DNA of 64,000 nucleotides from Chlorobiota bacterium (GTDB lineage: Bacteria > Bacteroidota > Bacteroidia > Bacteroidales > Marinilabiliaceae). Under the pieces are notes generated by a model. The model did no database searches. It worked only from the letters and a program-made list of their open reading frames with translations, and was not told the origin of the DNA. Of this stretch, positions 1 through 64,000 are shown piece after piece (within the stretch, counting starts at the first letter, position 1; every line of letters starts with the position of its first letter). The position numbers were made by a program, and so were the translations under genes. The stretch covers positions 2,202 through 66,201 of the forward strand of contig JAADEM010000037.1 in assembly GCA_013153405.1 (NCBI GenBank). Direction: 5' to 3'.

Positions 1-3000
1 CATGTTGCTTTGTATATGTAAACTCCCTGAGGAGCCATTTTCCCTCTGTAGTATCCGTCCCAACCGGTTTTTATGTCATTGCTTTCAAATATTAGTTCAC
101 CCCAGCGTGTGAAAATCTGTAACTTATACTCTGCAATTCCTTCCTGTACAAATGGATAAAATACAAAGTTCTCTTTGTCACCATATACATAATGACCTCC
201 GTTGGGGCCTGCAGGATTAGGAGTAAATGCATTGGGAAATTTAATTTTTCCTCCCTTTTCAGCAGTTACGGCTTCTCTTTGTATGTAAGTGTCTTTACAT
301 CCTTTATCGTTTTTTACCTCAAGCGAAACATCATATACCCCTTCTTCCTGGTACTCATACATGAATGAGAACTCGGTGGAAGAATTGCCATCTCCTAAGT
401 CCCATAAGCAACTTTCGGCATCTGTGGAACGGTTCAGAAATGAAACCTGCTGCCCCGGTATTTTTACAATGTTTGGAACTACCTCAAAATATGCTGTTGG
501 CCTGTCAAATACAATAATGGTTACATCCTCTTTTTCTGCTGTGCCTCCCGGGCCGTAAATTGTTAGTTTAACTTTGTATTCGCCGGGATATCTGTATGTG
601 TATACCGGTTCTTTTTTTGAAGAAACACCTCCGTCTCCGAACTCCCACATGTATGTGTCTGCACCAACAGAACGATTATGAAACCGGACAGTGAAAGGAG
701 GGCAGCCGGCCGTATCGGGACCGTAAATCACTTCAGGCATTGATGATTTTATCGTTACTGCCTGTACTGTGGAGTCGGAACAATGTTCTCCGGCAACAAT
801 GAGCTTTATGTCAAAATTACCGTATGTGCCGTAAGTATGGGGATCCGGGGTTTTCCCTGTTGATGAGGTGCCATCTCCCCACAGCCATGTATAATCCCAG
901 TTGTTTCCTATTGTTTTGTCATTAACCGTAACTGTTGAGTTTGGTAGTTGTTGTTCTATGGGGGTTGCTGTGAAGTCGGGATTCGGAACTCTGTAGACAG
1001 TTACTGTTGTCGTATCATAATCTTTACAACCGTAAGAAGATTCTGCTTTAAGTATTACAGTGTAAGTTGTGTCCTGTGTTGAGGTATTTACAAAAATATT
1101 GTAACCTGTATATTCAGATGATGTATTTCCGTCACCAAAGTTCCATAAAAACTCATTTGCATTTACCGAACTGTTTGTAAAGGCAACTTCGTGCGGACTA
1201 CAGCCGTTGTCACCTTCTGATATAACAGCTTTAACCTGTGGGTATACGTTGATTGTGTTCGATGATGAATCTTTGCAACCAAATTCGTTCTCGGTTAGTA
1301 AAGTTACTCTGTACGGAATAGTTGAATATCCGTCATTCCTGTATGTGTGAGTGGTTGAGCTGTCTCCTGAGAAACTCTCTTCATCTCCGTCACCAAAACG
1401 CCAGATGCTTGTTTGTACATTTCCCGATTCGTTAGTGAAATCTACGGTAAGAGGTGCGCATCCGTCTGAAGGAGAAGTTGAAAATCTACTTCCCGGTTGA
1501 GGAAAAACACCGGCCGATGTATATGCTGTATCTTCACATCCGTATACAGATCTGGCTATCATGCTTATTCTGTATGTTGCCGAAGTGTCAGAAGTATTTA
1601 TATAAATGTTTTTACCAATGGTTGCTGTTGATGTGTTTCCGTCACCGAAATTCCAGAAGAATTCATTAGCTCCGGTTGAATTGTTTTTAATATTTACCTC
1701 AAACGGACTACACCCGGAATCCGCGGTGTCAATAATGGCTTTTACTTCGGGATTAACAGTTATGTAATCTGATGATGAATCGGCACAACCGAAAGAGTTT
1801 TCGACTACCAGGATTGCTTTGTATGCTTCCGGATTGTAGGTTTTATTTATGTAGGTATATACAACGTTGCTGTCGGGCTGAACAGACATTTGATTTCCGT
1901 CTCCGAATTTCCATAGTGCGGAATCGGCATTTAATGATTCATTCTTGAATAAAACGGACAATGGAGAACAGCCTTCAGAGGGAATAGGTGAGAACCTGCT
2001 TTCAGGAACAGGATTAACAACAATGTTTATGTATGATGTGTCTAAGCAGCCGAATGTTGATGTTGTAAATAATTTTGTCGTATATCTTCTGGGTGAACTA
2101 TCAGAGTTGTAATAGATGTGTGAAACCGAATTATTCCCCTGTGTTGTCTGACCATCACCGAAATCCCAGTCATAAGAATAAGCTCCTGGTGAAGCGTACA
2201 AAGAAACATTTAACGGAGTACAACCGGTGTCAGGATCGGCTGTAATCTCAAATTTGCTTAACGGATAAACAGTAATGTACATGTCGGATGTGTCGGTACA
2301 ACTGTATGTGTTTTCAACAGTAAGAGTAACGTTGAACGACTGAACATATGATTCATTATTTATAAATGTATGAGTTAAAGTTTCACCGGTTTCATCAGGT
2401 GAACCATCACTCAAAGTCCAGAGGTAAGATTCTGCTCCGGATGATGTATTGTTGAAACTAACTGTCAGCGGGCTACAGCCTGGACCTTTGTCAGCATTGA
2501 ATGACGATACCGGAGAAGGATTAACCATTAAGCTTTTATATGTTGTATCGGTACATCCCGTAGAGGTATAGGCAATCAACCTTATTTTAAAAGTATCTGT
2601 ATGTGACAGTCCGTTTTTGAATGTATGTTCTGGTTCTGCCAGGTTTGATTCAGAACCGTCACCAAAATTCCAGTTATAACTGTCAGCATTTGTTGAATTA
2701 TTGACAAAATTTATTACGACAGGTGAGCAACCTGCAGAGTCGAATGGTGATATTTCGGCAACGGGCATCTGATGAAATGAGACTTTCACAGAGTCACTGC
2801 CGGTACAACCGAAACTGTTAGCTTCGATCCATTCAAAGACGTAATCACCCTCAACAGATACAGAAACCTCTGTTGTTGTATCAAGATTGTTGTCGAAAGT
2901 GGCAGAGCCAGGACCTGATTTTTGTTTCCAATATCCTGTACCGTAGTCGGGAGTAACTGTGAGCAGATAGTTTAATCCGCAGGTGTCTCCTCCGGGATTG

Positions 3001-4892
3001 GTGACAGGTTCTGGTGTTTTATAAAATACAACAACGACAGTGTCGGCATCAGAGCATGACTGGTTATTTTCGCTCCATTCCAGTATGTAGGTTCCGTATG
3101 TGTCAACATCTATTTCTGTATCCGGAGTAGTTATGTCATTAAAAACAATGTTTCCCGGTCCTGAAATCTTACTCCATATACCTGTTCCGATACTTGGTGT
3201 TGCATTAAGACTGCTAATCAGACCACAAATGGTGTCATTTTCTCCGGCATTAGCTACAGGTTGTTCAAATACCTGTACAAAGATACTGTCGGAAGCGCTG
3301 CATCCCTGATTATCGGTGACGGAATATTCATATTTAAATAATCCTTGTAAAGGTGAGATAAAAGCCGGATTTTCAATGTCAGTTGCAGATAAAAGATCAG
3401 TCCTTGTCCCTGTCCATAAATGAGAACTGTATATCCCTGAGCCTCCCGACGGAGCCGGTTTTAATGTGTCATGTACATTGGTGCATAGTTTAATGGTATC
3501 GTTTGAAAAATGTATATCAACAGGATAGACATGAATGTCAATTGTATCAGTGTCTGTACATGAATTGGCATCGGTAACTTTATATGTTAGATTGTAAATT
3601 CCTGTGGCAGAAGTGCTGAATTCCGGGGTTTGGGTGTTTGTCATGTCTAATGGTGAAGTATCACCGCTCCACAAATGAGAATAAGGTAAAGTACCTCCGG
3701 TTGGATTACCGTCAAGAGTGTCGATAACTCCGGGACATAGGTATTCCGGATTGCTGTTTAAGATTTTGGCATCGGGTGCCGGCCATACCCGTATTAAAAG
3801 AGTATCTGTTGCTGAGCAGTTATAGTCATTGGAAACAGAATAGGTTATAACATGGATTCCGGGGCCAGCTGTTTCAGGATCAAAAATCCCTGTGGAATTG
3901 TTTATGATTCCCGGCCCCGACCATGTTCCTCCCGATGTGGCAGCAGTCAGTTGAACAGGGCTTTCATTCTCACAAAAAGGACCGGCATTGTCAATTGTTG
4001 CATCAGGAAGAGCAACAATAATTGCAATGGCTGTAGTCTCAATGGGAGGGAAGTCTCCGTTTAAGGTGTCTGCCGGAGGGCCGGGAACAGCCGGATCATC
4101 GTATGGATTACAATAATTCCAGTTTCGCAGGGTTACTTCAAAATAATCACCAACCTGAAGGGTATCGCCGCTGAGGTCGGTTACTGGAATATATATTTCA
4201 TCAGAACTGCTGAATGGCGAATATACGGGTTCGGTTGATTCTTCTACCGGACCAGCCAGTGTGTCAGACACAACATTGCCATCAATTACTGCACAATCAA
4301 TAGATGTACCACCGGTTCCGTATATCCACTGAATCCATCTTTTTGCACTGTTGCATACACTGGTGTCCGGTTCATCGGGTGGTGTACAGTTCCACTGGCT
4401 ATTATCAGCAAATGTCACTTTGCCGTCGTTTCCGTAACATATGGGGAAAATAGTAGGATTAATACGCATTATACCACCATTGTTTTCATCGGTGTCCCAT
4501 ACTATTACGAGTTGTTCCATCGAAGTAGACTCGCATGTGGTTCCGTTATTTACCAGTTGTGCAGTTGGATGATATACGCATTCCTGCCCGTCCTGAGGAT
4601 AAACATGTACTGCAGTTCCTGTCCATTCTCTTGAAACAGCATCGGTAAGAGTTGCATTTATTAAAGTATCGTTGCCATCTCCCCATTCAATATATATCTT
4701 TATGTCACCTGTACCTCCGTCATTTACACCTCTGTAGGTGATTTTCCAGTTGGCGGTAACAGGTGCACAAAGTTTATCGGGGCTTATATCATTTGCTTTG
4801 GATGTAATATTACAGTCCTGGCCAAAAGATATACCAACCCCCGATAACCATATAAATATGATTAAAAAGATGGTTCTTTTTTTATCGTCCAT
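1..4892 (-). CDS. Very large secreted PKD-repeat surface protein with T9SS type-B (gliding-motility-associated, CHU_C-like) C-terminal sorting domain; 3' end runs off the window
   Basis: Absent from the ORF track because the stop codon lies left of base 1. The minus-strand frame is open from ATG (4892-4890; MDDKKRTIFLIIFIWLSGVGISFGQ signal peptide) to base 1. Hand translation gives about ten PKD cores, e.g. revcomp 1641-1661 = FFWNFGD, 631-650 = MWEFGDG, 388-408 = LWDLGDG. The last ~245 nt encode FPNAFTPN...LQIFTRWGELIFES...GWDGYYRGKMAPQGVYIYKAT, the type-B sorting-domain pattern. Confidence 0.85.
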   Translation of the reverse strand, partial: MDDKKRTIFLIIFIWLSGVGISFGQDCNITSKANDISPDKLCAPVTANWKITYRGVNDGGTGDIKIYIEWGDGNDTLINATLTDAVSREWTGTAVHVYPQDGQECVYHPTAQLVNNGTTCESTSMEQLVIVWDTDENNGGIMRINPTIFPICYGNDGKVTFADNSQWNCTPPDEPDTSVCNSAKRWIQWIYGTGGTSIDCAVIDGNVVSDTLAGPVEESTEPVYSPFSSSDEIYIPVTDLSGDTLQVGDYFEVTLRNWNYCNPYDDPAVPGPPADTLNGDFPPIETTAIAIIVALPDATIDNAGPFCENESPVQLTAATSGGTWSGPGIINNSTGIFDPETAGPGIHVITYSVSNDYNCSATDTLLIRVWPAPDAKILNSNPEYLCPGVIDTLDGNPTGGTLPYSHLWSGDTSPLDMTNTQTPEFSTSATGIYNLTYKVTDANSCTDTDTIDIHVYPVDIHFSNDTIKLCTNVHDTLKPAPSGGSGIYSSHLWTGTRTDLLSATDIENPAFISPLQGLFKYEYSVTDNQGCSASDSIFVQVFEQPVANAGENDTICGLISSLNATPSIGTGIWSKISGPGNIVFNDITTPDTEIDVDTYGTYILEWSENNQSCSDADTVVVVFYKTPEPVTNPGGDTCGLNYLLTVTPDYGTGYWKQKSGPGSATFDNNLDTTTEVSVSVEGDYVFEWIEANSFGCTGSDSVKVSFHQMPVAEISPFDSAGCSPVVINFVNNSTNADSYNWNFGDGSESNLAEPEHTFKNGLSHTDTFKIRLIAYTSTGCTDTTYKSLMVNPSPVSSFNADKGPGCSPLTVSFNNTSSGAESYLWTLSDGSPDETGETLTHTFINNESYVQSFNVTLTVENTYSCTDTSDMYITVYPLSKFEITADPDTGCTPLNVSLYASPGAYSYDWDFGDGQTTQGNNSVSHIYYNSDSSPRRYTTKLFTTSTFGCLDTSYINIVVNPVPESRFSPIPSEGCSPLSVLFKNESLNADSALWKFGDGNQMSVQPDSNVVYTYINKTYNPEAYKAILVVENSFGCADSSSDYITVNPEVKAIIDTADSGCSPFEVNIKNNSTGANEFFWNFGDGNTSTATIGKNIYINTSDTSATYRISMIARSVYGCEDTAYTSAGVFPQPGSRFSTSPSDGCAPLTVDFTNESGNVQTSIWRFGDGDEESFSGDSSTTHTYRNDGYSTIPYRVTLLTENEFGCKDSSSNTINVYPQVKAVISEGDNGCSPHEVAFTNSSVNANEFLWNFGDGNTSSEYTGYNIFVNTSTQDTTYTVILKAESSYGCKDYDTTTVTVYRVPNPDFTATPIEQQLPNSTVTVNDKTIGNNWDYTWLWGDGTSSTGKTPDPHTYGTYGNFDIKLIVAGEHCSDSTVQAVTIKSSMPEVIYGPDTAGCPPFTVRFHNRSVGADTYMWEFGDGGVSSKKEPVYTYRYPGEYKVKLTIYGPGGTAEKEDVTIIVFDRPTAYFEVVPNIVKIPGQQVSFLNRSTDAESCLWDLGDGNSSTEFSFMYEYQEEGVYDVSLEVKNDKGCKDTYIQREAVTAEKGGKIKFPNAFTPNPAGPNGGHYVYGDKENFVFYPFVQEGIAEYKLQIFTRWGELIFESNDIKTGWDGYYRGKMAPQGVYIYKAT

Positions 4893-5200
4893 TAAAAAAG
4901 CCCTCTGTTTAATACTTATAAAGTATTTATATCCAATTAAGATTTTGTTGTTTTTCCCTTTTTCCTGAAATCATTCATATGCTTTATATGACATATGTCA
5001 AGGCTTTATGCCAATTGTTCCGATGCTGAGATTAATCATTTTTTCGTCACATTGAATTGGCGAATTTTGCCTTGTCCTGCTTCAGTTACCTGACTGCTCA
5101 GGTTCTTAATGTGGACATTATGGTTATTAATACGTAATTTTTGATAAATGGTTCCAAAAACCTGATTAAATACTTAGAATGTTACATAAAAGTCGTTGAT

Positions 5201-6112
5201 ATGATAAATAAATTAATTGCAAATATGCTTCCGTTTTTCCCCAAAAAGCTAGTTTGGGTTTTTTCAAAAAGATATATAGCAGGTCAGAATCTTGATGATG
5301 CAATTAAGGTTTCAAAACAGTTGAATAGCAAGAAAATGATGATTACAGTTGACCTGTTGGGAGAATTTATTGAAGACCTTAATCAGGCAACTGAAAATAA
5401 AGAAGAGTATTTAAGAATAATAGATCGTTTTGAATCGGAAAAAATAGATGGCAATTACTCTCTTAAGCCAACTTCATTCGGATTACTGATTGATAAAAAT
5501 GTGTGTTATGAAAATATAAAGGAAATTGTTGCCAAAGCAGCCTCATACAATAATTTTGTAAGAATTGACATGGAGGATTCGCCTTGTGTTGATCTTGAGA
5601 TTGAGCTTTACAGAAAGCTTAAGGCAGAGTTCCCAAAAAATGTAGGACTGGTATTTCAGGCATATATGCGCCGTACTATGAAGGATATTGAAGACCTGAT
5701 GGATATCCATTCTGAAGAAGCTCCTAATAATTTCAGGCTTTGTAAAGGTATTTATGTTGAGCCGAAGGAAATCGCATTTAAGAATTATGAGGAGATAAAT
5801 GAGAATTATATTAAGATACTGGATTATCTTCTCAAGAATAAAATATACGTAGGTATTGCAACACACGATAAGCCTCTTGTTAATGCAGCTTATAGATTGA
5901 TAGAAAAATATAACGTACCGAAAAACATGTATGAATTCCAGATGCTTTACGGTGTAACACCGGAGCTTCGCCAAAGCATTGTTGATAAAGGTCACAGAAT
6001 GAGGGTTTATGTTCCGTTTGGTCAGGACTGGTTTGGTTACAGTACACGAAGATTAAAAGAGAATCCTAAAATTGCAAGTCAGATAATAAAGGCATTGTTT
6101 TTCAGAGGTTAG
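5201..6112 (+). CDS. Proline dehydrogenase family protein (stand-alone PRODH)
   Basis: Track ORF 5141-6112. Motifs FSKRYIAGQNLDDAI, TVDLLGE, RLCKGIY and YVPFGQDWFGYSTRRLKENP are typical of PRODH. I prefer the ATG at 5201 (MINKLIANMLPFFPKK) over the TTG at 5141. Confidence 0.8.
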   Translation: MINKLIANMLPFFPKKLVWVFSKRYIAGQNLDDAIKVSKQLNSKKMMITVDLLGEFIEDLNQATENKEEYLRIIDRFESEKIDGNYSLKPTSFGLLIDKNVCYENIKEIVAKAASYNNFVRIDMEDSPCVDLEIELYRKLKAEFPKNVGLVFQAYMRRTMKDIEDLMDIHSEEAPNNFRLCKGIYVEPKEIAFKNYEEINENYIKILDYLLKNKIYVGIATHDKPLVNAAYRLIEKYNVPKNMYEFQMLYGVTPELRQSIVDKGHRMRVYVPFGQDWFGYSTRRLKENPKIASQIIKALFFRG

Positions 6113-6129
6113 TAAGTTAAAGACCAAAT

Positions 6130-6174
6130 AAAAAGGGTGTCCCAAAAGCTTTTGCTATCCGGACACCCTTTTTG
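6130..6174. terminator. Bidirectional rho-independent terminator hairpin; minimal member of the GGGTGTCC/GGACACCC palindrome family
   Basis: AAAAAGGGTGTCC-loop-GGACACCCTTTTTG sits between convergent genes, with an A-run on one side and a T-run on the other. Confidence 0.75.
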
Positions 6175-6191
6175 TTATTTTATGAATGAGA

Positions 6192-7028
6192 TTAATGTTC
6201 TACTTTATGTCCGAAAACCTGTGATTCGATAAGTGCAAGTGTATAGATTTGAGATCCACCGGCTAATGAAGACCATACATCATTAACATATTCTTTACCT
6301 GTTTTGTCTTTTCCGCTTTCGTAGGCAGCATTCAGGTCAGTATCTTTATTCAGGTGTACAACATAAACAAGAGTAAGCGGTTTTCCTGAAACTATTTCAT
6401 TGAATGAATACTCTTTGCCTGATGCATCTTTTACTTTGAAATCGGGCCATTTTTTTCCATACAGATATTTGTAATGGTCAGGGTTACTGTTTTTCTTGGG
6501 TTTGCCGTTGTTTATTTTTTTATTATTGGTTTTACCCTTTTTAATATAATTTTTTGCCAGATCTTCAAATTTTGAATATTCATAATATTTTCCATCGGTA
6601 GTAACAGTTTTTCTTTTGCCGCATGTAAGAAAAGCCTGTTCGTTAATACCTCTTTCAGCAATGTCGAAGCCACCCCAGGCAGAACCTGTGAATGTTCCGT
6701 TTTTGTCAAATAAGAATGCGTCTTTTTCATTGACGCCCAGTTTTATTATCTCTTCCGGTTGGCCGGTCGGAATATTATCGGGTGTACTTCCGAATGTAGC
6801 CTTTATTATTTTACCGGCTATTGTTTTCTTTTCCTTTGTTTCTCTCGACGGAACCATTTTTATTTCGGGCAGATAATAAAACTTTAAATCCGGATATTTG
6901 CTTTCGTCAAAAGTCGGGTTTTTCTCCCCCAGAAACAGTACAACAACATCGGGCTTGTACTTTATTTGGCTGAATAAGCTGCCCATTGCCATAAATAATG
7001 CTAATACTAATAATGTTAACTTTTTCAT
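6192..7028 (-). CDS. Secreted hypothetical protein
   Basis: ORF with signal peptide MKKLTLLVLALFMAMGSLFSQ. I recognise no family. Confidence 0.7.
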   Translation of the reverse strand: MKKLTLLVLALFMAMGSLFSQIKYKPDVVVLFLGEKNPTFDESKYPDLKFYYLPEIKMVPSRETKEKKTIAGKIIKATFGSTPDNIPTGQPEEIIKLGVNEKDAFLFDKNGTFTGSAWGGFDIAERGINEQAFLTCGKRKTVTTDGKYYEYSKFEDLAKNYIKKGKTNNKKINNGKPKKNSNPDHYKYLYGKKWPDFKVKDASGKEYSFNEIVSGKPLTLVYVVHLNKDTDLNAAYESGKDKTGKEYVNDVWSSLAGGSQIYTLALIESQVFGHKVEH

Positions 7029-7084
7029 GATTTTATTTTTAAATAATTAATAATTCAGATACTCGTTTTTCTGATTTATGTAAG

Positions 7085-7177
7085 TAAAAGTAATGTTACG
7101 GGATTAGCTTTATGGTTTAAATGAATATTCGTCGAGATAAAAATTCATATTCGTTAGGTTTTTTGTGATATTCGCAG
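7085..7177 (-). promoter_or_regulatory. Conserved promoter module, copy 1: three phased TATTCG boxes plus -7-like TACTTTTA
   Basis: Plus-strand TATTCG at 7126-7131, 7148-7153 and 7169-7174 (spacing 22 and 21 bp). The minus-strand -7-like box TACTTTTA is at 7092-7085, 34 bp from box 1 and about 57 nt upstream of the start at 7028. Confidence 0.6.
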
Positions 7178-7300
7178 AATCTCACATATTGTTAATAAAT
7201 TAAAGAATAAGGCTATATTGCTTTAATTAAAACTAAAATGAGATTGCTATATTGGAAGGTTGTATGCCGGTACACGTTGCTGGTCCGGTTATCAGTCCGT

Positions 7301-7358
7301 GAGGTGCCGCCTCCAAAAAAAAGCAGCACCTCGAGCGGAATGACAACTTTACGGACAG
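7301..7358. repeat. Degenerate nested hairpin related to the palindromic element family (putative terminator of 7378-10236)
   Basis: Inner stem is GAGGTGCCGC/GCAGCACCTC. It is followed by CGGAATGACAACTTTACGGACAG, which resembles the family arm CGGAATGACGACTTTTGGGACAT. Confidence 0.35.
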
Positions 7359-7377
7359 ATTTTTAGATGAATTGTTT

Positions 7378-10236
7378 TTATTGTTTAATTATTTTTATGA
7401 ATTCATCATGTTTGGTATCACTTTCTGTTTTTAATATATAAATACCTTTTTTCATATTGCTTAAATCCAGAACCTGAGTGGGAGAGGTTATTTTAGTAAT
7501 ATTTAAAATTTTTCCAGTAATGTCATATATTGTTATTTTTCCTGTTTTTAATTCTGTTTCAACAGTAAGTATATCATTGAACGGATTGGGATAAACTCTG
7601 ATGCCTTCTGTTTTCTGTTGAGCTATACCGGTACTTGCCTGTATGACATAAACTTTGAATTGTTCTGAAACTGAGTTTTTGCTTTCGTCTGTTGCAGTCC
7701 ATGTTATTGTATATTCGCCTGTTGTGAGAATTGCTCCATCTAAGGTGGCAGCATCATTAAAATTATTTGAGAGTACGAACGAGCAGTTGTCTGAGGCTAC
7801 TGCATCAAAGTTTGTACCCGAAATTGTATAATTACCGTTTTCGTCAGCTTCTACAGTTGTATCATCGGGGCAGGAAATTACCGGAGTCAGATTGTCCAGT
7901 ATCGTAACAATACATGCTTGATTGGTTTCATTGCCACTTCCGTCAGTCAGGGTTACTGTAACAGAATTGTCGCCAATAGCAGAACAATTAAATGATGTTT
8001 GGCTGACAGTCGTATCGGCTACTGAGCAATTATCTGTTGCTGATGATACAATCATTTCAGGCGTAAGCAGGGTCGTTCCATTTTCGTCAAGGAACAATGA
8101 CAGGTTCTGAACTTCAAGTGTTGGTGCAATATCATCTTTTACGGTAACCATAACATTCATGGTCGTGATATTACCTGATAAATCTTTTGCTGTCAGGGTG
8201 ATTGTATTATCCCCAAGGTCGGAATCAGAGAAAAGAGTCCGGCTCAATGTTGTATCTGTTACCGAACAATTGTCGGTTACATTAAATACAGAAGCGTATA
8301 ATGTTGCCTGCCCATCAGTGCCGAGGAACAGGGTGGCGGAAGTTTTGCCAATAACAGGTGCAATAGTATCGATAATACTGACTGTGCATGTTGTTTGCGT
8401 GGTATTGAAGCTGCCGTCGTTTATGGAGATGGATATTTCATTATTTCCTAAATCAGAAGGGCCGAATGAGTATTTGCTTAATGTAGTGTCAGTTCCTTCG
8501 CCCCAGCAATTATCCCATGCCGAAACTATCACATCCCGGTTTTTGATTGAGGCCGCACCTTCGTTGTCAAGGTACAGGGTCGTATCTCTGGCAGTCACTG
8601 ACGGTTTTATGGTGTCTATAACATAGGTGTGAACTTCAATAGAACTTGAGTGCAAGCAGCCGTCGGTAATCTCTAAATATTGTGTTAATTCGCCTTTGTT
8701 ACTGCAGTCAAAAGCAGATTGTTCCAGAGTTGAATCCTGTATTATTTCTTCATTTAATATTCCGAAATCAGAAACATACAGCGTAGCACTGCCAGTTGAG
8801 TCAAGATATAAATTGTAACTATCCCGTATGACTTGTGGAGCTTCATAATCGACATTTAATACAGCACTGTTAGAAAACCTGTTTCCTCCTTCGGTTATAA
8901 TTTCACAACGATACAGGTAATCATCGACTTCGGATGAGGTATAAACCTGAAGAGTGTCATTAGTGGCGCCGGAATATATCTCGTTATCGGTAATAGTATT
9001 ATAAACATCACCTCCATCAGAACTGTATTCCCATTGAAAAGTACCGGCATCTTTAGCTTGAATAGTGAAAATAACAGTATTATTATCGCATTCATCTAAA
9101 TTCTGAGGTTCTTCAAGAATTTCAAGAGTCATATTATTGTAAATATATATCTGATCTTCATCAAAAACAGCAGCAACTATCTCTTTGTCATCATCATTAT
9201 CGAGGTCGGCAATGCTTAACCCTACCGGAGTTCCAATGTTTGTGTCTATTTCTTCTTTTAGTGAGAAATTGGCATTCCCGTCATTTTCATACCATAGTAT
9301 TTTACCATTATTGCTGTCAGAAAAAACAATATCAAAGTCTCCGTCATTATCCACATCTGAAGCTATGGCAGAGTTTGGGTTGCTGAGATTGTCAGCAATA
9401 AGTATCTCCGAAGAAAAATTTCCGTTTCCATCGTTCTGTAACCATATCACTTTATCTCCGGCACAGGCAACAATATCAAAATCGGAATCTCCGTCCAGGT
9501 CCTCTGAATAAACATTAACAGCATTCAAAACAGAGGTTGATATTGTAATTTCGTTAAAATGATTAGTGCCGTCATTTTTATACCAAGCAATTTTGTTGTC
9601 GTTGTATGATGCTGAAATAACATCAAGGTAGCCATCTCCGTTAATGTCTTTCACTGTTACTGACCGGGCGAGATCAGCCGATGAAGAAATAATTTTTTGT
9701 GATGAGAAAGAGCCGCCAATATTTTCATACCATGCGATTTTGTCATCATTTTCTGAAGCAGAAACAAGATCAATGTCATTATCACCATCAATATCGATTG
9801 CATAAACATCGAATATTCCGTCGGCATATTCTGTTATGATTTTTTCAGATGAAAAATTACCGTATCCGTCATTCTCAAACCACACAATCTTTCCGTCATC
9901 ATGTGCAGTTCCAATTACATCAATATCGCCATCATTATCAATGTCGGCGTAATAACAGCAGAAAGTTCCGGTAACCTGTGTTGATATTATTTTCTGATCG
10001 GAAAATGTTCCGTCACCGTTATTGGCATACCACGCAATTTTATTGTCAGCACCGGAAGCTGAAATAATATCATAGAAACCATCATTATTTAAGTCGGCTG
10101 TGTTTACCGACCATATCTCATCTGCATATCTTAATTCAGAGCATTGTAGTATTTGTTTGTCGGCATAGTGTGTCTGAGAATTACCTTTAATAATGAAAAT
10201 AAAGATAATTAAGATTGAAAGTGTTATTTTTTTCAT
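7378..10236 (-). CDS. FG-GAP/VCBS-repeat beta-propeller + Ig-like + HYR-like domain protein with T9SS type-A C-terminal sorting domain
   Basis: Signal peptide present. Repeated D-x-D-x-DG-x-x-D...KIAWYENDG-G-F units are seen. HYR-like segment: PVISCPDDTTVEADENGNYTISGTNFDAVASDNCS. C-terminus RVYPNPFNDILTVE...GIYILKTE...IKIIKQ. Confidence 0.85.
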   Translation of the reverse strand: MKKITLSILIIFIFIIKGNSQTHYADKQILQCSELRYADEIWSVNTADLNNDGFYDIISASGADNKIAWYANNGDGTFSDQKIISTQVTGTFCCYYADIDNDGDIDVIGTAHDDGKIVWFENDGYGNFSSEKIITEYADGIFDVYAIDIDGDNDIDLVSASENDDKIAWYENIGGSFSSQKIISSSADLARSVTVKDINGDGYLDVISASYNDNKIAWYKNDGTNHFNEITISTSVLNAVNVYSEDLDGDSDFDIVACAGDKVIWLQNDGNGNFSSEILIADNLSNPNSAIASDVDNDGDFDIVFSDSNNGKILWYENDGNANFSLKEEIDTNIGTPVGLSIADLDNDDDKEIVAAVFDEDQIYIYNNMTLEILEEPQNLDECDNNTVIFTIQAKDAGTFQWEYSSDGGDVYNTITDNEIYSGATNDTLQVYTSSEVDDYLYRCEIITEGGNRFSNSAVLNVDYEAPQVIRDSYNLYLDSTGSATLYVSDFGILNEEIIQDSTLEQSAFDCSNKGELTQYLEITDGCLHSSSIEVHTYVIDTIKPSVTARDTTLYLDNEGAASIKNRDVIVSAWDNCWGEGTDTTLSKYSFGPSDLGNNEISISINDGSFNTTQTTCTVSIIDTIAPVIGKTSATLFLGTDGQATLYASVFNVTDNCSVTDTTLSRTLFSDSDLGDNTITLTAKDLSGNITTMNVMVTVKDDIAPTLEVQNLSLFLDENGTTLLTPEMIVSSATDNCSVADTTVSQTSFNCSAIGDNSVTVTLTDGSGNETNQACIVTILDNLTPVISCPDDTTVEADENGNYTISGTNFDAVASDNCSFVLSNNFNDAATLDGAILTTGEYTITWTATDESKNSVSEQFKVYVIQASTGIAQQKTEGIRVYPNPFNDILTVETELKTGKITIYDITGKILNITKITSPTQVLDLSNMKKGIYILKTESDTKHDEFIKIIKQ

Positions 10237-10268
10237 GTAAGTTCTTTTTATTTTTATATACGAAAATT

Positions 10269-10360
10269 TAAAGATATAGATGTTTTACTAATATATATAT
10301 AGTTAATTTATATCCGTAAGGAATGAATTGATATTTGCTGTGTTTTTTGTGATATTTGAA
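10269..10360 (-). promoter_or_regulatory. Conserved promoter module, copy 2
   Basis: Boxes TATCCG 10311-10316, TATTTG 10332-10337 and TATTTG 10353-10358 (21 bp spacing). The minus-strand -7-like TATCTTTA is at 10276-10269, 35 bp from box 1. Confidence 0.6.
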
Positions 10361-10520
10361 AAAAGACTGCTATGAGAAAAACATTCTTTTATTACTTGTT
10401 TAAAATTACTAAGTAACCAGAAAAACTGATAAAATGGGTGTATATATAGATAGTCATAGATAGTGAGTGATATCTTTTTCATGCCCGTAATATTTCCCGG
10501 TTAATTCATTTTCCGGTATG

Positions 10521-10562
10521 AAAAACGGAGATTGTCATTAAGTCTGGACAATCTCCGTTTTT
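10521..10562. terminator. Rho-independent terminator of 10582-12978
   Basis: AAAAACGGAGATTGTC-loop-GACAATCTCCGTTTTT; a perfect 12-bp stem with flanking A and T runs. Confidence 0.85.
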
Positions 10563-10581
10563 GTAATATCAGTTATTGTAT

Positions 10582-12978
10582 CTACTTCTTTATTATTTTT
10601 ATTAGTTCATTTCCTGTTCCGGAATTAACCTGTAGCAGGTATATTCCTTTTTTCAGATTGCTCATGTTAATTTTTTGAACAGTTCCATTTATTTTGATAT
10701 TTCTAATAACCTTACCTGTGATGTCGAGGAGATTTATCGAACAGGTGGTTTTCCCGGTTTTTATGCATAGTACATCAGAAACCGGATTCGGGAATACTTC
10801 AATATTCTTCAAATCTGTGTTTTCAATTGAGGTACTTGTAGAAACAACATATAGTGTGAATTGTCCTGATGTGTTGTTGCCAGCTTCGTCGGTAGCAGTC
10901 CAGGTAATATTGTATTCGCCTGTTCCAAGTTTTTCTCCATTAAGAGAAGAGCTGTTGTTATAGCTGTTGGTCAGAGTAACGCTGCAATTATCAGATGCCG
11001 AGGCATCAAACTCAGTTCCGTTTATGGTGTAATATCCATCAGCATCGGCTTCAACTGTTGCATCCGAAGGACATGATATAACTGGAGCAATGTCATCTAC
11101 AACCGTAACAATACAGGTGTCTTTTGCGGAGTTTCCGCTGTAATCACTTAATGTTGCTATAACCTGGTTGTGTCCGATATTTGAACAGTTGAACGAAGAT
11201 ATATTTAGAGTAGTGTCTGCAATGGCGCAGTTATCATTAGTTACTGTTACTATTTCTTTTGCCGAAACTGAAGCATTCCCGTCAGCATCAAGATAAATCT
11301 TTAAAGTATCAATTACAGACAACTCCGGTTTTATGCTGTCGGCAACATATACCGTAACATCATACTCGGCATTGTTGCTGCAGCCGTCTTCAACATAAAG
11401 TACCGTTGATTGATTTCCATTGTCGCCGCAGTAATAACGGACATCGCCTATCTCGGAGCTTGTAATACCGGTGGCATCATAAGCTCCAAAATATGAGCCG
11501 TCAATTTTTGGTGTTTCTCCTGATTCCCCGATGTAAGCAGTTGCGAAAGTTGTTGTGATCGTTGGTGCTTCGGTATCGATTAATATTAATGTTGTGTCAG
11601 ATGCTAAATAACCGCCGTCGTTTATTACCCAGCACAGGTACCTTGCTTTATCAAGGTCGGAAGAAACATTTATGGTAAGTGTATTTGTTTCTGTACCACT
11701 GTAAGTGGCATCGTCTGACAAAAATGTACTGCTACCGCCATTGTATTTAAGCCATTGATACGATGTGGCATCTTTTGCTTTTACGGTAATTGTTATTGTT
11801 CCTGATGAACATGAGTACAAAGTATCAACGGGTTGTTCAATTATTCCTAAAGTGTAGTTTTCGGCCCAGGCGACTTTATTTTCATTTCTTTTAGCCATAA
11901 CTACATCAATGTCTCCGTCATTGTCGATGTCTTTTGTGTATACTGACGGGGTTGCACCCTCATTATCACAAATAAGAATCTCTGAACTGAAACTTCCACT
12001 TCCTTTGTTCTCGAACCAAACTGTTTTTCCTGTATAACTTAGATTTGTACTGCAAACTATGTCGTTGTCGCCGTCGTTATCAAAGTCTGCTGCATAAGCC
12101 GAACTTGCACCATCAAGAGAGTTTGTTAAAATATTATATGATGAATAATCTCCGTTGCCGGTATTCTCGAACCATGCACATAAATTCTCACTGTATGATG
12201 TAAATAATATATCATCATCACCATCTCCGTCAATATCAATTGCAGAAACAGATGTGGGGCAGGAAGTGTCAAAAATAGTGTGACTGTTGGTAAAGTTTTC
12301 ATTTCCGTCATTTTCAAACCAGATCATATATTCGTCTCTCGAAGATGAAGTGATTATATCGAAATCACTGTCGTTGTCAATATCTGCAGCACAAATTGTG
12401 ATAGGAGCGTCAACCAATGATTCTGAAATTATTATTTCATCAGAGAAGTTACCGTTACCATCATTCCTGTACCATGCAATTTTGTCGTCATTGGCAGAGG
12501 CAGATAACACATCAATATTGCCGTCACGGTCCAGATCGATGGCATAAACAGCTCGGGCCCCGTCAGCATTGTCGTTTAATACTACTTCTTCAAAAGTGCC
12601 ACTGCCGTCGTTTCTGTACCATGATACTTTGTCATTATCGGACGAGGCAGATATTACGTCGATATCATTATCTCCGTCAAGGTCAGCAGCAAAAACGGAA
12701 ATAGCATTTGCTGCAGAATCGGATATTATAACCTGTGAAGTAAAGTGACCGGAGCCGTCGTTGGGGTACCAGGCAACCTTATTATCATCTATCGATGCCG
12801 ATATTATGTCTGCATAACCGTCTCCGTTAATGTCGGCTGCAAATATGGAATATGCTTCATCGGCGTAGTTTACGGTTCCGGGATTTGCTTCATGAATAGT
12901 ATCATTAAAACAAGTTTGTGACCAACTGTTTATTACATAAAAAAACAATAGTCCGAGGAAAAGTAAGATTCTTTTCAT
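10582..12978 (-). CDS. FG-GAP/VCBS-repeat + Ig-like + HYR-like protein with T9SS type-A sorting domain (tandem paralog of 7378-10236)
   Basis: Same architecture as 7378-10236. The HYR-like segment PVISCPSDATVEADADGYYTINGTEFDASASDNCS aligns with its neighbour. C-terminus VFPNPVSDVLCIK...GIYLLQVN...IKIIKK. Confidence 0.85.
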   Translation of the reverse strand: MKRILLFLGLLFFYVINSWSQTCFNDTIHEANPGTVNYADEAYSIFAADINGDGYADIISASIDDNKVAWYPNDGSGHFTSQVIISDSAANAISVFAADLDGDNDIDVISASSDNDKVSWYRNDGSGTFEEVVLNDNADGARAVYAIDLDRDGNIDVLSASANDDKIAWYRNDGNGNFSDEIIISESLVDAPITICAADIDNDSDFDIITSSSRDEYMIWFENDGNENFTNSHTIFDTSCPTSVSAIDIDGDGDDDILFTSYSENLCAWFENTGNGDYSSYNILTNSLDGASSAYAADFDNDGDNDIVCSTNLSYTGKTVWFENKGSGSFSSEILICDNEGATPSVYTKDIDNDGDIDVVMAKRNENKVAWAENYTLGIIEQPVDTLYSCSSGTITITVKAKDATSYQWLKYNGGSSTFLSDDATYSGTETNTLTINVSSDLDKARYLCWVINDGGYLASDTTLILIDTEAPTITTTFATAYIGESGETPKIDGSYFGAYDATGITSSEIGDVRYYCGDNGNQSTVLYVEDGCSNNAEYDVTVYVADSIKPELSVIDTLKIYLDADGNASVSAKEIVTVTNDNCAIADTTLNISSFNCSNIGHNQVIATLSDYSGNSAKDTCIVTVVDDIAPVISCPSDATVEADADGYYTINGTEFDASASDNCSVTLTNSYNNSSSLNGEKLGTGEYNITWTATDEAGNNTSGQFTLYVVSTSTSIENTDLKNIEVFPNPVSDVLCIKTGKTTCSINLLDITGKVIRNIKINGTVQKINMSNLKKGIYLLQVNSGTGNELIKIIKK

Positions 12979-13005
12979 ATCTGTACTCTTTATGATTAAT
13001 CGGTT

Positions 13006-13097
13006 TAAAAATAAAAAGTGTGGACATTTTATTTATGAAGAATGATTATTTGCCTGATTTGAATTGATATTCGTTGGTGTTTTTATAATATCCGCAA
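13006..13097 (-). promoter_or_regulatory. Conserved promoter module, copy 3
   Basis: Boxes TATTTG 13047-13052, TATTCG 13068-13073 and TATCCG 13089-13094 (21 bp spacing). The minus-strand -7-like TATTTTTA is at 13013-13006, 34 bp from box 1. Confidence 0.6.
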
Positions 13098-13127
13098 AAA
13101 GCCCTCCGGATCAGAAGGGCTTTTTTT
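13096..13127. terminator. Rho-independent terminator of 13142-13669
   Basis: AAAAAGCCCT-loop-AGGGCTTTTTTT lies directly downstream of the minus-strand stop. Confidence 0.7.
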
Positions 13128-13141
13128 AAGGTATTATGTTG

Positions 13142-13657
13142 TTATTTTTTTGTTGCTGTGATATTCATTAGTATTTCTATTGTGCCAATTTCTTCATCAT
13201 TTGTAGTCAATGTATAGGCCGCATAGATAGTATTTTCGTTGTTATCGTATCTTCCGTGGTACATCTTACCGTCAAGCTCTGCTGAATCATAACCTGTAAG
13301 TGTCCATACCGTACCATCCTCTTCAAAAGTCCTTCTTGAGATATTAAAGGCAAATCCGTTTGAAGCTTCTGTTATTTCATACAATTCAAGAAACTTTTCA
13401 TCCCCATCTTTGATAGCTAACCCGGTAATTTCGCCGCCATCATCTATGCTAAAATTAATACTGCTTTCATCTAACTTTACCCACTCATCATTTTCATTTT
13501 TAACAAATGAGATAGCAGAACCTGAATAACTGCCAAATGCCTGATCTCTTACGTCGTTTAAGGCATCTTCAAGATCGTCAACAAAGGAACATGAGGAGAA
13601 TGATAATGCCATAATTAAAATACTCACTGTAATAGTCAAATAATTCCTTTTCATCAT
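13142..13657 (-). CDS. Small lipoprotein, unknown function
   Basis: Track ORF 13142-13669. The lipobox-like sequence LSFSSCSF follows a hydrophobic h-region. The start is probably one of the MMKRNYL methionines (13657 or 13654). Confidence 0.65.
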   Translation of the reverse strand: MMKRNYLTITVSILIMALSFSSCSFVDDLEDALNDVRDQAFGSYSGSAISFVKNENDEWVKLDESSINFSIDDGGEITGLAIKDGDEKFLELYEITEASNGFAFNISRRTFEEDGTVWTLTGYDSAELDGKMYHGRYDNNENTIYAAYTLTTNDEEIGTIEILMNITATKK

Positions 13658-13722
13658 AATTGCATACATTTTAAAGTTATTATTAATAGTTATAAATGAA
13701 TTCCATTTGTAAATTCAACAGT

Positions 13723-13815
13723 ATAAATGTATGCTTCCCTTATTCCGGATAATTATTAAATGAGTATTCGCAAAGTCACAAATTCATATTTGCTGTGATT
13801 CTTATGAAATTTGTT
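13723..13815 (-). promoter_or_regulatory. Conserved promoter module, copy 4
   Basis: Boxes TATTCG 13765-13770, TATTTG 13787-13792 and AATTTG 13808-13813 (22 and 21 bp spacing). The minus-strand -7-like TACATTTA is at 13730-13723, 35 bp from box 1. Confidence 0.55.
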
Positions 13816-13823
13816 TTTTTAGA

Positions 13824-13858
13824 TAAAAAAAAGGATGACAATATTTTGCCATCCTTAT
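13824..13858. terminator. Rho-independent terminator of the DUF1858 gene
   Basis: AAGGATGACA-loop-TGCCATCCTT; on the minus strand it is followed by a T-run. Confidence 0.7.
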
Positions 13859-13878
13859 AAATGAACGTTACGTGTTTT

Positions 13879-14127
13879 TTACATCTTTTTTACATCAACG
13901 TGGGTGTCAGGTCCAGCTTCAGGGTTGTCTTTGAGGTCGTTCAGCTCTTTTACGAACATTGCTATCTCCTGGTCGCTGAAACCTTTTTCTTTTGCAGCTT
14001 CTTCCAGAGTTCCCCAAATAGGTTCACCACAGGCAATGCATTTAATTCCTTTTACACTCAGATAACGTACTGAGCCTGGAACCAGATCCACCAGCTCTTC
14101 TATTGTGATATCTTTTGTTACTTCCAT
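13879..14127 (-). CDS. DUF1858 domain protein (hybrid-cluster-protein-associated redox disulfide domain)
   Basis: 82 aa. TIEELVDLVPGSVRYLSVKGIKCIACGEPIWGTLEEAAKEKG matches the DUF1858 C-x-x-C pattern. Confidence 0.7.
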   Translation of the reverse strand: MEVTKDITIEELVDLVPGSVRYLSVKGIKCIACGEPIWGTLEEAAKEKGFSDQEIAMFVKELNDLKDNPEAGPDTHVDVKKM

Positions 14128-14186
14128 AGTTATTGATTTTTATTTTTTGCAAAAATACAATTTAAGCCGGAAAGAAAAACAGGTGT

Positions 14187-15542
14187 TTAATGTTTATACG
14201 GGATTGTAAAGAAGAAAGTAGCACCTTCGCCCGGTTTTGATTTTACCCATATCTCACCACCAAGAGCGAGTACAATACCTTTTGATATCGGAAGTCCTAA
14301 TCCGGTGCCTTTTTTTACAATGTTTTTATTTTCAATCTTAACAAAACGATCAAAGATATTTGTCTGTAATTCTTCAGGTATGCCATAACCGTTATCTTTA
14401 ATGAAAAACTCAATAAAATTATCTTTTATACTGAATCCAACTTTTATTTCACCTTTGTCAAGGTGGTTTATTGCATTGTTAATAAGATTTATCAATACCT
14501 GCTTCAGCCGATCCATGTCAGAATTAATAACAACAGAGTCAATATTTTCATCATTGGTAAATATGATGTTGATATTGTATTTTTCTTTTAGTGTAAGTTC
14601 GTAGATTTGTTTAAGTTCATCAATTAGTATTTTCAGTTTAAAAGGTTTTATACTGAGTTTGAGCTGACCTGATTCAATGACTGAAAAGTCTAAAATGTTT
14701 TTTATTATGCTTAGCAGGTAGTTTCCGCTTTTGTAGATATTGGTTAAATATTTGTTTTTCTCATTGTCATCACTGTAGGCTTCGTACATTAATAGTTCGG
14801 TAAATCCCATTATTGCATTTAACGGAGTACGTACTTCGTGACTCATGTTGGCAAGGAAGTTTGTTTTAAGTTTGTCGGCTTCAATTGCTTTTTGTTTTGC
14901 CTGGTTCAACTGTTTTATTTTATCCTGTAATGATAATTGTAGTTTTTTTTGCTTGGCTATGGTTTTAGCCAGTTCGTTTAATAAAATGGCAAGTGGAACT
15001 GAAGACAGTAAACATATTATTTCGGTACTTGATGCAACTGTAATCCAAAAAGGAACAGTATACTGGGTTATCTTCATGTTGCCGAAGAAGTTATAATGTA
15101 ATCCCAGTGCTATTGTTAAGAATAAAATAACGTTTATAAGTAAACTGCCTGCAGCTCCCCGGATTCCTAATAGCAGCGACGAAAGAATAGATGCTGCAAT
15201 AATATAGCTTAATCCGTTTGCCTTTGGCCCAACTAAAAATAAAAGTGCCAGGCCGACTATGTAAGCCATTACTATAATAGATGATATCCTTACGAAAAAG
15301 GAGAATTTATTGGCAATGGATAGTATAATTATGAAAAAATATACAATTGTATTAATTGCAATAAGTGCATAGTTCCCGGTTTGGAGAGCCAGATAACTGC
15401 TGAATATATAAGGAGGTAATCCTGAAAATATTATTATCAGGAATATACTTTTCAGCACTCTTTCTCGCCAGTATAATACTCCGTCATCAGGAGTGAGTTT
15501 TGTGTTTTCAAAAAATCGTATTATTGCTTTCCCCACCATCAT
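14187..15542 (-). CDS. Membrane sensor histidine kinase (multi-TM N-terminus, HisKA + HATPase_c)
   Basis: H-box FLANMSHEVRTPLNAIMGF, N-box LINLINNAINH, G-boxes DNGYGIP and GTGLGLPISKGIV. About six hydrophobic helices lie N-terminally. No response regulator is present in the window. Confidence 0.85.
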   Translation of the reverse strand: MMVGKAIIRFFENTKLTPDDGVLYWRERVLKSIFLIIIFSGLPPYIFSSYLALQTGNYALIAINTIVYFFIIILSIANKFSFFVRISSIIVMAYIVGLALLFLVGPKANGLSYIIAASILSSLLLGIRGAAGSLLINVILFLTIALGLHYNFFGNMKITQYTVPFWITVASSTEIICLLSSVPLAILLNELAKTIAKQKKLQLSLQDKIKQLNQAKQKAIEADKLKTNFLANMSHEVRTPLNAIMGFTELLMYEAYSDDNEKNKYLTNIYKSGNYLLSIIKNILDFSVIESGQLKLSIKPFKLKILIDELKQIYELTLKEKYNINIIFTNDENIDSVVINSDMDRLKQVLINLINNAINHLDKGEIKVGFSIKDNFIEFFIKDNGYGIPEELQTNIFDRFVKIENKNIVKKGTGLGLPISKGIVLALGGEIWVKSKPGEGATFFFTIPYKH

Positions 15543-15627
15543 TTCGAGAATTACGTAAATAAGTACCGAAAGTTAGTTTTTTTACTTAAAATATTGCGTT
15601 TGATTGATGAAATGTTGTTTTTTGAAT

Positions 15628-16920
15628 TTAAACTGATTTTGTTGCTTTAGGGTAAAAAATAAATTGCAGAAAACTCCGCATGAAAGAAAACAGTAGCATA
15701 GCCAGCCAAAGCGCATGGTTATGCAGTGTATTGCCTGCCAAATAATATGTAATAAAGAATACAAATGTTGCTGCAAGCATGGTATATTTCATGAGTTTTG
15801 AAGCAGTAGTACCGATGTAAACCCCGTCCCATATGTAAGAAGCAAAGCTTATGAGCGGTAGCGTTATTATCCAGGGCAGATACTTCCGGCCTTCAGTAAG
15901 TACGTTTTCATGTTTTGTGAAAAACACGAGTAATTCATCACCGGCAAAATAATATAATGCAGAAAAAAGAATTCCGAAACCTAATCCCCAGAACATTAAA
16001 AGGCGGATGACTTTTTTCAGGTTTGCATAATCTTTTGCTCCGAAAAATTTTCCCACAAGAGCTTCTGCCGCATAGGCAAAACCGTCGAGGAAATATGAAA
16101 AAAGAAAAAGAAACTGCAGTAATGCACTGTTTGCGGCAAGAATGATGTCGTTAAAACCTGCTGATTCAGATGTGAAAAATGTGAATACCAGAATTATACA
16201 GGCTGTGCGAATAAAAATATCACCGCTTACATTAAGAAAGTTTTTGATGCCTTTCCCGTCTATTATTGCTGAAAAGCTGAATTCATTAAGAATGTATTTG
16301 TATTTTTTCAGGAAAAAAATTACAGCCATTAGCAGTCCGAAATATTGAGAAATCATTGAGCCAAGAGCTACTCCATCCACTTTCATTTCAAAGCTTCGTA
16401 CAAATAAAAAAGACAAAAGAATATTGACAATATTTACCGTTACTGCAATAATCATTGGGTAAATGGCATTTTGCATACCAAGGAACCATCCGTAAAATAC
16501 CATTAACGAAATTGCTGCCGGGGCAGCCCATATCCGGATGTAAAAATATTCGCGGGCCAGATTTTTCACTTCTGGCGAACCATCAAGAATAAGGAAGCTT
16601 ACTTTTTCAATGCCTGTTTGTAAAAGCAATAACAGTAAAGCTCCTCCTATTGCAAGTAATAATCCACGAAACAAGGTGTTTGCCATTCCGGAGGAATCCT
16701 TTTTTCCGTATTCCTGAGCTGCAATTCCACTAATGCTCATTCTTAAAAAAGCAAAACCCCAGTACACAAGATTGAATATAACACCGCCGAGAGCAATAGC
16801 TCCCATGTATACAGCCGAATCGAGATAGCCCATCAGGTGCATATCTACCATTCCCAGAAGTGGAACTGTTAGATTTGTTAGTATGTTGGGCAATGCAAGT
16901 TTTAAAATGTATTTATTCAT
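15628..16920 (-). CDS. MATE family efflux transporter
   Basis: LALPNILTNLTVPLLGMVDMHLMGYL N-terminus with about 12 TM segments, a typical MATE/DinF-like pattern. Confidence 0.8.
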   Translation of the reverse strand: MNKYILKLALPNILTNLTVPLLGMVDMHLMGYLDSAVYMGAIALGGVIFNLVYWGFAFLRMSISGIAAQEYGKKDSSGMANTLFRGLLLAIGGALLLLLLQTGIEKVSFLILDGSPEVKNLAREYFYIRIWAAPAAISLMVFYGWFLGMQNAIYPMIIAVTVNIVNILLSFLFVRSFEMKVDGVALGSMISQYFGLLMAVIFFLKKYKYILNEFSFSAIIDGKGIKNFLNVSGDIFIRTACIILVFTFFTSESAGFNDIILAANSALLQFLFLFSYFLDGFAYAAEALVGKFFGAKDYANLKKVIRLLMFWGLGFGILFSALYYFAGDELLVFFTKHENVLTEGRKYLPWIITLPLISFASYIWDGVYIGTTASKLMKYTMLAATFVFFITYYLAGNTLHNHALWLAMLLFSFMRSFLQFIFYPKATKSV

Positions 16921-17120
16921 CGGCTGTATGTGAAAATGTATAGTTCTCAGTTATTCATGTTTATTGTTTTTCAGTGGTAAATAACGTACTTTTATGTGTA
17001 AAAGTACCAGCCCCGCAAAAAATTTTCTTAAAAAATGTTTATTACAAAAACATTTCATAACAGATGTTGTTTTATACGTACAAACTAAACTAAACAGTAA
17101 TAACTTTAAAAACTATAATT

Positions 17121-17696
17121 ATGAAATTTGAATTACCGCCGCTGCCCTATGCATTAGATGCATTGGAGCCGCATATTTCAAGAACAACATTAGAGTACCA
17201 TCACGGGAAACATCATCAGGCTTATGTGAATAACCTGAATAATCTTATTCCTGGAACTGAATTTGAAAATGCAGACCTTGAAACTATTATTAAAAAAGCC
17301 GATGGTGGAATTTTTAATAATGGTGCGCAGGTGTGGAATCATACTTTTTATTTTAATCAGTTTTCACCCAATGGAGGAGGAGAGCCCGAAGGAGCTCTGG
17401 CTGAAGCTATCAACAAGTCGTTTGGTTCGTTTGAGACATTTAAGGATGAATTTTCAAAGGCTGCTGCAACTCTGTTCGGCTCAGGTTGGGCCTGGCTTGT
17501 GAAAAAAGATGATGGTTCCCTTGAAATTGTCAAGGAGAGTAATGCCGGCAATCCTATTCGCAACGGTTTAACTCCGGTATTGACTTGTGATGTATGGGAA
17601 CATGCTTATTATCTTGATAAGCAGAATAAGCGTCCTGACTATATTGCTGAATTCTGGAAAGTTGTAGACTGGAAAGTTGTAGGCGGAAGATATTAA
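17121..17696 (+). CDS. sodB: Superoxide dismutase (Fe/Mn family, Fe-type signature)
   Basis: LPPLPYALDALEPHISRTTLEYHHGKHH, AQVWNHTFYF, DVWEHAYYLD. Confidence 0.9.
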   Translation: MKFELPPLPYALDALEPHISRTTLEYHHGKHHQAYVNNLNNLIPGTEFENADLETIIKKADGGIFNNGAQVWNHTFYFNQFSPNGGGEPEGALAEAINKSFGSFETFKDEFSKAAATLFGSGWAWLVKKDDGSLEIVKESNAGNPIRNGLTPVLTCDVWEHAYYLDKQNKRPDYIAEFWKVVDWKVVGGRY

Positions 17697-17716
17697 TAAT
17701 TTGAGTATAAAATAAG

Positions 17717-17792
17717 AAAAGAGGGTGTCCGAAAAGTAAAACAGCCACGTCATTGTGGTAAGGAATGACGACTTTTAGGACACCCTCTTTTC
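17717..17792. repeat. Nested-palindrome intergenic element, copy A (short form); acts as a bidirectional terminator between sodB and 17844-19175
   Basis: AAAAGAGGGTGTCCGAAAAGTAAAACAGCCACGTCATT-GTGGTAAGG-AATGACGACTTTTAGGACACCCTCTTTT. The outer stem is GAGGGTGTCC/GGACACCCTC and the inner stem is CGTCATT/AATGACG. Confidence 0.8.
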
Positions 17793-17843
17793 TTAAGTGT
17801 TTAGGTTTAAATGACCTGTATTGTTTTTATCGAGATGATGTAT

Positions 17844-19175
17844 TTATTGTTTTATAAACTTAACATTAATCTCGTTGCTTTTAATTATGTAAATACCACC
17901 GGGGAGTTCTGAGATATTTAATTTTGAAGTGTGATTATCTGTCCATGCCGACCTCAGAACAAGATTTCCGGTCATATTATAAACATTAATTACAGTTCCG
18001 GGAATAACGGTGTTGTCGGAATATACCCATATAAAATCTTTTGCAGGCACAGGAAACAGTTTGATGTCGTTGCTTTTTACATCTTGTCTGCTTGTGATAA
18101 TGGCAGGATCAGAATTAAGTACAAATCCCAGAGTGAAATACCAGGAGCCTGAAGCATCAAAAGGATCAGGAAAATTCGGATAGGTTGTTTCTGTTATAAA
18201 ATATGAATGTGAATTTGCTGTTGTAATTCCTTTTGAATATGGATTAACTCCCTTGCTGATATGTAAAATGCCTTCACCTCCGTATTGAATAGCCAGATAA
18301 TATGAACTGTCGGCCTTAAGTGTAAGTTCCGATTCTGGAATATTTGCATAAAAGGTGTCTCTTTTAACTGCGGGGATATTTATTTCATCAGAGATATATA
18401 TAAGCCTTGAATTATTCAAGCCTTCATATACCGCAAATTTAACCGGACCTGAGGCATCTGAGGTGTCTGTTTTTATTCCTATGTGTCTTACCATTATATC
18501 GCCGGTGCCGGGTACGCTTAATAGAGATGAAGCCACTAATCCTTTGTCTATTTCCTGATAATCGGTAGTGTTGAAATCAAAAATATCGTTGTACGGTACA
18601 ATTTCTTCGTCTATAACTTCTCCTTTCAGAATCATACCTGTATTAAAAGCCCAGTTACCTTCTGTACTTACAGGATTAGGAAAGAACGGATATACATTGT
18701 TGTCTTTGAACAGAGTGTTATCCAGATCTGTTGCAATACCGTCATTGACGGCACTGCTTTGTTTTTGTACATATAAGTAATCACTACCCATGTACATTAA
18801 TGAGATATAGTATGTTTTAGATGCTTCCAGTTTTTGAACCCCTTTTTTTACGGGAGTTGTGATTGTTGCATTAGCGCCCCCAGTAAAACTTATCTCATCT
18901 GATCTGAAGATTAAATACAGACCTGCTTCCGGAAAATCCTTATATTCGTATATTCCCATATAAATTTTCCCGCTTTGAGATAGGTCCCCTGTCTGAACCC
19001 CGATTTCGGTAATATAGTAATCGTCACCATCAGGCATAGTGAAAGGTTGAAGAATAAGAAGTCCCTGTTGTATAGATTGTGTTTCTGTGCAGTCAAATTT
19101 TATTATGTCGGTTTGAGCATAACATTGCAGAGCTGCAAATAAAAACAGAATTGTAAGGGTTGGTTTTGTTTTCAT
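17844..19175 (-). CDS. T9SS type-A sorting-domain protein, unknown function, with an internally duplicated ~170-aa module
   Basis: Signal peptide present. C-terminus LFPVPAKDFIWVY...GGIYIIKSN...KFIKQ. Two similar halves both end in YP(F/N)FP(N/D)P...(G/S)(N/S)W(A/Y)F..G(M/F).L. Confidence 0.75.
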   Translation of the reverse strand: MKTKPTLTILFLFAALQCYAQTDIIKFDCTETQSIQQGLLILQPFTMPDGDDYYITEIGVQTGDLSQSGKIYMGIYEYKDFPEAGLYLIFRSDEISFTGGANATITTPVKKGVQKLEASKTYYISLMYMGSDYLYVQKQSSAVNDGIATDLDNTLFKDNNVYPFFPNPVSTEGNWAFNTGMILKGEVIDEEIVPYNDIFDFNTTDYQEIDKGLVASSLLSVPGTGDIMVRHIGIKTDTSDASGPVKFAVYEGLNNSRLIYISDEINIPAVKRDTFYANIPESELTLKADSSYYLAIQYGGEGILHISKGVNPYSKGITTANSHSYFITETTYPNFPDPFDASGSWYFTLGFVLNSDPAIITSRQDVKSNDIKLFPVPAKDFIWVYSDNTVIPGTVINVYNMTGNLVLRSAWTDNHTSKLNISELPGGIYIIKSNEINVKFIKQ

Positions 19176-19417
19176 AATTAACAGGTTTAGATTGGTTTAA
19201 AAGTTAAGTGTTTGTTGTTTGTAGATTAATCAGTAATAAACGGGCCTGAGTTTTTTTGATGAAAAAAAATATAACAGCCAGTGTAGCAAAGTTTGTTTTT
19301 TTTTGACATAAATAAAAATTTTATATGATGTATTTTGATAAAAGTTAGTATGTTGGTCTTTGTTTTATCGTTATTTACATTAAGTTTGAAATGAAATATT
19401 TTATTTAAATCGTCATT

Positions 19418-19981
19418 ATGTTAAAAGATCTCATGCTGAAAAGCAGAAGCTACAGGCGTTTTTATCAGGAATACAAAGTGTCGGAGAATGATTTGGTTGA
19501 GTTGGTGGAACTTACTCGTTATTCTCCGTCGGCAAGAAATGCACAACCGCTGAAATATTTTTTATCGTGTGATGAAAAAACAAATGCAAAAATATTTCCG
19601 ACGCTTGCCTGGGCAGGATACCTGACAGACTGGCCCGGTCCGGAGGATGGAGAACGCCCCTCTGCGTATATAGTTATGCTGCTTGATACCGGGATTGCCG
19701 ATAATCAATATTGCGATGATGGAATTGCCATTCAGTCAATATTGCTGGGTGCAACAGAAAAAGGACTCGGTGGATGCACTATTGCTGCTATTGACAAAAA
19801 AAGGTTAAGAACTGAACTTAATATTCCTGAGAGATTTGAGATACTTTATGTGCTTGCTATAGGTAAACCTAAAGAGAAAGTGGTAATAGAAGATATGAAG
19901 GATAATGACTTTAAATATTGGCGCGACTCAGACGGAATTCATCATGTTCCCAAAAGAAGTATTAATGAAATTATATTATAA
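19418..19981 (+). CDS. Nitroreductase family protein
   Basis: RSYRRFYQEY...LVELTRYSPSARNAQPLKYFL, a typical nitroreductase N-terminus. Confidence 0.8.
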   Translation: MLKDLMLKSRSYRRFYQEYKVSENDLVELVELTRYSPSARNAQPLKYFLSCDEKTNAKIFPTLAWAGYLTDWPGPEDGERPSAYIVMLLDTGIADNQYCDDGIAIQSILLGATEKGLGGCTIAAIDKKRLRTELNIPERFEILYVLAIGKPKEKVVIEDMKDNDFKYWRDSDGIHHVPKRSINEIIL

Positions 19982-20065
19982 ATTATTCCCTGAGAGTGTA
20001 AATTTGTCAGGTTTTTCTATCGGCCTGCTTTTTGTTATACTAACAAGGAACCAAAAAAACAGATT

Positions 20066-20830
20066 ATGAAAAAGATTATTATAAGTATTGTATTAATGCT
20101 GTTACCATTGCATGTGGTTGTTAAGGCTCAGGATACTTTAAGCCTGGATTCAATCCGCTTCTCGGGAATGATATTTGACAAGGATAGTCTCGAGGTTTTA
20201 CCATATGCAAAATATGCTATTCACGATAATAGTTTTCTGGCAAACAATAACGGAGAGTTTCATGTATGGGTTAAAAAAGGAGATTTGCTTAAATTCTCTT
20301 ATGTAGGATATAAGGATACTTATATTCAGATTAATGATACTCTTGATACCAATAATTATCTGATAGGTGTTTTCCTGTCAAAAGATACAGTACAACTTTC
20401 AGAGGTGATAGTTGTTCCCAGATATCAGCAATTATTGCTGGAGGCTAAATATTCGCCACTGATGATAAACCCTGAATATGTTAATGCAAACCGTAATGTT
20501 AAAGCTGCTACACGTCAGGCATTGACACAGAGCCCTGAACGAATGGATGCAGAGGCAAATCAGCAAATGGTGATACATGAACAAACAATGAAAACAGTTT
20601 ATAAAACACAGGTGCCTCCGGATATGATTTTTGGTATTCATTCCGATCGGCTTATACCGTACATAATGTATTTGTCGAAGAAAAAGAAAATGAAAATACG
20701 AGAAACTAATCCGGAAACGGATGTGCTTTCGCAAAAAGAGACCCGTTTTCTGTTGAACTTGTATAAACAGCGACAAAATAAACTGAAGCCGGGAAATAAA
20801 GAGTCAGTTGTTATAAAAAAAGATGACTGA
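20066..20830 (+). CDS. Secreted hypothetical protein with carboxypeptidase-regulatory-like N-terminal domain
   Basis: Signal peptide present. FSGMIFDKDSLEVLPYAKYAI...GEFHVWVKKGDLLKFSYVGYKD resembles the CarbopepD_reg fold. Confidence 0.6.
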   Translation: MKKIIISIVLMLLPLHVVVKAQDTLSLDSIRFSGMIFDKDSLEVLPYAKYAIHDNSFLANNNGEFHVWVKKGDLLKFSYVGYKDTYIQINDTLDTNNYLIGVFLSKDTVQLSEVIVVPRYQQLLLEAKYSPLMINPEYVNANRNVKAATRQALTQSPERMDAEANQQMVIHEQTMKTVYKTQVPPDMIFGIHSDRLIPYIMYLSKKKKMKIRETNPETDVLSQKETRFLLNLYKQRQNKLKPGNKESVVIKKDD

Positions 20831-20850
20831 CCGAGTCCGGAGAATGTAAA

Positions 20851-20898
20851 AAGGCAAATTCCCTGATGGCGGTAAAATTTGCCTGACAGCTTCTTTTT
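20851..20898 (+). terminator. Terminator hairpin after 20066-20830
   Basis: AGGCAAATT-loop-AATTTGCCT, followed by a T-rich tract. Confidence 0.55.
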
Positions 20899-20950
20899 TG
20901 ATTCTTAAAAAAAGAGCATCTTTGTATGTCAATAATCTGAACTGATATTC

Positions 20951-21580
20951 ATGGAATTTACTTTAAATGGTGACAAAAACGGTTATTCCAAGGTTGAATC
21001 TTTCAATGACGAGGTAACCGAAGAGTTAAGTAAGAACTATTATAACGTACTGAAACTGATAGGTGAAGATCCTCACAGGGAGGGCCTGGAGAAAACCCCT
21101 TTACGCGTAGCGAAGGCAATGCAGTTTCTCACTCAGGGATATAATATGAACCCGGAGGAGATTCTTCGTTCGGCAATGTTTCGGGAAGATTATCAACAAA
21201 TGGTGGTAGTAAAGGATATAGAATTGTATTCAATGTGTGAGCACCATATGTTGCCTTTTTTTGGAAAAGCTCATGTAGCATACATTCCTCGTCACCATAT
21301 TACAGGACTTAGCAAAATAGCCAGGGTGGTAGAAGCTTTTGCCCGACGTCTTCAGGTACAGGAGCGTCTTACCACACAGATCAAAGAGTGTATTCAGAAG
21401 ACACTTAATCCGTTGGGGGTTGCAGTTGTTATTGAAGCCCAGCATATGTGTATGCAAATGCGCGGAGTTCAAAAACAACATTCGGTTACAACAACCTCAG
21501 ACTTTACCGGGGCATTTCTTAATAATCTTGCGACACGTGAAGAGTTTATGAGAATAATAGGAACGAATCTGCACGGATAG
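20951..21580 (+). CDS. folE: GTP cyclohydrolase I
   Basis: [52 protein letters not shown]. Confidence 0.92.
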
Positions 21581-21599
21581 TTGTTTTAATACTCAGAAA

Positions 21600-22007
21600 A
21601 TGCAAGAGGTAATTACATTCTCAACATCAGCAAGGGAGGTTCTTGTCGATATCACCAGGGATGTGACTGAAATTGTAAAACAATCGGGAGTAAAGCAAGG
21701 TATTGTAAATGTTTTTGCCCGTGGTGCAACAGCAGCCATAATGATTCAGGAAAACTGGGATGATTCGGTACAAACCGATGTCGTTAACCTGCTTCGGAAA
21801 TTAATTCCTAATGGGGTATGGTTGCATGATCGACAGGATGGAAATGGAGACTCACATCTCAAGGCTGGTATAGTAGGCCCGTCTGAATCTATTCCCATAA
21901 TTAACGGAGAACCAGGATTGTCAACATGGCAGAATATTTTCTTTTGTGAATTTGATGGTCCTCGCCGAAGCCGGCAGGTTGTGGTTACTGTTATGGAAAT
22001 GAAATAG
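21600..22007 (+). CDS. yjbQ: YjbQ/UPF0047 family (secondary thiamine-phosphate synthase) protein
   Basis: GIVNVFARGATAAIMIQENWD...DGNGDSHLKAGIVGPSESIPI...LSTWQNIFFCEFDGPR. Confidence 0.8.
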   Translation: MQEVITFSTSAREVLVDITRDVTEIVKQSGVKQGIVNVFARGATAAIMIQENWDDSVQTDVVNLLRKLIPNGVWLHDRQDGNGDSHLKAGIVGPSESIPIINGEPGLSTWQNIFFCEFDGPRRSRQVVVTVMEMK

Positions 22008-22037
22008 CCTGTTTACGTTTTATGTATACAATGTGTA

Positions 22038-22895
22038 CTATTGGATATCGGTTTTATCTCCGGTATGTATCGTTGAGCCGTAAGAGTTTGAGTAACAGGT
22101 AAAATATCCTAAAGCACCATTGCTTATGTTTCCCGGTAAATTTGCAGGCGGACCGCTGAAAAGTGGTATGTTGGTTCCTGTTTCCTCCTGTAAAGCAATG
22201 ACATAGTTGTAAAACTCAGAAGTTATTCCACTCATTTTAAGAGTAATTGTGTCTCCGGGGTAAATGTCGTATTCATCATTATTTATATAAAAACTGTGTA
22301 CCCATACACCTTTGGCATAATTTCCGTCAATGAACCGGTCGTCGGCAACGGTTACTTCTGTTAATTGATCTGTGTACAGGGTATCATTCACTATCAGGCT
22401 GAACATATAGTAATCGGTAGTATCACCACCAGGTTCCATTGCGTAAAGAAGAACTTTCCATAAATCCCAGTTGTCTTCATATTCAAGTTTAATAGAATCT
22501 ACTTTGGTTACCGGATTAAGATAGCTTTGGGCGGTGTAAGTTTCATATACTCCGTCATCATTTATGTCTACATTTTCAATTTTCAGTTTGTATGTTCTTC
22601 CCGTAACACCAAAGAAGTTGTCGAATGTAAGGTAAAGTCCGGGCAGGCTTTCAGACTCAATAAGTTCATAAGTATAATGTCCGTCATTAATGGAAACCTT
22701 TGCATGCCGGACAGCAGGCATTTGTTCATTGGCAAAGAAGTCACCCGACTTTGAGAGACGTACATAATGAGTTGCGGTATCGGTTGTGATAAATCCTTCA
22801 ACAACCAGGCGAGGATCTGTGTGCTTGAGATTCAGTTCTATATCTTCTGTACAAGCTGATATAAACAATAGTAAAATGTAAATTAAATTTTTCAT
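22038..22895 (-). CDS. DUF4249 family lipoprotein (partner of the upstream TonB-dependent receptor)
   Basis: Lipobox LLFISAC, and DPRLVVEGFITTD as in DUF4249. It starts 1 nt after the receptor stop. Confidence 0.7.
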   Translation of the reverse strand: MKNLIYILLLFISACTEDIELNLKHTDPRLVVEGFITTDTATHYVRLSKSGDFFANEQMPAVRHAKVSINDGHYTYELIESESLPGLYLTFDNFFGVTGRTYKLKIENVDINDDGVYETYTAQSYLNPVTKVDSIKLEYEDNWDLWKVLLYAMEPGGDTTDYYMFSLIVNDTLYTDQLTEVTVADDRFIDGNYAKGVWVHSFYINNDEYDIYPGDTITLKMSGITSEFYNYVIALQEETGTNIPLFSGPPANLPGNISNGALGYFTCYSNSYGSTIHTGDKTDIQ

Positions 22896-22896
22896 A

Positions 22897-25263
22897 TCAG
22901 AACTTAATATTATACGTAATTGCCGGAATAATTGAGAATAGGTATGTCATACGTGCATGTATTATCAAGGGATTGTCGTCATCGTTTTCGAAATTAATTA
23001 CCCAGGCATTCTTTCTGTAATATGCATTGTAAACAGAAAATACCCATTCGCCCTTACACTGTTTTTGCTTTTTGTTTTTTGAATGTAATGTAAAAGAGAG
23101 GTCGAGTCGGTGATAGTTTGGCATCCGCTCTTCGTTACGGTCAGAATAAAGAGGTACAATAACACCGCCTGATTCATATCTGCCTACCGGCAGGGTTACC
23201 GGAGCTCCTGTGTAAAATACCCAGTTGGCGGCAAATGATGATCTCTCAGATATCCTGTGATTTACTACCAGACTAATATCATTGGTGTGATCGTACGGTG
23301 ACAGGTATGTTTTATTATTATTTACACCGTCTATTTTACGTTCGGCTTTTAGCCGGGTATAGCTTATCCAGCCTTTCCAGTTATTGAGATTATACCTGAC
23401 AAAAATTTCGGCACCATATGACCATGATTTTCCAAACCTTAATTCACCCTCCAGATGTTCGTTCAGTAAAAGTTCGGCATGATCTTTAAAGTCTATTGTG
23501 TTTTGCATGTTTTTGTAAAACAACTCTAATGATGTTTCTACTTTATTTGAAAATATATTTTTAAAGAAACCGACAGAGTATTGGTCGGCTGTTTGCGGTT
23601 TTACGTTAGGACTTGCAGGAAACCATATGTCAAGCGGAGATGAAGATGTTGAGTTACTGGCCATGTTCAGATATTGTTTTGTTCTGGAATAGGATGCTTT
23701 TACCGATGTGCCGGGGGTTAAAATATAGCTTAAGCTTATTCGTGGTTCAAGTCCGGTGTATGTATTGTATATTTCACCCTTTTTTATTTCACGTTCACCT
23801 GTTACATTGTAGTTGTCATCATATTCGAAAAGTGTGCCGGGGCCTATATTCTGGAATATTGAAAAACGTAATCCGTATTTAACAACAAATCGTTGAGTGA
23901 TATTTTGTGTGTTTGAAATGTAAATAGCATGTTCGAGCGAATTTGTGTTTGCCAGACGTATTTCGTTGTACATGTCGTCCTCGTCTTTCCCGTAGGCATT
24001 GCCCGGCATTATATCGTGATAAGTTGTCTGGCCGCCGAAACTGATGGTGTTGGAAGTGTTCATGTAGTAATTAAAGTCTGCTTTTAAGCTCCAGTCTTTT
24101 AAGTTTGATTTCCATTCGAAGGAATTGGCTCCGCTTTCAATTGTACCCAGTCCGTAATCGTAATTTGAGTATATCAAGGTGAGATTTGAGAATAATCTGG
24201 GATTGTAAACATGATTCCATCGGGCAGTGAAGGTTTTATTGCCGAAATCCATTTTAGAGAATTCATTTCTGAATACATCACGGCCGAAATATCCGCTTAA
24301 GTAAAAGTGGTTGTTTTTATTCAGGGTGTGGTTTACTTTAGCATTCAAATCGTAAAAATATATTCTGTTGTCTTTCATGTCGTCTTTTGCAAAAACAGGT
24401 ATCAGAAGGTCGAGATATGTACGCCTGGCACTGACAATAAAAGATGTACGGTCCTTTATAATCGGTCCTTCCAGAGTGAATCGGGAGGCAATGGTTCCGA
24501 TACCTGCAGTCCCTGAGAATTTCTTTTTATTTCCTTCTTTCATTCTGATGTTGAGAAGAGAAGATATCCGGCCTCCACTGCTGGCCGGAATATAACCTTT
24601 ATACAATTCTACACTGTTAATGGCATCGTTATTGAAAACCGAAAAAAAGCCGAGGAAATGCCCGGCGTTATACACTGTTGCTTCATCAAGCAAAATAAGG
24701 TTCTGGTCGGGATTTCCACCTCTCACACTGAATCCGCTGGAACCTTCACTTGTTGCCTGTACCCCCGGCATTAACTGAAGAACTTTAATAAGGTCAGTTT
24801 CGCCCATTAAAACAGGAATCTGTTTTATGTCGTTGCTAAGGAGTTTCTCGTTTCCCATAAGCGGAGATGTGATATTATGATCCTTTTGCTGTGATGTGAT
24901 TACTATTTCCTGAAGTTGCTCGGATCCGGGTTCCAGCAATATGTTTAACGAAAAGTCTTTGTCTGCTTTAATTTCTATCTCTTTTTCGTCATATCCGATA
25001 AATGAAAATGTCAGATGATATGTACCTGGTGTCAAAGAAATACTGTAAAATCCGTAGCTGTTGGCTGTTGAGCCTTTGCCTGTCTCCTTTATTAAGATTG
25101 TGGCTCCGGTAAGGTTCTCACCTGTTTGGGCATCTTTTACATATCCACTGATTGTTATTTTTTTTTCAATATATGTTTTTTTTGCACTACAAACAGATAT
25201 GTTTATACTGAAAATCAGGATAAATAGGATAACATTAAATATATTTGTTTGAACCGTATTCAT
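22897..25263 (-). CDS. TonB-dependent receptor with N-terminal carboxypeptidase-regulatory-like domain
   Basis: ISGYVKDAQTGENLTGATILIKETGKGSTANSYGFYSISLTPGTYHLTFSFIGYDEKEI (CarbopepD_reg_2). Plug segment DLIKVLQLMPGVQATSEGSSGFSVRGG. C-terminal aromatic residue (..YNIKF). Confidence 0.85.
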   Translation of the reverse strand: MNTVQTNIFNVILFILIFSINISVCSAKKTYIEKKITISGYVKDAQTGENLTGATILIKETGKGSTANSYGFYSISLTPGTYHLTFSFIGYDEKEIEIKADKDFSLNILLEPGSEQLQEIVITSQQKDHNITSPLMGNEKLLSNDIKQIPVLMGETDLIKVLQLMPGVQATSEGSSGFSVRGGNPDQNLILLDEATVYNAGHFLGFFSVFNNDAINSVELYKGYIPASSGGRISSLLNIRMKEGNKKKFSGTAGIGTIASRFTLEGPIIKDRTSFIVSARRTYLDLLIPVFAKDDMKDNRIYFYDLNAKVNHTLNKNNHFYLSGYFGRDVFRNEFSKMDFGNKTFTARWNHVYNPRLFSNLTLIYSNYDYGLGTIESGANSFEWKSNLKDWSLKADFNYYMNTSNTISFGGQTTYHDIMPGNAYGKDEDDMYNEIRLANTNSLEHAIYISNTQNITQRFVVKYGLRFSIFQNIGPGTLFEYDDNYNVTGEREIKKGEIYNTYTGLEPRISLSYILTPGTSVKASYSRTKQYLNMASNSTSSSPLDIWFPASPNVKPQTADQYSVGFFKNIFSNKVETSLELFYKNMQNTIDFKDHAELLLNEHLEGELRFGKSWSYGAEIFVRYNLNNWKGWISYTRLKAERKIDGVNNNKTYLSPYDHTNDISLVVNHRISERSSFAANWVFYTGAPVTLPVGRYESGGVIVPLYSDRNEERMPNYHRLDLSFTLHSKNKKQKQCKGEWVFSVYNAYYRKNAWVINFENDDDNPLIIHARMTYLFSIIPAITYNIKF

Positions 25264-25320
25264 AGTGTATGTTCAAATATAAAAAAAGTATTCTTATCAC
25301 ATCTGAAATTAATTTTTATT

Positions 25321-26871
25321 ATGATTAGCAGGTTTAGTTTATATAGTTTCTTACTGATTATGTTTTCGGTTTTGACTGTATCCTGTAGTAAAGCCGGGAA
25401 AGAAACAAAATATGTAAAGCCAAATATCATATATATTCTTGCCGATGATCTTGGCTATGCAGAACTTGGAGCTTATGGTCAGAAAAAAATTGAGACACCG
25501 AATATTGACCGGCTTGCAAATAATGGAATGAAGTTTACACAGCATTATGCGGGAGCTCCTGTTTGCGCACCATCACGATGTGTTTTGCTTACCGGAAAGC
25601 ACTTGGGGCATTCTTTGGTACGAGGGAATGATGAGTGGACCAGCAGGGGAAAAGTATGGGATTATAAAGCCGTTGCCAAAGATTCCACACTCGAAGGACA
25701 GTTTCCTATTCCTGCCGGAACTATCACTTCTGCACGCCTTTTGCAGAAAGCCGGGTATGAAACAGCTATAATTGGCAAGTGGGGACTTGGTGCTCCGCAA
25801 ACTGATGGTGTGCCTAATAAACAGGGATTTGACTATTTCTTTGGATACAACTGTCAGCGGCAGGCGCATACTTATTATCCTTTGCATCTATGGGAAAACG
25901 ATCACAGAATACATCTTAATAACGACACTGTACCTCCCGGAACAAAACTCGATAAAGGTGCCGATCCGTATGACATAAATAGTTATACTAAATATCATCA
26001 GACTGATTATGCCCCTGAGCTGATGTTTAATGCCATAACAAAGTTTGTTGATGAACATAGGGACAGACCTTTTTTTTTGTACTGGGCAACTCCGATTCCG
26101 CATGCTCCTTTGCAGGCGCCTCAGAGGTGGGTTGATTATTACGTGAAAAAGTTCGGAGATGAAGAACCTTACACCGGAAACAAAGGTTATTTCCCGTGCC
26201 GTTATCCTCATGCTACTTATGCAGCAATGATATCTTATCTTGATGAAAATGTGGGTAAACTTGTTATGCAGCTTAAAGATCTTGGCATCTATGATAATAC
26301 CATTATAATTTTTACATCCGATAATGGCCCTACTTATAACGGAGGAACGGACTCTCCGTGGTTCGACAGTGCTCATCCTTTCCGTAGCGGGTATGGAAGA
26401 GGGAAAGGATTTGTTTATGAGGGAGGAATACGTGTTCCTATGATAGCTGAATGGCCCGGTAAAATAAAGCCGGGAACAGAAACAGACCATATATCGGCTT
26501 TTTATGATGTTCTTCCTACGTTGTGTGATATAGCCGGAATTGACAAACCTGAAGATATTGACGGAATCAGTTTTCTGCCTGTTCTGGAGGCGAAAAGACA
26601 GAAAGAGCATGGATATTTGTATTGGGAATTTCCCGAATACGGCGGACAACTTGCCGTACGAATGGGTAAGTGGAAAGCAGTTTGCCGTAATGTGAGGAGA
26701 AGGAACAATTTTACATTTGAGCTTTACGACTTGCAAAAAGATATTTCAGAATCAAAGGATGTTTCAGCAGAGTATCCTGAAATTATTGAAAAGATTAAAG
26801 AGATAGTGAAGAAAGAACATGTGCAGTCGCAAAACCCGCATTGGAAATTCAGAGTCCTGGGAGATAAATAA
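25321..26871 (+). CDS. Sulfatase (arylsulfatase A family)
   Basis: Track ORF 25249-26871. I prefer the ATG at 25321 (MISRFSLYSFLLIMFSVLTVSC lipobox). PNIIYILADDLGY, formylglycine motif CAPSRCVLLTGK, TSDNGP. Confidence 0.88.
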   Translation: MISRFSLYSFLLIMFSVLTVSCSKAGKETKYVKPNIIYILADDLGYAELGAYGQKKIETPNIDRLANNGMKFTQHYAGAPVCAPSRCVLLTGKHLGHSLVRGNDEWTSRGKVWDYKAVAKDSTLEGQFPIPAGTITSARLLQKAGYETAIIGKWGLGAPQTDGVPNKQGFDYFFGYNCQRQAHTYYPLHLWENDHRIHLNNDTVPPGTKLDKGADPYDINSYTKYHQTDYAPELMFNAITKFVDEHRDRPFFLYWATPIPHAPLQAPQRWVDYYVKKFGDEEPYTGNKGYFPCRYPHATYAAMISYLDENVGKLVMQLKDLGIYDNTIIIFTSDNGPTYNGGTDSPWFDSAHPFRSGYGRGKGFVYEGGIRVPMIAEWPGKIKPGTETDHISAFYDVLPTLCDIAGIDKPEDIDGISFLPVLEAKRQKEHGYLYWEFPEYGGQLAVRMGKWKAVCRNVRRRNNFTFELYDLQKDISESKDVSAEYPEIIEKIKEIVKKEHVQSQNPHWKFRVLGDK

Positions 26872-26875
26872 AAAG

Positions 26876-27340
26876 ATGATGCCAGATCGGAGGAAAATAT
26901 TGTATTTAATGATTATATCATTTACTATAACTTATTTAGGGTTGCAGGATGCGGTTACTTTTACTGTTTTGTATAACAGGCTGGATTTGAATAACGCAAT
27001 TGCTTTTAGGATAGAAGATAAAAAGAAAACAAATAACTCCTTTTTCCCCGGTTTTAATTTTAAAGGAAAATTATTGTCATGTGGAGATGTAAAAGATATA
27101 AAGGTTAGCAGAGGTGATTTTGAAACTCATAATGCAGGACAGATTATAAAAGTTTTTAAAACGGAATCGGATGAGTTTATTACCGAGTATGAAATTGAAA
27201 ATGCTATGATGATTCATGCCGGAGATAAGCGTTTTTCATTTGTGTTTATTCCTGCTATAATATTCTTCTTTGTCGGAATAATTTCTTTATTTTTCATCCT
27301 GAAAAATAAAAAACAAGACATTGATTATTTTAAATTTTAA
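26876..27340 (+). CDS. Hypothetical membrane protein (two predicted TM helices)
   Basis: Track ORF 26819-27340 overlaps the sulfatase 3' end. The ATG at 26876 (MMPDRRKILYLMIISFTITYLG) avoids the overlap. No family recognised. Confidence 0.5.
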   Translation: MMPDRRKILYLMIISFTITYLGLQDAVTFTVLYNRLDLNNAIAFRIEDKKKTNNSFFPGFNFKGKLLSCGDVKDIKVSRGDFETHNAGQIIKVFKTESDEFITEYEIENAMMIHAGDKRFSFVFIPAIIFFFVGIISLFFILKNKKQDIDYFKF

Positions 27341-27351
27341 GGGTGTTAAGT

Positions 27352-28173
27352 ATGATTAAAAAGTGTTTCATTTTTTTGCCGGTTTTTGTTATGCTGTTTT
27401 CTTTTGAAACCGTATCACAGACGAAAGTCCTGTATAAACAGATTGATACAATCAAACTGTATATGGAGGTCATTAATTCTCCCGATACTGTTATCTCGGA
27501 AAAATGTCCGGCAATGGTTTTCTTTTTTGGCGGAGGTTGGAATGTGGGTAATACGCATCAGTTTATTCATCATGCAAAGTATTTTGCCGATAGAGGTATC
27601 GTGTGTTTTCTTGTTGATTACAGGGTAAAGAAACGAAACGGAACCACTCCGTTTGAGTCGCTGAAAGATGCAAAGTCGGCAATACGTTTTGTAAGACAAA
27701 ATGCAGATGAATTCGGAATATCTCCTGACAGTATAATAGCCTCAGGCGGCTCGGCAGGCGGACATCTTGCTGCCGCTACTGCTCTGATAAAAGATTATAA
27801 CGAGAGCACAGACGATACAACTGTAAGCTGTGTCCCAGATGCTTTGGTTCTATTTAATCCTGTGATTGATAATGGTCCGGGGGGGTACGGATACGACAGG
27901 GTAGGAGAGGCGTACAAGGATTTCTCTCCGCTGCACAACATTCAGAAAGGGGCTCCTCCCACAATTTTCTTTCTGGGAACTGAAGATGAGCTAATACCTG
28001 TGGTAACTGCCGAATACTATAAAATGGTTATGGAGAAAGTAGGCAGCCGTTGTGACCTGAAACTGTACGAAGGTCAGGGGCATGGATTTTTCAACTATCG
28101 TAACAGGGAAGTTTATAACTCTACGGTGAAAGAGGCAGAAGAGTTTTTAAGGTCACTGGGGTATTTAAAATAA
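27352..28173 (+). CDS. Alpha/beta hydrolase (HSL-type carboxylesterase/lipase)
   Basis: FFFGGGW oxyanion-hole region, nucleophile elbow GGSAGGHLA, and HGF near the C-terminus. Signal peptide from the ATG at 27352. Confidence 0.8.
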   Translation: MIKKCFIFLPVFVMLFSFETVSQTKVLYKQIDTIKLYMEVINSPDTVISEKCPAMVFFFGGGWNVGNTHQFIHHAKYFADRGIVCFLVDYRVKKRNGTTPFESLKDAKSAIRFVRQNADEFGISPDSIIASGGSAGGHLAAATALIKDYNESTDDTTVSCVPDALVLFNPVIDNGPGGYGYDRVGEAYKDFSPLHNIQKGAPPTIFFLGTEDELIPVVTAEYYKMVMEKVGSRCDLKLYEGQGHGFFNYRNREVYNSTVKEAEEFLRSLGYLK

Positions 28174-28178
28174 AAACT

Positions 28179-28546
28179 GAGGATGTCCCAAAAGTAAAAA
28201 ATTAACGTCATTGCGAGGAGGAACGACGAAGCCCGCCAGGTCAGAGTGTTCGGGCAGGCAATCTATTGATATTCAACATGTATAAGCTTTGATGCTCCCT
28301 GTTTGCCGAAGCTTCGGCGCAGGCAGACTTCACTCCGTTACCCAATGACGGAGTTGCTTAAGACGCTGATTGACAACAAGACTTGTTCGTCACTGCGAAC
28401 CCCATTTTATGGGGTGAAGCAATCCCCGGCAAAAGGGAGACTGCTTCTTCGCTCGCGCTCATTGCAGTGACGCTGATATTTCATCATTTACTCATTATGC
28501 CCCAAGAATTTGGAGTGAATACTCGGAATGACGACTTTTGGGACAT
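28179..28546. repeat. Nested-palindrome intergenic element, copy B (long form, ~368 bp)
   Basis: Left arm GAGGATGTCCCAAAAGTAAAAAATTAACGTCATTGCGAGG. Right arm CGGAATGACGACTTTTGGGACAT. The interior is a chain of further palindromes: GCCGAAGCTTCGGC, ACTCCGT..ACGGAGT, CCCCAT..ATGGGG and CGTCACTGC..GCAGTGACG. The ~110 bp at the right share clear identity with copy D (CATTTACTCATTATGC(C/T)CCAA..AATT(T/G)G). Confidence 0.8.
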
Positions 28547-28559
28547 TTTCAGTAATGCG

Positions 28560-30812
28560 TTATCTTCTTCTCATTCCACCTGCAGGCCTGCTGTAGCTTC
28601 TTGTTGGTCTGCTGTACGACCTTGAGCGGTTGTAATTGTAGTTACCTCTGCTCCGGCTTTGGTACGACCTGTTAAGCTGTTGCCTTGTTTTTGGCGAAAC
28701 AGTTGTGCTTGGCTTTGTTGCCGGCCTGGTAGCCGGTCTGGTTGCAGGTTTTTTAACAGGTTGAGTTGATGGACCTGTTGAAGGCCTTGTTGCAGGGCGG
28801 GTCGTCGGTTTTGTTGTTGGCCGTGTAGATGGTTTTTGTCCTGGTTTTCCTGTTGAAGGCCTTGTTGACGGTTGCCCGGTTGAAGGTCTTGTGTTTCTTA
28901 TAGGCTGCCATTTTCCACTCTTATCCCTTCTGTATATATTTCCGTTTCTGTCGGTGTAAACATTGTTTGGCCTTGCTGCCGGACGTGCTTTTCTGTTGAG
29001 GTCACGTTCCCTCATATTTGCTGGTATGCCGGCATATCTTATTCCGTTTTTTCTCTGCCGGTAAAGATTATTGTATCTGGCCTGCCTGTATCTGGCATTT
29101 GCCATACCACGTCTGTATCCATGATAATATCCTCTTCGGTAACCGTGATAAAAGCCGTGGCGGTATCCTGGATAGAATCCTCTAGGCCCCCACCATCCGC
29201 GGTATGGATGAAATCTCCAGCCTATCCATCCGTAACTAAGTCCGAATGAGAATCCCCATCCCGTATACGGATTCCAGTGTACTCCGAATCCCCATGTTAC
29301 AGGCCGTGGATAATAATAATGGCGATACCATGGATGATACCAGTAACCGGTTCCATAAACAACGCATCCGTGATAAGCGAAGGACCAAGTGTAGCCCGGA
29401 AGATATCCTACATATACCACATCGGGTGTGGAATCATAGATATAAACGTATTTTACGTTATATGCTTCTGATTCTGGCGGAATGTCATTTACCTCTTCAG
29501 GTCTTACATCACTTACTATCCAAGGACCGTTCGGGCTGTCGGCAACAAACCATATTGCGTCATCAACACAGTAATATTTGTTTTTTATCAGCAAAACAGT
29601 TTTATCGCTGTTTTTTGCTACCTGTACGTCGGTGTTTTTTATTTTTTCAAATTCAGGTTTTCCGTCCCATTTAACTTCAACCTTAGCAGTTTTGCGATCT
29701 ACTGTTGCTGTTTGCGGAATAGTTTGTTCCAGCAATGCATCTTCAGCTTCTGGAGTTCCGGGAACACTGACTCTTACTTCACCCATATCCGAATCTGCCG
29801 GGATTTTTGCAAAGTCTTCCGGCAGTTCTTCCGGCTCTACAAACTTCCAGTCCCCGTCTTCAAGGCTTTTTGAACGAAACCATCTGCCTGCAAGCAATAC
29901 ATAGTTGTACTGACCGCCAATTTCCATTACGATATCATCCGAAGTATTGGTTACATACAGCAGTTTTGTTCCTTCAATCGGGGCGTATTCGGGTTTGCCG
30001 TCGGTGGCAACAAGTTCCGAAGGTTTTGTTACAACTATCAGTTCCGGGGCTTTGTCAAGTTTTGCCGATGCGGAATCCAGCTTGTTTTCAGGAAGGTTTT
30101 TTTGAGCAAACTCTTTTATGTCATTAGGTACTTTAGCTGTGTGTTCATAACCTTGTGTTACATTATCAGAAATATACCAGAACTTGCCGCCTTTTATAAA
30201 ATATTTCTTTTTCTTTTTAACAATGAAAAACGGAGTGTTTACCACATATTCGAATTTTTCACCTTTTACTTCATCAATTATTGGATCCCCGTCGATTGTG
30301 ATAAGAACCGAAGGTTCTGTTCTGAAATAAATGTCGGGTGGTTTGTTGTTTAGGGTCACCGATATTTTTTTTATGTCTTCGGCCTCCTTTAATCCGGCCA
30401 GAATCCTGTCAAGAGACATCAAAAGATTCCATGATTCGATCTCTTTCTCAAGTAGTCCTGTGAATCTTACTATTCTTGCCGTATCAGTAAAGTTTGGGAA
30501 GTGTATTTTTGTTATATCTATCTTTTCGAGCAGAGCTGTGCGCTTGTCAAGGTCAGTAGCAAGACGGGCCTTGAACCATAAAGCACCAAAAATAATATCT
30601 TCTCCTTTGGGAGTAACGCTTAAGGCCATGCGTCCTTTGAGTATGTTCCCTTTGAACGATTCAAGTTGTGGCTGGTACAGAACAACAACAGTTCCGTTTT
30701 TTTCAATCTCTTTAGGCCACTGTAATTTTGTTGTTTCATTTTCTTTTTTCTGAGATGTTGCAATCTGCAATGAAGAGAGCAGAACAATTGCAGCTAAAAG
30801 TATTTTTCTCAT
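28560..30812 (-). CDS. Secreted hypothetical protein with a triplicated internal module and an Arg/Tyr/Gly/Trp-rich plus TRP(S/A)T-repeat C-terminal tail
   Basis: Track ORF 28560-30836. I prefer the start MRKILLAAIVLLSSLQIATSQ (30812). See the finding for the tail composition. Confidence 0.75.
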   Translation of the reverse strand: MRKILLAAIVLLSSLQIATSQKKENETTKLQWPKEIEKNGTVVVLYQPQLESFKGNILKGRMALSVTPKGEDIIFGALWFKARLATDLDKRTALLEKIDITKIHFPNFTDTARIVRFTGLLEKEIESWNLLMSLDRILAGLKEAEDIKKISVTLNNKPPDIYFRTEPSVLITIDGDPIIDEVKGEKFEYVVNTPFFIVKKKKKYFIKGGKFWYISDNVTQGYEHTAKVPNDIKEFAQKNLPENKLDSASAKLDKAPELIVVTKPSELVATDGKPEYAPIEGTKLLYVTNTSDDIVMEIGGQYNYVLLAGRWFRSKSLEDGDWKFVEPEELPEDFAKIPADSDMGEVRVSVPGTPEAEDALLEQTIPQTATVDRKTAKVEVKWDGKPEFEKIKNTDVQVAKNSDKTVLLIKNKYYCVDDAIWFVADSPNGPWIVSDVRPEEVNDIPPESEAYNVKYVYIYDSTPDVVYVGYLPGYTWSFAYHGCVVYGTGYWYHPWYRHYYYPRPVTWGFGVHWNPYTGWGFSFGLSYGWIGWRFHPYRGWWGPRGFYPGYRHGFYHGYRRGYYHGYRRGMANARYRQARYNNLYRQRKNGIRYAGIPANMRERDLNRKARPAARPNNVYTDRNGNIYRRDKSGKWQPIRNTRPSTGQPSTRPSTGKPGQKPSTRPTTKPTTRPATRPSTGPSTQPVKKPATRPATRPATKPSTTVSPKTRQQLNRSYQSRSRGNYNYNRSRSYSRPTRSYSRPAGGMRRR

Positions 30813-31090
30813 TTGATTGTATTTTAATAAAAACAAAGTAATGTAGTTGAAATATTTTATTCTTAATTAATCGGTGTGAATCCGAAAGATCGTAATTATA
30901 AAAATTAATATCCTTGATGTGATTAATTTATTTGTACCTTTATATTAAATAAACAATTAATATGGTTATAAAGTTTAGCATAGCTTATGTTATGTGAAAA
31001 GTTCCGGAGTAAAATACTTGAATTGTTAATTTAAATCACTTGTTTGCTACGAAAAATAATAACGATATAAAAAAACTAAATTCAAATCCT

Positions 31091-32635
31091 ATGAAGATTA
31101 TACTTGTTATTCTGGCAGTATTAACATTTACTGTGTCAGCATGTTCCGGTTCTGAAACGGGGAAAAGCAAAAAAGAGGTTAAACCAAATATTGTTGTCAT
31201 TTATTTTGATGATCTGGGTTACGGTGATGCAGGTGCATATGGAAGTAAAGCGATTCCGACACCCAATATTGATAAACTGGCCAAAGGAGGTATGAGGTTT
31301 ACACGCGGTTATTCATCTTCGTCCACCTGTACTCCGAGTCGTTATGCTTTACTGACAGGTAAATATCCATGGAGGAATAAAAAGGCTCATATACTTCCCG
31401 GCTCTGCACCATTGATAATCGGAACAGATGAACTTACAATACCGAAGATGTTGAAAAAACAGGGATATCAAACAGGAATAGTGGGGAAATGGCATCTTGG
31501 ACTTGGTTCCGGCAACGTAGACTGGAACAGGCATATATCTCCCGGACCTAATGAAGTGGGTTTTGATTATTCGTTTATAATGGCAGCTACTCAGGATCGT
31601 GTGCCAACGGTATACATTGAGAATGGAAATGTGTTGCGTCTTGATAAATCCGATCCTATTGAAGTAAGTTACAGAAAGAAGTTTCCGGGAGAGCTTACAG
31701 GAAAGGAGCACCCTGAGCTTTTAAAGCTTAAACCATCGCCGGGGCAGGGGCATACCGGAACTATCGTAAACGGAATTTCACGTATTGGTCATATGATAGG
31801 TGGTGAAAGTGCCCGTTGGGTAGATGAGAATATGGCAGATACATTTGTTGTAAGGGCTAAGAGTTACATAAAAACACACAAGGATAAACCGTTTTTTCTG
31901 TATTTTGCATTGCAGCAACCACATGTGCCCCGTACCCCGAATAAGCGTTTTGTTGGTAAAACAGATTTAGGACCCCGCGGCGATGTTATAGTTGAGGGTG
32001 ACTGGTGTGTTGGTGAAATAATGAAAACACTTGAGAATGAAGGTTTGCTAGAGAATACTCTCATTGTACTCACAAGTGATAACGGACCGGTACTTGACGA
32101 CGGGTATCAGGATGAATCGGTTGAAAGGAACGGAGATCATAAACCTTGGGGGCCATTCAGAGGCGGTAAGTACAGTTTGCTTGAGGCCGGAACAAGGCTG
32201 CCTTTTATAACATTTTGGAAAGGTCATATTGAACCCGGAGTTTCCGATGCAATGGTTTCACAGATAGATTTGCTCAACTCTTTTGCTTCATTGGTTGGCA
32301 GTGATGAACGCTCAAAAGACGGTGTTGATATTATGGATGTGTTTCTCGGTAAAAGTAATGCAGGCAGAGAATCTCTGGGCATTGAAGCAACCGGGCGTAC
32401 AGCCTATCGTAAAGGCAACTGGGTTATGATTCCTCCATATAAAGGTCCTTCCGTAAACTGGGTTAATCTGCCGACAGGTAATGCTCCTGTTGTTCAGCTT
32501 TATAATCTTAAAACAGATATCAGACAGGAGAAAAATGTGGCAGAGGAGAACCCTGAAATTCTTAATGAAATGATATCGGAGTATGAAAAGCTTACGGGAA
32601 AAAAGGTTAAGATGAAACTGGAAACTGAAAAGTAA
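31091..32635 (+). CDS. Sulfatase (arylsulfatase family)
   Basis: Track ORF 31040-32635. ATG at 31091 (MKIILVILAVLTFTVSAC lipobox). PNIVVIYFDDLGYGD, formylglycine motif CTPSRYALLTGK, TSDNGP. Confidence 0.88.
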   Translation: MKIILVILAVLTFTVSACSGSETGKSKKEVKPNIVVIYFDDLGYGDAGAYGSKAIPTPNIDKLAKGGMRFTRGYSSSSTCTPSRYALLTGKYPWRNKKAHILPGSAPLIIGTDELTIPKMLKKQGYQTGIVGKWHLGLGSGNVDWNRHISPGPNEVGFDYSFIMAATQDRVPTVYIENGNVLRLDKSDPIEVSYRKKFPGELTGKEHPELLKLKPSPGQGHTGTIVNGISRIGHMIGGESARWVDENMADTFVVRAKSYIKTHKDKPFFLYFALQQPHVPRTPNKRFVGKTDLGPRGDVIVEGDWCVGEIMKTLENEGLLENTLIVLTSDNGPVLDDGYQDESVERNGDHKPWGPFRGGKYSLLEAGTRLPFITFWKGHIEPGVSDAMVSQIDLLNSFASLVGSDERSKDGVDIMDVFLGKSNAGRESLGIEATGRTAYRKGNWVMIPPYKGPSVNWVNLPTGNAPVVQLYNLKTDIRQEKNVAEENPEILNEMISEYEKLTGKKVKMKLETEK

Positions 32636-33120
32636 TAAACAGTAAGAATCGGTAAGTCCGATTACGGTAAAACATATTTTCGTTTTGATGTGAGGGAATG
32701 CCCGCTAAACCGTGGATGAGGTCATTTTCTCGGATTCAATGCTCACGCACACTATTACTGGATTAATTCGGAGGAGCTTACCAAATGCGCACCCGATTCC
32801 AATCACGTGCCATCAGAAACCATATAAAGGAAGATCGCTGGTATAAAAGTTTTAGGCCGTGGTTATCTGGCCGGTATCTTTACTGATGAAGTAATAATAT
32901 AATTAGAAGAAAATAGAAACAAACTTTTTATTTCACTTTGGCATACAACTCGGTTCATCATATCATATATGAGGAGCCAGAAATATCTGAAAAAATAGAA
33001 CCTGTGTATACCTAATGCAAAAGCCTATCTGAAAATTCGGAAAGGCTGATTTTTATGTGAAAAATTACTTTTTCAGGAAGATTATGAATCAGGGGTAATG
33101 TATCGAAACATTTTTCTTGC

Positions 33121-34059
33121 CTAAACCTCCAGACTACTCAGATAGCGTTCTCCCGTATCGGGTATTAAGACTACTATCTTTTTCCCTTTGTTTTTGGGGC
33201 GGGAGGCAATTTCAACAGCGGCTCGTATTGCAGCACCTGACGATATCCCGCACAGGATACCTTCTTCAGAGGCAGCCAGTTTACAATATTTCACTGCATC
33301 TTCATCCAATACTTTTATTATTTCATCAATAAGGTTTGTGTTCAGCACATCAGGAATAAAGCCTGCACCTATTCCCTGTATTCTATGGGAGCCTGCTTTC
33401 CCGCCCGACAGTACTGGGGAATTTTCCGGCTCTACAGCTATCACTTTCAGTCCTGGATTTTTTTGTTTCAGTATTTCTCCGGTGCCTGTAATCGTACCTC
33501 CCGTTCCTATACCTGCAATGAAGATGTCCACATTACCGTTCATGTCTTCCCATATTTCCAATGCTGTTGAGGTGCGATGGGCTTCCGGATTTGCGGGATT
33601 TGAGAATTGCATAGGGATAAAGCTTTTGGGGAATTCAACAGCGAGTTCTTCTGCTTTTTTTATTGCTCCGTTCATTCCTTCCGCGGCGGGGGTGAGCACT
33701 ATTTCGGCACCGAACAGTTTAAGCAGCTTCTGTCTTTCTATGCTCATGCTGTCGGGCATGGTGAGTATCATACGGTAGCCTTTGGCTGCGGCTATCATGG
33801 CAAGGCCGATGCCTGTATTTCCGCTGGTAGGTTCAATAATAACCGTATTTTTATCCAACAGCCCTTTTCCTTCCGCATCTTCTATCATAGCTTTGGCTAT
33901 TCTGTCTTTAACCGAGCCGCCCGGATTAAAATATTCGAGCTTGGCGTAAACTTCAGTGTTTGTACCGGTTATCCGGTTTAATTTTATAAGAGGTGTTTTG
34001 CCTATCAGTTCTGTTATGTCTTGTGCTGTCATTCGATTATCAATTACTAAGTTACTCAA
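33121..34059 (-). CDS. cysK: Cysteine synthase A (O-acetylserine sulfhydrylase)
   Basis: [38 protein letters not shown]. Confidence 0.92.
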
Positions 34060-34077
34060 TTTATCAATTTCTCAACA

Positions 34078-35247
34078 TTAAAAAGCTTCGCGCAAAGTTA
34101 CGTAAACTGCATTGTCGCCGCGGTTTGTCATTCCGAAGTCGAGGCGGAGATTAAGGCCGTCGTCCGGAAGTACTTTGAAGCGAACTCCCGCACCTCCAGC
34201 AAAATGCAAATCTTTGAAAAATGAGTTGTCGAAATTGTTGAAAACCCTTCCTGTACCTGCAAATACCACAGCTCCAACTTTCCACCAGATATGCTGACGG
34301 TATTCGGTCTGTACATACCATGCATTGTCGTCGATATATTTCAATGGTGACGGTATTCCCCTTAAAAGTCGTTTTCCTCCCAGTGCGGACAATTTGTTAA
34401 ACGGAGTGTTCCCGTCGGTGATGTTCAGATATGCCTGTGCGGCAAGTACCATCTTGTCGTCTTTAATGCTGAAAAATTTTCTCAGATTAACATTGTAGGC
34501 ACTAAAACCGTAGTCGCCCAAAGAATTGCTGAAATACCAAAGTGAAGAAGCTGTTATATACCATCCTTTTGAAGGGTAAGAAATGTTATCACGTGTATCA
34601 AAAGCCACCATAGGTCCTATACCGTTTGCCCAGCCTCCTGCATATCCTGGAACATCCGGTGTGAGCAAATCACCGTTAATATCAGTATTGTCGGAATAGT
34701 TGAAGTCGGTTTGTAGGCCAATGAAGAATTTATCTTTCCATCCCTTAAGTATGTTTCCCAAAAAGGAGAATTGTTGAAGATTGTATTCAGAATATGGTTC
34801 TTCTTTGTCTCCGTTACCTATTCCGTAATACGTGTCGGGCAGATACATATACTGTGTTTTTACAATGAAAAACCATTGCCTTTGAGTGAATGCGACCATG
34901 TCAATATCAAAAGAGTACATTCCCTTGGTTGAGACCATAAAGTATGGTGCAATGGTTGTTGTCCGGGTATACTTGGATCCGGCTTCCTTATGTGTGTTAA
35001 TCTGAAAAACGGGCATAATACCAAATTCAAAACCCGTTCTAGGGGAATATCCGCCAACCGGGAAAAGCGAAAAGGTATACTTTGGTTTTTCCCATGTTAT
35101 CATATCAATCATACTATCGGCCAGGTCCGTTGTTTTGTCAATGAAGGATTTTTTTTCAGTCAATGTGTCGGAAACCTGTTCCTGTCCATTGATATGAGAC
35201 AAAAAAATGGAAATTGAAAAGATATATAAAAGAAAGCTTTTGTTCAT
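34078..35247 (-). CDS. BamA/TamA (Omp85, surface antigen D15) family outer-membrane beta-barrel protein
   Basis: Signal peptide present. C-terminal GGKRLLRGIP...FAGGAGVRFKV...LRLDFGMT...VYVTLREAF with a terminal Phe. Confidence 0.7.
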   Translation of the reverse strand: MNKSFLLYIFSISIFLSHINGQEQVSDTLTEKKSFIDKTTDLADSMIDMITWEKPKYTFSLFPVGGYSPRTGFEFGIMPVFQINTHKEAGSKYTRTTTIAPYFMVSTKGMYSFDIDMVAFTQRQWFFIVKTQYMYLPDTYYGIGNGDKEEPYSEYNLQQFSFLGNILKGWKDKFFIGLQTDFNYSDNTDINGDLLTPDVPGYAGGWANGIGPMVAFDTRDNISYPSKGWYITASSLWYFSNSLGDYGFSAYNVNLRKFFSIKDDKMVLAAQAYLNITDGNTPFNKLSALGGKRLLRGIPSPLKYIDDNAWYVQTEYRQHIWWKVGAVVFAGTGRVFNNFDNSFFKDLHFAGGAGVRFKVLPDDGLNLRLDFGMTNRGDNAVYVTLREAF

Positions 35248-35253
35248 CTGATT

Positions 35254-36492
35254 TTAAATGTTGTTTAAAGCACTTTCGATATCGGATATCAGGTCTTCTG
35301 TATCTTCTATTCCCACAGATAAACGCATCATCGTATCTTTTATTTGCATATTCTTTTTTTCTTCGGGCGAAAATTCGGCATAAATGGTTGAATCCGGATG
35401 TATAATAAGGGTTTTGTTATCGTTCAGGTTAGTTGCACGTCTTATCATTTGAAGATTGTTCATAAACCTGAAACACTCATCAATATTTTTTAACCCGAAA
35501 GTCAGGATTGCTCCGGGTTTATTACTGAACAGCTCCTTTGCAAGCCGGTTTTGTGGATGCGTATCAAGCCCCGGATAAATCACATTTTTAACAGCCGGAT
35601 GACCTGCTAAAAATTCAGCCAACTTAAATGAATTTTTCACGCTGCGTTCAACTCTAATAGCAAGTATGTCAAGCCCCAGGTTCATATAATGGGCTGTTTG
35701 TGCAGTCATTGAGCCGCCAAGGTGACGGAATATCTCTTTACGTATTTTAAAAACCAATGCCTTTTCGCCTGCATCTGCGAATCTTTTTAAAGCAGGAGTT
35801 TTGCTCCAATCTCTTCCGTTGTCAATTATCACACCTCCAAAAGCAGTAGCTCCGCCGCTTATAAATTTGGTTGCCGACATCACATCAATGTCGATTCCGT
35901 GTTGTTTCGAATTGAAAACACAGGGTGGGGTGAGGGTTGAATCTGCGATGGTAATCAGATTATACTTTTTTGCCAGTTCAGTAATTGCAGGAATGTCGGG
36001 TATCTCAAGTTGTGGATTGGTAATGGTTTCAAAAAATATTGCCCGTGTATTATTATCTATGGCACTTACTATATCATCAACAGAATTAATATTAATCCAC
36101 TTCACACTTATTCCCCACGACGGCAAAGTGTATTTAAACAAAGCATATGTATGACCGAAAAGATGATTTGAAGCAAGGATATTCTCCCCTTTTTCAATTA
36201 CGGCAAGTATTGCATTCGATATGGCTGCCATTCCAGATGAAACGGCAATTGCTGCAAAACCGCCTGTAACTGCCAGCATCTTCTGTTCAAAATATTCTAC
36301 GGTGGGATTTGATGTTCGGGAATAAATGTGGCTTTTTACCTTGTGAGTAAATACATCTTCCATTATTTCTGCCGAGTCGAACTCGTATGCTACACCATCG
36401 TACACAGGCATATGAAGAGCATCGTGTGTATCCGGCACAGGAAAAGGAGTGTGCAGGGCTTTGGTGGTAAATCCGTGTTTGTTATTCTTCAT
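35254..36492 (-). CDS. PLP-dependent Cys/Met-metabolism enzyme, O-acetylhomoserine sulfhydrylase-like
   Basis: TKALHTP..., IYSRTSNPTV, and the PLP-lysine context DVMSATKFISGG. Confidence 0.8.
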   Translation of the reverse strand: MKNNKHGFTTKALHTPFPVPDTHDALHMPVYDGVAYEFDSAEIMEDVFTHKVKSHIYSRTSNPTVEYFEQKMLAVTGGFAAIAVSSGMAAISNAILAVIEKGENILASNHLFGHTYALFKYTLPSWGISVKWININSVDDIVSAIDNNTRAIFFETITNPQLEIPDIPAITELAKKYNLITIADSTLTPPCVFNSKQHGIDIDVMSATKFISGGATAFGGVIIDNGRDWSKTPALKRFADAGEKALVFKIRKEIFRHLGGSMTAQTAHYMNLGLDILAIRVERSVKNSFKLAEFLAGHPAVKNVIYPGLDTHPQNRLAKELFSNKPGAILTFGLKNIDECFRFMNNLQMIRRATNLNDNKTLIIHPDSTIYAEFSPEEKKNMQIKDTMMRLSVGIEDTEDLISDIESALNNI

Positions 36493-36711
36493 TTATTCAG
36501 TTTCTGTTTTGTAAATATAAAACAAACAATAAAATGAATCGTATAAATAAAAGGAAAGATGTATTTGTAATACTACAAATGAAAGTGTATGATTTTAAAT
36601 AATTTTGTTGTTTTATCTTTGTTTAATGCTTTTATGCTTATATGTTTATCTTTATGTTGTTTTGGCCTTATCTTTGTAAATAATTAGTGAGGCAAGGAAG
36701 AAAGCAGAGTT

Positions 36712-37314
36712 ATGAGAGCTGGTTACTATGTTATATTATTTTTGTTGTTTTGGGGCTTGAAAAGCTCTGCGCAGGAGCTTAAACCTGTTTCAGGTTCAAA
36801 GAAAATATTTCTTGAAACCAGGGTTGTTCATGGAGACACATTGCCACACGTAACATTACATGAAATTTCGGTTGTTCCCAAATGGAAGTTTAAAAGTAAA
36901 AGAGAGTACAGGAGATATTCCCGTTTGGTACGTAATATAAAAAAGACACTTCCGTATGCCCGTCTTGCTGCAAAGAAATTACATGAGATTGATGCTCATA
37001 TGCAAACATTAAAAACGGATAAAGAGCGCAAGGAGTATCTTAAGGAAGCCGAAAAACAACTTTTTGCCGAATTTGAACAACCTCTCCGCCACCTTACTGT
37101 TTCACAGGGTTTTCTTCTTATACGTCTTATCGACAGGGAAACGGGTGACACAACCTATAATCTGATAAAAGAGTATAAAAGCGGCTTTGCAGCATTCTTC
37201 TGGCAGTCGGTGGCACGACTGTTCGGTTCCAACCTGAAAGCCGATTACGACCCCGAAGGAGATGAGAAAATGATAGAACATATTATTATTCTTATCGATA
37301 ACGGAATGTTATAA
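36712..37314 (+). CDS. DUF4294 domain protein
   Basis: Signal peptide present. LPHVTLHEISVVPKWKFKSKREYRRYSRLVRNIKKTLPYA matches what I remember of DUF4294. Confidence 0.65.
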   Translation: MRAGYYVILFLLFWGLKSSAQELKPVSGSKKIFLETRVVHGDTLPHVTLHEISVVPKWKFKSKREYRRYSRLVRNIKKTLPYARLAAKKLHEIDAHMQTLKTDKERKEYLKEAEKQLFAEFEQPLRHLTVSQGFLLIRLIDRETGDTTYNLIKEYKSGFAAFFWQSVARLFGSNLKADYDPEGDEKMIEHIIILIDNGML

Positions 37315-37339
37315 TAAAAATGCTATTTTTGGGTTAGTT

Positions 37340-37672
37340 ATGACCCAAATCCCTGTTAAGATAAGATATAATTTCCGTTGGTCACATCTGGAAGCTTGGT
37401 TCTGGTTTGCAGCTCTTGTCAGCCTGGCAATAGCAGCACCTACACATGAAACACATTTTTCATTCTGTATTTTTAAAATGATGGGAATAGATTTTTGTCC
37501 GGGATGCGGATTGGGGCATTCCATTATATTTCTGTTTCACGGTGATTTTAAAGAATCGTGGAATACCCATCCTTTAGCAATTCTTGCAGTAGCTGTACTT
37601 TTACACCGTATTGTTGTAATATTGAGAAAAGATATAAAAATATTGAAATTAAATACTGAAAAAAATGAATAG
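37340..37672 (+). CDS. DUF2752 domain membrane protein
   Basis: CPGCGLGHS motif between hydrophobic helices. Confidence 0.65.
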   Translation: MTQIPVKIRYNFRWSHLEAWFWFAALVSLAIAAPTHETHFSFCIFKMMGIDFCPGCGLGHSIIFLFHGDFKESWNTHPLAILAVAVLLHRIVVILRKDIKILKLNTEKNE

Positions 37673-38006
37673 GATTATTTCCATAATGCCTGAAATAGAA
37701 AGTGAGGAGGCAATATTTATCGACTCTCTTTTGAGAGATAAGTCTGAAGAACAGATTAAATCATTTGCAATGTTGTACCGGAACCGTCGCCGTGATCCGC
37801 AACTGGTATTGTTTACCGCATTGCTAGGCCTGCTTGGTGTTTCGGGTGTTCATCGTTTTCTTCTTAATCAGATTGGAATGGGAATTCTATATCTTCTTAC
37901 AGCCGGATTGTGTTTTATCGGAACAATAGTTGATTTGTTTAATTACAGGAATCTTGCTTTTGAGTATAACCAAAGAGTGGCTGTTGAAATAGCTTCTATG
38001 ATATAG
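37665..38006 (+). CDS. TM2 domain-containing membrane protein
   Basis: LLGLLGVSGVHRFLLNQIGMGILYLLTAGLCFIGTIVDLF. It overlaps the upstream stop by 8 nt. Confidence 0.7.
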   Translation: MNRIISIMPEIESEEAIFIDSLLRDKSEEQIKSFAMLYRNRRRDPQLVLFTALLGLLGVSGVHRFLLNQIGMGILYLLTAGLCFIGTIVDLFNYRNLAFEYNQRVAVEIASMI

Positions 38007-38015
38007 AAAATCAAG

Positions 38016-38160
38016 CGAGAATGTCCAAAAAGTTGTCATCCGAATGAAGTGAAGCCTGCCTGTCAAACTGTTTTGGTCTGGCTTCTCGTTCCCAAAATAA
38101 TCGGGACAAGCTGTTCTTTTCCGTAAAGACGTTAATGTTTTACTTTTTTGGACATCCTCG
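38016..38160. repeat. Nested-palindrome intergenic element, copy C (~145 bp)
   Basis: Left arm GAGAATGTCCAAAAAGTTGTCATCCGAATG. Right arm GACGTTAATGTTTTACTTTTTTGGACATCCTCG. It lies between the convergent TM2 gene and lpdA. Confidence 0.75.
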
Positions 38161-38168
38161 AAATAATT

Positions 38169-39560
38169 TTAAATGTGTATAACCTCGCCATAAGCAGCAG
38201 CTGCAGCTTCCATAATAGCTTCCGACATTGTCGGATGGGGATGAACCGATTTAATGATTTCATGGCCTGTGGTTTCCAGCTTACGGGCTGTTACCAGTTC
38301 ACCGATCATCTCGGTAACATTGGCGCCAATCAGATGTGCTCCCAGTAATTCTCCGTACTTAGCATCGAATATCAGCTTCACAAAACCTTCCCTGTGTCCT
38401 GCAGCACTTGCTTTGCCGGAGGCCGTGAACGGGAATTTACCTATTTTAAGTTCATATCCTGCTTCTTTGGCGGCTTTTTCTGTCATTCCTACCGAGGCAA
38501 CTTCAGGTGTTGTATAGGTGCAGGCAGGGATATTTCCGTAATCGAGAGGTTCAGGTTTTTCACCAGCCATCTTTTCAACACAGATTATTCCTTCGGCTGA
38601 TGCAACATGTGCCAGTGCCTGTCCGTGAACTATATCACCTATAGCATAGACTCCTTCTACATTGGTACGGTAATAGTCATCTACCTTTATTTTTCCGTTT
38701 TCTATCTCTATGCCGGCTTCTTCAAGCCCTATGTTTTCAAGGTTTGGTGTAATTCCCACTGCCGAAAGTATAATGTCGGCTTCGTGTTCTTCCTCGCCTT
38801 TTTTTGTTTTGATGACAGCTTTAACTTTATCACCGGATGCGTCAACAGATAAAACTTCTGCATTTGTCATAACCTTGATACCAGCTTTCTTAAATTCACG
38901 TCCCAGTTGTTTTGAAACATCTTCATCTTCCAATGGAACTACATTGGGCAGGTATTCTACCAGTGTAACTTTGGTTCCAATGGCGTTGTAAAACCAGGCA
39001 AACTCACTGCCAATAGCTCCCGAGCCGACAACGATCATCGATTCCGGTTGTTTTTCAAGAGTCATTGCCTTTCGGTATCCGATAACTTTTTCTCCATCCT
39101 GGGGAAGGTTAGGCAACTGTTTGCTTCGGGCTCCGGTTGCTAGGATTATGTTTTTTGCTGAAAGCTCTTGGGTTGTACCGTCGGCAGAGGTTACTTCCAC
39201 TGTTTTGTCTTTTGTGAGTTTACCGGTTCCCTGTATCAGCTCAATCTTATTTTTCTTAAAAAGGAACTGTACTCCTTTGCTCATTCCGGCAGCTACTTCA
39301 CGGCTCCGTTTTACCATTGCATCAAAATCAGCTTTTATGTCACCGGTTACTGTTATACCATAATCACCAGCGTGTTTGATGTACTGGAAAACAGACGCAC
39401 TTTTAAGCAGCGATTTGGTCGGGATACATCCCCAATTGAGACAAATACCGCCAAGTTCGGCTTTTTCCACAACTGCTGTTTTCATTCCAAGTTGTGATGC
39501 GCGAATTGCGGCCACGTAACCACCCGGGCCACTTCCTATTATTATCAAATCAAAATCCAT
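38169..39560 (-). CDS. lpdA: Dihydrolipoyl dehydrogenase
   Basis: Track ORF extends to 39632. The true start is most likely MDFDLIIIGSGPGGYVAAIRA (39560). Redox disulfide GGICLNWGCIPTK; C-terminal HPHPTMSE. Confidence 0.92.
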   Translation of the reverse strand: MDFDLIIIGSGPGGYVAAIRASQLGMKTAVVEKAELGGICLNWGCIPTKSLLKSASVFQYIKHAGDYGITVTGDIKADFDAMVKRSREVAAGMSKGVQFLFKKNKIELIQGTGKLTKDKTVEVTSADGTTQELSAKNIILATGARSKQLPNLPQDGEKVIGYRKAMTLEKQPESMIVVGSGAIGSEFAWFYNAIGTKVTLVEYLPNVVPLEDEDVSKQLGREFKKAGIKVMTNAEVLSVDASGDKVKAVIKTKKGEEEHEADIILSAVGITPNLENIGLEEAGIEIENGKIKVDDYYRTNVEGVYAIGDIVHGQALAHVASAEGIICVEKMAGEKPEPLDYGNIPACTYTTPEVASVGMTEKAAKEAGYELKIGKFPFTASGKASAAGHREGFVKLIFDAKYGELLGAHLIGANVTEMIGELVTARKLETTGHEIIKSVHPHPTMSEAIMEAAAAAYGEVIHI

Positions 39561-39692
39561 TGTGTTAGTTTTAAGTTTGTGAAGCAAATATAAGCTGTTG
39601 AAACCTTCGTTACAATGACAACAAATAAACACAGAACATGTTTAAGGACATAATTCTGCCTGTACAATTCGGTTTTATACCTACGGGCAAAA

Positions 39693-39733
39693 TAAAAACT
39701 GCCTCCGGACATTGCTGTCACAAAGGCAGTTGA
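39693..39733 (-). terminator. Terminator hairpin downstream of 39757-40854
   Basis: AACTGCCT-loop-AGGCAGTT with a flanking A-run (T-run on the minus strand). Confidence 0.55.
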
Positions 39734-39756
39734 TGTTTTCAAACAGTGTACGTTTG

Positions 39757-40854
39757 TTATTTCATAAGCTCTTTAAGTTTATCTTCAAGAGCAGTTCCTC
39801 TCAGGTTTTTTGCAATTATAACTCCGTCTTTGTCAAGAAGCAGAGTTGTAGGAATGCTCATAACACCGTAAAGTGAATGTGAAATATCCTCAGTGTCATG
39901 TCCCTGAAGCCATGTCATGTTATTGTCAGCAACTGCTTTTTTCCATGCATTTTCATCTCTGTCGACAGAAACACTTAAAATCTCAAATCCTTTGTCCTTG
40001 TAGTTTTGATATGCTTTCTGCATATAAGGTATTTCACCTATACACGGTTTACACCATGATGCCCAGAAATCAAGTAAAACATATTTTCCTTTCAGCGATG
40101 AAAGAGTAATCTCTTTACCGTCAATTGTTGGAACTGTAAAATCAGGAGCAGTTTTGCCAATCTGAGTTTTACCTACTACATCAATGTAGTCCTGAATTTC
40201 CTTGTAACCAGGAATAACAGACAGTGTTGTATCAAGTTTGCTGAAAGCATTGTTTAGCTTGTCGAAGTCTTCTCTCATGAAAACAGACTGAACAAGGAAG
40301 AGAGATACCGGTGATGCCGGATTTGCAGCAATAAATGCTTCTGTTTCAGCAAGACGCTTGTCGTTCATCTCCATATACTGATTGTAGATGTCTTCAGCTG
40401 TTTTTTCGTCACCGGCTGCTTTGGCTGCCTGATATTTCTGGCCCAGTTCCTGACTCTGCTTCTGATATTTTTCCATATCCTTGTTGTAAGCAGTAATCAG
40501 ATCCTGAGACTTGGATCCTTTAACCTCAGCTGCGTATAAACTGTCTACACTACCTTCAAATGACATATCGGTGTTTTCTGCAAAAATCTGCATTACAGGT
40601 CTCATCTGACCTTCTTCGATGATGTAAACTTGTTGTGGATAGTCAAGAACTCCGGAGAATTCTACTGTTCCGTTTTCTACTGTTGCTGTATCAAGACCAA
40701 TGAGTTGTTTGCCGTCGAAAGTGGCAACTACATAGGTTTTTCCGTCAGCACCGTCTATTTTTCCTTTAAGAAGGAATCCTCCTTCAGGTTTCTTTGACTG
40801 ACATGAAGCCAGTGTAAATGTTAAAACCAGAATAGAAAATAAAATACTTTTCAT
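39757..40854 (-). CDS. TlpA-family thiol:disulfide oxidoreductase lipoprotein (DUF4369-like N-terminus + thioredoxin fold)
   Basis: Lipobox LTFTLASC. Active site WASWCKPCIGEIP. Confidence 0.85.
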   Translation of the reverse strand: MKSILFSILVLTFTLASCQSKKPEGGFLLKGKIDGADGKTYVVATFDGKQLIGLDTATVENGTVEFSGVLDYPQQVYIIEEGQMRPVMQIFAENTDMSFEGSVDSLYAAEVKGSKSQDLITAYNKDMEKYQKQSQELGQKYQAAKAAGDEKTAEDIYNQYMEMNDKRLAETEAFIAANPASPVSLFLVQSVFMREDFDKLNNAFSKLDTTLSVIPGYKEIQDYIDVVGKTQIGKTAPDFTVPTIDGKEITLSSLKGKYVLLDFWASWCKPCIGEIPYMQKAYQNYKDKGFEILSVSVDRDENAWKKAVADNNMTWLQGHDTEDISHSLYGVMSIPTTLLLDKDGVIIAKNLRGTALEDKLKELMK

Positions 40855-40938
40855 TAATTAATTTTTTTGATGATTATAATTAGAAGCAAACTTATTATTT
40901 ATTCGTGAGAAATAAAAATTACAGATTAAGTAAAGTTT

Positions 40939-40964
40939 AAAGGTTAAACGCTTTTAACCTTTTG
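40939..40964 (-). terminator. Terminator hairpin downstream of 41013-42149
   Basis: AAAGGTTAAACGCTTTTAACCTTTT. Confidence 0.55.
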
Positions 40965-41012
40965 TATAAGTAAAGAGGTTGTAATGATTTTTAATAAGGT
41001 TAATTATGTTGT

Positions 41013-42149
41013 TTATTTAAATATGTCTTCCAGTTTCTTAATAAGAGCGTTACCTCTGAGATTTTTAGCAATAATTTTTCCGTCTTTGTCTATCAGGAAT
41101 GAAGAAGGAATGCTGTTAATTCCGTAAATTTTTGCTACCATGCCGTCAGGGTCGTTGAACTGTGGCCATGTAAGATTATCTTCTTTTATTGCACGTTTCC
41201 AGCTGTTGGTATCGTCATCGAGTGATATGCCCAGTATTTCAAATCCTTTGTTTCTGAATTTCCGGTATGCTTCTACTGTGTAAGGGTTTTCACGCCGACA
41301 TGGCTTGCACCATGATGCCCAAAAATCAATCAGTATATATCTCCCTTTGTATGAAGATAGTGTGATCTTTTTGCCGTTTTTATCCATGAACATAAAATCG
41401 GGGGCAGTACTTCCTATTGCCGTGGCTTTTGAAAGTTTGTCCTGCTGTTCTTTTAATGTAAGTATGCTTTTCAGCTCCTTTACATACGGATGGTTACCTA
41501 TGCTTTTTTCATATCTGCCAATGAGCTTTTTTAATTCATCAACAGATAATGCGTTAACCATTCTTGTTGCCAGGTAGGCACTTACAATTGATGTGTCATA
41601 TCTGAAAACAAAATCTTTGTAATACTTTCTTTGCGCCTCAACTATTCTGGCATTTTCGCGGGTGAGTTTTTTTATAGTGGCTGTATCATTTTCTATTAAG
41701 GCTTTTCTGTAGTCTTTTTGTAATCCGGCTTTTCTGTCTAAAAATGGCATTTCTTTATTAAACTTAATAAACAAATCAGTAACCGGTGAACCTGTAATTA
41801 CTGCTTTGTCCAGGCTGTCGGCAGATGCATAAATTTTAATTTTTTTGTTTTCCAGAAACAGAGCTATTGGAGTGTTTGAGCCACTGTAATATATTAGGTA
41901 AAGAACCGGAGTATCAACTTTACCTGTGAAAATGAATTTGCCGTTATGCAGTTTTGCCGAATCAACTGCAATAGTGGTTTTATTCTGATACTGTTTCAGG
42001 TAAACCGTACCATCGGTTGCCCCTTTAATTTTTCCTTTTATGATATAGCCGTTATTGTTGCAGCTGTATAGAAATATGATAATTAGGGTGAATAAAAAGC
42101 TTTTTAAAGTTATCGCTTTTTTATCTGTACGATTTTTTTCATATGACAT
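41013..42149 (-). CDS. TlpA-family thiol:disulfide oxidoreductase lipoprotein (tandem paralog)
   Basis: Track ORF runs to 42314 and would overlap the meaB 3' end. I prefer MSYEKNRTDKKAITLKSFLFTLIIIFLYSC (42149; alternative 42227). Active site WASWCKPCRRENP. Confidence 0.8.
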   Translation of the reverse strand: MSYEKNRTDKKAITLKSFLFTLIIIFLYSCNNNGYIIKGKIKGATDGTVYLKQYQNKTTIAVDSAKLHNGKFIFTGKVDTPVLYLIYYSGSNTPIALFLENKKIKIYASADSLDKAVITGSPVTDLFIKFNKEMPFLDRKAGLQKDYRKALIENDTATIKKLTRENARIVEAQRKYYKDFVFRYDTSIVSAYLATRMVNALSVDELKKLIGRYEKSIGNHPYVKELKSILTLKEQQDKLSKATAIGSTAPDFMFMDKNGKKITLSSYKGRYILIDFWASWCKPCRRENPYTVEAYRKFRNKGFEILGISLDDDTNSWKRAIKEDNLTWPQFNDPDGMVAKIYGINSIPSSFLIDKDGKIIAKNLRGNALIKKLEDIFK

Positions 42150-42234
42150 AAATTGTGCTGAAATATGTATGGTGTTGTTTTTAGGACATATTGATATATT
42201 GCCGTTGAAAAAGTTTTTTATGCCCATTTTAATT

Positions 42235-43350
42235 TTATTTATTGTCAATCTTTTTGTTGTATCGTTCCAACAGCTGTTTGGCAGCATGGTAAGGACTTGT
42301 TGTATTCCTGGCAACCTGTTTTTCGAGTTCAGGGATGAGCTTTTTTACTTCTTCATTGTTGTAAAAATCGGACATGAGAAACTCGTTTATTGTTTCATAC
42401 ATTCTGTGCTTTGCCTGTCTTTTTCTGTTCAGTTCAAAATAGTTGTTTTCTTTTGTTTTTTTTACGTACTCCTGAATCATGTTCCATACAGGTTTTATTC
42501 CGGTGTTGTACAGAGCTGAACAGATTTCAACTTGTGGCTCCCAACCTGATTCAGGTAGTGGAAACAGATGCAGTGCGTTCTGGTACTGTGATTTTGCAAG
42601 TCTGGCTTTTTCAATATTTGAACCGTCAGCTTTATTAATTGCTATGGCATCTGCCATTTCCATTATTCCTCTTTTTATTCCCTGAAGTTCGTCTCCGGCT
42701 CCTGCAAGCATGAGTAGCAAAAAGAAATCAACCATTGAATGTACTAAGGTTTCCGATTGTCCCACACCTACGGTTTCAATTATAATGGTATCAAATCCGG
42801 CTGCTTCGCAAAGAATTATTGTTTCACGTGTTTTGCGGGCAACGCCACCCAAGGAGCCTGCAGCAGGGGAAGGTCTGATGTAGGCATTTTTTTCAGTCGA
42901 AAGTTTTTCCATTCTTGTTTTGTCTCCAAGTATGCTTCCTTTTGATTTTTCACTTGAAGGGTCTATTGCAAGTACTGCCACTTTATGTCCCTGACTTATT
43001 ATGTGCATGCCGAGAGTTTCAATAAATGTGCTTTTGCCGGCTCCCGGAACACCTGTTATACCTATACGTATGCTGTTGCCTGAATAAGGCAGACATCCTG
43101 AAATTATTTTACCTGCAGTGTCGCGGTGTTCCGGTTTCGAGCTTTCTATCAGGGTAACCGCTCTGCTCAGTGTTGTGAAGTCTCCATTTAAAATGCCGTT
43201 TATATATTCTTCGGGAGAAAGTATTCTTCTTTTTTTTCTGATAAAACGTTTGGCTGCGTCAGGATTTACCGATGGCATCTTGTTCACACCTTTGTTAACT
43301 TTTAGTCCTTTGTATTCCGGGTTGTTTTCGTGGTGTTTCTTTTTTTCCAT
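42235..43350 (-). CDS. meaB: Methylmalonyl-CoA mutase-associated G3E GTPase MeaB/ArgK
   Basis: P-loop GITGVPGAGKSTFIETLG, then VLAIDPSS, and ETVGVGQSE. Start chosen at MEKKKHH (43350) because the upstream terminator hairpin overlaps 43377. Confidence 0.85.
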   Translation of the reverse strand: MEKKKHHENNPEYKGLKVNKGVNKMPSVNPDAAKRFIRKKRRILSPEEYINGILNGDFTTLSRAVTLIESSKPEHRDTAGKIISGCLPYSGNSIRIGITGVPGAGKSTFIETLGMHIISQGHKVAVLAIDPSSEKSKGSILGDKTRMEKLSTEKNAYIRPSPAAGSLGGVARKTRETIILCEAAGFDTIIIETVGVGQSETLVHSMVDFFLLLMLAGAGDELQGIKRGIMEMADAIAINKADGSNIEKARLAKSQYQNALHLFPLPESGWEPQVEICSALYNTGIKPVWNMIQEYVKKTKENNYFELNRKRQAKHRMYETINEFLMSDFYNNEEVKKLIPELEKQVARNTTSPYHAAKQLLERYNKKIDNK

Positions 43351-43373
43351 TTTAGCATGTGATATACGGTGAC

Positions 43374-43416
43374 ACAAAAAAAGCGGAACACCGGGTTTTG
43401 TTTTGATGTTCCGCTA
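43374..43416 (-). terminator. Rho-independent terminator of the DUF1573 gene
   Basis: AGCGGAACA-loop-TGTTCCGCT, followed on the minus strand by TTTTTTT. Confidence 0.7.
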
Positions 43417-43461
43417 ATTTATGGAATACTGAATTAAATATCGTATTCAGCTGCGTTTTTT

Positions 43462-44547
43462 TTACTCTAATGTCACATTGCCTGAAATGCGCAGCAAAAC
43501 AGTTGTGTTCTTAGGATCGTTACTGATTATTGTTATTGATTTGTTCTGGCGACCTTTTTTATGAGCTGAATTGAAAATAGCAGTTATGTATGTGCTTTCT
43601 CCGGGAGCCAGTTCCATTTTTTGAGGTTTAATGGCGGTACATCCGCAAGATGCTTTTATTTTTCTGAAAATTAAAGGTGATTTGCCTGCATTTGTTACTT
43701 TGAATTTATGTTCAACTTTTTCACCTTGTTTAATCTCTCCAAAATTGAACACTTTCTCAGGTATCTCAATTTTTGGTGCATTCTTCATCTGTTCCTCAGA
43801 CCACGAGTCAAAATCTTCAACAATATTGGCACTTACAGCAAGTCGGTTTTTGTAATTACGTTTATCGTTTAATGTAATGAATAAGTTATCCACTACAAAC
43901 CCCCAGTCATTTTTAAGTTTGGCATTATATGTAGCCGATATAACACCCTTTTCACCGGGTTTAAGAGTCTCCGGAAAACATTTTATCGAAAGGTGTTTCG
44001 GAACATTTACAAAACCTATTTTAACAGGAGCGTCGGTTGTGTTGATTATTTTAAGTTGTTCGGTTTTTTTCTGATCAGGTGTCATTCTGGTGAAGGCAAT
44101 ATGTGTTGATTCCAGTCGTATACCTTCCATATTTGCAGGATACTTGTCATTTAAGGTAAGTTCGCGGGGAATTACTTTTCCTGTAATACGTAATATAACC
44201 GAAGCATTTTCTGCATTTGAAGAAACTGTAATTGTTTTGTTGAAGTTGCCGGGACGGTTTTTGGGGTTAAATACCACTTTAATGTTTCCAGAGCCTCCCG
44301 GTGGAATTGGTTTCTTTGTGTAAGTGGGTGTAGTACAGCCGCATGAAGCATTTACTTTGTGTAATATCAATGGCTGACCTCCGGTGTTGGTGAAGTTGAA
44401 TACGTAAGTTTTTAACCCTTCGCTTTCGTTGAATTCTCCGAAGTCGTGTATCTTTTCTTTAAAGTTAATGTATGGTTTTGCATGTTGAGCTATTGCCTGA
44501 ATGCTTAACAGAAAAACAGAAATTGCAATAAATGCTGTTTTTTTCAT
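43462..44547 (-). CDS. DUF1573 domain protein (two copies)
   Basis: Two repeats of the F(D/N)FGE...G....F.(F/V)TN.G..PL......ASCGCT pattern. Confidence 0.75.
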   Translation of the reverse strand: MKKTAFIAISVFLLSIQAIAQHAKPYINFKEKIHDFGEFNESEGLKTYVFNFTNTGGQPLILHKVNASCGCTTPTYTKKPIPPGGSGNIKVVFNPKNRPGNFNKTITVSSNAENASVILRITGKVIPRELTLNDKYPANMEGIRLESTHIAFTRMTPDQKKTEQLKIINTTDAPVKIGFVNVPKHLSIKCFPETLKPGEKGVISATYNAKLKNDWGFVVDNLFITLNDKRNYKNRLAVSANIVEDFDSWSEEQMKNAPKIEIPEKVFNFGEIKQGEKVEHKFKVTNAGKSPLIFRKIKASCGCTAIKPQKMELAPGESTYITAIFNSAHKKGRQNKSITIISNDPKNTTVLLRISGNVTLE

Positions 44548-44790
44548 GACGGTATATTTTTTAGTGTTGAATTTAATGTTATTGGCTTAATACGATTATG
44601 TACCGGTAATGTTTCTTTAATCAACCAAATATTTATCTATGATTGATATATTTTCAGCATTACGTCAAATTAACGAATAAAAGTATCAAATATTATTTTT
44701 ATTAGGGGGGATATGTTCAATTAATTTGTGGATAAACTAATACAAAGTTATTTTTGTCTGTATATGATATGAAAATCTAAATTATAAAAA

Positions 44791-46455
44791 ATGAAAAAGC
44801 TTTTTTACCTAATGTTAATTATTCTGGGGTCCGGAATGGCTTTCTGTTCTTCGCCCTATACAAAATCCGGGAGAGGAGAGGTTAATATTGTTCCGAAACC
44901 TGCAGATGTGACCATCAATGATGGTTTTTTTATTCTTAATCAGGGGACGGCAATTGTTGCCGATAGTGGTACGGAGGTTAATTCCGTGGCAAATTACATG
45001 GCTGATATTTTAAGACCATCCACAGGATACGTATTGGATGTAAAACATGAAGATGCTGAAAGTAACAGAATAAAACTCAGAATTGATAAATCGGTGAAAG
45101 GAAATGAGGGAGTTTATAATCTTGTAGTTGATAAAAATGGGGTTACAATCTCTGCTCCTGAGCCAGTCGGGTTGTTTTACGGAGTTCAGAGCTTAAGGCA
45201 ATTGCTCCCGGTTGAGATTGAAAGAAAGTCGGTTCAGGAAGGTAAAGAGTGGGATATTCCGTTTGTTATTATAAATGATGAGCCGTCGTTCAGGTACAGA
45301 GGGCTTCACCTTGATGTTGGTCGACATTTCTTTCCTCCTTCGTTTATAAAAAAATATATAGATCTTTTAGCCCTTCACAAAATGAATGTTTTTCACTGGC
45401 ACCTTACCGAGGATCAGGGTTGGAGAATAGAGATAAAGAAATATCCAAAGCTTACCGAGGTTGGAAGTGTAAGGAAAGAGACTCTTGTGGGGCATTACGG
45501 GTCAGATAAATACGACGGCAAACCATATGGTGGCTTTTATACTCAGGATGAGGTGCGCGATATTGTGGCTTATGCAAAAGAGCGTTTTATTACCGTTATA
45601 CCCGAGATCGAGATGCCGGGACACTCTTTGGCAGCTTTAGCATCGTATCCGGAACTGGGATGTACCGGCGGGCCGTATGAAGTGGCAACAACCTGGGGTG
45701 TATTTCCCGATGTTTACTGTGCAGGAAATGATCAGGTTTTTACTTTTCTTGAAGATGTTCTGACCGAAGTTATGGATATGTTCCCCAGTGAATACATCCA
45801 CATCGGCGGCGATGAGTGTCCTAAGATAAGGTGGAAGGAGTGTCCTAAATGCCAGGCAAGGATAAAGAATGAGGGATTGAAAAATGAACATGAACTTCAG
45901 AGTTATTTTATTCGTAGAATAGAAAAATTCTTTAATGCTCACGGACGACAAATAATAGGATGGGATGAGATACTTGAGGGAGGACTGGCACCCAAAGCAA
46001 CAGTGATGAGCTGGCGTGGAGAGAAAGGTGGTATTGCAGCAGCAAAACAACATCACGATGTGATTATGACTCCCGGTTTTGCCCTTTATTTTGATCACTA
46101 CCAGGCCGATCCGGCTACACAACCGCTGGCCATCGGCGGATTTACAAATACTAAAACGGTTTATAATTATAATCCATTGCCAAAAGCTTTGAATGAGAAG
46201 GAAGCCGGGTATATTCTCGGGGCCCAGGGTAATGTATGGACAGAATACATGAAAACTCCGGAATATGTGGAATATATGGCATATCCTAGAGCTTGTGCTC
46301 TTGCTGAGATTGACTGGACTCCCGGTGATAAGAAAAACTGGGATGATTTTGTGAAACGAATGGACGTGCATAAAAAACGCCTGAAAGAACTTAACGTGAA
46401 TTATTTTGACGGACCGATGGATGCACAGAATCCCAAAAAGCAGAAAAAGAAATAA
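44791..46455 (+). CDS. Beta-N-acetylhexosaminidase (GH20)
   Basis: RYRGLHLDVGRHFF, HWHLTEDQGWRIEIKKYPKLT, HIGGDECPK. Confidence 0.9.
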   Translation: MKKLFYLMLIILGSGMAFCSSPYTKSGRGEVNIVPKPADVTINDGFFILNQGTAIVADSGTEVNSVANYMADILRPSTGYVLDVKHEDAESNRIKLRIDKSVKGNEGVYNLVVDKNGVTISAPEPVGLFYGVQSLRQLLPVEIERKSVQEGKEWDIPFVIINDEPSFRYRGLHLDVGRHFFPPSFIKKYIDLLALHKMNVFHWHLTEDQGWRIEIKKYPKLTEVGSVRKETLVGHYGSDKYDGKPYGGFYTQDEVRDIVAYAKERFITVIPEIEMPGHSLAALASYPELGCTGGPYEVATTWGVFPDVYCAGNDQVFTFLEDVLTEVMDMFPSEYIHIGGDECPKIRWKECPKCQARIKNEGLKNEHELQSYFIRRIEKFFNAHGRQIIGWDEILEGGLAPKATVMSWRGEKGGIAAAKQHHDVIMTPGFALYFDHYQADPATQPLAIGGFTNTKTVYNYNPLPKALNEKEAGYILGAQGNVWTEYMKTPEYVEYMAYPRACALAEIDWTPGDKKNWDDFVKRMDVHKKRLKELNVNYFDGPMDAQNPKKQKKK

Positions 46456-46472
46456 GCAACTCACCATAATGG

Positions 46473-46501
46473 AAAAAGGCAGCTTAACGGCTGCTTTTTT
46501 T
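46473..46501 (+). terminator. Rho-independent terminator of the GH20 gene
   Basis: AAAAAGGCAGC-TTAACG-GCTGCTTTTTTT. Confidence 0.7.
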
Positions 46502-46544
46502 GTTGCACTGTTAATGTGTTATATTTGTCGGTAAAATTACTGAT

Positions 46545-46913
46545 ATGACAACAATGCAATTGATCCTTGTCCTGATCATCGGTCTGATGGCAGGGATAGT
46601 AAGCGGAGCCCTTGGAGTGGGAGGTGGTATAATCATAGTTCCGGCACTGGTGTTCCTTTTAGGATTTTCACAACATATGGCCCAGGGAACGAGTATTGCG
46701 GTATTAATGCTTCCTACAGGTATTCTTGCTGTAATGCAATATTATAAGAACGGATATGTGAATATTAAGGTTGCTCTGTTGCTGATGTTGTTGTTTGTGG
46801 CAGGTGCTTATCTGGGCAGCTTGTTTTCGATGAGTATTCCGGATAAGTTATTAAGAAAAGTATTTGGGGTTTTTATGCTTTTAGTTTCAATAAAAATGAT
46901 AATGGGGAAATAA
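46545..46913 (+). CDS. Short TSUP (TauE/SafE) family membrane protein
   Basis: 122 aa with four hydrophobic helices. GALGVGGGIIIVPALVFLLG motif. Confidence 0.7.
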   Translation: MTTMQLILVLIIGLMAGIVSGALGVGGGIIIVPALVFLLGFSQHMAQGTSIAVLMLPTGILAVMQYYKNGYVNIKVALLLMLLFVAGAYLGSLFSMSIPDKLLRKVFGVFMLLVSIKMIMGK

Positions 46914-46915
46914 AT

Positions 46916-48118
46916 ATGGATGTACTGGAAAAAATAAGGCAACTGTCGTCTGAATATTTTGATGAAATAGTTGAAATACGAAGACATATTCATAAATATC
47001 CGGAACTTTCATTCGGGGAGGTTGAAACCTCAAAATATGTTCAGGCAAAACTGAATATGTTTGGAATACCTTTCAGAACGGGATTGGCCGGCACCGGTAT
47101 TCTGGGAATGATTGAGGGGTTTGATACAAGCGGAAAGACAATTGCCCTGCGTGCCGATATGGATGCTCTCCCCATTAATGAGAAAACAGGCCTTCCTTTT
47201 TCATCAAGAAACAAAGGAGTTATGCATGCCTGCGGTCATGATGCACATACGGCAGCATTGCTTGGAGCAGCAAAGATACTCAATGAGATTAAGGATGAAT
47301 GGAGTGGCAGGGTTCTGCTTGTGTTTCAGCCGGGAGAGGAAAAAGACCCGGGTGGGGCAAAGCTCATGCTTGAGGATGGCGTGTTTGATGATTACAGGCC
47401 CGATGTGGTGATAGGGCAGCATGTATTGCCTGAAATGGAAACCGGACATGTCGGATTTAAAGAGGGTATGTATATGGCAAGCGGTGATGAAGTGCATATA
47501 ACGGTAAAAGGAAAAGGCGGACACGCTGCAATGCCTCATATGCTTAACGATACAGTGCTGATTGCATCACAGATAATAGTGAACCTGCAACAGGTAGCCA
47601 GCCGCTTTGTTCCGGCAGGAATTCCGGTTGTGCTTTCGTTTGGCAAGGTGACAGCCAATGGCGCAACAAACATTATTCCTGAAAAAGTGAAAATATCGGG
47701 TACATTAAGGATAATGAATGAGGAGTGGCGCGAGAAAGCAAAACAAAAAATAAAGGATATTGCTGCCAATACTGCGGCAAGTATGGGGGCAGAAGCAGTA
47801 GTTGATATTCGTGACGGTTATCCTGTTGTGTTCAACGATGTGAGATCAACACGTATTGCGTATATTGCTGCACGAAATTTTGCCGGAAAAGAAAATGTAG
47901 AAGTGATGGATATAAGGATGACTGCCGAAGATTTCGGTTTCTATTCAAAATCGTATCCGAGTGTGTTTTACCGTTTCGGAGTAAAGCAGAATGAGGGTGA
48001 AACAGGACGATTACATACTTCAACATTTAACCTTAATGAAGAAGCTTTGCGAACTGCATCCGGTACTATGGCGTGGATTGCATTCAGTTTTCTGACTGAT
48101 AGTGTCGAATATATTTAG
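46916..48118 (+). CDS. M20/M25/M40 family amidohydrolase (N-acyl-amino acid amidohydrolase type)
   Basis: HKYPELSFGE, ALRADMDALP, MHACGHDAHTAALLGAAKIL. Confidence 0.85.
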   Translation: MDVLEKIRQLSSEYFDEIVEIRRHIHKYPELSFGEVETSKYVQAKLNMFGIPFRTGLAGTGILGMIEGFDTSGKTIALRADMDALPINEKTGLPFSSRNKGVMHACGHDAHTAALLGAAKILNEIKDEWSGRVLLVFQPGEEKDPGGAKLMLEDGVFDDYRPDVVIGQHVLPEMETGHVGFKEGMYMASGDEVHITVKGKGGHAAMPHMLNDTVLIASQIIVNLQQVASRFVPAGIPVVLSFGKVTANGATNIIPEKVKISGTLRIMNEEWREKAKQKIKDIAANTAASMGAEAVVDIRDGYPVVFNDVRSTRIAYIAARNFAGKENVEVMDIRMTAEDFGFYSKSYPSVFYRFGVKQNEGETGRLHTSTFNLNEEALRTASGTMAWIAFSFLTDSVEYI

Positions 48119-48253
48119 TTGATCCAGATAACCACATATCAATATATGCTAATTTGTGGATTTTTTTACTGTTTTCCTGATATTTAATCTATTTGGAAAG
48201 AATAAAAATTGAATATTTAACCTGTAATTTTTTTTTTATCGGAAAAAAGCGCA

Positions 48254-48261
48254 TAATTTTG
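48254..48261 (+). promoter_or_regulatory. Bacteroidota-type -7 promoter box TAATTTTG for the ferredoxin gene
   Basis: Exact match to the TAnnTTTG consensus, 41 nt upstream of the ATG at 48302. Confidence 0.4.
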
Positions 48262-48301
48262 CCTTTGCTTTTTTGAATTTTAAAACTAAAATCGAAGAAA
48301 A

Positions 48302-48469
48302 ATGGCATACGTAATTAATGAAGATTGTATTGCTTGTGGTACTTGCATCGATGAGTGTCCTGTAGACGCTATTTCTGAAGGTGATATCTATAAGATTGAT
48401 CCTGAAGCTTGTACTGACTGTGGTTCTTGTGCAGAAGTTTGTCCTACTGACGCTATTCATCCTGCATAG
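48302..48469 (+). CDS. fdx: 2x[4Fe-4S] ferredoxin (55 aa)
   Basis: Below the track's size cut-off. Hand translation: MAYVINEDCIACGTCIDECPVDAISEGDIYKIDPEACTDCGSCAEVCPTDAIHPA, with two C-x2-C-x2-C-x3-CP motifs. It is followed by a terminator. Confidence 0.9.
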   Translation: MAYVINEDCIACGTCIDECPVDAISEGDIYKIDPEACTDCGSCAEVCPTDAIHPA

Positions 48470-48492
48470 TCTGAGCCTAAGCATAAAAAATA

Positions 48493-48520
48493 ACCCTCTG
48501 TTCAGAACAGGGGGTTTTTT
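48493..48520. terminator. Bidirectional terminator between the ferredoxin gene and the MTHFS gene
   Basis: CCCTCTG-TTCAGAA-CAGGGGG, then TTTTTTG. Confidence 0.7.
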
Positions 48521-48523
48521 GTT

Positions 48524-49069
48524 TTATGCCGTAATCACTTCATCCATTCTGATGTCGTGCGGTTCTGCCGGAATTTTGTCCACTATCTGAAAGTTGAAAG
48601 CAAGACCGGTTTTTCTACTGCGGGGCAGACGGATCAGTATCCTGTCGTAATATCCGGCACCTCGACCAAGGCGGTTGTTCTCTTTGTCGAATGCCACACC
48701 GGGAACAATTACAAGCTCTATCAGTGTTTCATCTTCTATCTTTTTTCCGGCCGGCTCGGGTATTCCGTACTTCTCTCCCGGAACCATCTTGTCATCTCCT
48801 TCGAACAGGTATATCTCAAGGTCGTCGCCTTTTATTACCGGCAGGTACAGTTTTTTAGAATCTTTAAATTCGTTCAGTATCTCTTTTGTGTCCACCTCGT
48901 CGGGAAGGGGCCAATAAAGCAGGATGTGTTCAGAATCTTTAAAGTGTTCTGATTGCATAACCTTTTCCTGAATTATGCGTGATTGCTTTTTAAGCTCTTC
49001 CGGCGAAGCTGCTTTTTTGAGCTCTTTTATCCTTTTTCGTATCGCTTTCTTTTGATCTTTGAGGGGCAT
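48524..49069 (-). CDS. 5-formyltetrahydrofolate cyclo-ligase
   Basis: LYLPVI..., GIPEP..., LVIVPGVAFDKENNRLGRGAGYYDR. Confidence 0.85.
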   Translation of the reverse strand: MPLKDQKKAIRKRIKELKKAASPEELKKQSRIIQEKVMQSEHFKDSEHILLYWPLPDEVDTKEILNEFKDSKKLYLPVIKGDDLEIYLFEGDDKMVPGEKYGIPEPAGKKIEDETLIELVIVPGVAFDKENNRLGRGAGYYDRILIRLPRSRKTGLAFNFQIVDKIPAEPHDIRMDEVITA

Positions 49070-49161
49070 GAGATTTGATGTTTGTTTGAATGCATAAAAA
49101 TGTTTTACAATTTATGTAAAAGTTGGGAAATATGGTTTCAACTGAGATGTCTTCAGTTATC

Positions 49162-49860
49162 TTAAGCTTGTTTTATTATATCAAGGATTTTTATAGATGA
49201 AATGTTCATTTTTGAAAATGCGAACCATTTCTTTCCTAGGTCTTTCAGTGAAGCTCCAAAATGGTACACCTCTTTTTCATCGATGATAAGAAAGCGGTCG
49301 TGCGCGTTTTTAAAGATTTTTATTTTTGTTTCAGGGTATTGTTCGTTGTGCTTTTTCAGGTCAAGTTCAAGCTGTTTGCTTATCTTTCTGGTATAAATAA
49401 CATAAGTTACATTTCTGGCTCTTTTTGTGAATAGGGTTAAAACGGTATCATCAATGTAGTTGTCGATAAGGATAAGCGATTCTTTTGCACTTCTTATCAG
49501 GTTGGAAAAAAAAGTACAAGCATCAAAAACCTATCCGTTGAAATAAATACCCTGATTAGGCGGCAGATTTGTTTTAAGTAACAAATCTATTTCATTTACT
49601 TTTTTAGTGAGGTTATGAACATTATTCTCAATACGATTCATTCTGTTGTTTAATGCATACCCTTTTAACAGGTACTCTTTTAATATTTTGTTTGCCCAGA
49701 TACGAAACTGGGTTCCTTGTTTTGATTCTGTAACCTTCCGAAATGATCATATCAAGATTGTAAAATTAAACAAGTTTTGTTTGTGTTTTTCCTTTAATAG
49801 CACTATGTTAAGTGGTTGTCGCAAATTTTACGACATTTGAATTTTATATTTATACTTTTT
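49162..49860 (-). pseudogene. Decayed RhuM/ORF6N-family gene (N-terminally truncated, at least 3 in-frame stops and 1 frameshift)
   Basis: Minus-strand hand translation: NSNVVKFATTT*HSAIKGKTQTKLV*FYNLDMIISEGYRIK[frameshift]KQGTQFRIWANKILKEYLLKGYALNNRM...PPNQGIYFNG*VFDACTFFSNLIRSAKESLILIDNYIDDTVLTLF...HDRFLIIDEKEVYHFGASLKDLGKKWFAFSKMN...KQA* (stop at 49162-49164). Confidence 0.75.
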
Positions 49861-49915
49861 CTAAAAACATTAATCACCACTTCTTATTTTAATTTTTAAG
49901 AAAATTGTTTGATGT

Positions 49916-49990
49916 GCGAATTGTTCGTTCTTGCTTACCCTGTCCCTAAAGGGAACAAGAACAATCAATTCGCTCCCTTCAGGACAGGGG
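49916..49990. repeat. Interleaved double palindrome (A-B-A'-B')
   Basis: A 49916-49933 GCGAATTGTTCGTTCTTG pairs with A' 49956-49973 CAAGAACAATCAATTCGC (16 of 18). B 49938-49954 CCCTGTCCCTAAAGGGA pairs with B' 49974-49990 TCCCTTCAGGACAGGGG. Confidence 0.7.
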
Positions 49991-50053
49991 TAATCTCGGT
50001 TTAATCATTAAACTGAGCTAATAAATTACGTCCGACATTACTTATCCCAAATG

Positions 50054-50842
50054 TTAAATCCCGAAATTTCCGTATACATCGGTTCTGCGGTCTTCGAATG
50101 CATCGTTCTCGGGGGTTATTTTTTTGTTGGCAGAAAGGCGCAGGTCAATTTCGGCGGTTATAATCTCTTCTTTATCCACGTGTCCGTATGCGATGGTCTG
50201 GCCAATTGGATTTGTAATTACTGAATTACCGGTAAAAGTCAGTTCTTCTTCGGTACCTATGCGGTTTGCTGTTGCAATAAACAAACGATTCACCAGAGAG
50301 TATGACGGAGTTACCGACTGGCAGTAAGGAAGGACAAGATTGGCAGGATGCGCGATAAGCACAGCTCCTTTAAGTGCCAGTACACGCCAAGCTTCGGGAA
50401 ACATCCAGTCGAAACATATCTGCATTCCTATTTTCCCTATTTCGGTATCAAACACCGGTAAGCCCAGATTCCCCGGTTCAAATATTTTTTTTTCATCCCA
50501 GAAAAGGTGCAACTTACGGTAAATGCCTGTAATGCCTTCGGGGCCCATCAATACAGATGAGTTGTACAGCTTGTCTTTCTCTCGCTCGTTGAATCCCGAT
50601 ACCACATAGCAATTGTTTTTCGCTGCCAGTTCCGACAGGAATTCAAGATACCTGCTGTTTTGTGCCCGTTCGGAAAGAAGAATTGCCTCGTCGCGGTCTT
50701 TAAATTTATATCCGGTGGAGGCAAGTTCCGGTAAAACGATGAGGTCGGTCTTTTTTATCTTCTCCGTTAGTTTACGGATCTTTTCTATGTTCTTTTCTAT
50801 GTTGCCGAATACGGGCGAAAGCTGTATGATGGAGAGGTGCAT
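50054..50842 (-). CDS. Carbon-nitrogen hydrolase (nitrilase superfamily) protein
   Basis: Catalytic-triad contexts LPELASTGY (Glu), YRKLHLF (Lys) and GMQICFDWMFPE (Cys). Confidence 0.85.
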   Translation of the reverse strand: MHLSIIQLSPVFGNIEKNIEKIRKLTEKIKKTDLIVLPELASTGYKFKDRDEAILLSERAQNSRYLEFLSELAAKNNCYVVSGFNEREKDKLYNSSVLMGPEGITGIYRKLHLFWDEKKIFEPGNLGLPVFDTEIGKIGMQICFDWMFPEAWRVLALKGAVLIAHPANLVLPYCQSVTPSYSLVNRLFIATANRIGTEEELTFTGNSVITNPIGQTIAYGHVDKEEIITAEIDLRLSANKKITPENDAFEDRRTDVYGNFGI

Positions 50843-50848
50843 GGTTTT

Positions 50849-50980
50849 ATGGTTACAGTGTTAAATGGTTAATTTGGTTTTTGGTTTGTAGGTTCTTGGT
50901 TTTTGGTTGGTTAGTTCTTCGCTAATCTCAAATCACTAATCTCAAATCGCTAATCATATGGTTCTAGTGTTAAATGATAA
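50849..50980 (-). promoter_or_regulatory. Repeat-rich leader/promoter region of the C-N hydrolase gene
   Basis: 23-24-bp direct repeats ATGGTTACAGTGTTAAATGGTTAA (50849-50872) and ATGGTTCTAGTGTTAAATGATAA (50958-50980). They flank a G/T-rich tract (C/A-rich on the coding strand) and 2.5 tandem copies of a 14-mer, (G/A)CTAATCTCAAATC, at 50921-50955. Confidence 0.4.
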
Positions 50981-51031
50981 ATGCATTTTATCAGTTACTC
51001 GCATCCTCGATTCATCAATCCCGCAATTTTA

Positions 51032-52036
51032 TCACGGTGCATATCCCGATTGTGATAATATTTTTTGTCCGTTCTGAATTTCCATAAGTTCTTTGAGGGT
51101 GATATTTTTGTTTTTATTCATGAACTTATCAACTATTTTGTAACCGAAATAACCACCGATTTTACCCGGCGAGTCTTTTCCAAGGTAAGAGTTGAACGGT
51201 CCGTCGCCGGTATATTTTTGTATAACCAGCCGGTCGGTGCTGAAAAGATGTTTCTGTTCTATCATGTACCCCCAGATGTCGCTTTCGAATTCCTTTGTCC
51301 ATTTAAGCTGCTTTTCGGTGAAGTCGAACAGAAGGGTATCGGGCAGTTCCGGACAGGTGCTTTTTATAAAATACAAAACTTTTCCCTGATACACCATGCT
51401 GTTTAGCAGATTGTATTTTTCGGGTCTGTAACTGAACTCTGTCAGTGCTATTGCTTTCATCATGTCAGGTACAATCTTTTGCGGTATCATTTGTCGTCGC
51501 AGATACTGATATATTTCGAGCCATTTGTAAAATATACAATTTTCGCCAAGGTATTTTTCAAGACTGACCGATAACCAGGCCGAATCGACTACCACTGATT
51601 GATTGAACCCTGATATGTGAAAATAAACGTCGGGAGTAAGTTTGTCGGGGAAGTAGTATTTGTAATATTTAAATGCCTGTTCAATTTCGGGTTTTAATGT
51701 ATTTATATCGGGATAAAGAGAGTCTAGTTTTCTGAAAACATCCTTGTTGGCATCATATTCAAGAAAAGCTTTCAGGTTTTCAGGATATTTTTCGTCTTCG
51801 ACAGAACCTATCCTCAGCACTTTTACGCTGATGGCTTCAAGGTAGCTGCCGTATTTTTCTTTTAATGCCGGCAGATACTTTTCAACGCTGTCGGGAGGAA
51901 TAGCTGCCAGATCTTTATAAAACGGTATTATTATGAAACTAACGTTGATGTTGCTTACGTCAGGAACTTTTCTTGAATCGGTGCAGGATGAAAGGATTAT
52001 CAGGCCGGCAATGAGTATTACTGATATATGTTTCAT
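51032..52036 (-). CDS. gldB: Gliding-motility lipoprotein GldB
   Basis: Track ORF runs to 52063. Start chosen at MKHISVILIAGLIILSSC (lipobox). YYKYYFP, SLEKYLG, MVYQGKVLYF, IWGYMIEQKHLFS, DSPGKIGGYFGYKIV and a C-terminal SGYAP parallel what I recall of the Flavobacterium johnsoniae GldB sequence. Confidence 0.75.
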   Translation of the reverse strand: MKHISVILIAGLIILSSCTDSRKVPDVSNINVSFIIIPFYKDLAAIPPDSVEKYLPALKEKYGSYLEAISVKVLRIGSVEDEKYPENLKAFLEYDANKDVFRKLDSLYPDINTLKPEIEQAFKYYKYYFPDKLTPDVYFHISGFNQSVVVDSAWLSVSLEKYLGENCIFYKWLEIYQYLRRQMIPQKIVPDMMKAIALTEFSYRPEKYNLLNSMVYQGKVLYFIKSTCPELPDTLLFDFTEKQLKWTKEFESDIWGYMIEQKHLFSTDRLVIQKYTGDGPFNSYLGKDSPGKIGGYFGYKIVDKFMNKNKNITLKELMEIQNGQKILSQSGYAP

Positions 52037-52227
52037 ATGTTTGTTTTTACTTTTTATTTTCATGTATTACAAAATAAGAAACTTTATGACAATAAAACTA
52101 ACAGAATATGTAAAAATATAATGATTCTGGTACTACAACATTATGGTTAAGTAAGCGTTTTACAGGTAAAGGTTGTGATGTTTATGTAAATGGTTAAATT
52201 TGTCATGATTTTGAAATAAGCCCGGAA

Positions 52228-52872
52228 ATGAAAAAATATTTTATACTTATTTTGTTGTCATATCTTTTTGTTTTTAATGTTTCGGCTCAGAGTGAAAAGG
52301 GGAACAGGTTCTCATTTCTTCTAAGCCCTCAGGTGTCGTGGATGAAATCAGACCATATTGCGGTAGACGGAAACGGGAATGTGTTTGGCTTTGATTTCGG
52401 GGTTCTTTATGATCGTTTCTTTGATAAAAATTATGCTTTCACCACTGGGGTTGTGATAAATTCTACCGGAGGAAAATTGTCATATAGAGATACCGTGCCT
52501 GCAAATATAGGTGGAGAGATTGTTGATGTTACATCGTTGGATTATAAGCTGAAGTACCTTGAAATACCTCTGGGACTTAAACTTTTGACCAATGACTTCA
52601 GACGAACACGATATTATACGGAAATGGGACTGTATATGGCTTTCAATATTAAAGCGCGTGATGATAACGGGAAGGCACTATCTGAAGAGGTTAAACTCTT
52701 TGATTCTGGATTTCATGTAGGTGGAGGCATGGAGTATTCCCTAGGAGGAACAACCTATCTGATGTTGGGGATAAAGTATAGCGGTGGATTTGTCGACATT
52801 ACCAGCAATGATGCTGTAGATGATAATGTGAATCTGCAACGTCTTGAATTCAGATTCGGAGTTGTTTTTTGA
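52228..52872 (+). CDS. Outer-membrane beta-barrel (porin family, OMP_b-brl_2 type) protein
   Basis: Signal peptide present. Alternating beta-strand pattern, YLEIPLGLKL, C-terminal RFGVVF. Confidence 0.7.
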   Translation: MKKYFILILLSYLFVFNVSAQSEKGNRFSFLLSPQVSWMKSDHIAVDGNGNVFGFDFGVLYDRFFDKNYAFTTGVVINSTGGKLSYRDTVPANIGGEIVDVTSLDYKLKYLEIPLGLKLLTNDFRRTRYYTEMGLYMAFNIKARDDNGKALSEEVKLFDSGFHVGGGMEYSLGGTTYLMLGIKYSGGFVDITSNDAVDDNVNLQRLEFRFGVVF

Positions 52873-52988
52873 TTTTATTTTTGATACATCAAACAGTTTT
52901 AACCCTATCTTTTGAATAAACTTATCGTTTAAAATCAATTTAAAAATTACATTTGCACTGTTTTCGGAATTATTAAAAAGATACCCTG

Positions 52989-54638
52989 ATGAAAATAGCA
53001 TTGGCGCAACTAAACTATCATGTTGCCAATTTTGAGTTTAATACTGAAAAAATAATAAATGCCATTAAAGAGGCAAAAGAGCAACAAGCCGAACTTGTGG
53101 TGTTTTCCGAACTTTCGGTATGCGGATATCCTCCATACGATTTTCTTGAAAGAAAAGAATTTGTTGAAAGCTGTGAAAATGCGATAAATGAAATAGCGGG
53201 GCATTGTAATGGTATAGCTGCTGTAGTGGGAGCTCCGAGTATTAATCCGGAAACAAAAGGAAAAAATCTTTTCAACTCCGCATATTTTCTGGCCGAAGGA
53301 ACAATAAAGGCAATTACTCATAAAACACTTCTGCCAAATTATGATGTATTTGACGAATACAGGTATTTTGAGCCGAACAGTGTATTTGATCTTGTAGAGT
53401 ATAACGGAAAAAAAATAGCAGTTACGGTATGTGAGGATCTTTGGGATGAGCAGCCGGTGGCAAACTCATTTGCCCGCAGCAAACTCTATACTAAATCACC
53501 AATGGAGGAATTGATGAACCTTTCACCCGATATTGTGGTAAATATTGCAGCTTCTCCATTCTCATATTCACAGGTTGTTATCCGCCGGCAGATAGTTCAG
53601 AAGAAAGCAAAAAAATACGGGATACCTATCTTTTATGTCAATCAGGTAGGAGCTAATACCGACCTTGTATTCGATGGAAACTCAATGGTAGTGAACAGCA
53701 GAGGTGAAATAACTGAACAATTGAAAGGCTTTGAAGAGGACCTGAAAGTGGTGGATTCGGAGAAGGTTGAAAAGGCAGAACCGTTAAAACTTGAAGAACC
53801 CGATAAAATAAAAAATATACAGGATGCTCTGGTGCTTGGTGTGAAGGATTACTTTGCCAAGATGGGATTCAAAAAAGCAACTCTCGGCCTCTCGGGAGGC
53901 ATCGATTCGGCAGTTACAGTGGTAATTGCAGTAATGGCACTTGGTGCTGAAAATGTAAGAGTATTGCTGCTTCCCAGTAAGTATTCGTCCGACCATTCCA
54001 TAAAAGATGCAGTTGATCTTGCCGAGAACCTGGGTATTCAGTACGATATCGTTCCTATTAAGGATATTGTTTCTGCATTTGATAAAACCCTGGAGCCGCT
54101 GTTTAAAGGGCTTGAACCGGATGTAACGGAAGAGAATATTCAGGCCCGGATACGAGGGACGCTGTTGATGGCATTGTCGAATAAGTTCGGACACATTTTG
54201 CTGAATACCTCAAATAAAAGTGAGGCTGCAGTTGGGTACGGAACTCTTTACGGAGATATGAACGGCGGCTTGTCGGTTCTGGGTGATGTATACAAAACCG
54301 ATGTTTTTGCTCTTGCAAGATATATCAATCGCGAAAGGGAGATAATACCAGTTAATACAATAACCAAACCGCCATCGGCTGAACTTCGTCCTGATCAGAA
54401 AGATTCGGACTCTCTGCCTGATTACGATATTCTTGACAAAGTACTTTACAGGTATATCGAACTGGAACAGTCACCAAAAGAGATAATTGAGGCTGGTTTT
54501 GACGAAGATGTTGTAAAACGTGCAGTGCGGCTTGTCAATATGAATGAGTATAAACGTTACCAGACACCTCCTATAATCAGAGTTTCGAGTAAGGCGTTTG
54601 GTATTGGCCGCAGAATGCCTCTTGTGGCAAAGTATTAG
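52989..54638 (+). CDS. nadE: Glutamine-dependent NAD+ synthetase (C-N hydrolase + NAD synthase domains)
   Basis: MKIALAQLN..., VFSELSVCGYPP, VCEDLW, and the PP-loop LGLSGGIDSAV. Confidence 0.92.
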   Translation: MKIALAQLNYHVANFEFNTEKIINAIKEAKEQQAELVVFSELSVCGYPPYDFLERKEFVESCENAINEIAGHCNGIAAVVGAPSINPETKGKNLFNSAYFLAEGTIKAITHKTLLPNYDVFDEYRYFEPNSVFDLVEYNGKKIAVTVCEDLWDEQPVANSFARSKLYTKSPMEELMNLSPDIVVNIAASPFSYSQVVIRRQIVQKKAKKYGIPIFYVNQVGANTDLVFDGNSMVVNSRGEITEQLKGFEEDLKVVDSEKVEKAEPLKLEEPDKIKNIQDALVLGVKDYFAKMGFKKATLGLSGGIDSAVTVVIAVMALGAENVRVLLLPSKYSSDHSIKDAVDLAENLGIQYDIVPIKDIVSAFDKTLEPLFKGLEPDVTEENIQARIRGTLLMALSNKFGHILLNTSNKSEAAVGYGTLYGDMNGGLSVLGDVYKTDVFALARYINREREIIPVNTITKPPSAELRPDQKDSDSLPDYDILDKVLYRYIELEQSPKEIIEAGFDEDVVKRAVRLVNMNEYKRYQTPPIIRVSSKAFGIGRRMPLVAKY

Positions 54639-54749
54639 TAGATAAAACATGCTGACAGGCAGTTTCTAAAGTTGTGAGAAATTAGCTTGGTGATAATTTT
54701 AAATTTTGTACATTTGTGTTACATAACATATTTTCATAATTGAGATTAT

Positions 54750-55445
54750 ATGCCTGATAACGGACTCGTTGCTGATATAAAGAATTTTCCGCAGTTATAC
54801 AATGTGTTGAGTGATGAAGACAAAGAGTATCTTCTGGCCAATCATTCGGTTAAATATTTTGCCAAAAATGAGAAAATATACAGGGAAGGCGACAAGCCTA
54901 AAGGATTGTTGTGCCTGGGCTCTGGGAAGGTAAAAGTTTATAAAGCAGGAATTGGCGGCAGAGAACAGATTGTAAGAATGGTGGCAGCTCCTAATTTTCT
55001 GGGATACAGAGCTCTTTTTGCAGAGGAAGCGCACATTGCATCGGCAGAGGCTATTGAAGATTGTGTGATTTATCATATACCAAAGGATGTTATTTTTAAA
55101 TTGATAGCCTCAAACAGAAAGGTTTGTAAGAATATTCTGAAATCGTTTGCCGTTGAACTTGGATTTACCCGATACCGAACAGTATCGCTTACCCAGAAGC
55201 ATATACGAGGCAGATTAGCTGAAAGCCTGCTGTTTCTGCGTGATATTTATGGTTTTAAAGATGATAACATAACTCTTGATGTACAGCTTTCGAGGGAGGA
55301 TATAGCGAACTTCTCGAACATGACAACATCGAATGCCATCAGAACTCTTTCTACTTTTGTTAATGAAAAGGTTATCGCAGTTGATGGCCGTACTATTAAG
55401 ATTGTGGATGAGCCGAAACTGGAGAGGATATCTAAGCTGGGATAG
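54750..55445 (+). CDS. Crp/Fnr family transcriptional regulator
   Basis: cNMP-binding-like N-terminal half (YREGDKPKGLLCLGSGKVKVYK). C-terminal HTH segment REDIANFSNMTTSNAIRTLS. Confidence 0.8.
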   Translation: MPDNGLVADIKNFPQLYNVLSDEDKEYLLANHSVKYFAKNEKIYREGDKPKGLLCLGSGKVKVYKAGIGGREQIVRMVAAPNFLGYRALFAEEAHIASAEAIEDCVIYHIPKDVIFKLIASNRKVCKNILKSFAVELGFTRYRTVSLTQKHIRGRLAESLLFLRDIYGFKDDNITLDVQLSREDIANFSNMTTSNAIRTLSTFVNEKVIAVDGRTIKIVDEPKLERISKLG

Positions 55446-55459
55446 GATTCTTTTATATC

Positions 55460-55705
55460 AACATACATTTCTGTGATTTTTTTGTTTATCAAAGTGTCAT
55501 TTTGGAATTCTGCATATGAGGCAGCAGATGAAAATTCCCAATCTTCAGGGTTGTTGTACAGATCCTGCTTTTACGGGATTTTTGTGGATGTAGTTAAGGC
55601 ATACCTGTGTATATTGTCTTTCCGGTATCAATATTTATAACCGTTGCTCCATTTTCCGTAAAAAGCAGGAGATAATCCTTGTGTGCAATATCGGTTGATT
55701 AGGAT
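55460..55705 (-). pseudogene. Relic of a Y1 (IS200/RayT-like, PF01797-type) transposase gene: C-terminal fragment with at least two frameshifts
   Basis: Minus strand: ...IAHKDYLLLFTENGATVINIDTGKTIYTGMP[shift]NYIHKNPVKAGSVQQ[shift]PEDWEFSSAASYAEFQNDTL. The YIH-NPV-AG-V--PEDW-(Y/F)SS block is the conserved C-terminal signature of this family. The fragment is 5'-truncated by the murF/alr stop at 55729. Confidence 0.55.
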
Positions 55706-55728
55706 TCACCAGGTGACTCATGAACCTG

Positions 55729-58188
55729 CTATTCCGAAAAATAAACCCTTTTCACTCTTCGGCCTATGCCGGTAAGTATCTCGTAAGGAATGGTTCCGCA
55801 TGCATCAGCAATATCAGAAACGGAATATTCTTCTCCGAAAACTGTAACACTGTCGCCTTCTTCGGCTTTAATTCCGGTAATATCGGCCATGCACATATCC
55901 ATGCATACATTTCCTACTATCGGAGCAAACCTGCCGTTGATAAGCAGTTTTCCTTTCCCGTTGCTCAGGCGCCTGTCGAGGCCGTCGGCATAGCCCACAG
56001 GAATAATGGCTATACGTGCATCATGGTCCAGAACTCCGCTTCTGCCGTATCCGATAGATTCGAAGGCAGGAATGTCTTTTATCTGTGTTATAAATGTTTT
56101 CAGCGAAACTACATTTTTTATTTCACTATTGTTAATGGCACTTATACCGTATAATCCTATTCCCATTCTTACCATTTCAAACTGAGCATTCCGGAACCGT
56201 TCTATCCCTGCCGAGTTCAGAATGTGGCGTATGAAAGAATAGCCAATGCCTCTCTCTAGTTCTTTTGCTGTGTCTTTGAATTTTGAAATTTGAAGTTCGG
56301 TAAATACATCATGTGTCTGGTCTTCGCTTGCGGCAAGATGCGAGAAAGCCGACTTTACGTAAATACTGTCGAGTCGATTGATCGTTTCCGCCACTTCGCT
56401 GATCTCATCAGGAAAAAAACCTAGCCGCGACATTCCTGTATCAATTTTTATGTGAACCGGCATTTTTTCCGAGCCTGATTCTTTTACTGCATGGTTGTAT
56501 TCTCTGAGCAAAGTCTGATTGTATATTTCAGGTTCAAGGCCGTACTGTATCATGGCAGGAAAACTGCGTACATCGGGGTTCATGACCATGATGGGAATTG
56601 TTATTCCTGCCAGTCTAAGATCGATGCCTTCGTCGGTATAAGCCACTCCGAGGTAATCAACATTCTGATGTTGTAGCAGGTTTGCTATTTCGAACGAGCC
56701 GCTCCCGTATGAGAATGCTTTAACCATCACCATCATCATTGTTTCCGGATTCAGCATTTTGCGGAATACATTCAGGTTGTGTGCTAAAGCATTCATGTTT
56801 ATCTCGAGAAGTGTCCGGTGTGTTTTTTGCTCAAGACGGCTGCGTATTCTTTCGAAAGAGAAATATCTTGCTCCTTTCAGAAGTACAGCCTCGTTACGAA
56901 ATCTGGAAAGAGATATTTTCTGAAGAAATTCCGATGTAGAACCGTATGACTCGGCATTCAGCTCATTCAGGTTTATGTTTCTGCTTATAGATTGACCAAT
57001 GCAGATTAATTTATCAATTCGTTTCTCTTTTAACAATGATGTAACCTTGGAATATAAAAGCTCTTCCGGTATTCCCGACTGGATTATGTCGGAAAGAATC
57101 ACGGTTTTTGACAGGCCTTTTTTTTGTCCCTGCTGATTAAGGAAATCGAGAGCTATTTCGAGGGAATTAAGGTCCAGATTGTATGCGTCGTCAATAATAA
57201 GGCAGTTGTTAATGCCTTCGGCAACCTCTAGTCGCATGCTTACTCCGGTTAAGGCAGCAACACGTTCTGAAACTTTAGTGGCCGCTATTCCGGTATTGAG
57301 TGCATACAATACAGAATGCATTGCATCTTCAAAAGAAGCATTATCATTGAACGGGATATTAAATATAGTTTTACGTCCATTCCATTCTGTTTCGACAGTT
57401 CGTCCGTTGTCGGTTTCCGAAATCCGTGATATGTTCATGTCGGCATCTGAAGTGCCCCAGGTCACTTTTTTAATTTCTGGATAAAGAAGATTTATTTTTT
57501 CGTGAATCAGTTTATGGTCGCGACAATAATATACTGTGTCGGCATGTGCAAGTATTTTGAGTTTTTCAATCAGTTTATCTTCCAGAGATGAGAAATTCTC
57601 CTGATGTGCTTGTCCGATGTTTGTTATTAAAACACTGTCGGGTTTTATTATATTTTCAAGCCATTCCATCTCTCCCGGTTTTGAAATGCCTGCTTCTATA
57701 ATCCCCAATTCTGCATCATCATTCAGAAGCCAGAGTGATAAGGGAACTCCTACCTGACTGTTATAGCTTCGTGGCGAACGAATGACAGTTATGTCGGGAG
57801 AGGTGAGCTGGAATATCCACTCTTTTACAATGGTTTTACCGTTACTTCCGGTAATGGCAAGAATTTCATTTCTGAAGTTTTTTCTGTGACTGCCGGCAAT
57901 TAACTGTAAGGCTCTGAGAGTATTTTCAGTAAAGATAAAGGAAGCTTCAGGGAACATACCGGTTTCAATATCTTCGGAAACAAGAAAAGCTCTAATGCCT
58001 TTGTTGTAAAGGTCGTTAATGTAACGATGGCCATTGTGATTTTTACCTTTTAAGGCAATGAATAAAGTTTTATCGGGAGAAAAAAGCTTTCGGCTGTCAA
58101 TGAGAAGTTTTGATACGACAATATTTCCTTCACCCTTTAGTTTTCCTTTGGTAATGTCAGCAATGGTATCCAGGTTGTATTCAGGCAT
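55729..58188 (-). CDS. murF/alr: Bifunctional UDP-N-acetylmuramoyl-tripeptide--D-alanyl-D-alanine ligase / alanine racemase
   Basis: The N-terminal half is Mur ligase (ITGSNGKT). The C-terminal half is alanine racemase (MVMVKAFSYGSG with the PLP lysine, and a C-terminal PYEILTGIGRRVKRVY). Confidence 0.88.
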   Translation of the reverse strand: MPEYNLDTIADITKGKLKGEGNIVVSKLLIDSRKLFSPDKTLFIALKGKNHNGHRYINDLYNKGIRAFLVSEDIETGMFPEASFIFTENTLRALQLIAGSHRKNFRNEILAITGSNGKTIVKEWIFQLTSPDITVIRSPRSYNSQVGVPLSLWLLNDDAELGIIEAGISKPGEMEWLENIIKPDSVLITNIGQAHQENFSSLEDKLIEKLKILAHADTVYYCRDHKLIHEKINLLYPEIKKVTWGTSDADMNISRISETDNGRTVETEWNGRKTIFNIPFNDNASFEDAMHSVLYALNTGIAATKVSERVAALTGVSMRLEVAEGINNCLIIDDAYNLDLNSLEIALDFLNQQGQKKGLSKTVILSDIIQSGIPEELLYSKVTSLLKEKRIDKLICIGQSISRNINLNELNAESYGSTSEFLQKISLSRFRNEAVLLKGARYFSFERIRSRLEQKTHRTLLEINMNALAHNLNVFRKMLNPETMMMVMVKAFSYGSGSFEIANLLQHQNVDYLGVAYTDEGIDLRLAGITIPIMVMNPDVRSFPAMIQYGLEPEIYNQTLLREYNHAVKESGSEKMPVHIKIDTGMSRLGFFPDEISEVAETINRLDSIYVKSAFSHLAASEDQTHDVFTELQISKFKDTAKELERGIGYSFIRHILNSAGIERFRNAQFEMVRMGIGLYGISAINNSEIKNVVSLKTFITQIKDIPAFESIGYGRSGVLDHDARIAIIPVGYADGLDRRLSNGKGKLLINGRFAPIVGNVCMDMCMADITGIKAEEGDSVTVFGEEYSVSDIADACGTIPYEILTGIGRRVKRVYFSE

Positions 58189-58218
58189 TGTCGGTATATT
58201 TATATTTAGAAGAAGGGA

Positions 58219-58815
58219 TTAACTGTCAGGTGCTTTTTCTTTTTTTATTGCCTTTTCGAAACAGCTCCGGCATAAAGGTTCGTATTCTTGCTTTTCACCC
58301 AGCATAATGGTTTTTTCTTCGTCGTTTAAGCGATGAGAAAAATTTGCCAGATCGCCGCATCTCATACATATTGCATGTACTTTCGTTACGTATTCAGCCA
58401 CGGCGAGCAGACCCGGAATCGGACCAAAGGGATTGCCTTTGAAATCCATATCAAGTCCTGCTACTATAACTCTGATGCCCTGACCTGCAAGTTTAATACA
58501 TACCTCAGGTAGGCTGTTATCAAAAAACTGTGCCTCATCAATTCCGACTACATCAACATCGCCTGTAAGAAGCAAAATGTTGCCGGATGAATCAACCGGA
58601 GTTGATTGTATTGCATTGTTGTCGTGAGATACAACTTCTTCTTCGCTGTAACGGACATCTATTTTTGGTTTGAATATCTCAACCTTCTGATTGGCAATGC
58701 GGGCTCTTTTCAGACGTCTTAACAACTCTTCCGTCTTCCCTGAAAACATTGAGCCGGTAATTACTTCAATCCAGCCTTTTCTTGTATCACGATTCGACTT
58801 ACTTTCAAGAAACAT
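58219..58815 (-). CDS. tdk: Thymidine kinase
   Basis: [26 protein letters not shown]...A..S.R zinc ribbon. Confidence 0.92.
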
Positions 58816-58904
58816 TACTTCCTGTACTGTTTTTTAGATTCAATCATTAACTTTGTAAAAGTAACAAAAAAAGAGAATTAGTTTTCTGTTTGAACAAAAA
58901 GAGT

Positions 58905-59717
58905 ATGAAGAAAGAGGCTTTGATAAATATTATAATAAATGACCTTAGGGAAATAGAAGAGCTAATGGAGGCTTTTAAAGGTGAATCAACGGTAAGTGAA
59001 GCTTTTGTAAGTCTGGCAAAATCAAAACTTAAAAGTATTGATTCGGAGATTGAGCTTTTGAAATCGGAGTTTGGTGATTCGGATGTTACGGCTCAGCAGA
59101 TTGTAGCGGCAGACTCTGTTCATGTTCAGAAAAATGAAAAAGAGCAACGGACAGAGCCGGAAGAAACTGATTCTGCGACAATGATGCAGGATACTGAAAA
59201 TGATGAAATTTCCGGTGAAAAAAAAGATGAGCCGGAACACGAGCCGGTTTCTGAAACTGTAAATGATGCTCAGGAACAAGAAAAAGATAGTGAAGATGAG
59301 AAGCAGAAAACGATAAAGGTGCCAGTAGAAAAACAAACAGATATACAGGTGAAAGAAGAGGTTGAACCTGCTGATAATCACAGTCAGCAGGAAAATGACA
59401 AGAGGATAGCAGATGTTTTGCAGAAAAATAAAAGTGCAGTAAATGAAAGGGTTGCGTTGAAAGATACGGAGAAGGATCTTGTTTTTGTAAAACCGGTTGA
59501 TGATGTGAGAAAAGCAATGGGTATAAACGACAGATTTTTGTTTCAGCGGGAATTGTTTAACGGAAATAATAAACTCTTTGAGCATACATTAGACCAGCTA
59601 AATGATATGTCGTCGTTTGATGATGCCAGAAGGTTTCTTGAATCAAATTTTAACTGGGATATGGAGAGTGATGTTACAGCTTCTTTTTTCAAGATGGTTA
59701 AGCGCAGATTTTTATGA
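58905..59717 (+). CDS. Acidic hypothetical protein
   Basis: Track ORF 58890-59717. ATG at 58905. Glu/Asp-rich centre with a conserved-looking C-terminus (RFLFQRELFNGN...). It overlaps rsmI by 4 nt (ATGA). Confidence 0.6.
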   Translation: MKKEALINIIINDLREIEELMEAFKGESTVSEAFVSLAKSKLKSIDSEIELLKSEFGDSDVTAQQIVAADSVHVQKNEKEQRTEPEETDSATMMQDTENDEISGEKKDEPEHEPVSETVNDAQEQEKDSEDEKQKTIKVPVEKQTDIQVKEEVEPADNHSQQENDKRIADVLQKNKSAVNERVALKDTEKDLVFVKPVDDVRKAMGINDRFLFQRELFNGNNKLFEHTLDQLNDMSSFDDARRFLESNFNWDMESDVTASFFKMVKRRFL

Positions 59718-60385
59718 GCAGGTTATATTTAGTTCCCACACCGGTTGGAAACCTTGAAGATATAACTTTCAGGGCAGTCAGGATACTGAAGGAGGTGTCT
59801 TTCATTATGGCCGAAGATACGCGGAAATCGGCCAACCTGTTGAGGCATTACGATATAAAAACGCCCATGGTTTCGCATCATAAATTTAATGAGCATAAAA
59901 CGGTAGACAAGTTTATAGACAGAATAAAGGCAGGTGAGCAGGCGGCTTTGATAACTGATGCGGGAACACCCGCAATTTCAGACCCCGGTTTTCTTATAGT
60001 CAGGCAATGTATTGACGAGGGGGTTGAAGTGGAGTGCCTGCCGGGTGCAACTGCTTTTGTGCCTGCACTGGTAGTATCGGGATTGCCCAACGAACGGTTT
60101 TGTTTCGAAGGTTTTCTGCCTCAGAAAAAGGGAAGGCAAAAACGACTGAGTACTCTTGCTGAAGAGACACGAACCATGATTTTTTATGAATCGCCGTATC
60201 GTCTTGTAAAAACTCTTCATCAGCTCGGTGAAGTGTTGGGAAACGACCGTAAAGCCTCGGTGTCGAGGGAGATTTCAAAACTGCATGAAGAGACAAAACG
60301 AGGAACATTAAGTGAACTGGAACAATATTTCAGCTCAAAAACCGTTAAAGGAGAGATAGTTATTATAACCGAAGGAAAACAATAA
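59714..60385 (+). CDS. rsmI: 16S rRNA (cytidine1402-2'-O)-methyltransferase
   Basis: LYLVPTPVGNLEDITFRAVRILKEV, AEDTR, SDPGF, FYESPYR. Confidence 0.9.
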   Translation: MSRLYLVPTPVGNLEDITFRAVRILKEVSFIMAEDTRKSANLLRHYDIKTPMVSHHKFNEHKTVDKFIDRIKAGEQAALITDAGTPAISDPGFLIVRQCIDEGVEVECLPGATAFVPALVVSGLPNERFCFEGFLPQKKGRQKRLSTLAEETRTMIFYESPYRLVKTLHQLGEVLGNDRKASVSREISKLHEETKRGTLSELEQYFSSKTVKGEIVIITEGKQ

Positions 60386-60406
60386 AACCATTTAAATCTT
60401 ATTGAT

Positions 60407-61279
60407 ATGAAAAAAGTATTAATGTTGTTAAGCATAGTTATGCTTATTGTATCTTCATGTACCGGACCTAGTGCATCGGATCTGAAGAAGCAGAACGATT
60501 CTTTGTATATGGCATCTGTAGAGAAAGATCGTCAGATGAATGAGCTTATAGGAGCTTTGGTTGAGATAGATGATAATCTGCAGCAGATTAAGGAGAAAGA
60601 GAATATTATTGCGCTCAATGCTCAAAAAGCCGATAATACCTCACCGGCAAATCTGAAAGAAGAGATTAATAATGACATCAAGGCTATTTATGAACTGATG
60701 CTCCAGAATAAAGAAAAAATATCTGAGCTGGAGAAGAAAATAAAGCAGGGTGGACGCAAAAATGAATCGCTTAAGAAACTTGTAGAAAGACTGAACCGTC
60801 AGCTTGAAGAGAAGTCGGTGGAAATAGCCAAACTGAGGGAGGAGCTGAAGAAGAAAGATATTGAGATAGCAGATCTTAACTTTACAGTTGCCGGACTTGA
60901 GCATGTTCTGGATTCGATTCATGCAGAATATATGGCAGCCGATCGGAAGCTTAAAGAGACAACTGAAGAACTTTATAAAGGATATTATGTTTTCGGAACT
61001 AAAAAGGAGCTGAAAGAGCAGAATATAATTACCAGCGATGGTTTTCTTAGCAAGAGTAAGGTGCTGGAGGGTGATTTTGATCAGGATTATTTTACCAGAA
61101 TAGATATTCGCGAGGTTGATTCAATACCACTGTTCAGGCCGAAAGCAAAACTGCTTACCAGTCATCCTTCCGATTCGTATGTTCTGGAAAAGAACGATGA
61201 AGGTTCATTGGTACTGAAAATAACCGATAAAGAAAAATTCTGGAGTACATCAAAATATCTGGTGGTCCAGGTCAATTAA
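60407..61279 (+). CDS. Coiled-coil lipoprotein, unknown function
   Basis: Lipobox MLIVSSCTG. The central part is a heptad-rich Glu/Lys/Leu segment. Confidence 0.65.
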   Translation: MKKVLMLLSIVMLIVSSCTGPSASDLKKQNDSLYMASVEKDRQMNELIGALVEIDDNLQQIKEKENIIALNAQKADNTSPANLKEEINNDIKAIYELMLQNKEKISELEKKIKQGGRKNESLKKLVERLNRQLEEKSVEIAKLREELKKKDIEIADLNFTVAGLEHVLDSIHAEYMAADRKLKETTEELYKGYYVFGTKKELKEQNIITSDGFLSKSKVLEGDFDQDYFTRIDIREVDSIPLFRPKAKLLTSHPSDSYVLEKNDEGSLVLKITDKEKFWSTSKYLVVQVN

Positions 61280-61295
61280 ATTAAAAAGCTTTTAC

Positions 61296-61546
61296 AGGAT
61301 GCTCAAAAAGTCGTTATTCCGATAGCTTTTCCCAAATTATGGGACATATAATGAGGATGTAACGAGATGTACATAGTTATTGCGATGAGCGCAGGCAGGC
61401 AATCTCAGGCAAGTGAGAGGCTGCCGGGGCTTCTTTGCTCATGCTTATCGCAGTGACGTGAATATTCCGTCATTTACTCATTATGCTCCAAAAATTGGGT
61501 TGAATTTTCGGAATGACGTTATTGTTTTACTTTTTGGACATCCTCT
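61296..61546. repeat. Nested-palindrome intergenic element, copy D (~250 bp)
   Basis: Left arm CAGGATGCTCAAAAAGTCGTTATTCCGA. Right arm TCGGAATGACGTTATTGTTTTACTTTTTGGACATCCTCTG. The interior is homologous to the right part of copy B. Confidence 0.8.
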
Positions 61547-61575
61547 GTTTTTTGCCACAAAACATCCACTCCTGT

Positions 61576-62265
61576 ATGAAATATCAGCATATTCTATTCG
61601 ATCTTGATCATACCCTTTGGGATTTTCATACCAATTCTATGATTACATTGCGTGAACTGTTCAGGGAATTGGAACTGAAACATTTTTTTAAAGATTTTGA
61701 TTTATTCTTTAATCTTTATGAAGAGAATAACCTGCGGTTGTGGAGCGAGTACCGAAAGGGCTTAATTGGTAAAAAAGAGCTTAATTTTCAACGATTTTAT
61801 TATCCGTTTAAAGTTTCCGGATATGATGAAGAGGAGCTGGCCAGGAAGTTTGCCGGTGAATATGTAAAACGCAGCCCGTTGAAAACGGAGCTAATGCCTG
61901 GTGCTGTTGAAATACTCGAGTATCTAAAACCTAAATATAACCTTCATATTATAACCAACGGGTTTCTTGAAGTGCAGGATGTTAAGCTGAAAAAAAGCGG
62001 ATTGGATAAATATTTTGAACGTGTCTTTATATCTGAGCTTATTGGTGTTCAGAAACCTGACGTTTATTTTTTTGAATATGTTGTAAAAAGTCTGAATGCA
62101 TCAAAAAAGGAGTGTATGGTTATAGGGGACAGTTATGAGGCTGATATAATCGGCGCAAAGAATTTCGGACTCGACCATATCTTTTACAATTCAACCCGAA
62201 AGAAACACAACAACAGTGTAATGTACGAAATATCACATCTCACTGAGATAAAAGATATTTTATGA
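61576..62265 (+). CDS. HAD-superfamily hydrolase (YjjG-like nucleotidase subfamily)
   Basis: The track ORF starts at 61513, inside repeat D. The real start is MKYQHILFDLDHTLWDF (DxDxT motif). Later ITNG and IGDSYEADIIGA. Confidence 0.8.
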   Translation: MKYQHILFDLDHTLWDFHTNSMITLRELFRELELKHFFKDFDLFFNLYEENNLRLWSEYRKGLIGKKELNFQRFYYPFKVSGYDEEELARKFAGEYVKRSPLKTELMPGAVEILEYLKPKYNLHIITNGFLEVQDVKLKKSGLDKYFERVFISELIGVQKPDVYFFEYVVKSLNASKKECMVIGDSYEADIIGAKNFGLDHIFYNSTRKKHNNSVMYEISHLTEIKDIL

Positions 62266-62270
62266 TTTTA

Positions 62271-63818
62271 TCAGAAGGGCGGGGCAGAGTGTTCTTCTCC
62301 CAGTAAATCGCTGTTGTCGTTAAACTCGGGTAACGCTCCTGTTCCACCATTCATTTTTGATTTAATGGTTATTTCATCAACACCCTCCGATACACTATGG
62401 TGAAATCCTCCGGTCGGATCATCTTCAAAAATATCATCAATATTCTGGAATCTGGCAAGGTGTTGTCTGAATCGCAGGTAAACATCACCTGTGGCACCGT
62501 TACGGTGCTTTGCAATAATAATTTCGGCTATTCCCAGTAGTGAGTTCCCTTCAGCATCTTCAGTTATTTTGTAATATTCTGGGCGGTGGATAAACAGTAC
62601 CATGTCGGCATCCTGCTCAATGGCACCCGATTCACGTAAGTCGGCAAGTTGCGGACGTTTGGCATCTCCGGTCCTTGACTCTACACCACGGTTAAGCTGA
62701 GATAGTGCTATAATCGGAATATCGAGTTCTTTGGCAAGTCCTTTAAGTGAACGTGATATTAAACTTACTTCCTGTTCGCGACTGCCTGGATTCATACCGC
62801 TGGCATTCATCAACTGAAGGTAGTCGATGATGACAATGTCGATATCATGTTTTGACTTTAAACGACGGCATTTGGCTCTTAATTCAAATACTGATAATCC
62901 GGCAGTGTCGTCAATGTAAATGGGAGCATCGACCAGTGTTGTGATTTTTGAGTCAAGTTGTTTCCACTCCTGTTCTGACAGTCTTCCGTTTTTTATCTGT
63001 TCGGATGACAGTTCGGTTTCAGAAACTATAAGACGGTTTACAAGCTGAACATTCGACATCTCAAGTGAAAATATGGCTACCGATTTGCCAAAATCCACAG
63101 CCATATTACGGGCCATTGAGAGAACAAAGGCAGTTTTTCCCATGGCCGGACGTGCAGCAATAATTATGAGATCGGATCTCTGCCATCCGGAAGTTATACG
63201 ATCCAGATCGGTAAATCCTGAGGGTACTCCGCTTAATTTTTCTTTGTTGTTGCCGGCTTCACGTATTCTTTCAATGGCTTCTTCGATAACGGGATTAATC
63301 TGTACCACCTCTCTTTTCATTTGTCCCTGAGAAAGGGAAAAGAAAGAGTTCTCGGCTTCTTCAAGCAAATCATTTACATCAATGGCTTCATCGTATGATT
63401 TTGCCTGCAGCTCGCTTGATATTCTGATGATTTCTCTCTGAAGATATTTTTGCCATATAATACGTGCATGATATTCAATATGACCTGCTGATGCAACTTT
63501 ACGAGTTAGCTCCGATATGTAATGAATTCCTCCTACCTGCTTCAGCTTTCCTTCCTTTTTTAACTCTTCAACAACCGTCAGAAGGTCGATTGGCTGTTGT
63601 TTCATAAAGAGATTGGTTATGGCTTTATATATCTCCTGATGTTCCTCCCGGTAAAAACTTTCCGGCTTCAGAATCTCAGAAACAATGCTGTATGCATTCT
63701 GTTCCAGGATTATAGCTCCTAAAACTGCCTCTTCCAGTTCAGGTGCCTGGGGGGCTATGCGTCCCAGTGCAAGCTCCTCGGCAGATTGTTTTTTACCGGA
63801 ATATTTTTTGTCAGCCAT
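62271..63818 (-). CDS. dnaB: Replicative DNA helicase
   Basis: Track ORF runs to 63995. Start chosen at MADKKYSGKK (63818). PQAPELEEAVLGAIILE, Walker A ARPAMGKTAF, IIDYLQLM, SQLNR. Confidence 0.92.
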   Translation of the reverse strand: MADKKYSGKKQSAEELALGRIAPQAPELEEAVLGAIILEQNAYSIVSEILKPESFYREEHQEIYKAITNLFMKQQPIDLLTVVEELKKEGKLKQVGGIHYISELTRKVASAGHIEYHARIIWQKYLQREIIRISSELQAKSYDEAIDVNDLLEEAENSFFSLSQGQMKREVVQINPVIEEAIERIREAGNNKEKLSGVPSGFTDLDRITSGWQRSDLIIIAARPAMGKTAFVLSMARNMAVDFGKSVAIFSLEMSNVQLVNRLIVSETELSSEQIKNGRLSEQEWKQLDSKITTLVDAPIYIDDTAGLSVFELRAKCRRLKSKHDIDIVIIDYLQLMNASGMNPGSREQEVSLISRSLKGLAKELDIPIIALSQLNRGVESRTGDAKRPQLADLRESGAIEQDADMVLFIHRPEYYKITEDAEGNSLLGIAEIIIAKHRNGATGDVYLRFRQHLARFQNIDDIFEDDPTGGFHHSVSEGVDEITIKSKMNGGTGALPEFNDNSDLLGEEHSAPPF

Positions 63819-64000
63819 ATTGTTTATCTTTGGAGTGAAATGCAAAAGTAAGAAAATATTCACCCTTGGGGCAGAATTATTAAAATGATTTTTTAAGACG
63901 AAATCAACACTTTTGTGTTGATAACTTTTATATATGAAAACGGGGAAATAATCAAAAGTATAATTATCAAGTAAAACGGGCAGGTATGATTTCATTTCCA

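Follow-up and report, generated by a model that had tools for sequence, protein, structure and literature searches.

A conserved three-repeat promoter module, a putative activator docking site, precedes four adjacent genes for exported proteins

What does an upstream sequence shared by four neighbouring genes for exported proteins do, and how did these genes come to share it? The four genes lie on the minus strand of the window, the whole 64-kb stretch of DNA that we analysed. They encode a 278-aa secreted protein with a predicted signal peptide (6192..7028, ATG at 7028), two T9SS cargo proteins of 952 aa (7378..10236) and 798 aa (10582..12978) with FG-GAP_3, HYR and Por_Secre_tail domains, and a putative lipoprotein of 171-175 aa with a lipoprotein-like ...SFSSC motif (13142..13669). 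The start of the 175-aa reading frame may lie four codons later, and the JGI annotation gives 171 aa. The host, an uncultured marine member of the Bacteroidota, is known solely from a metagenome contig (JGI 3300005095, Ga0072504_105057). These features agreed with a preliminary description of the locus as four minus-strand genes with exported products. The same description gave each gene its own terminator; this held for three of the four, which are followed by a clear hairpin and T-run, but the structure after 7378 is atypical. Searches of Pfam and NCBIfam with the 278-aa and 175-aa products returned no match, and an AF2 model of the 278-aa protein (pLDDT 84.6) gave no fold match in the PDB. 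As genomic context, a DUF1858/prismane-associated redox-disulfide gene (13879-14127) and a MASE11-HisKA-HATPase sensor kinase gene (14187-15542) precede the cluster, both on the minus strand. The intrinsic terminator of the DUF1858 gene (13831..13856, minus strand) delimits the module array on its upstream side.

One module of about 92 nt precedes each of the four genes on the minus strand, and each module carries three direct repeats, boxes A, B and C, with the coding-strand pattern C[GA][AG]AT[AT]T. In module M1 (7085..7176), which lies ahead of the 278-aa gene, the sequence CGAATAT occurs three times, as box A (7168-7174), box B (7147-7153) and box C (7125-7131), and a -7-like box, TACTTTTA, lies at 7085-7092. 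M2 (10269..10360) precedes the 952-aa gene, with CAAATAT at box A (10352-10358) and box B (10331-10337), CGGATAT at box C (10310-10316) and the octamer TATCTTTA at 10269-10276. M3 (13006..13096), upstream of the 798-aa gene, begins right after a terminator (13096-13125) and has boxes CGGATAT (A, 13088-13094), CGAATAT (B, 13067-13073) and CAAATAA (C, 13046-13052), followed by TATTTTTA at 13006-13013. M4 (13724..13815), upstream of the lipoprotein gene, contains CAAATTT (A, 13807-13813), CAAATAT (B, 13786-13792) and CGAATAC (C, 13764-13770), with the octamer TACATTTA at 13724-13731. All twelve boxes were thus found where they had first been reported.

We compared seven modules, the four in the window and three from orthologous loci. 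The repeats are head-to-tail units of about 10 nt with the consensus RCGAATATnMA. Conservation across the 21 units was strongest at C0 and A3 (21/21 each), followed by T4 (20/21), A2 (17/21) and G1 (16/21), and the conserved block of each unit is contiguous, about 10-12 nt long, from position -1 to about +11. The start-to-start spacing from A to B is 21 nt in all seven modules and that from B to C is 21-22 nt, a period of two helical turns that places the three sites on the same face of the DNA. Counted from the C of the proximal box, an octamer, TAnnTTTA, begins 39-40 nt further on, equivalent to the offset of 34-35 nt previously counted on the plus strand. The distance from this -7 box to the ATG is variable (35 to 64 nt across the seven modules), and an A-rich stretch precedes the ATG. 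Each box position also has a conserved flank of its own, ATCAYAAAAAC at A, SAATTY at B and TCATT at C.

This arrangement is not expected by chance. A degenerate three-box pattern matched four times (2 + 2) in the 64-kb window against 0.00 expected from 100 dinucleotide shuffles, and an unbiased repeat finder recovered the same four copies as one family (D6; 42 nt, 67-76% identity). Leave-one-out PWM scans covered about 128,000 positions, and in each the held-out module ranked in the top four. Apart from the four modules, which scored 42-53 bits, the best array in the window reached 9.4 bits, in line with the original impression that there is no equally good copy elsewhere in it. A two-box pattern scanned against public genome and metagenome collections gave chance matches only.

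The same module precedes the ortholog of the 278-aa gene in three related metagenome or MAG loci (L120, L123 and L124/L125), at 57% identity of the 278-aa ortholog (L120) and 57-65% identity of the kinase (L123, L124). The elements ACG.AT.TCA, ACGAAT, CG.A...TCATT and TACTTTTAC are invariant in these loci, and the spacers have diverged. The preliminary description had held that loss of the phasing and of the -7 spacing in orthologous loci would speak against a regulatory module; both are retained in the three relatives. Within the window, pairwise identity among the modules is 56-68%, and M2 and M3 are 60% identical over 63 anchored nt with exact spacing. Since the FG-GAP paralogs downstream of M2 and M3 share only 36% protein identity while their modules have stayed alike, the modules are under selection. 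In L123 and L124 a terminator lies ahead of the module, and the DUF1858 terminator at 13831-13856 is its ortholog; M4, which follows the DUF1858 terminator of the window, occupies the slot of the single module in related genomes. Judged from these loci, the 278-aa gene is the ancestral, conserved carrier of the module. The three extra genes lie between the DUF1858 terminator and the 278-aa gene, and the ancestral module would have been copied onto them in this lineage.

This history bears on the proposal that the module marks a regulon of T9SS cargo. The ancestral carrier is a non-T9SS gene, and the module was absent from the other T9SS cargo genes of the window (17844-19175 and a CHU_C gene at the left edge) and from two FG-GAP/HYR/T9SS homologs elsewhere (L127, L128). 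In the sequences scanned, no copy turned up at any place other than this locus, and no second, unlinked target is known. A wider regulon of secretion-system cargo is therefore not supported.

The octamer suggests what kind of promoter the modules contain. TAnnTTT occurs at a fixed offset in 7/7 modules, each time with A rather than G as the final base, so that the box agrees with the sigma-A consensus at seven of eight positions. By direct reading, none of the seven has a -33 TTG in the interval 17-23 nt ahead of the -7 box. A clear -33 element is absent from many Bacteroidota promoters, and its absence here is for this reason weak evidence for activator dependence. Transcription start site maps in Flavobacterium place the TAnnTTTG -7 box at -12 to -5 and include sigma-A motif variants around it (PMC9723704). 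If the T of TAnnTTTA is likewise set at -12, with the start site inferred from it, the proximal box extends from about -52 to -43, and the start positions of the three, near -52, -73 and -94, correct the earlier estimate of -40, -61 and -82. The proximal site would then end about 8-10 nt upstream of the position of the missing -33 element. Each module would be an activator-dependent sigma-A promoter. The array is a real feature, ordinary in kind, and very probably the docking site of an activator. Two other kinds of element were considered and rejected. An invertible, phase-variable Bacteroidales promoter was discarded, as the search for flanking inverted repeats gave only terminator hairpins and weak AT-rich pairs, with no pair common to the four regions. 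A structured RNA was discarded on an RNAalifold consensus of zero pairs across the seven modules; an Rfam search of 5000-16000 gave no relevant match at E <= 1, the one snoRNA match (E = 0.2) lying inside the 798-aa gene.

Duplication of a gene together with its promoter had initially been dismissed as an explanation for the sharing. We find that copying of the module is still its likeliest origin: the flank conserved at each box is specific to that position, as expected if the four copies have a common ancestor. That the copies persisted is explained by selection. Common descent would also suit a neutral remnant of local duplications, or a dispersed intergenic repeat, with no shared regulatory function, and a relic gene start at 10458-10483 shows that the cluster was rearranged in the past. 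We nevertheless consider such a remnant very unlikely. Orthologous modules in three genomes keep boxes, spacing and -7 box while their spacers diverge, the M2 and M3 genes, at 36% protein identity, have diverged so far that neutral non-coding DNA would have become random, and the copies lack terminal repeats and have no counterpart elsewhere in the ~64 kb of the window or in ~110 kb of related DNA. Of the two architectures first envisaged, a same-face activator array in front of a sigma-A-like -7 box is the better reading. The other, in which an alternative sigma factor (ECF-type or sigma-54) reads the promoters and recognises the boxes as well, is very improbable. The systematic departure from TAnnTTTG, with A in place of G in all seven -7 boxes, speaks for such a factor, but these boxes still match sigma-A at seven of eight positions and are the only element that a sigma factor could reach. 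The repeats start 39-82 nt upstream of them, beyond this reach, and in the seven modules the stretch from box C to the ATG contained neither an ECF-like -10 CGT nor a GG-N10-GC sigma-54 element.

Which factor might bind the array? The sensor kinase at 14187-15542 had been placed immediately upstream of the cluster; it is indeed close by, but the DUF1858 gene (13879-14127) separates it from the first module. If this orphan MASE11 histidine kinase controlled the four promoters, it would do so via an unlinked response regulator, of the OmpR type or another; such control would accord with the position of the kinase and DUF1858 genes directly upstream of the module-bearing gene in four of five related genomes. 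However, synteny of MatE, kinase and DUF1858 extends to all relatives, even to L126, which retains this block without the module and its gene. The wider region (Pro_dh, CHU_C, PorP/SprF) is also syntenic, so the adjacency may be plain synteny, and in Saccharicrinis the kinase ortholog sits elsewhere, next to BipA. In its core the kinase most resembles hybrid-type kinases (TorS, BarA, LuxQ) and not the LytS/AgrC types, which pair with LytTR regulators. The 64 kb contain no response-regulator gene, and the 6-7-nt repeats every 10-11 nt expected for OmpR/PhoB dimers were not seen, there being no +10/+11 sub-repeat within the units, whose AT-rich second half varies among boxes A, B and C. The link between the neighbouring kinase and the modules is thus weak, and kinase control seems decidedly unlikely. 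Binding by an AraC/XylS-type regulator, whether one-component or a response regulator or hybrid two-component system with an AraC DNA-binding domain, all common in Bacteroidota, is also unlikely, if conceivable. The 21-22-nt period and promoter-proximal position fit such a regulator: AraC I1-I2 and the sites of XylS repeat directly every 21 bp, the proximal site of such factors lies beside or overlaps the -35/-33 region, and many Bacteroidota two-component systems contain AraC-type domains. Yet an AraC-type monomer has two helix-turn-helix motifs and usually leaves a pair of blocks separated by one helical turn, whereas conservation here forms a single contiguous block of about 10-12 nt per unit. 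The 64-kb window contains no AraC gene.

Among known operators, those of the LytTR type agree best with the modules in repeat length, spacing and inferred position, and the factor would most likely be of this type. The modules contain the at least two imperfect direct repeats of 8-11 nt that characterise LytTR sites, and these lie 10-13 nt apart, as a 9-10-nt site leaves an 11-13-nt spacer within the period of 21-22 nt. Described LytTR sites consist of 9-11-nt repeats with 11-13 nt between them (PMC4847170), and LytTR regulators are mostly activators with a binding site just upstream of -35 (PMC11347149), the repeat lying 4-11 nt from -35 in the LytTR systems of S. mutans (PMC6193735). No gene for a LytTR (PF04397), AraC or response-regulator protein is encoded in the 64-kb window. 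A factor encoded outside it would bind cooperatively to the three sites, forming a head-to-tail oligomer, and would recruit or reposition RNA polymerase, and the four adjacent exported-protein genes would thereby be switched on together. A repressor or a nucleoid-type protein could just as well use the boxes. Taken as a whole, activator-dependent promoters on a copied module, acted on by a factor from outside the window that is most likely of the LytTR class, are to our minds a probable reading of the sequence.

The modules share features with several known systems. Like Bacteroidota sigma-A promoters they have TAnnTTT, at a fixed position in all seven cases, but where those promoters combine a -7 TAnnTTTG with a -33 TTG, the box of the modules ends in A and there is no -33 TTG. 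The PorY-PorX-SigP pathway is reported to act through an ECF sigma factor on T9SS component genes (PMC4800418), and an SM6 motif with a CGT -10 box is known (PMC9723704). The parallel with this pathway of Porphyromonas and Flavobacterium is that two of the four module genes encode T9SS cargo; in contrast, the modules have no ECF-type promoter and their conserved target is not a T9SS protein. With AraC I1-I2 and XylS at Pm they have in common a 21-nt period, a head-to-tail order and, on the inferred start site, a proximal site that would abut the -35 region, but they have one contiguous block per unit and three units instead of two. We also compared them with the LytTR operators of AgrA (P2/P3), ComE, PlnC/D, YpdB (at PyhjX) and BrsR/HdrR. 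The modules differ from these in that RCGAATATnMA matches none of the published LytTR sites found, in their Bacteroidota -7/-33 type of promoter, and in having no LytTR gene nearby and no visible autoregulated regulator operon. Both groups have direct repeats of 8-11 nt, 10-13 nt apart, with a period of 20-22 nt and AT-rich spacers. The proximal repeat lies a few nt upstream of the -35 equivalent in LytTR operators and, on the inferred start site, would do so in the modules, and LytTR factors are usually activators. The YpdB site GGCATTTCAT resembles box A (CGGATTTCAT in L120, CAAATTTCAT in M4). Three evenly spaced repeats, as in the modules, also make up the known LytTR operators of RcoM1 and CoxC (PMC11347149).

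The four adjacent exported-protein genes share a real, conserved and well-phased promoter cassette, present as four modules (M1 to M4) of about 92 nt on the minus strand. The preliminary description had placed twelve boxes and four octamers in these modules, and all of these positions were correct. On the coding strand, box A, the most distal of three direct repeats, reads C[GA][AG]AT[AT]T and is followed by CAYAA; box B (CRAATAT, then SAATT) starts 21 nt after box A, box C (CRRATAN, then TCATT) starts 21 or 22 nt after box B, and a sigma-A-like -7 box, TAnnTTTA, begins 39-40 nt past the C of box C. Within each unit, the conserved bases form a single uninterrupted block, RCGAATATnMA, and an AT-rich spacer of 11-12 nt comes after it. 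A degenerate three-box pattern matched four times in the window, against 0.00 matches expected from 100 dinucleotide-preserving shuffles, and a generic repeat finder returned exactly M1 to M4, as family D6. When a position weight matrix was built from any three modules and run over both strands, the left-out fourth was always among the four highest-scoring positions. Outside the modules, no array in the 64 kb scored above 9.4 bits, compared with 42-53 for the modules themselves, bearing out the claim that the window holds no other copy. The array escaped Tandem Repeats Finder, since outside the box its units differ too much from one another.

The modules follow three other minus-strand genes, which encode MatE (15628-16920), a MASE11-HisKA-HATPase kinase (14187-15542) with its best homologs in Labilibacter, Saccharicrinis and Carboxylicivirga, and a DUF1858 (prismane-associated redox-disulfide) protein (13879-14127) with its own terminator at 13831-13856. 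M4 then precedes the gene for a 175-aa lipoprotein (13142-13669) and M3 that for a 798-aa FG-GAP/HYR/T9SS protein (10582-12978), each gene being followed by a terminator. M2 precedes the gene for a 952-aa FG-GAP/HYR/T9SS protein (7378-10236), and M1 that for a 278-aa secreted protein (6192-7028); the latter gene and the proline dehydrogenase gene have a bidirectional terminator in common. Downstream of the 952-aa gene, a minus-strand hairpin at 7296-7336 (GAGGTGCTGC-T8-GGAGGCGGCACCTC) has its T-run within the loop and not after the stem, and so is not a canonical intrinsic terminator; transcripts of this gene may read through into M1 and the 278-aa gene. GldB and many T9SS sorting domains are also encoded in the window, and together with the kinase homologs they put it in or near the Marinilabiliales (Bacteroidota). 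The window belongs to an 84-kb contig, Ga0072504_105057, of JGI metagenome 3300005095, and it is also present in an NCBI MAG with GXO47 locus tags. The 278-aa protein has no match in Pfam or NCBIfam; its family is small, with about 30 members in the databases, most of them from metagenomes of hydrothermal and marine origin (alignment A2). The AlphaFold model of the protein was confident (pLDDT 84.6, pTM 0.83), Foldseek found no PDB match below E = 0.6, and the structure gave no functional clue; the modelled fold may be undescribed.

Starting from homologs of the kinase and the 278-aa protein, we reached syntenic loci in further metagenomes and MAGs. Three of these, L120 (ENA ERZ23491057; 278-aa ortholog 57% identical), L123 (ENA ERZ27262693; kinase 65% identical) and L124/L125 (JGI 3300005264 and GCA_029933425.1; kinase 57% identical), had the gene order kinase, DUF1858, terminator, module, 278-aa ortholog and then Pro_dh on the opposite strand, and all lacked the window's three extra genes. 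The module geometry was kept in each, with box starts at 0, +21 and +42/43 and TACTTTTAC beginning 40 nt after box C. In a four-way alignment, ACG.AT.TCA, ACGAAT, CG.A...TCATT and TACTTTTAC were invariant, and the spacers had diverged (GAATTTTTATCTCGA, GAACTACCCCCCCGG and GAATTAAACCTCCGG at one and the same position). Across the seven modules (M1 to M4 and the three orthologous ones), the distance from box A to box B was 21 nt in 7/7, from box B to box C 21-22 nt and from box C to the -7 box 39-40 nt, and the leader between the -7 box and the ATG varied from 35 to 64 nt. Counted over all units of these modules, C0 and A3 were each present in 21/21, T4 in 20/21 and G1 in 16/21. Loss of the phasing and the -7 spacing in orthologous loci had been proposed as a refutation of the candidate regulon; both were retained in the three related loci. 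On this sequence comparison, the conserved module behaves as a cis-regulatory element would in classical phylogenetic footprinting.

In the further loci compared, the module was not found. It was absent upstream of more distant 278-aa homologs (L121 and L122, 45-48% identity), and in the cultured relative Saccharicrinis (L129/L130) synteny was lost, no module was present and the kinase lay in a different neighbourhood. A fifth relative, L126, retained MatE, the kinase, DUF1858 and Pro_dh, and had neither the 278-aa gene nor the module. The gap between DUF1858 and Pro_dh in this locus (11670-11790) is filled by simple repeats, (GGGTTTC)n and then (CCTTTTA)n-like, and looks like a deletion or replacement scar. 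In L121 (655-5637), the 45%-identical 278-aa homolog adjoins a 1181-aa protein in which FG-GAP_3 / UnbV_ASPIC repeats are combined with a HATPase_c kinase domain, and a sigma-54-dependent response regulator comes next; FG-GAP repeats as the sensor domain make this an unusual architecture.

We considered how four copies came to lie side by side. M1 to M4 are 56-68% identical to one another over 63 anchored nt, a range into which M1 and its orthologs also fall, and the two FG-GAP proteins share only 36% identity. Boxes A, B and C are each accompanied by a characteristic conserved flank, and this speaks for descent of the modules from one ancestor and against independent origins. M4 lies at the ancestral site, directly after the DUF1858 terminator and with the AAAC..TCAT start seen in the relatives, and M1 is attached to the ancestral 278-aa gene. 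We infer that the cassette would have been copied as genes were added at the site, and that selection would since have kept the boxes and their phasing. The cluster also carries a trace of earlier duplication or rearrangement: a relic gene start, ATGAAAAAGATATCACTCACTATCT (10458-10483, minus strand), lies between M2 and the 798-aa gene's terminator and shares 81% identity with the beginning of the 952-aa gene.

A wider regulon of T9SS-cargo genes, as had been suggested, was not supported, as the conserved target, the 278-aa protein, is not a T9SS protein and other cargo genes lack the module. Within the window, no module was present at the Por_Secre_tail gene (17844-19175) or the CHU_C gene, and two loci with FG-GAP/HYR/T9SS homologs (L127 and L128) both had none upstream. 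L128 comes from the window's own sample (JGI metagenome 3300005095) and has a GC content of 34% compared with 39% in the window, so it probably represents another organism. The protein database contained no close orthologs of the two FG-GAP proteins. Scans of public metagenome and genome collections (the source contig not among them) with the strict two-box pattern CRRATWTYAYA-N10-CRAATATSAAT gave 81 and 37 matches (118 in total), all of which looked like chance when scored for box C and the -7 box, many lying inside long ORFs. A Saprospiraceae MAG (JBGCES010000531.1, locus L097) carries an intergenic array at 3450-3548 of CGAATAT, CAAATAT and CGAATAT with exactly 21-nt spacing and repeated CACTACC flanks, 119 nt upstream of a signal-peptide gene (ATG 3611) and with TATCTTTA 49 nt after the last box. 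We put the probability of one such third box among 118 pattern matches at about 10%; the array either arose by chance or is a distant analogue from a different order of Bacteroidota.

Transcription start site maps of Flavobacterium place the sigma-A -7 box TAnnTTTG at -12 to -5 (PMC9723704). When this placement is applied, the boxes would start at about -94, -73 and -52 from the inferred start site, and not at -40, -61 and -82 as first proposed. None of the seven modules has a TTG at the expected -33 position, which fits an activator-dependent promoter, weakly, because -33 elements are often poor. An alternative-sigma promoter had also been put forward; it is unlikely, since ECF and sigma-54 elements are both absent and the boxes lie too far upstream. 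Readings of the module as an RNA element or as an invertible promoter were rejected. We consider it probable that the module functions as an activator array placed before a sigma-A promoter.

As to the protein that would bind it, no response regulator, LytTR or AraC protein is encoded in the 64-kb window. The only transcription factor there is a Crp/Fnr protein (54750-55445), a member of a family that binds palindromes and not direct repeats. A link to the neighbouring kinase was not supported: its core resembles hybrid-type kinases, and its position beside the module cannot be told apart from general synteny. MatE, the MASE11 histidine kinase and DUF1858 (a hybrid-cluster-protein-associated redox-disulfide domain) form a conserved block (window 13879-19981; L123, L124 and L126), with no cognate response regulator near the kinase. 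The block is adjoined by an Fe/Mn superoxide dismutase in the window, L123 and L126 and by a nitroreductase in the window and L123, and L124 has unrelated genes upstream of the kinase; it may be a redox or nitrosative-stress sensing unit. It is conceivable, though in our view improbable, that the array is the operator of a new Bacteroidota activator, for example the phylum's first of LytTR type with a defined site; such an activator, which might take its input from the orphan MASE11 kinase alongside and the DUF1858 redox partner of that kinase, would control a lineage-specific, expandable surface and secreted set that would grow by module copying onto newly acquired genes. If true, this would be a promoter-cassette mode of regulon growth.

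To our knowledge, hardly any binding sites of transcription factors have been defined in environmental Bacteroidota. The module offers a clean motif with a phylogenetic footprint and exact geometry, usable to fish out its regulator, and is a useful handle on regulation in an uncultured Bacteroidota lineage. It also exemplifies the reuse of one promoter cassette, by which newly inserted exported-protein genes can come under common control. The motif is new but its kind is not; activator arrays of direct repeats at a 21-nt period are familiar, so no general concept is changed and the finding is not conceptually surprising.

Most likely, the module is the operator of a candidate activator with a LytTR-like site architecture. 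OmpR/PhoB-type regulators need 10-11-nt sub-repeats, which are absent from the module. AraC/XylS-type regulators have the 21-nt period in common with it, but their footprint is usually bipartite, unlike the module's contiguous block. LytTR sites are 9-11-nt repeats 11-13 nt apart (PMC4847170), triplet operators occur with RcoM1 and CoxC, most LytTR regulators bind just upstream of the -35 element and activate (PMC11347149), and the LytTR systems of S. mutans have 4-11 nt between the proximal repeat and the -35 element (PMC6193735). Given a functional activator array, a LytTR-type factor is a tentative assignment, to which we give somewhat less than an even chance, and it is meant as a statement of what the site works like. 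The module anatomy matches the repeat length, spacing and triplet form described for LytTR operators, as would the promoter position predicted from the -7 box, and the site of the LytTR protein YpdB, GGCATTTCAT, resembles box A (CGGATTTCAT in L120).

Follow-up and report, generated by a model that had tools for sequence, protein, structure and literature searches.

The nested palindromes scattered through the stretch of DNA considered here (the window, 64 kb in length) belong to a family of non-coding elements that, as judged from comparison of its copies, has recently spread through the source genome. We think it probable that the family was amplified within its lineage, that its building blocks are relatives of the CGTC-tagged REPs and of the NTS/SRM repeats, that its copies spread by a hairpin-directed process, and that they take up the terminator slot. 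The genome that holds the window (G000) comprises 3.78 Mb in 187 contigs, its assembly is 93% complete, and four congeners (G001, G002, G003 and G004) were compared with it.

In its canonical form, the element is a 131-bp palindrome (about 26 copies have almost exactly this length) in which two inverted hairpin modules are enclosed by a shell of 17-bp inverted repeats (GAGGATGTCCAAAAAGT, with its complement at the other end); the full layout reads GAGGATGTCCAAAAAGT, an A-rich stretch of 10-11 nt, CGTCATTGCGAGGAGGAACGACGAAGCAATCTC, about 25 nt, GAGATTCCTTCATTTCATTCGGAATGACG and ACTTTTTGGACATCCTC. A canonical copy is predicted to fold as a single long hairpin (-51.8 kcal/mol, z -7.8). The modules obey a common grammar, in which a CGTC or, in some cases, TGTC tag precedes a stem of 5 bp and GA, and the loop is followed by GAAG, by the complement of the stem and by CTC; in the canonical form, this becomes CGTC-ATTSC-GA…GAAG-SAAT-CTC; their loops are GA-rich and 10-20 nt or longer, with a median of 19-22 nt. 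The genome contains 489 tagged modules, with the stems ATTGC (200), ATTCC (170), ATCGC (81) and ACTGC (38). For these four stem types, the stem's own complement lies within 90 nt in 35-54% of the tagged cases versus 4-13% of untagged occurrences of the same pentamers, and this covariation supports a small hairpin. The 131-bp copies of G004, for their part, have GAGGC...GCCTC where the source genome has GAGGA...TCCTC; in other words, both arms change together, in a compensated manner. Long forms of the element carry 4-8 modules, and a second tier of nesting is provided by perfect mini-hairpins of 27-31 nt (three types, about 50 copies in all), which always sit directly after the GAAG of a module. 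The elements had been described in an earlier note as expandable, and growth by insertion of these 27-31-nt mini-hairpins after GAAG bears this out, with the addition that long forms are also propagated as units.

All six sites that had been reported in the window exist, and their coordinates could be refined (Table 1): one is a deletion derivative, two are long forms, one is a diverged copy and two are remnants. The canonical 131-bp form is absent from the window, and no family copies were found in its 64 kb beyond the reported sites. Copy B has five recognizable modules as compared to three in copy D, with CGTCACTGC modules on both strands, and a predicted fold of -143.6 kcal/mol (z -6.1); the internal palindromes ascribed to it earlier are all present, including those at 28232-28258 and, with the GCCGAAGCTTCGGC core, at 28305-28318. 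Its type B mini-hairpin recurs at the identical insertion site elsewhere in the genome (C152:8609, C121:44206 and C78:7694). The homology of about 110 bp claimed between copies B and D amounts to 121 nt at 76% identity, with the arms in addition. Copy B is not the product of local accretion; the whole unit (about 370 nt) has four full-length relatives at other loci of the genome, at 76-83% identity. In the short copy at 17721-17787, the palindrome runs on into the flanks (17713-17795, 25 nt, 96%). Between the right arm of copy D and the start codon of a HAD hydrolase gene there are 30 nt (61529-61576), and the corresponding spacer of G001 has a plain hairpin alone.

Table 1. Family-related sites in the 64-kb window, with the component parts of the long forms
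Feature	Window position	Strand	Remarks
Terminator-like hairpin, possibly a collapsed element	6130-6174	.	left arm 6133-6149 is the sole shell-like part (AAGGGTGTCCCAAAAGC)
Solo right end, GGAATGACAACTTTACGGACA, remnant of tag and shell arm	7337-7357	-	
Short copy, two shell arms and two CGTC tags	17721-17787	.	interior deleted
Copy B, long form	28179-28550		arms 28179-28195 and 28534-28550
Copy B, left shell arm GAGGATGTCCCAAAAGT	28179-28195	+	predicted fold pairs 28179-28195 with 28534-28550
Copy B, module M1, CGTC-ATTGC-GAGGAGGAACGACGAAG ... CAATC	28206-28263	+	split by mini-hairpin; M1 is uninterrupted in canonical copies
Copy B, nested mini-hairpin type B, CCCGCCAGG...CGGGCAGG	28232-28258	.	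directly after the GAAG of M1
Copy B, remnant of mini-hairpin type A, GCCGAAGCTTCGGC core	28305-28318	.	
Copy B, tag and stem, CGTCATTGG-type module	28342-28350	-	
Copy B, module CGTC-ACTGC-GAACCCCATTTTATGGGGTGAAG-CAATC	28388-28424	+	
Copy B, module CGTC-ACTGC-AATGAGCGCGAGCGAAGAAG-CAGTC	28439-28472	-	
Copy B, terminal CGTCATTCC tag	28525-28550	-	abuts right shell arm
Copy C, diverged, both arms and one TGTC tag	38017-38159	.	arms 38017-38033 and 38143-38159
Copy D, long form	61295-61545	.	left arm 61295-61311 degenerate; right arm 61529-61545 intact
Copy D, modules	61312; 61450-61458; 61510-61518	+; -; -	

The arms that these sites had been said to share are real, and they are abundant. With GAGGATGTCCnAAAAGT and its complement taken together, the 3.78-Mb genome has about 143 of the shared arms, and a search with TGTCCNAAAAGT (12 fixed bases) returned 70 + 73 occurrences, 143 altogether, where fewer than one is expected in the 7.6 Mb of two strands. 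The combination TGTCCNAAAAGT-N(0-14)-CGTCATT is found 108 times, versus none for the reversed control, and a profile of the commonest form gave 180 matches that merge to about 120 loci, dispersed at gene 3' ends. Among some copies, mutual identity is as high as 97%, and canonical copies reach 98-99% identity with the query copy; coding DNA is only 68-83% identical between congeners. Many contig ends lie inside elements, i.e. the family copies break the assembly. G004 has a 131-bp subfamily of its own with a mean identity of 95%. Full-length elements are restricted to the source genus among 40 relatives, and the arm-plus-tag pattern is present in none of 400 other sampled Bacteroidota genomes (180 genera). 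A scan of 185,579 species returned 41 matches, of which about 17 are estimated to be due to chance (the matches within coding sequences or from genomes of high GC seem to be of this kind), and the same architecture is found in scattered Chitinophagales, Flavobacteriales, Cytophagales and Sphingobacteriales as well as in one 'Spirochaetes' MAG. A search for conspecific contigs through exact flanking proteins returned the source contig alone (JGI 3300005095), and insertion polymorphism within the species was not observed.

Mobility had been proposed to be testable by empty sites in related genomes, and this test came out in its favor: at every orthologous site that could be aligned in the four congeners, the element is absent, and at five of these sites there is a plain hairpin in its place. 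For example, the site after sodB, which holds the short copy at 17721-17787, has an unrelated hairpin in G003 and G004. The convergent TM2/lpdA pair around copy C is syntenic in G001, G003 and G004, with a short plain hairpin in each, and the genes on either side of copy D are direct neighbors in G001, where the spacer consists of a plain A7-hairpin-A7, AAAAAAATCATCGGATGAC..GTCATCCGATGAAAAAAA. After the proline dehydrogenase gene (the 6130-6174 site), G001 and G002 have a different hairpin, homologous between the two. Five further loci with young copies are likewise empty in relatives. On the strength of these alignments, the element appears to sit where ordinary terminator hairpins sit in relatives. 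At the C35 locus, the source genome has the element between TACTCAT and ATGAGTA, and G002 keeps the hairpin TTACTCAT-21 nt-ATGAGTAA with the element absent; since G002 retains the flanking stem, the element there occupies the loop of an older hairpin. We infer that landing in older hairpin loops may be the general rule, with a pre-existing stem evident at one orthologous site only.

Mechanistically, we envision that a single-strand, hairpin-directed process spreads the copies and that this process would land in, or replace, existing hairpin loops. The outer stem, together with flanking A/T tracts, would then act as a terminator, in many cases in both directions, and insertions at gene 3' ends would thus presumably be tolerated. 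The gene contexts are compatible with such a role. In the window, four sites lie between convergent genes and one between tandem genes, just as had been claimed, and the remnant at 7337 is also tandem. Genome-wide, on a crude ORF-based gene map, 35 loci are convergent (359 such spacers exist), 49 are tandem (1,922), three are divergent (372) and 32 are at contig edges, with a median distance of 27.5 nt from the upstream stop codon to the element start. A T-run is present on only about a third of element sides (35%, versus 18% of random intergenic positions), and 12 of 64 copies have one at either end; in tandem contexts, it is found on the downstream side in 13 of 36 cases and on the upstream side in five of 36. 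The position at 3' ends, the T-tract enrichment and the replacement of plain hairpins all fit a putative role as terminator or 3'-stabilizer, in which the elements may replace terminators or provide outward-facing signals.

Where do the modules come from? By their sequence, they appear to be relatives of the CGTC-tagged REP superfamily, the class that includes the Neisseria dRS3/NTS repeats. CGTC-tagged REPs have been reported in Bacteroidetes, Chlorobi and Spirochaetes (Di Nocera, De Gregorio & Rocco 2013, BMC Genomics 14:522; PMC3733652), in a superfamily that includes Neisseria dRS3 and Rickettsia RPE-4/6 and whose members have no RAYT beside them, and in H. neapolitanus each CGTC-1 dimer is enclosed by a 41-bp palindrome (PMC3733652), which is reminiscent of our dimer in its 17-bp shell. 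Like the family described here, these REPs have an unpaired tag (CGTC or TGTC, with CCTC also in the REPs' definition) and, next to it, a stem beginning with A-T, they are mostly inverted dimers able to fold as one larger hairpin, and they are located 3' of genes, in the spacers of convergent or co-directional ORFs, without a RAYT partner. There are differences, however. The stem of our modules is 5 bp rather than 8-9 bp and starts with AT (ATTGC, ATTCC, ATCGC) or AC (ACTGC), the loop is GA-rich and 10-20 nt or longer rather than 4-5 nt, and a CTC tail takes the place of CCA; long forms of up to eight modules and the second tier of mini-hairpins after GAAG are further points of difference. Given the differences in stem length, loop length and tail, the modules fall outside the four described CGTC-tagged families. 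The suggestion in the earlier note that this element type had gone undescribed is not supported as far as the building blocks are concerned, which are CGTC-tagged REPs known in Bacteroidetes (PMC3733652) and related to the Ssn-associated NTS/SRM repeats (PMC11893778). A literature search with the module sequence itself returned chance matches alone.

The relationship to NTS brings a candidate enzyme into view. SsnA, a GIY-YIG single-strand nuclease of 94 aa, was shown in 2025 to have NTS as its substrate, and the ssn gene is typically bracketed by the repeats (Chenal et al. 2025, Nat Commun 16:2388; PMC11893778). The Neisseria NTS, CGTCATTCCCGCG..GCGGGAATC, has CGTCATTCC...GGAATC in common with module M2, and the repeat-gene-repeat layout of Ssn systems is also seen in congeners and MAGs, in which family modules lie within 400 nt of a gene for a single-domain GIY-YIG protein of about 100 aa (G001, G002 and the Bacteroidota MAGs G440, G441 and G442; on both sides in G002 and G442). 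In G002, a TGTC module is upstream of this gene, and downstream of it is the reverse complement of M1 with mini-hairpin B; the 100-aa protein is 77% identical between G001 and G002. Across ten genomes, seven GIY-YIG genes share 40% identity or more with the G002 protein, and six of the seven have tagged modules no farther than 400 nt away; none of the 14 GIY-YIG genes of other types has tagged modules nearby. The nearest solved structure is that of a UPF0213 protein (E 7.5e-4); we call the Bacteroidota protein Ssn-like, and its membership in cd10448 is putative. An Ssn-type GIY-YIG nuclease may thus possibly drive the spread of the family. To our knowledge, movement of repeats by Ssn has been shown in no organism.

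Other observations speak against such a link. By tblastn, the source assembly (93% complete) has no Ssn-like homologue of the G002 subfamily; its four GIY-YIG matches are a tRNA-linked 82-aa gene, a 471-aa frame taken as UvrC, a pseudogene and a fragment, and none of the four is flanked by modules. The 82-aa single-domain gene (G000:C157:30300-31400) is located between tRNA genes, and behind it is a second copy of the block made up of a tRNA 3' end, a terminator and the gene's initial 40 nt, like a truncated tandem tRNA-GIY-YIG unit. G004 has many elements and lacks a close GIY-YIG homologue; G001 has the gene and few elements. The subfamily of about 100 aa comprises 3,928 clusters, and for many of its members the sole source is a contig of 500-2,000 nt, as expected if assembly-breaking repeats bracket the gene, and a gene so bracketed would be readily lost from binned genomes. 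The JGI-derived homologues of the ssn-like gene are all from other samples. At the level of motifs, the published SRM expression, HGTCWYN(0-2)YYVSBRHN(0-5)WNVSBRGN(0-2)RNCYNB, has eight matches in the genome versus 5-9 in shuffled genomes, with none in family loci; the Neisseria NTS passes it, whereas the family modules M1, M2, C and D fail. Because the published motif misses the family variant, surveys of Ssn-associated repeats probably undercount Bacteroidota.

A bolder version of this idea, which we hold only tentatively and consider doubtful, is that the module-ssn-module units represent an undescribed class of mobile DNA in its autonomous state, with the family elements as their non-autonomous passengers. 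The GIY-YIG single-strand nuclease would recognize CGTC-tagged hairpins, and single-stranded hairpins would enter the loops of terminators or of modules (GAAG^), with no duplication of the target. If true, this would explain the Russian-doll nesting, and it would also explain the distribution of the 30-nt module M1, which is shared by Bacteroidota, plasmids of Nostocales and phage-like contigs: M1 is 100% identical in Calothrix and Aulosira plasmids and 97% identical in Trichormus and Tolypothrix, and two phage-like contigs have it too, in one instance as a dimer that lacks a shell. In cyanobacteria, very small dispersed repeats that are nested have reportedly been described by Elhai et al. 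in 2008. Compared by description, those small dispersed repeats resemble our family in being tiny hairpins within other repeats, with the structure of the host repeat preserved.

The more conventional possibility is that the elements are classical MITEs, i.e. internally deleted insertion sequences whose 17-bp ends are acted upon by a DDE transposase and whose autonomous element is missing from the fragmented assembly. The family does have the terminal inverted repeats (17 bp), the small size, the lack of coding capacity and the high copy number of a MITE, and metagenome-assembled genomes often lose multi-copy insertion sequences. Additionally, in Calothrix a TGTC-tagged dimer of the same modules is enclosed by GAGTGTTCCAAGTAAAA / GAGTATTCCAACAAATA, a shell similar to the one in Bacteroidota, and in one Calothrix plasmid a gene for an IS701-family transposase lies at a distance of about 120 nt from this shell. 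Nevertheless, we regard a classical MITE as unlikely. Direct-repeat target duplication was sought in 64 copies, including the youngest, at 14x14 boundary offsets with k = 2-9, and none was found at any boundary or offset, which argues against an ordinary DDE-transposase MITE. The flanks tend instead to inverted repeats, being inverted-complementary over at least 5 nt in 12 of 64 copies versus 3.9 expected, with many of these being A/T runs, the specific ones including AGTTAC, GTCAT and CTACTCA, and most flanks not palindromic. Moreover, the source genome contains no long arm-bounded segment with a transposase gene, and the interior of the element is made of REP-like modules rather than of insertion-sequence remnants. 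The family is without direct repeats, unlike the cyanobacterial MITE Nezha, from which it is set apart by the description of Nezha as having direct repeats and ISNpu3-like ends (PMC3184786).

Alternatively, the palindromes might not be mobile at all; they could be a terminator or RNA-stability motif selected by the host and copied from one 3' end to another by recombination or gene conversion, or conserved for a host protein or an RNA structure. The strict 3'-end bias, the enrichment in T-tracts and the compensated arm changes within copies would agree with this, and the identity of the 30-nt module across phyla could reflect functional constraint. However, relatives have ordinary, unrelated hairpins at the same sites, the pattern is in none of the 400 other Bacteroidota genomes sampled, and each species has its own near-identical subfamily. 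Furthermore, the internal asymmetry of the elements has no orientation bias relative to transcription (15 versus 14), and the modules are also found in phage-like contigs and cyanobacterial plasmids. Nor is there a match to a known structured RNA in Rfam 15, which gave no gathering-score match across the window and none even at E<=1 for copy B or for a canonical copy. Taken together, these observations make a non-mobile origin improbable in our estimation.

The family also has much in common with REPINs and BIMEs, which are associated with RAYT (Nunvar 2010; Bertels & Rainey 2011), namely inverted tagged-hairpin doublets, mosaic clusters, absence of target duplication and extragenic location at 3' ends. 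A REPIN in the strict sense, with inverted REP doublets mobilized by a RAYT (Y1, IS200-like) transposase, is nonetheless very unlikely, even though the canonical element is an inverted tagged-hairpin doublet that folds as one long hairpin and the source genome has two PF01797 (Y1) genes: both of these genes are beside palindromes unrelated to the family, the Y1 relic at window position 55460-55705 has no family motif nearby, none of 30 Y1 loci in seven genomes has a shell arm, G002 has elements without a Y1 gene, and the tag is CGTC rather than the GTAG of REPINs, with CGTC repeats lacking a RAYT also in the work of Di Nocera et al. (PMC3733652). A tag-like motif is present at three of the 30 Y1 loci, and at only one of these is its distance to the gene no more than a few hundred bases; the loci otherwise have other palindromes, or nothing relevant, at their sides, and no RAYT association was found in the source genome and 12 others. 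The RAYT-like genes of the source genome have other repeats alongside, unlike REPIN systems: at G000:C29:1960-2960, these are GC-rich hairpin clusters, CACAGGGC..GCCCTGTG and GGCCGAAAGGCC, and at G000:C187:18000-18700, CGTAGTTTGAAACTACG cores are on both sides, all of them unrelated to the family. The expectation of a Y1/RayT gene with flanking copies was hence disappointed, and of the MITE/REPIN-like label that the earlier note had given to the elements, what stands is that they are dispersed, recently amplified nested palindromes; neither the classical MITE nor the RAYT-type REPIN fits them.

Several other repeats came to light alongside the family. A second family in the source genome consists of perfect palindromes with a GTAG tag, GTAGGGACGCACGGCCGTGCGTCCCTAC, in about 17 copies (34 strand-hits; e.g. 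G000:C35:10210, C3:3065, C17:1595 and C42:9142; none in the window), and in G002 (L013 590-650) one copy of the GTAG-tagged palindrome has a further sequence, CCCGAAATAATCGGGG, nested in it, which is similar to the interior of copy C. To the left of the canonical copy at C18:71562, just outside the window, is a stretch (G000:C18:71470-71550) that is repeated about 25 times in G002, indicating that G002 has a further dispersed repeat family. In G004 (L023 2130-2185), a tandem array, GGATGTACGATGTTA, of about four copies lies between the sodB stop codon and the terminator hairpin, and G003 has a degenerate stretch related to it.

To return to the reading that we favor, a lineage-amplified family of CGTC-REP and NTS/SRM relatives that spreads from hairpin to hairpin has consequences both practical and biological. 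For annotation, the elements create spurious ORFs, for example those with the LLFGHPLF peptides that had been remarked upon previously and that arise from reading through the arms, and they break assemblies. CGTC-tagged repeats are widespread, and for their biology the source genome is an unusually clean natural experiment, in that it combines a young, high-copy family with empty sites in congeners, a preference for terminator positions, two tiers of nesting with a defined point of insertion (after GAAG) and, in sister species, an Ssn-like nuclease gene between the same modules.
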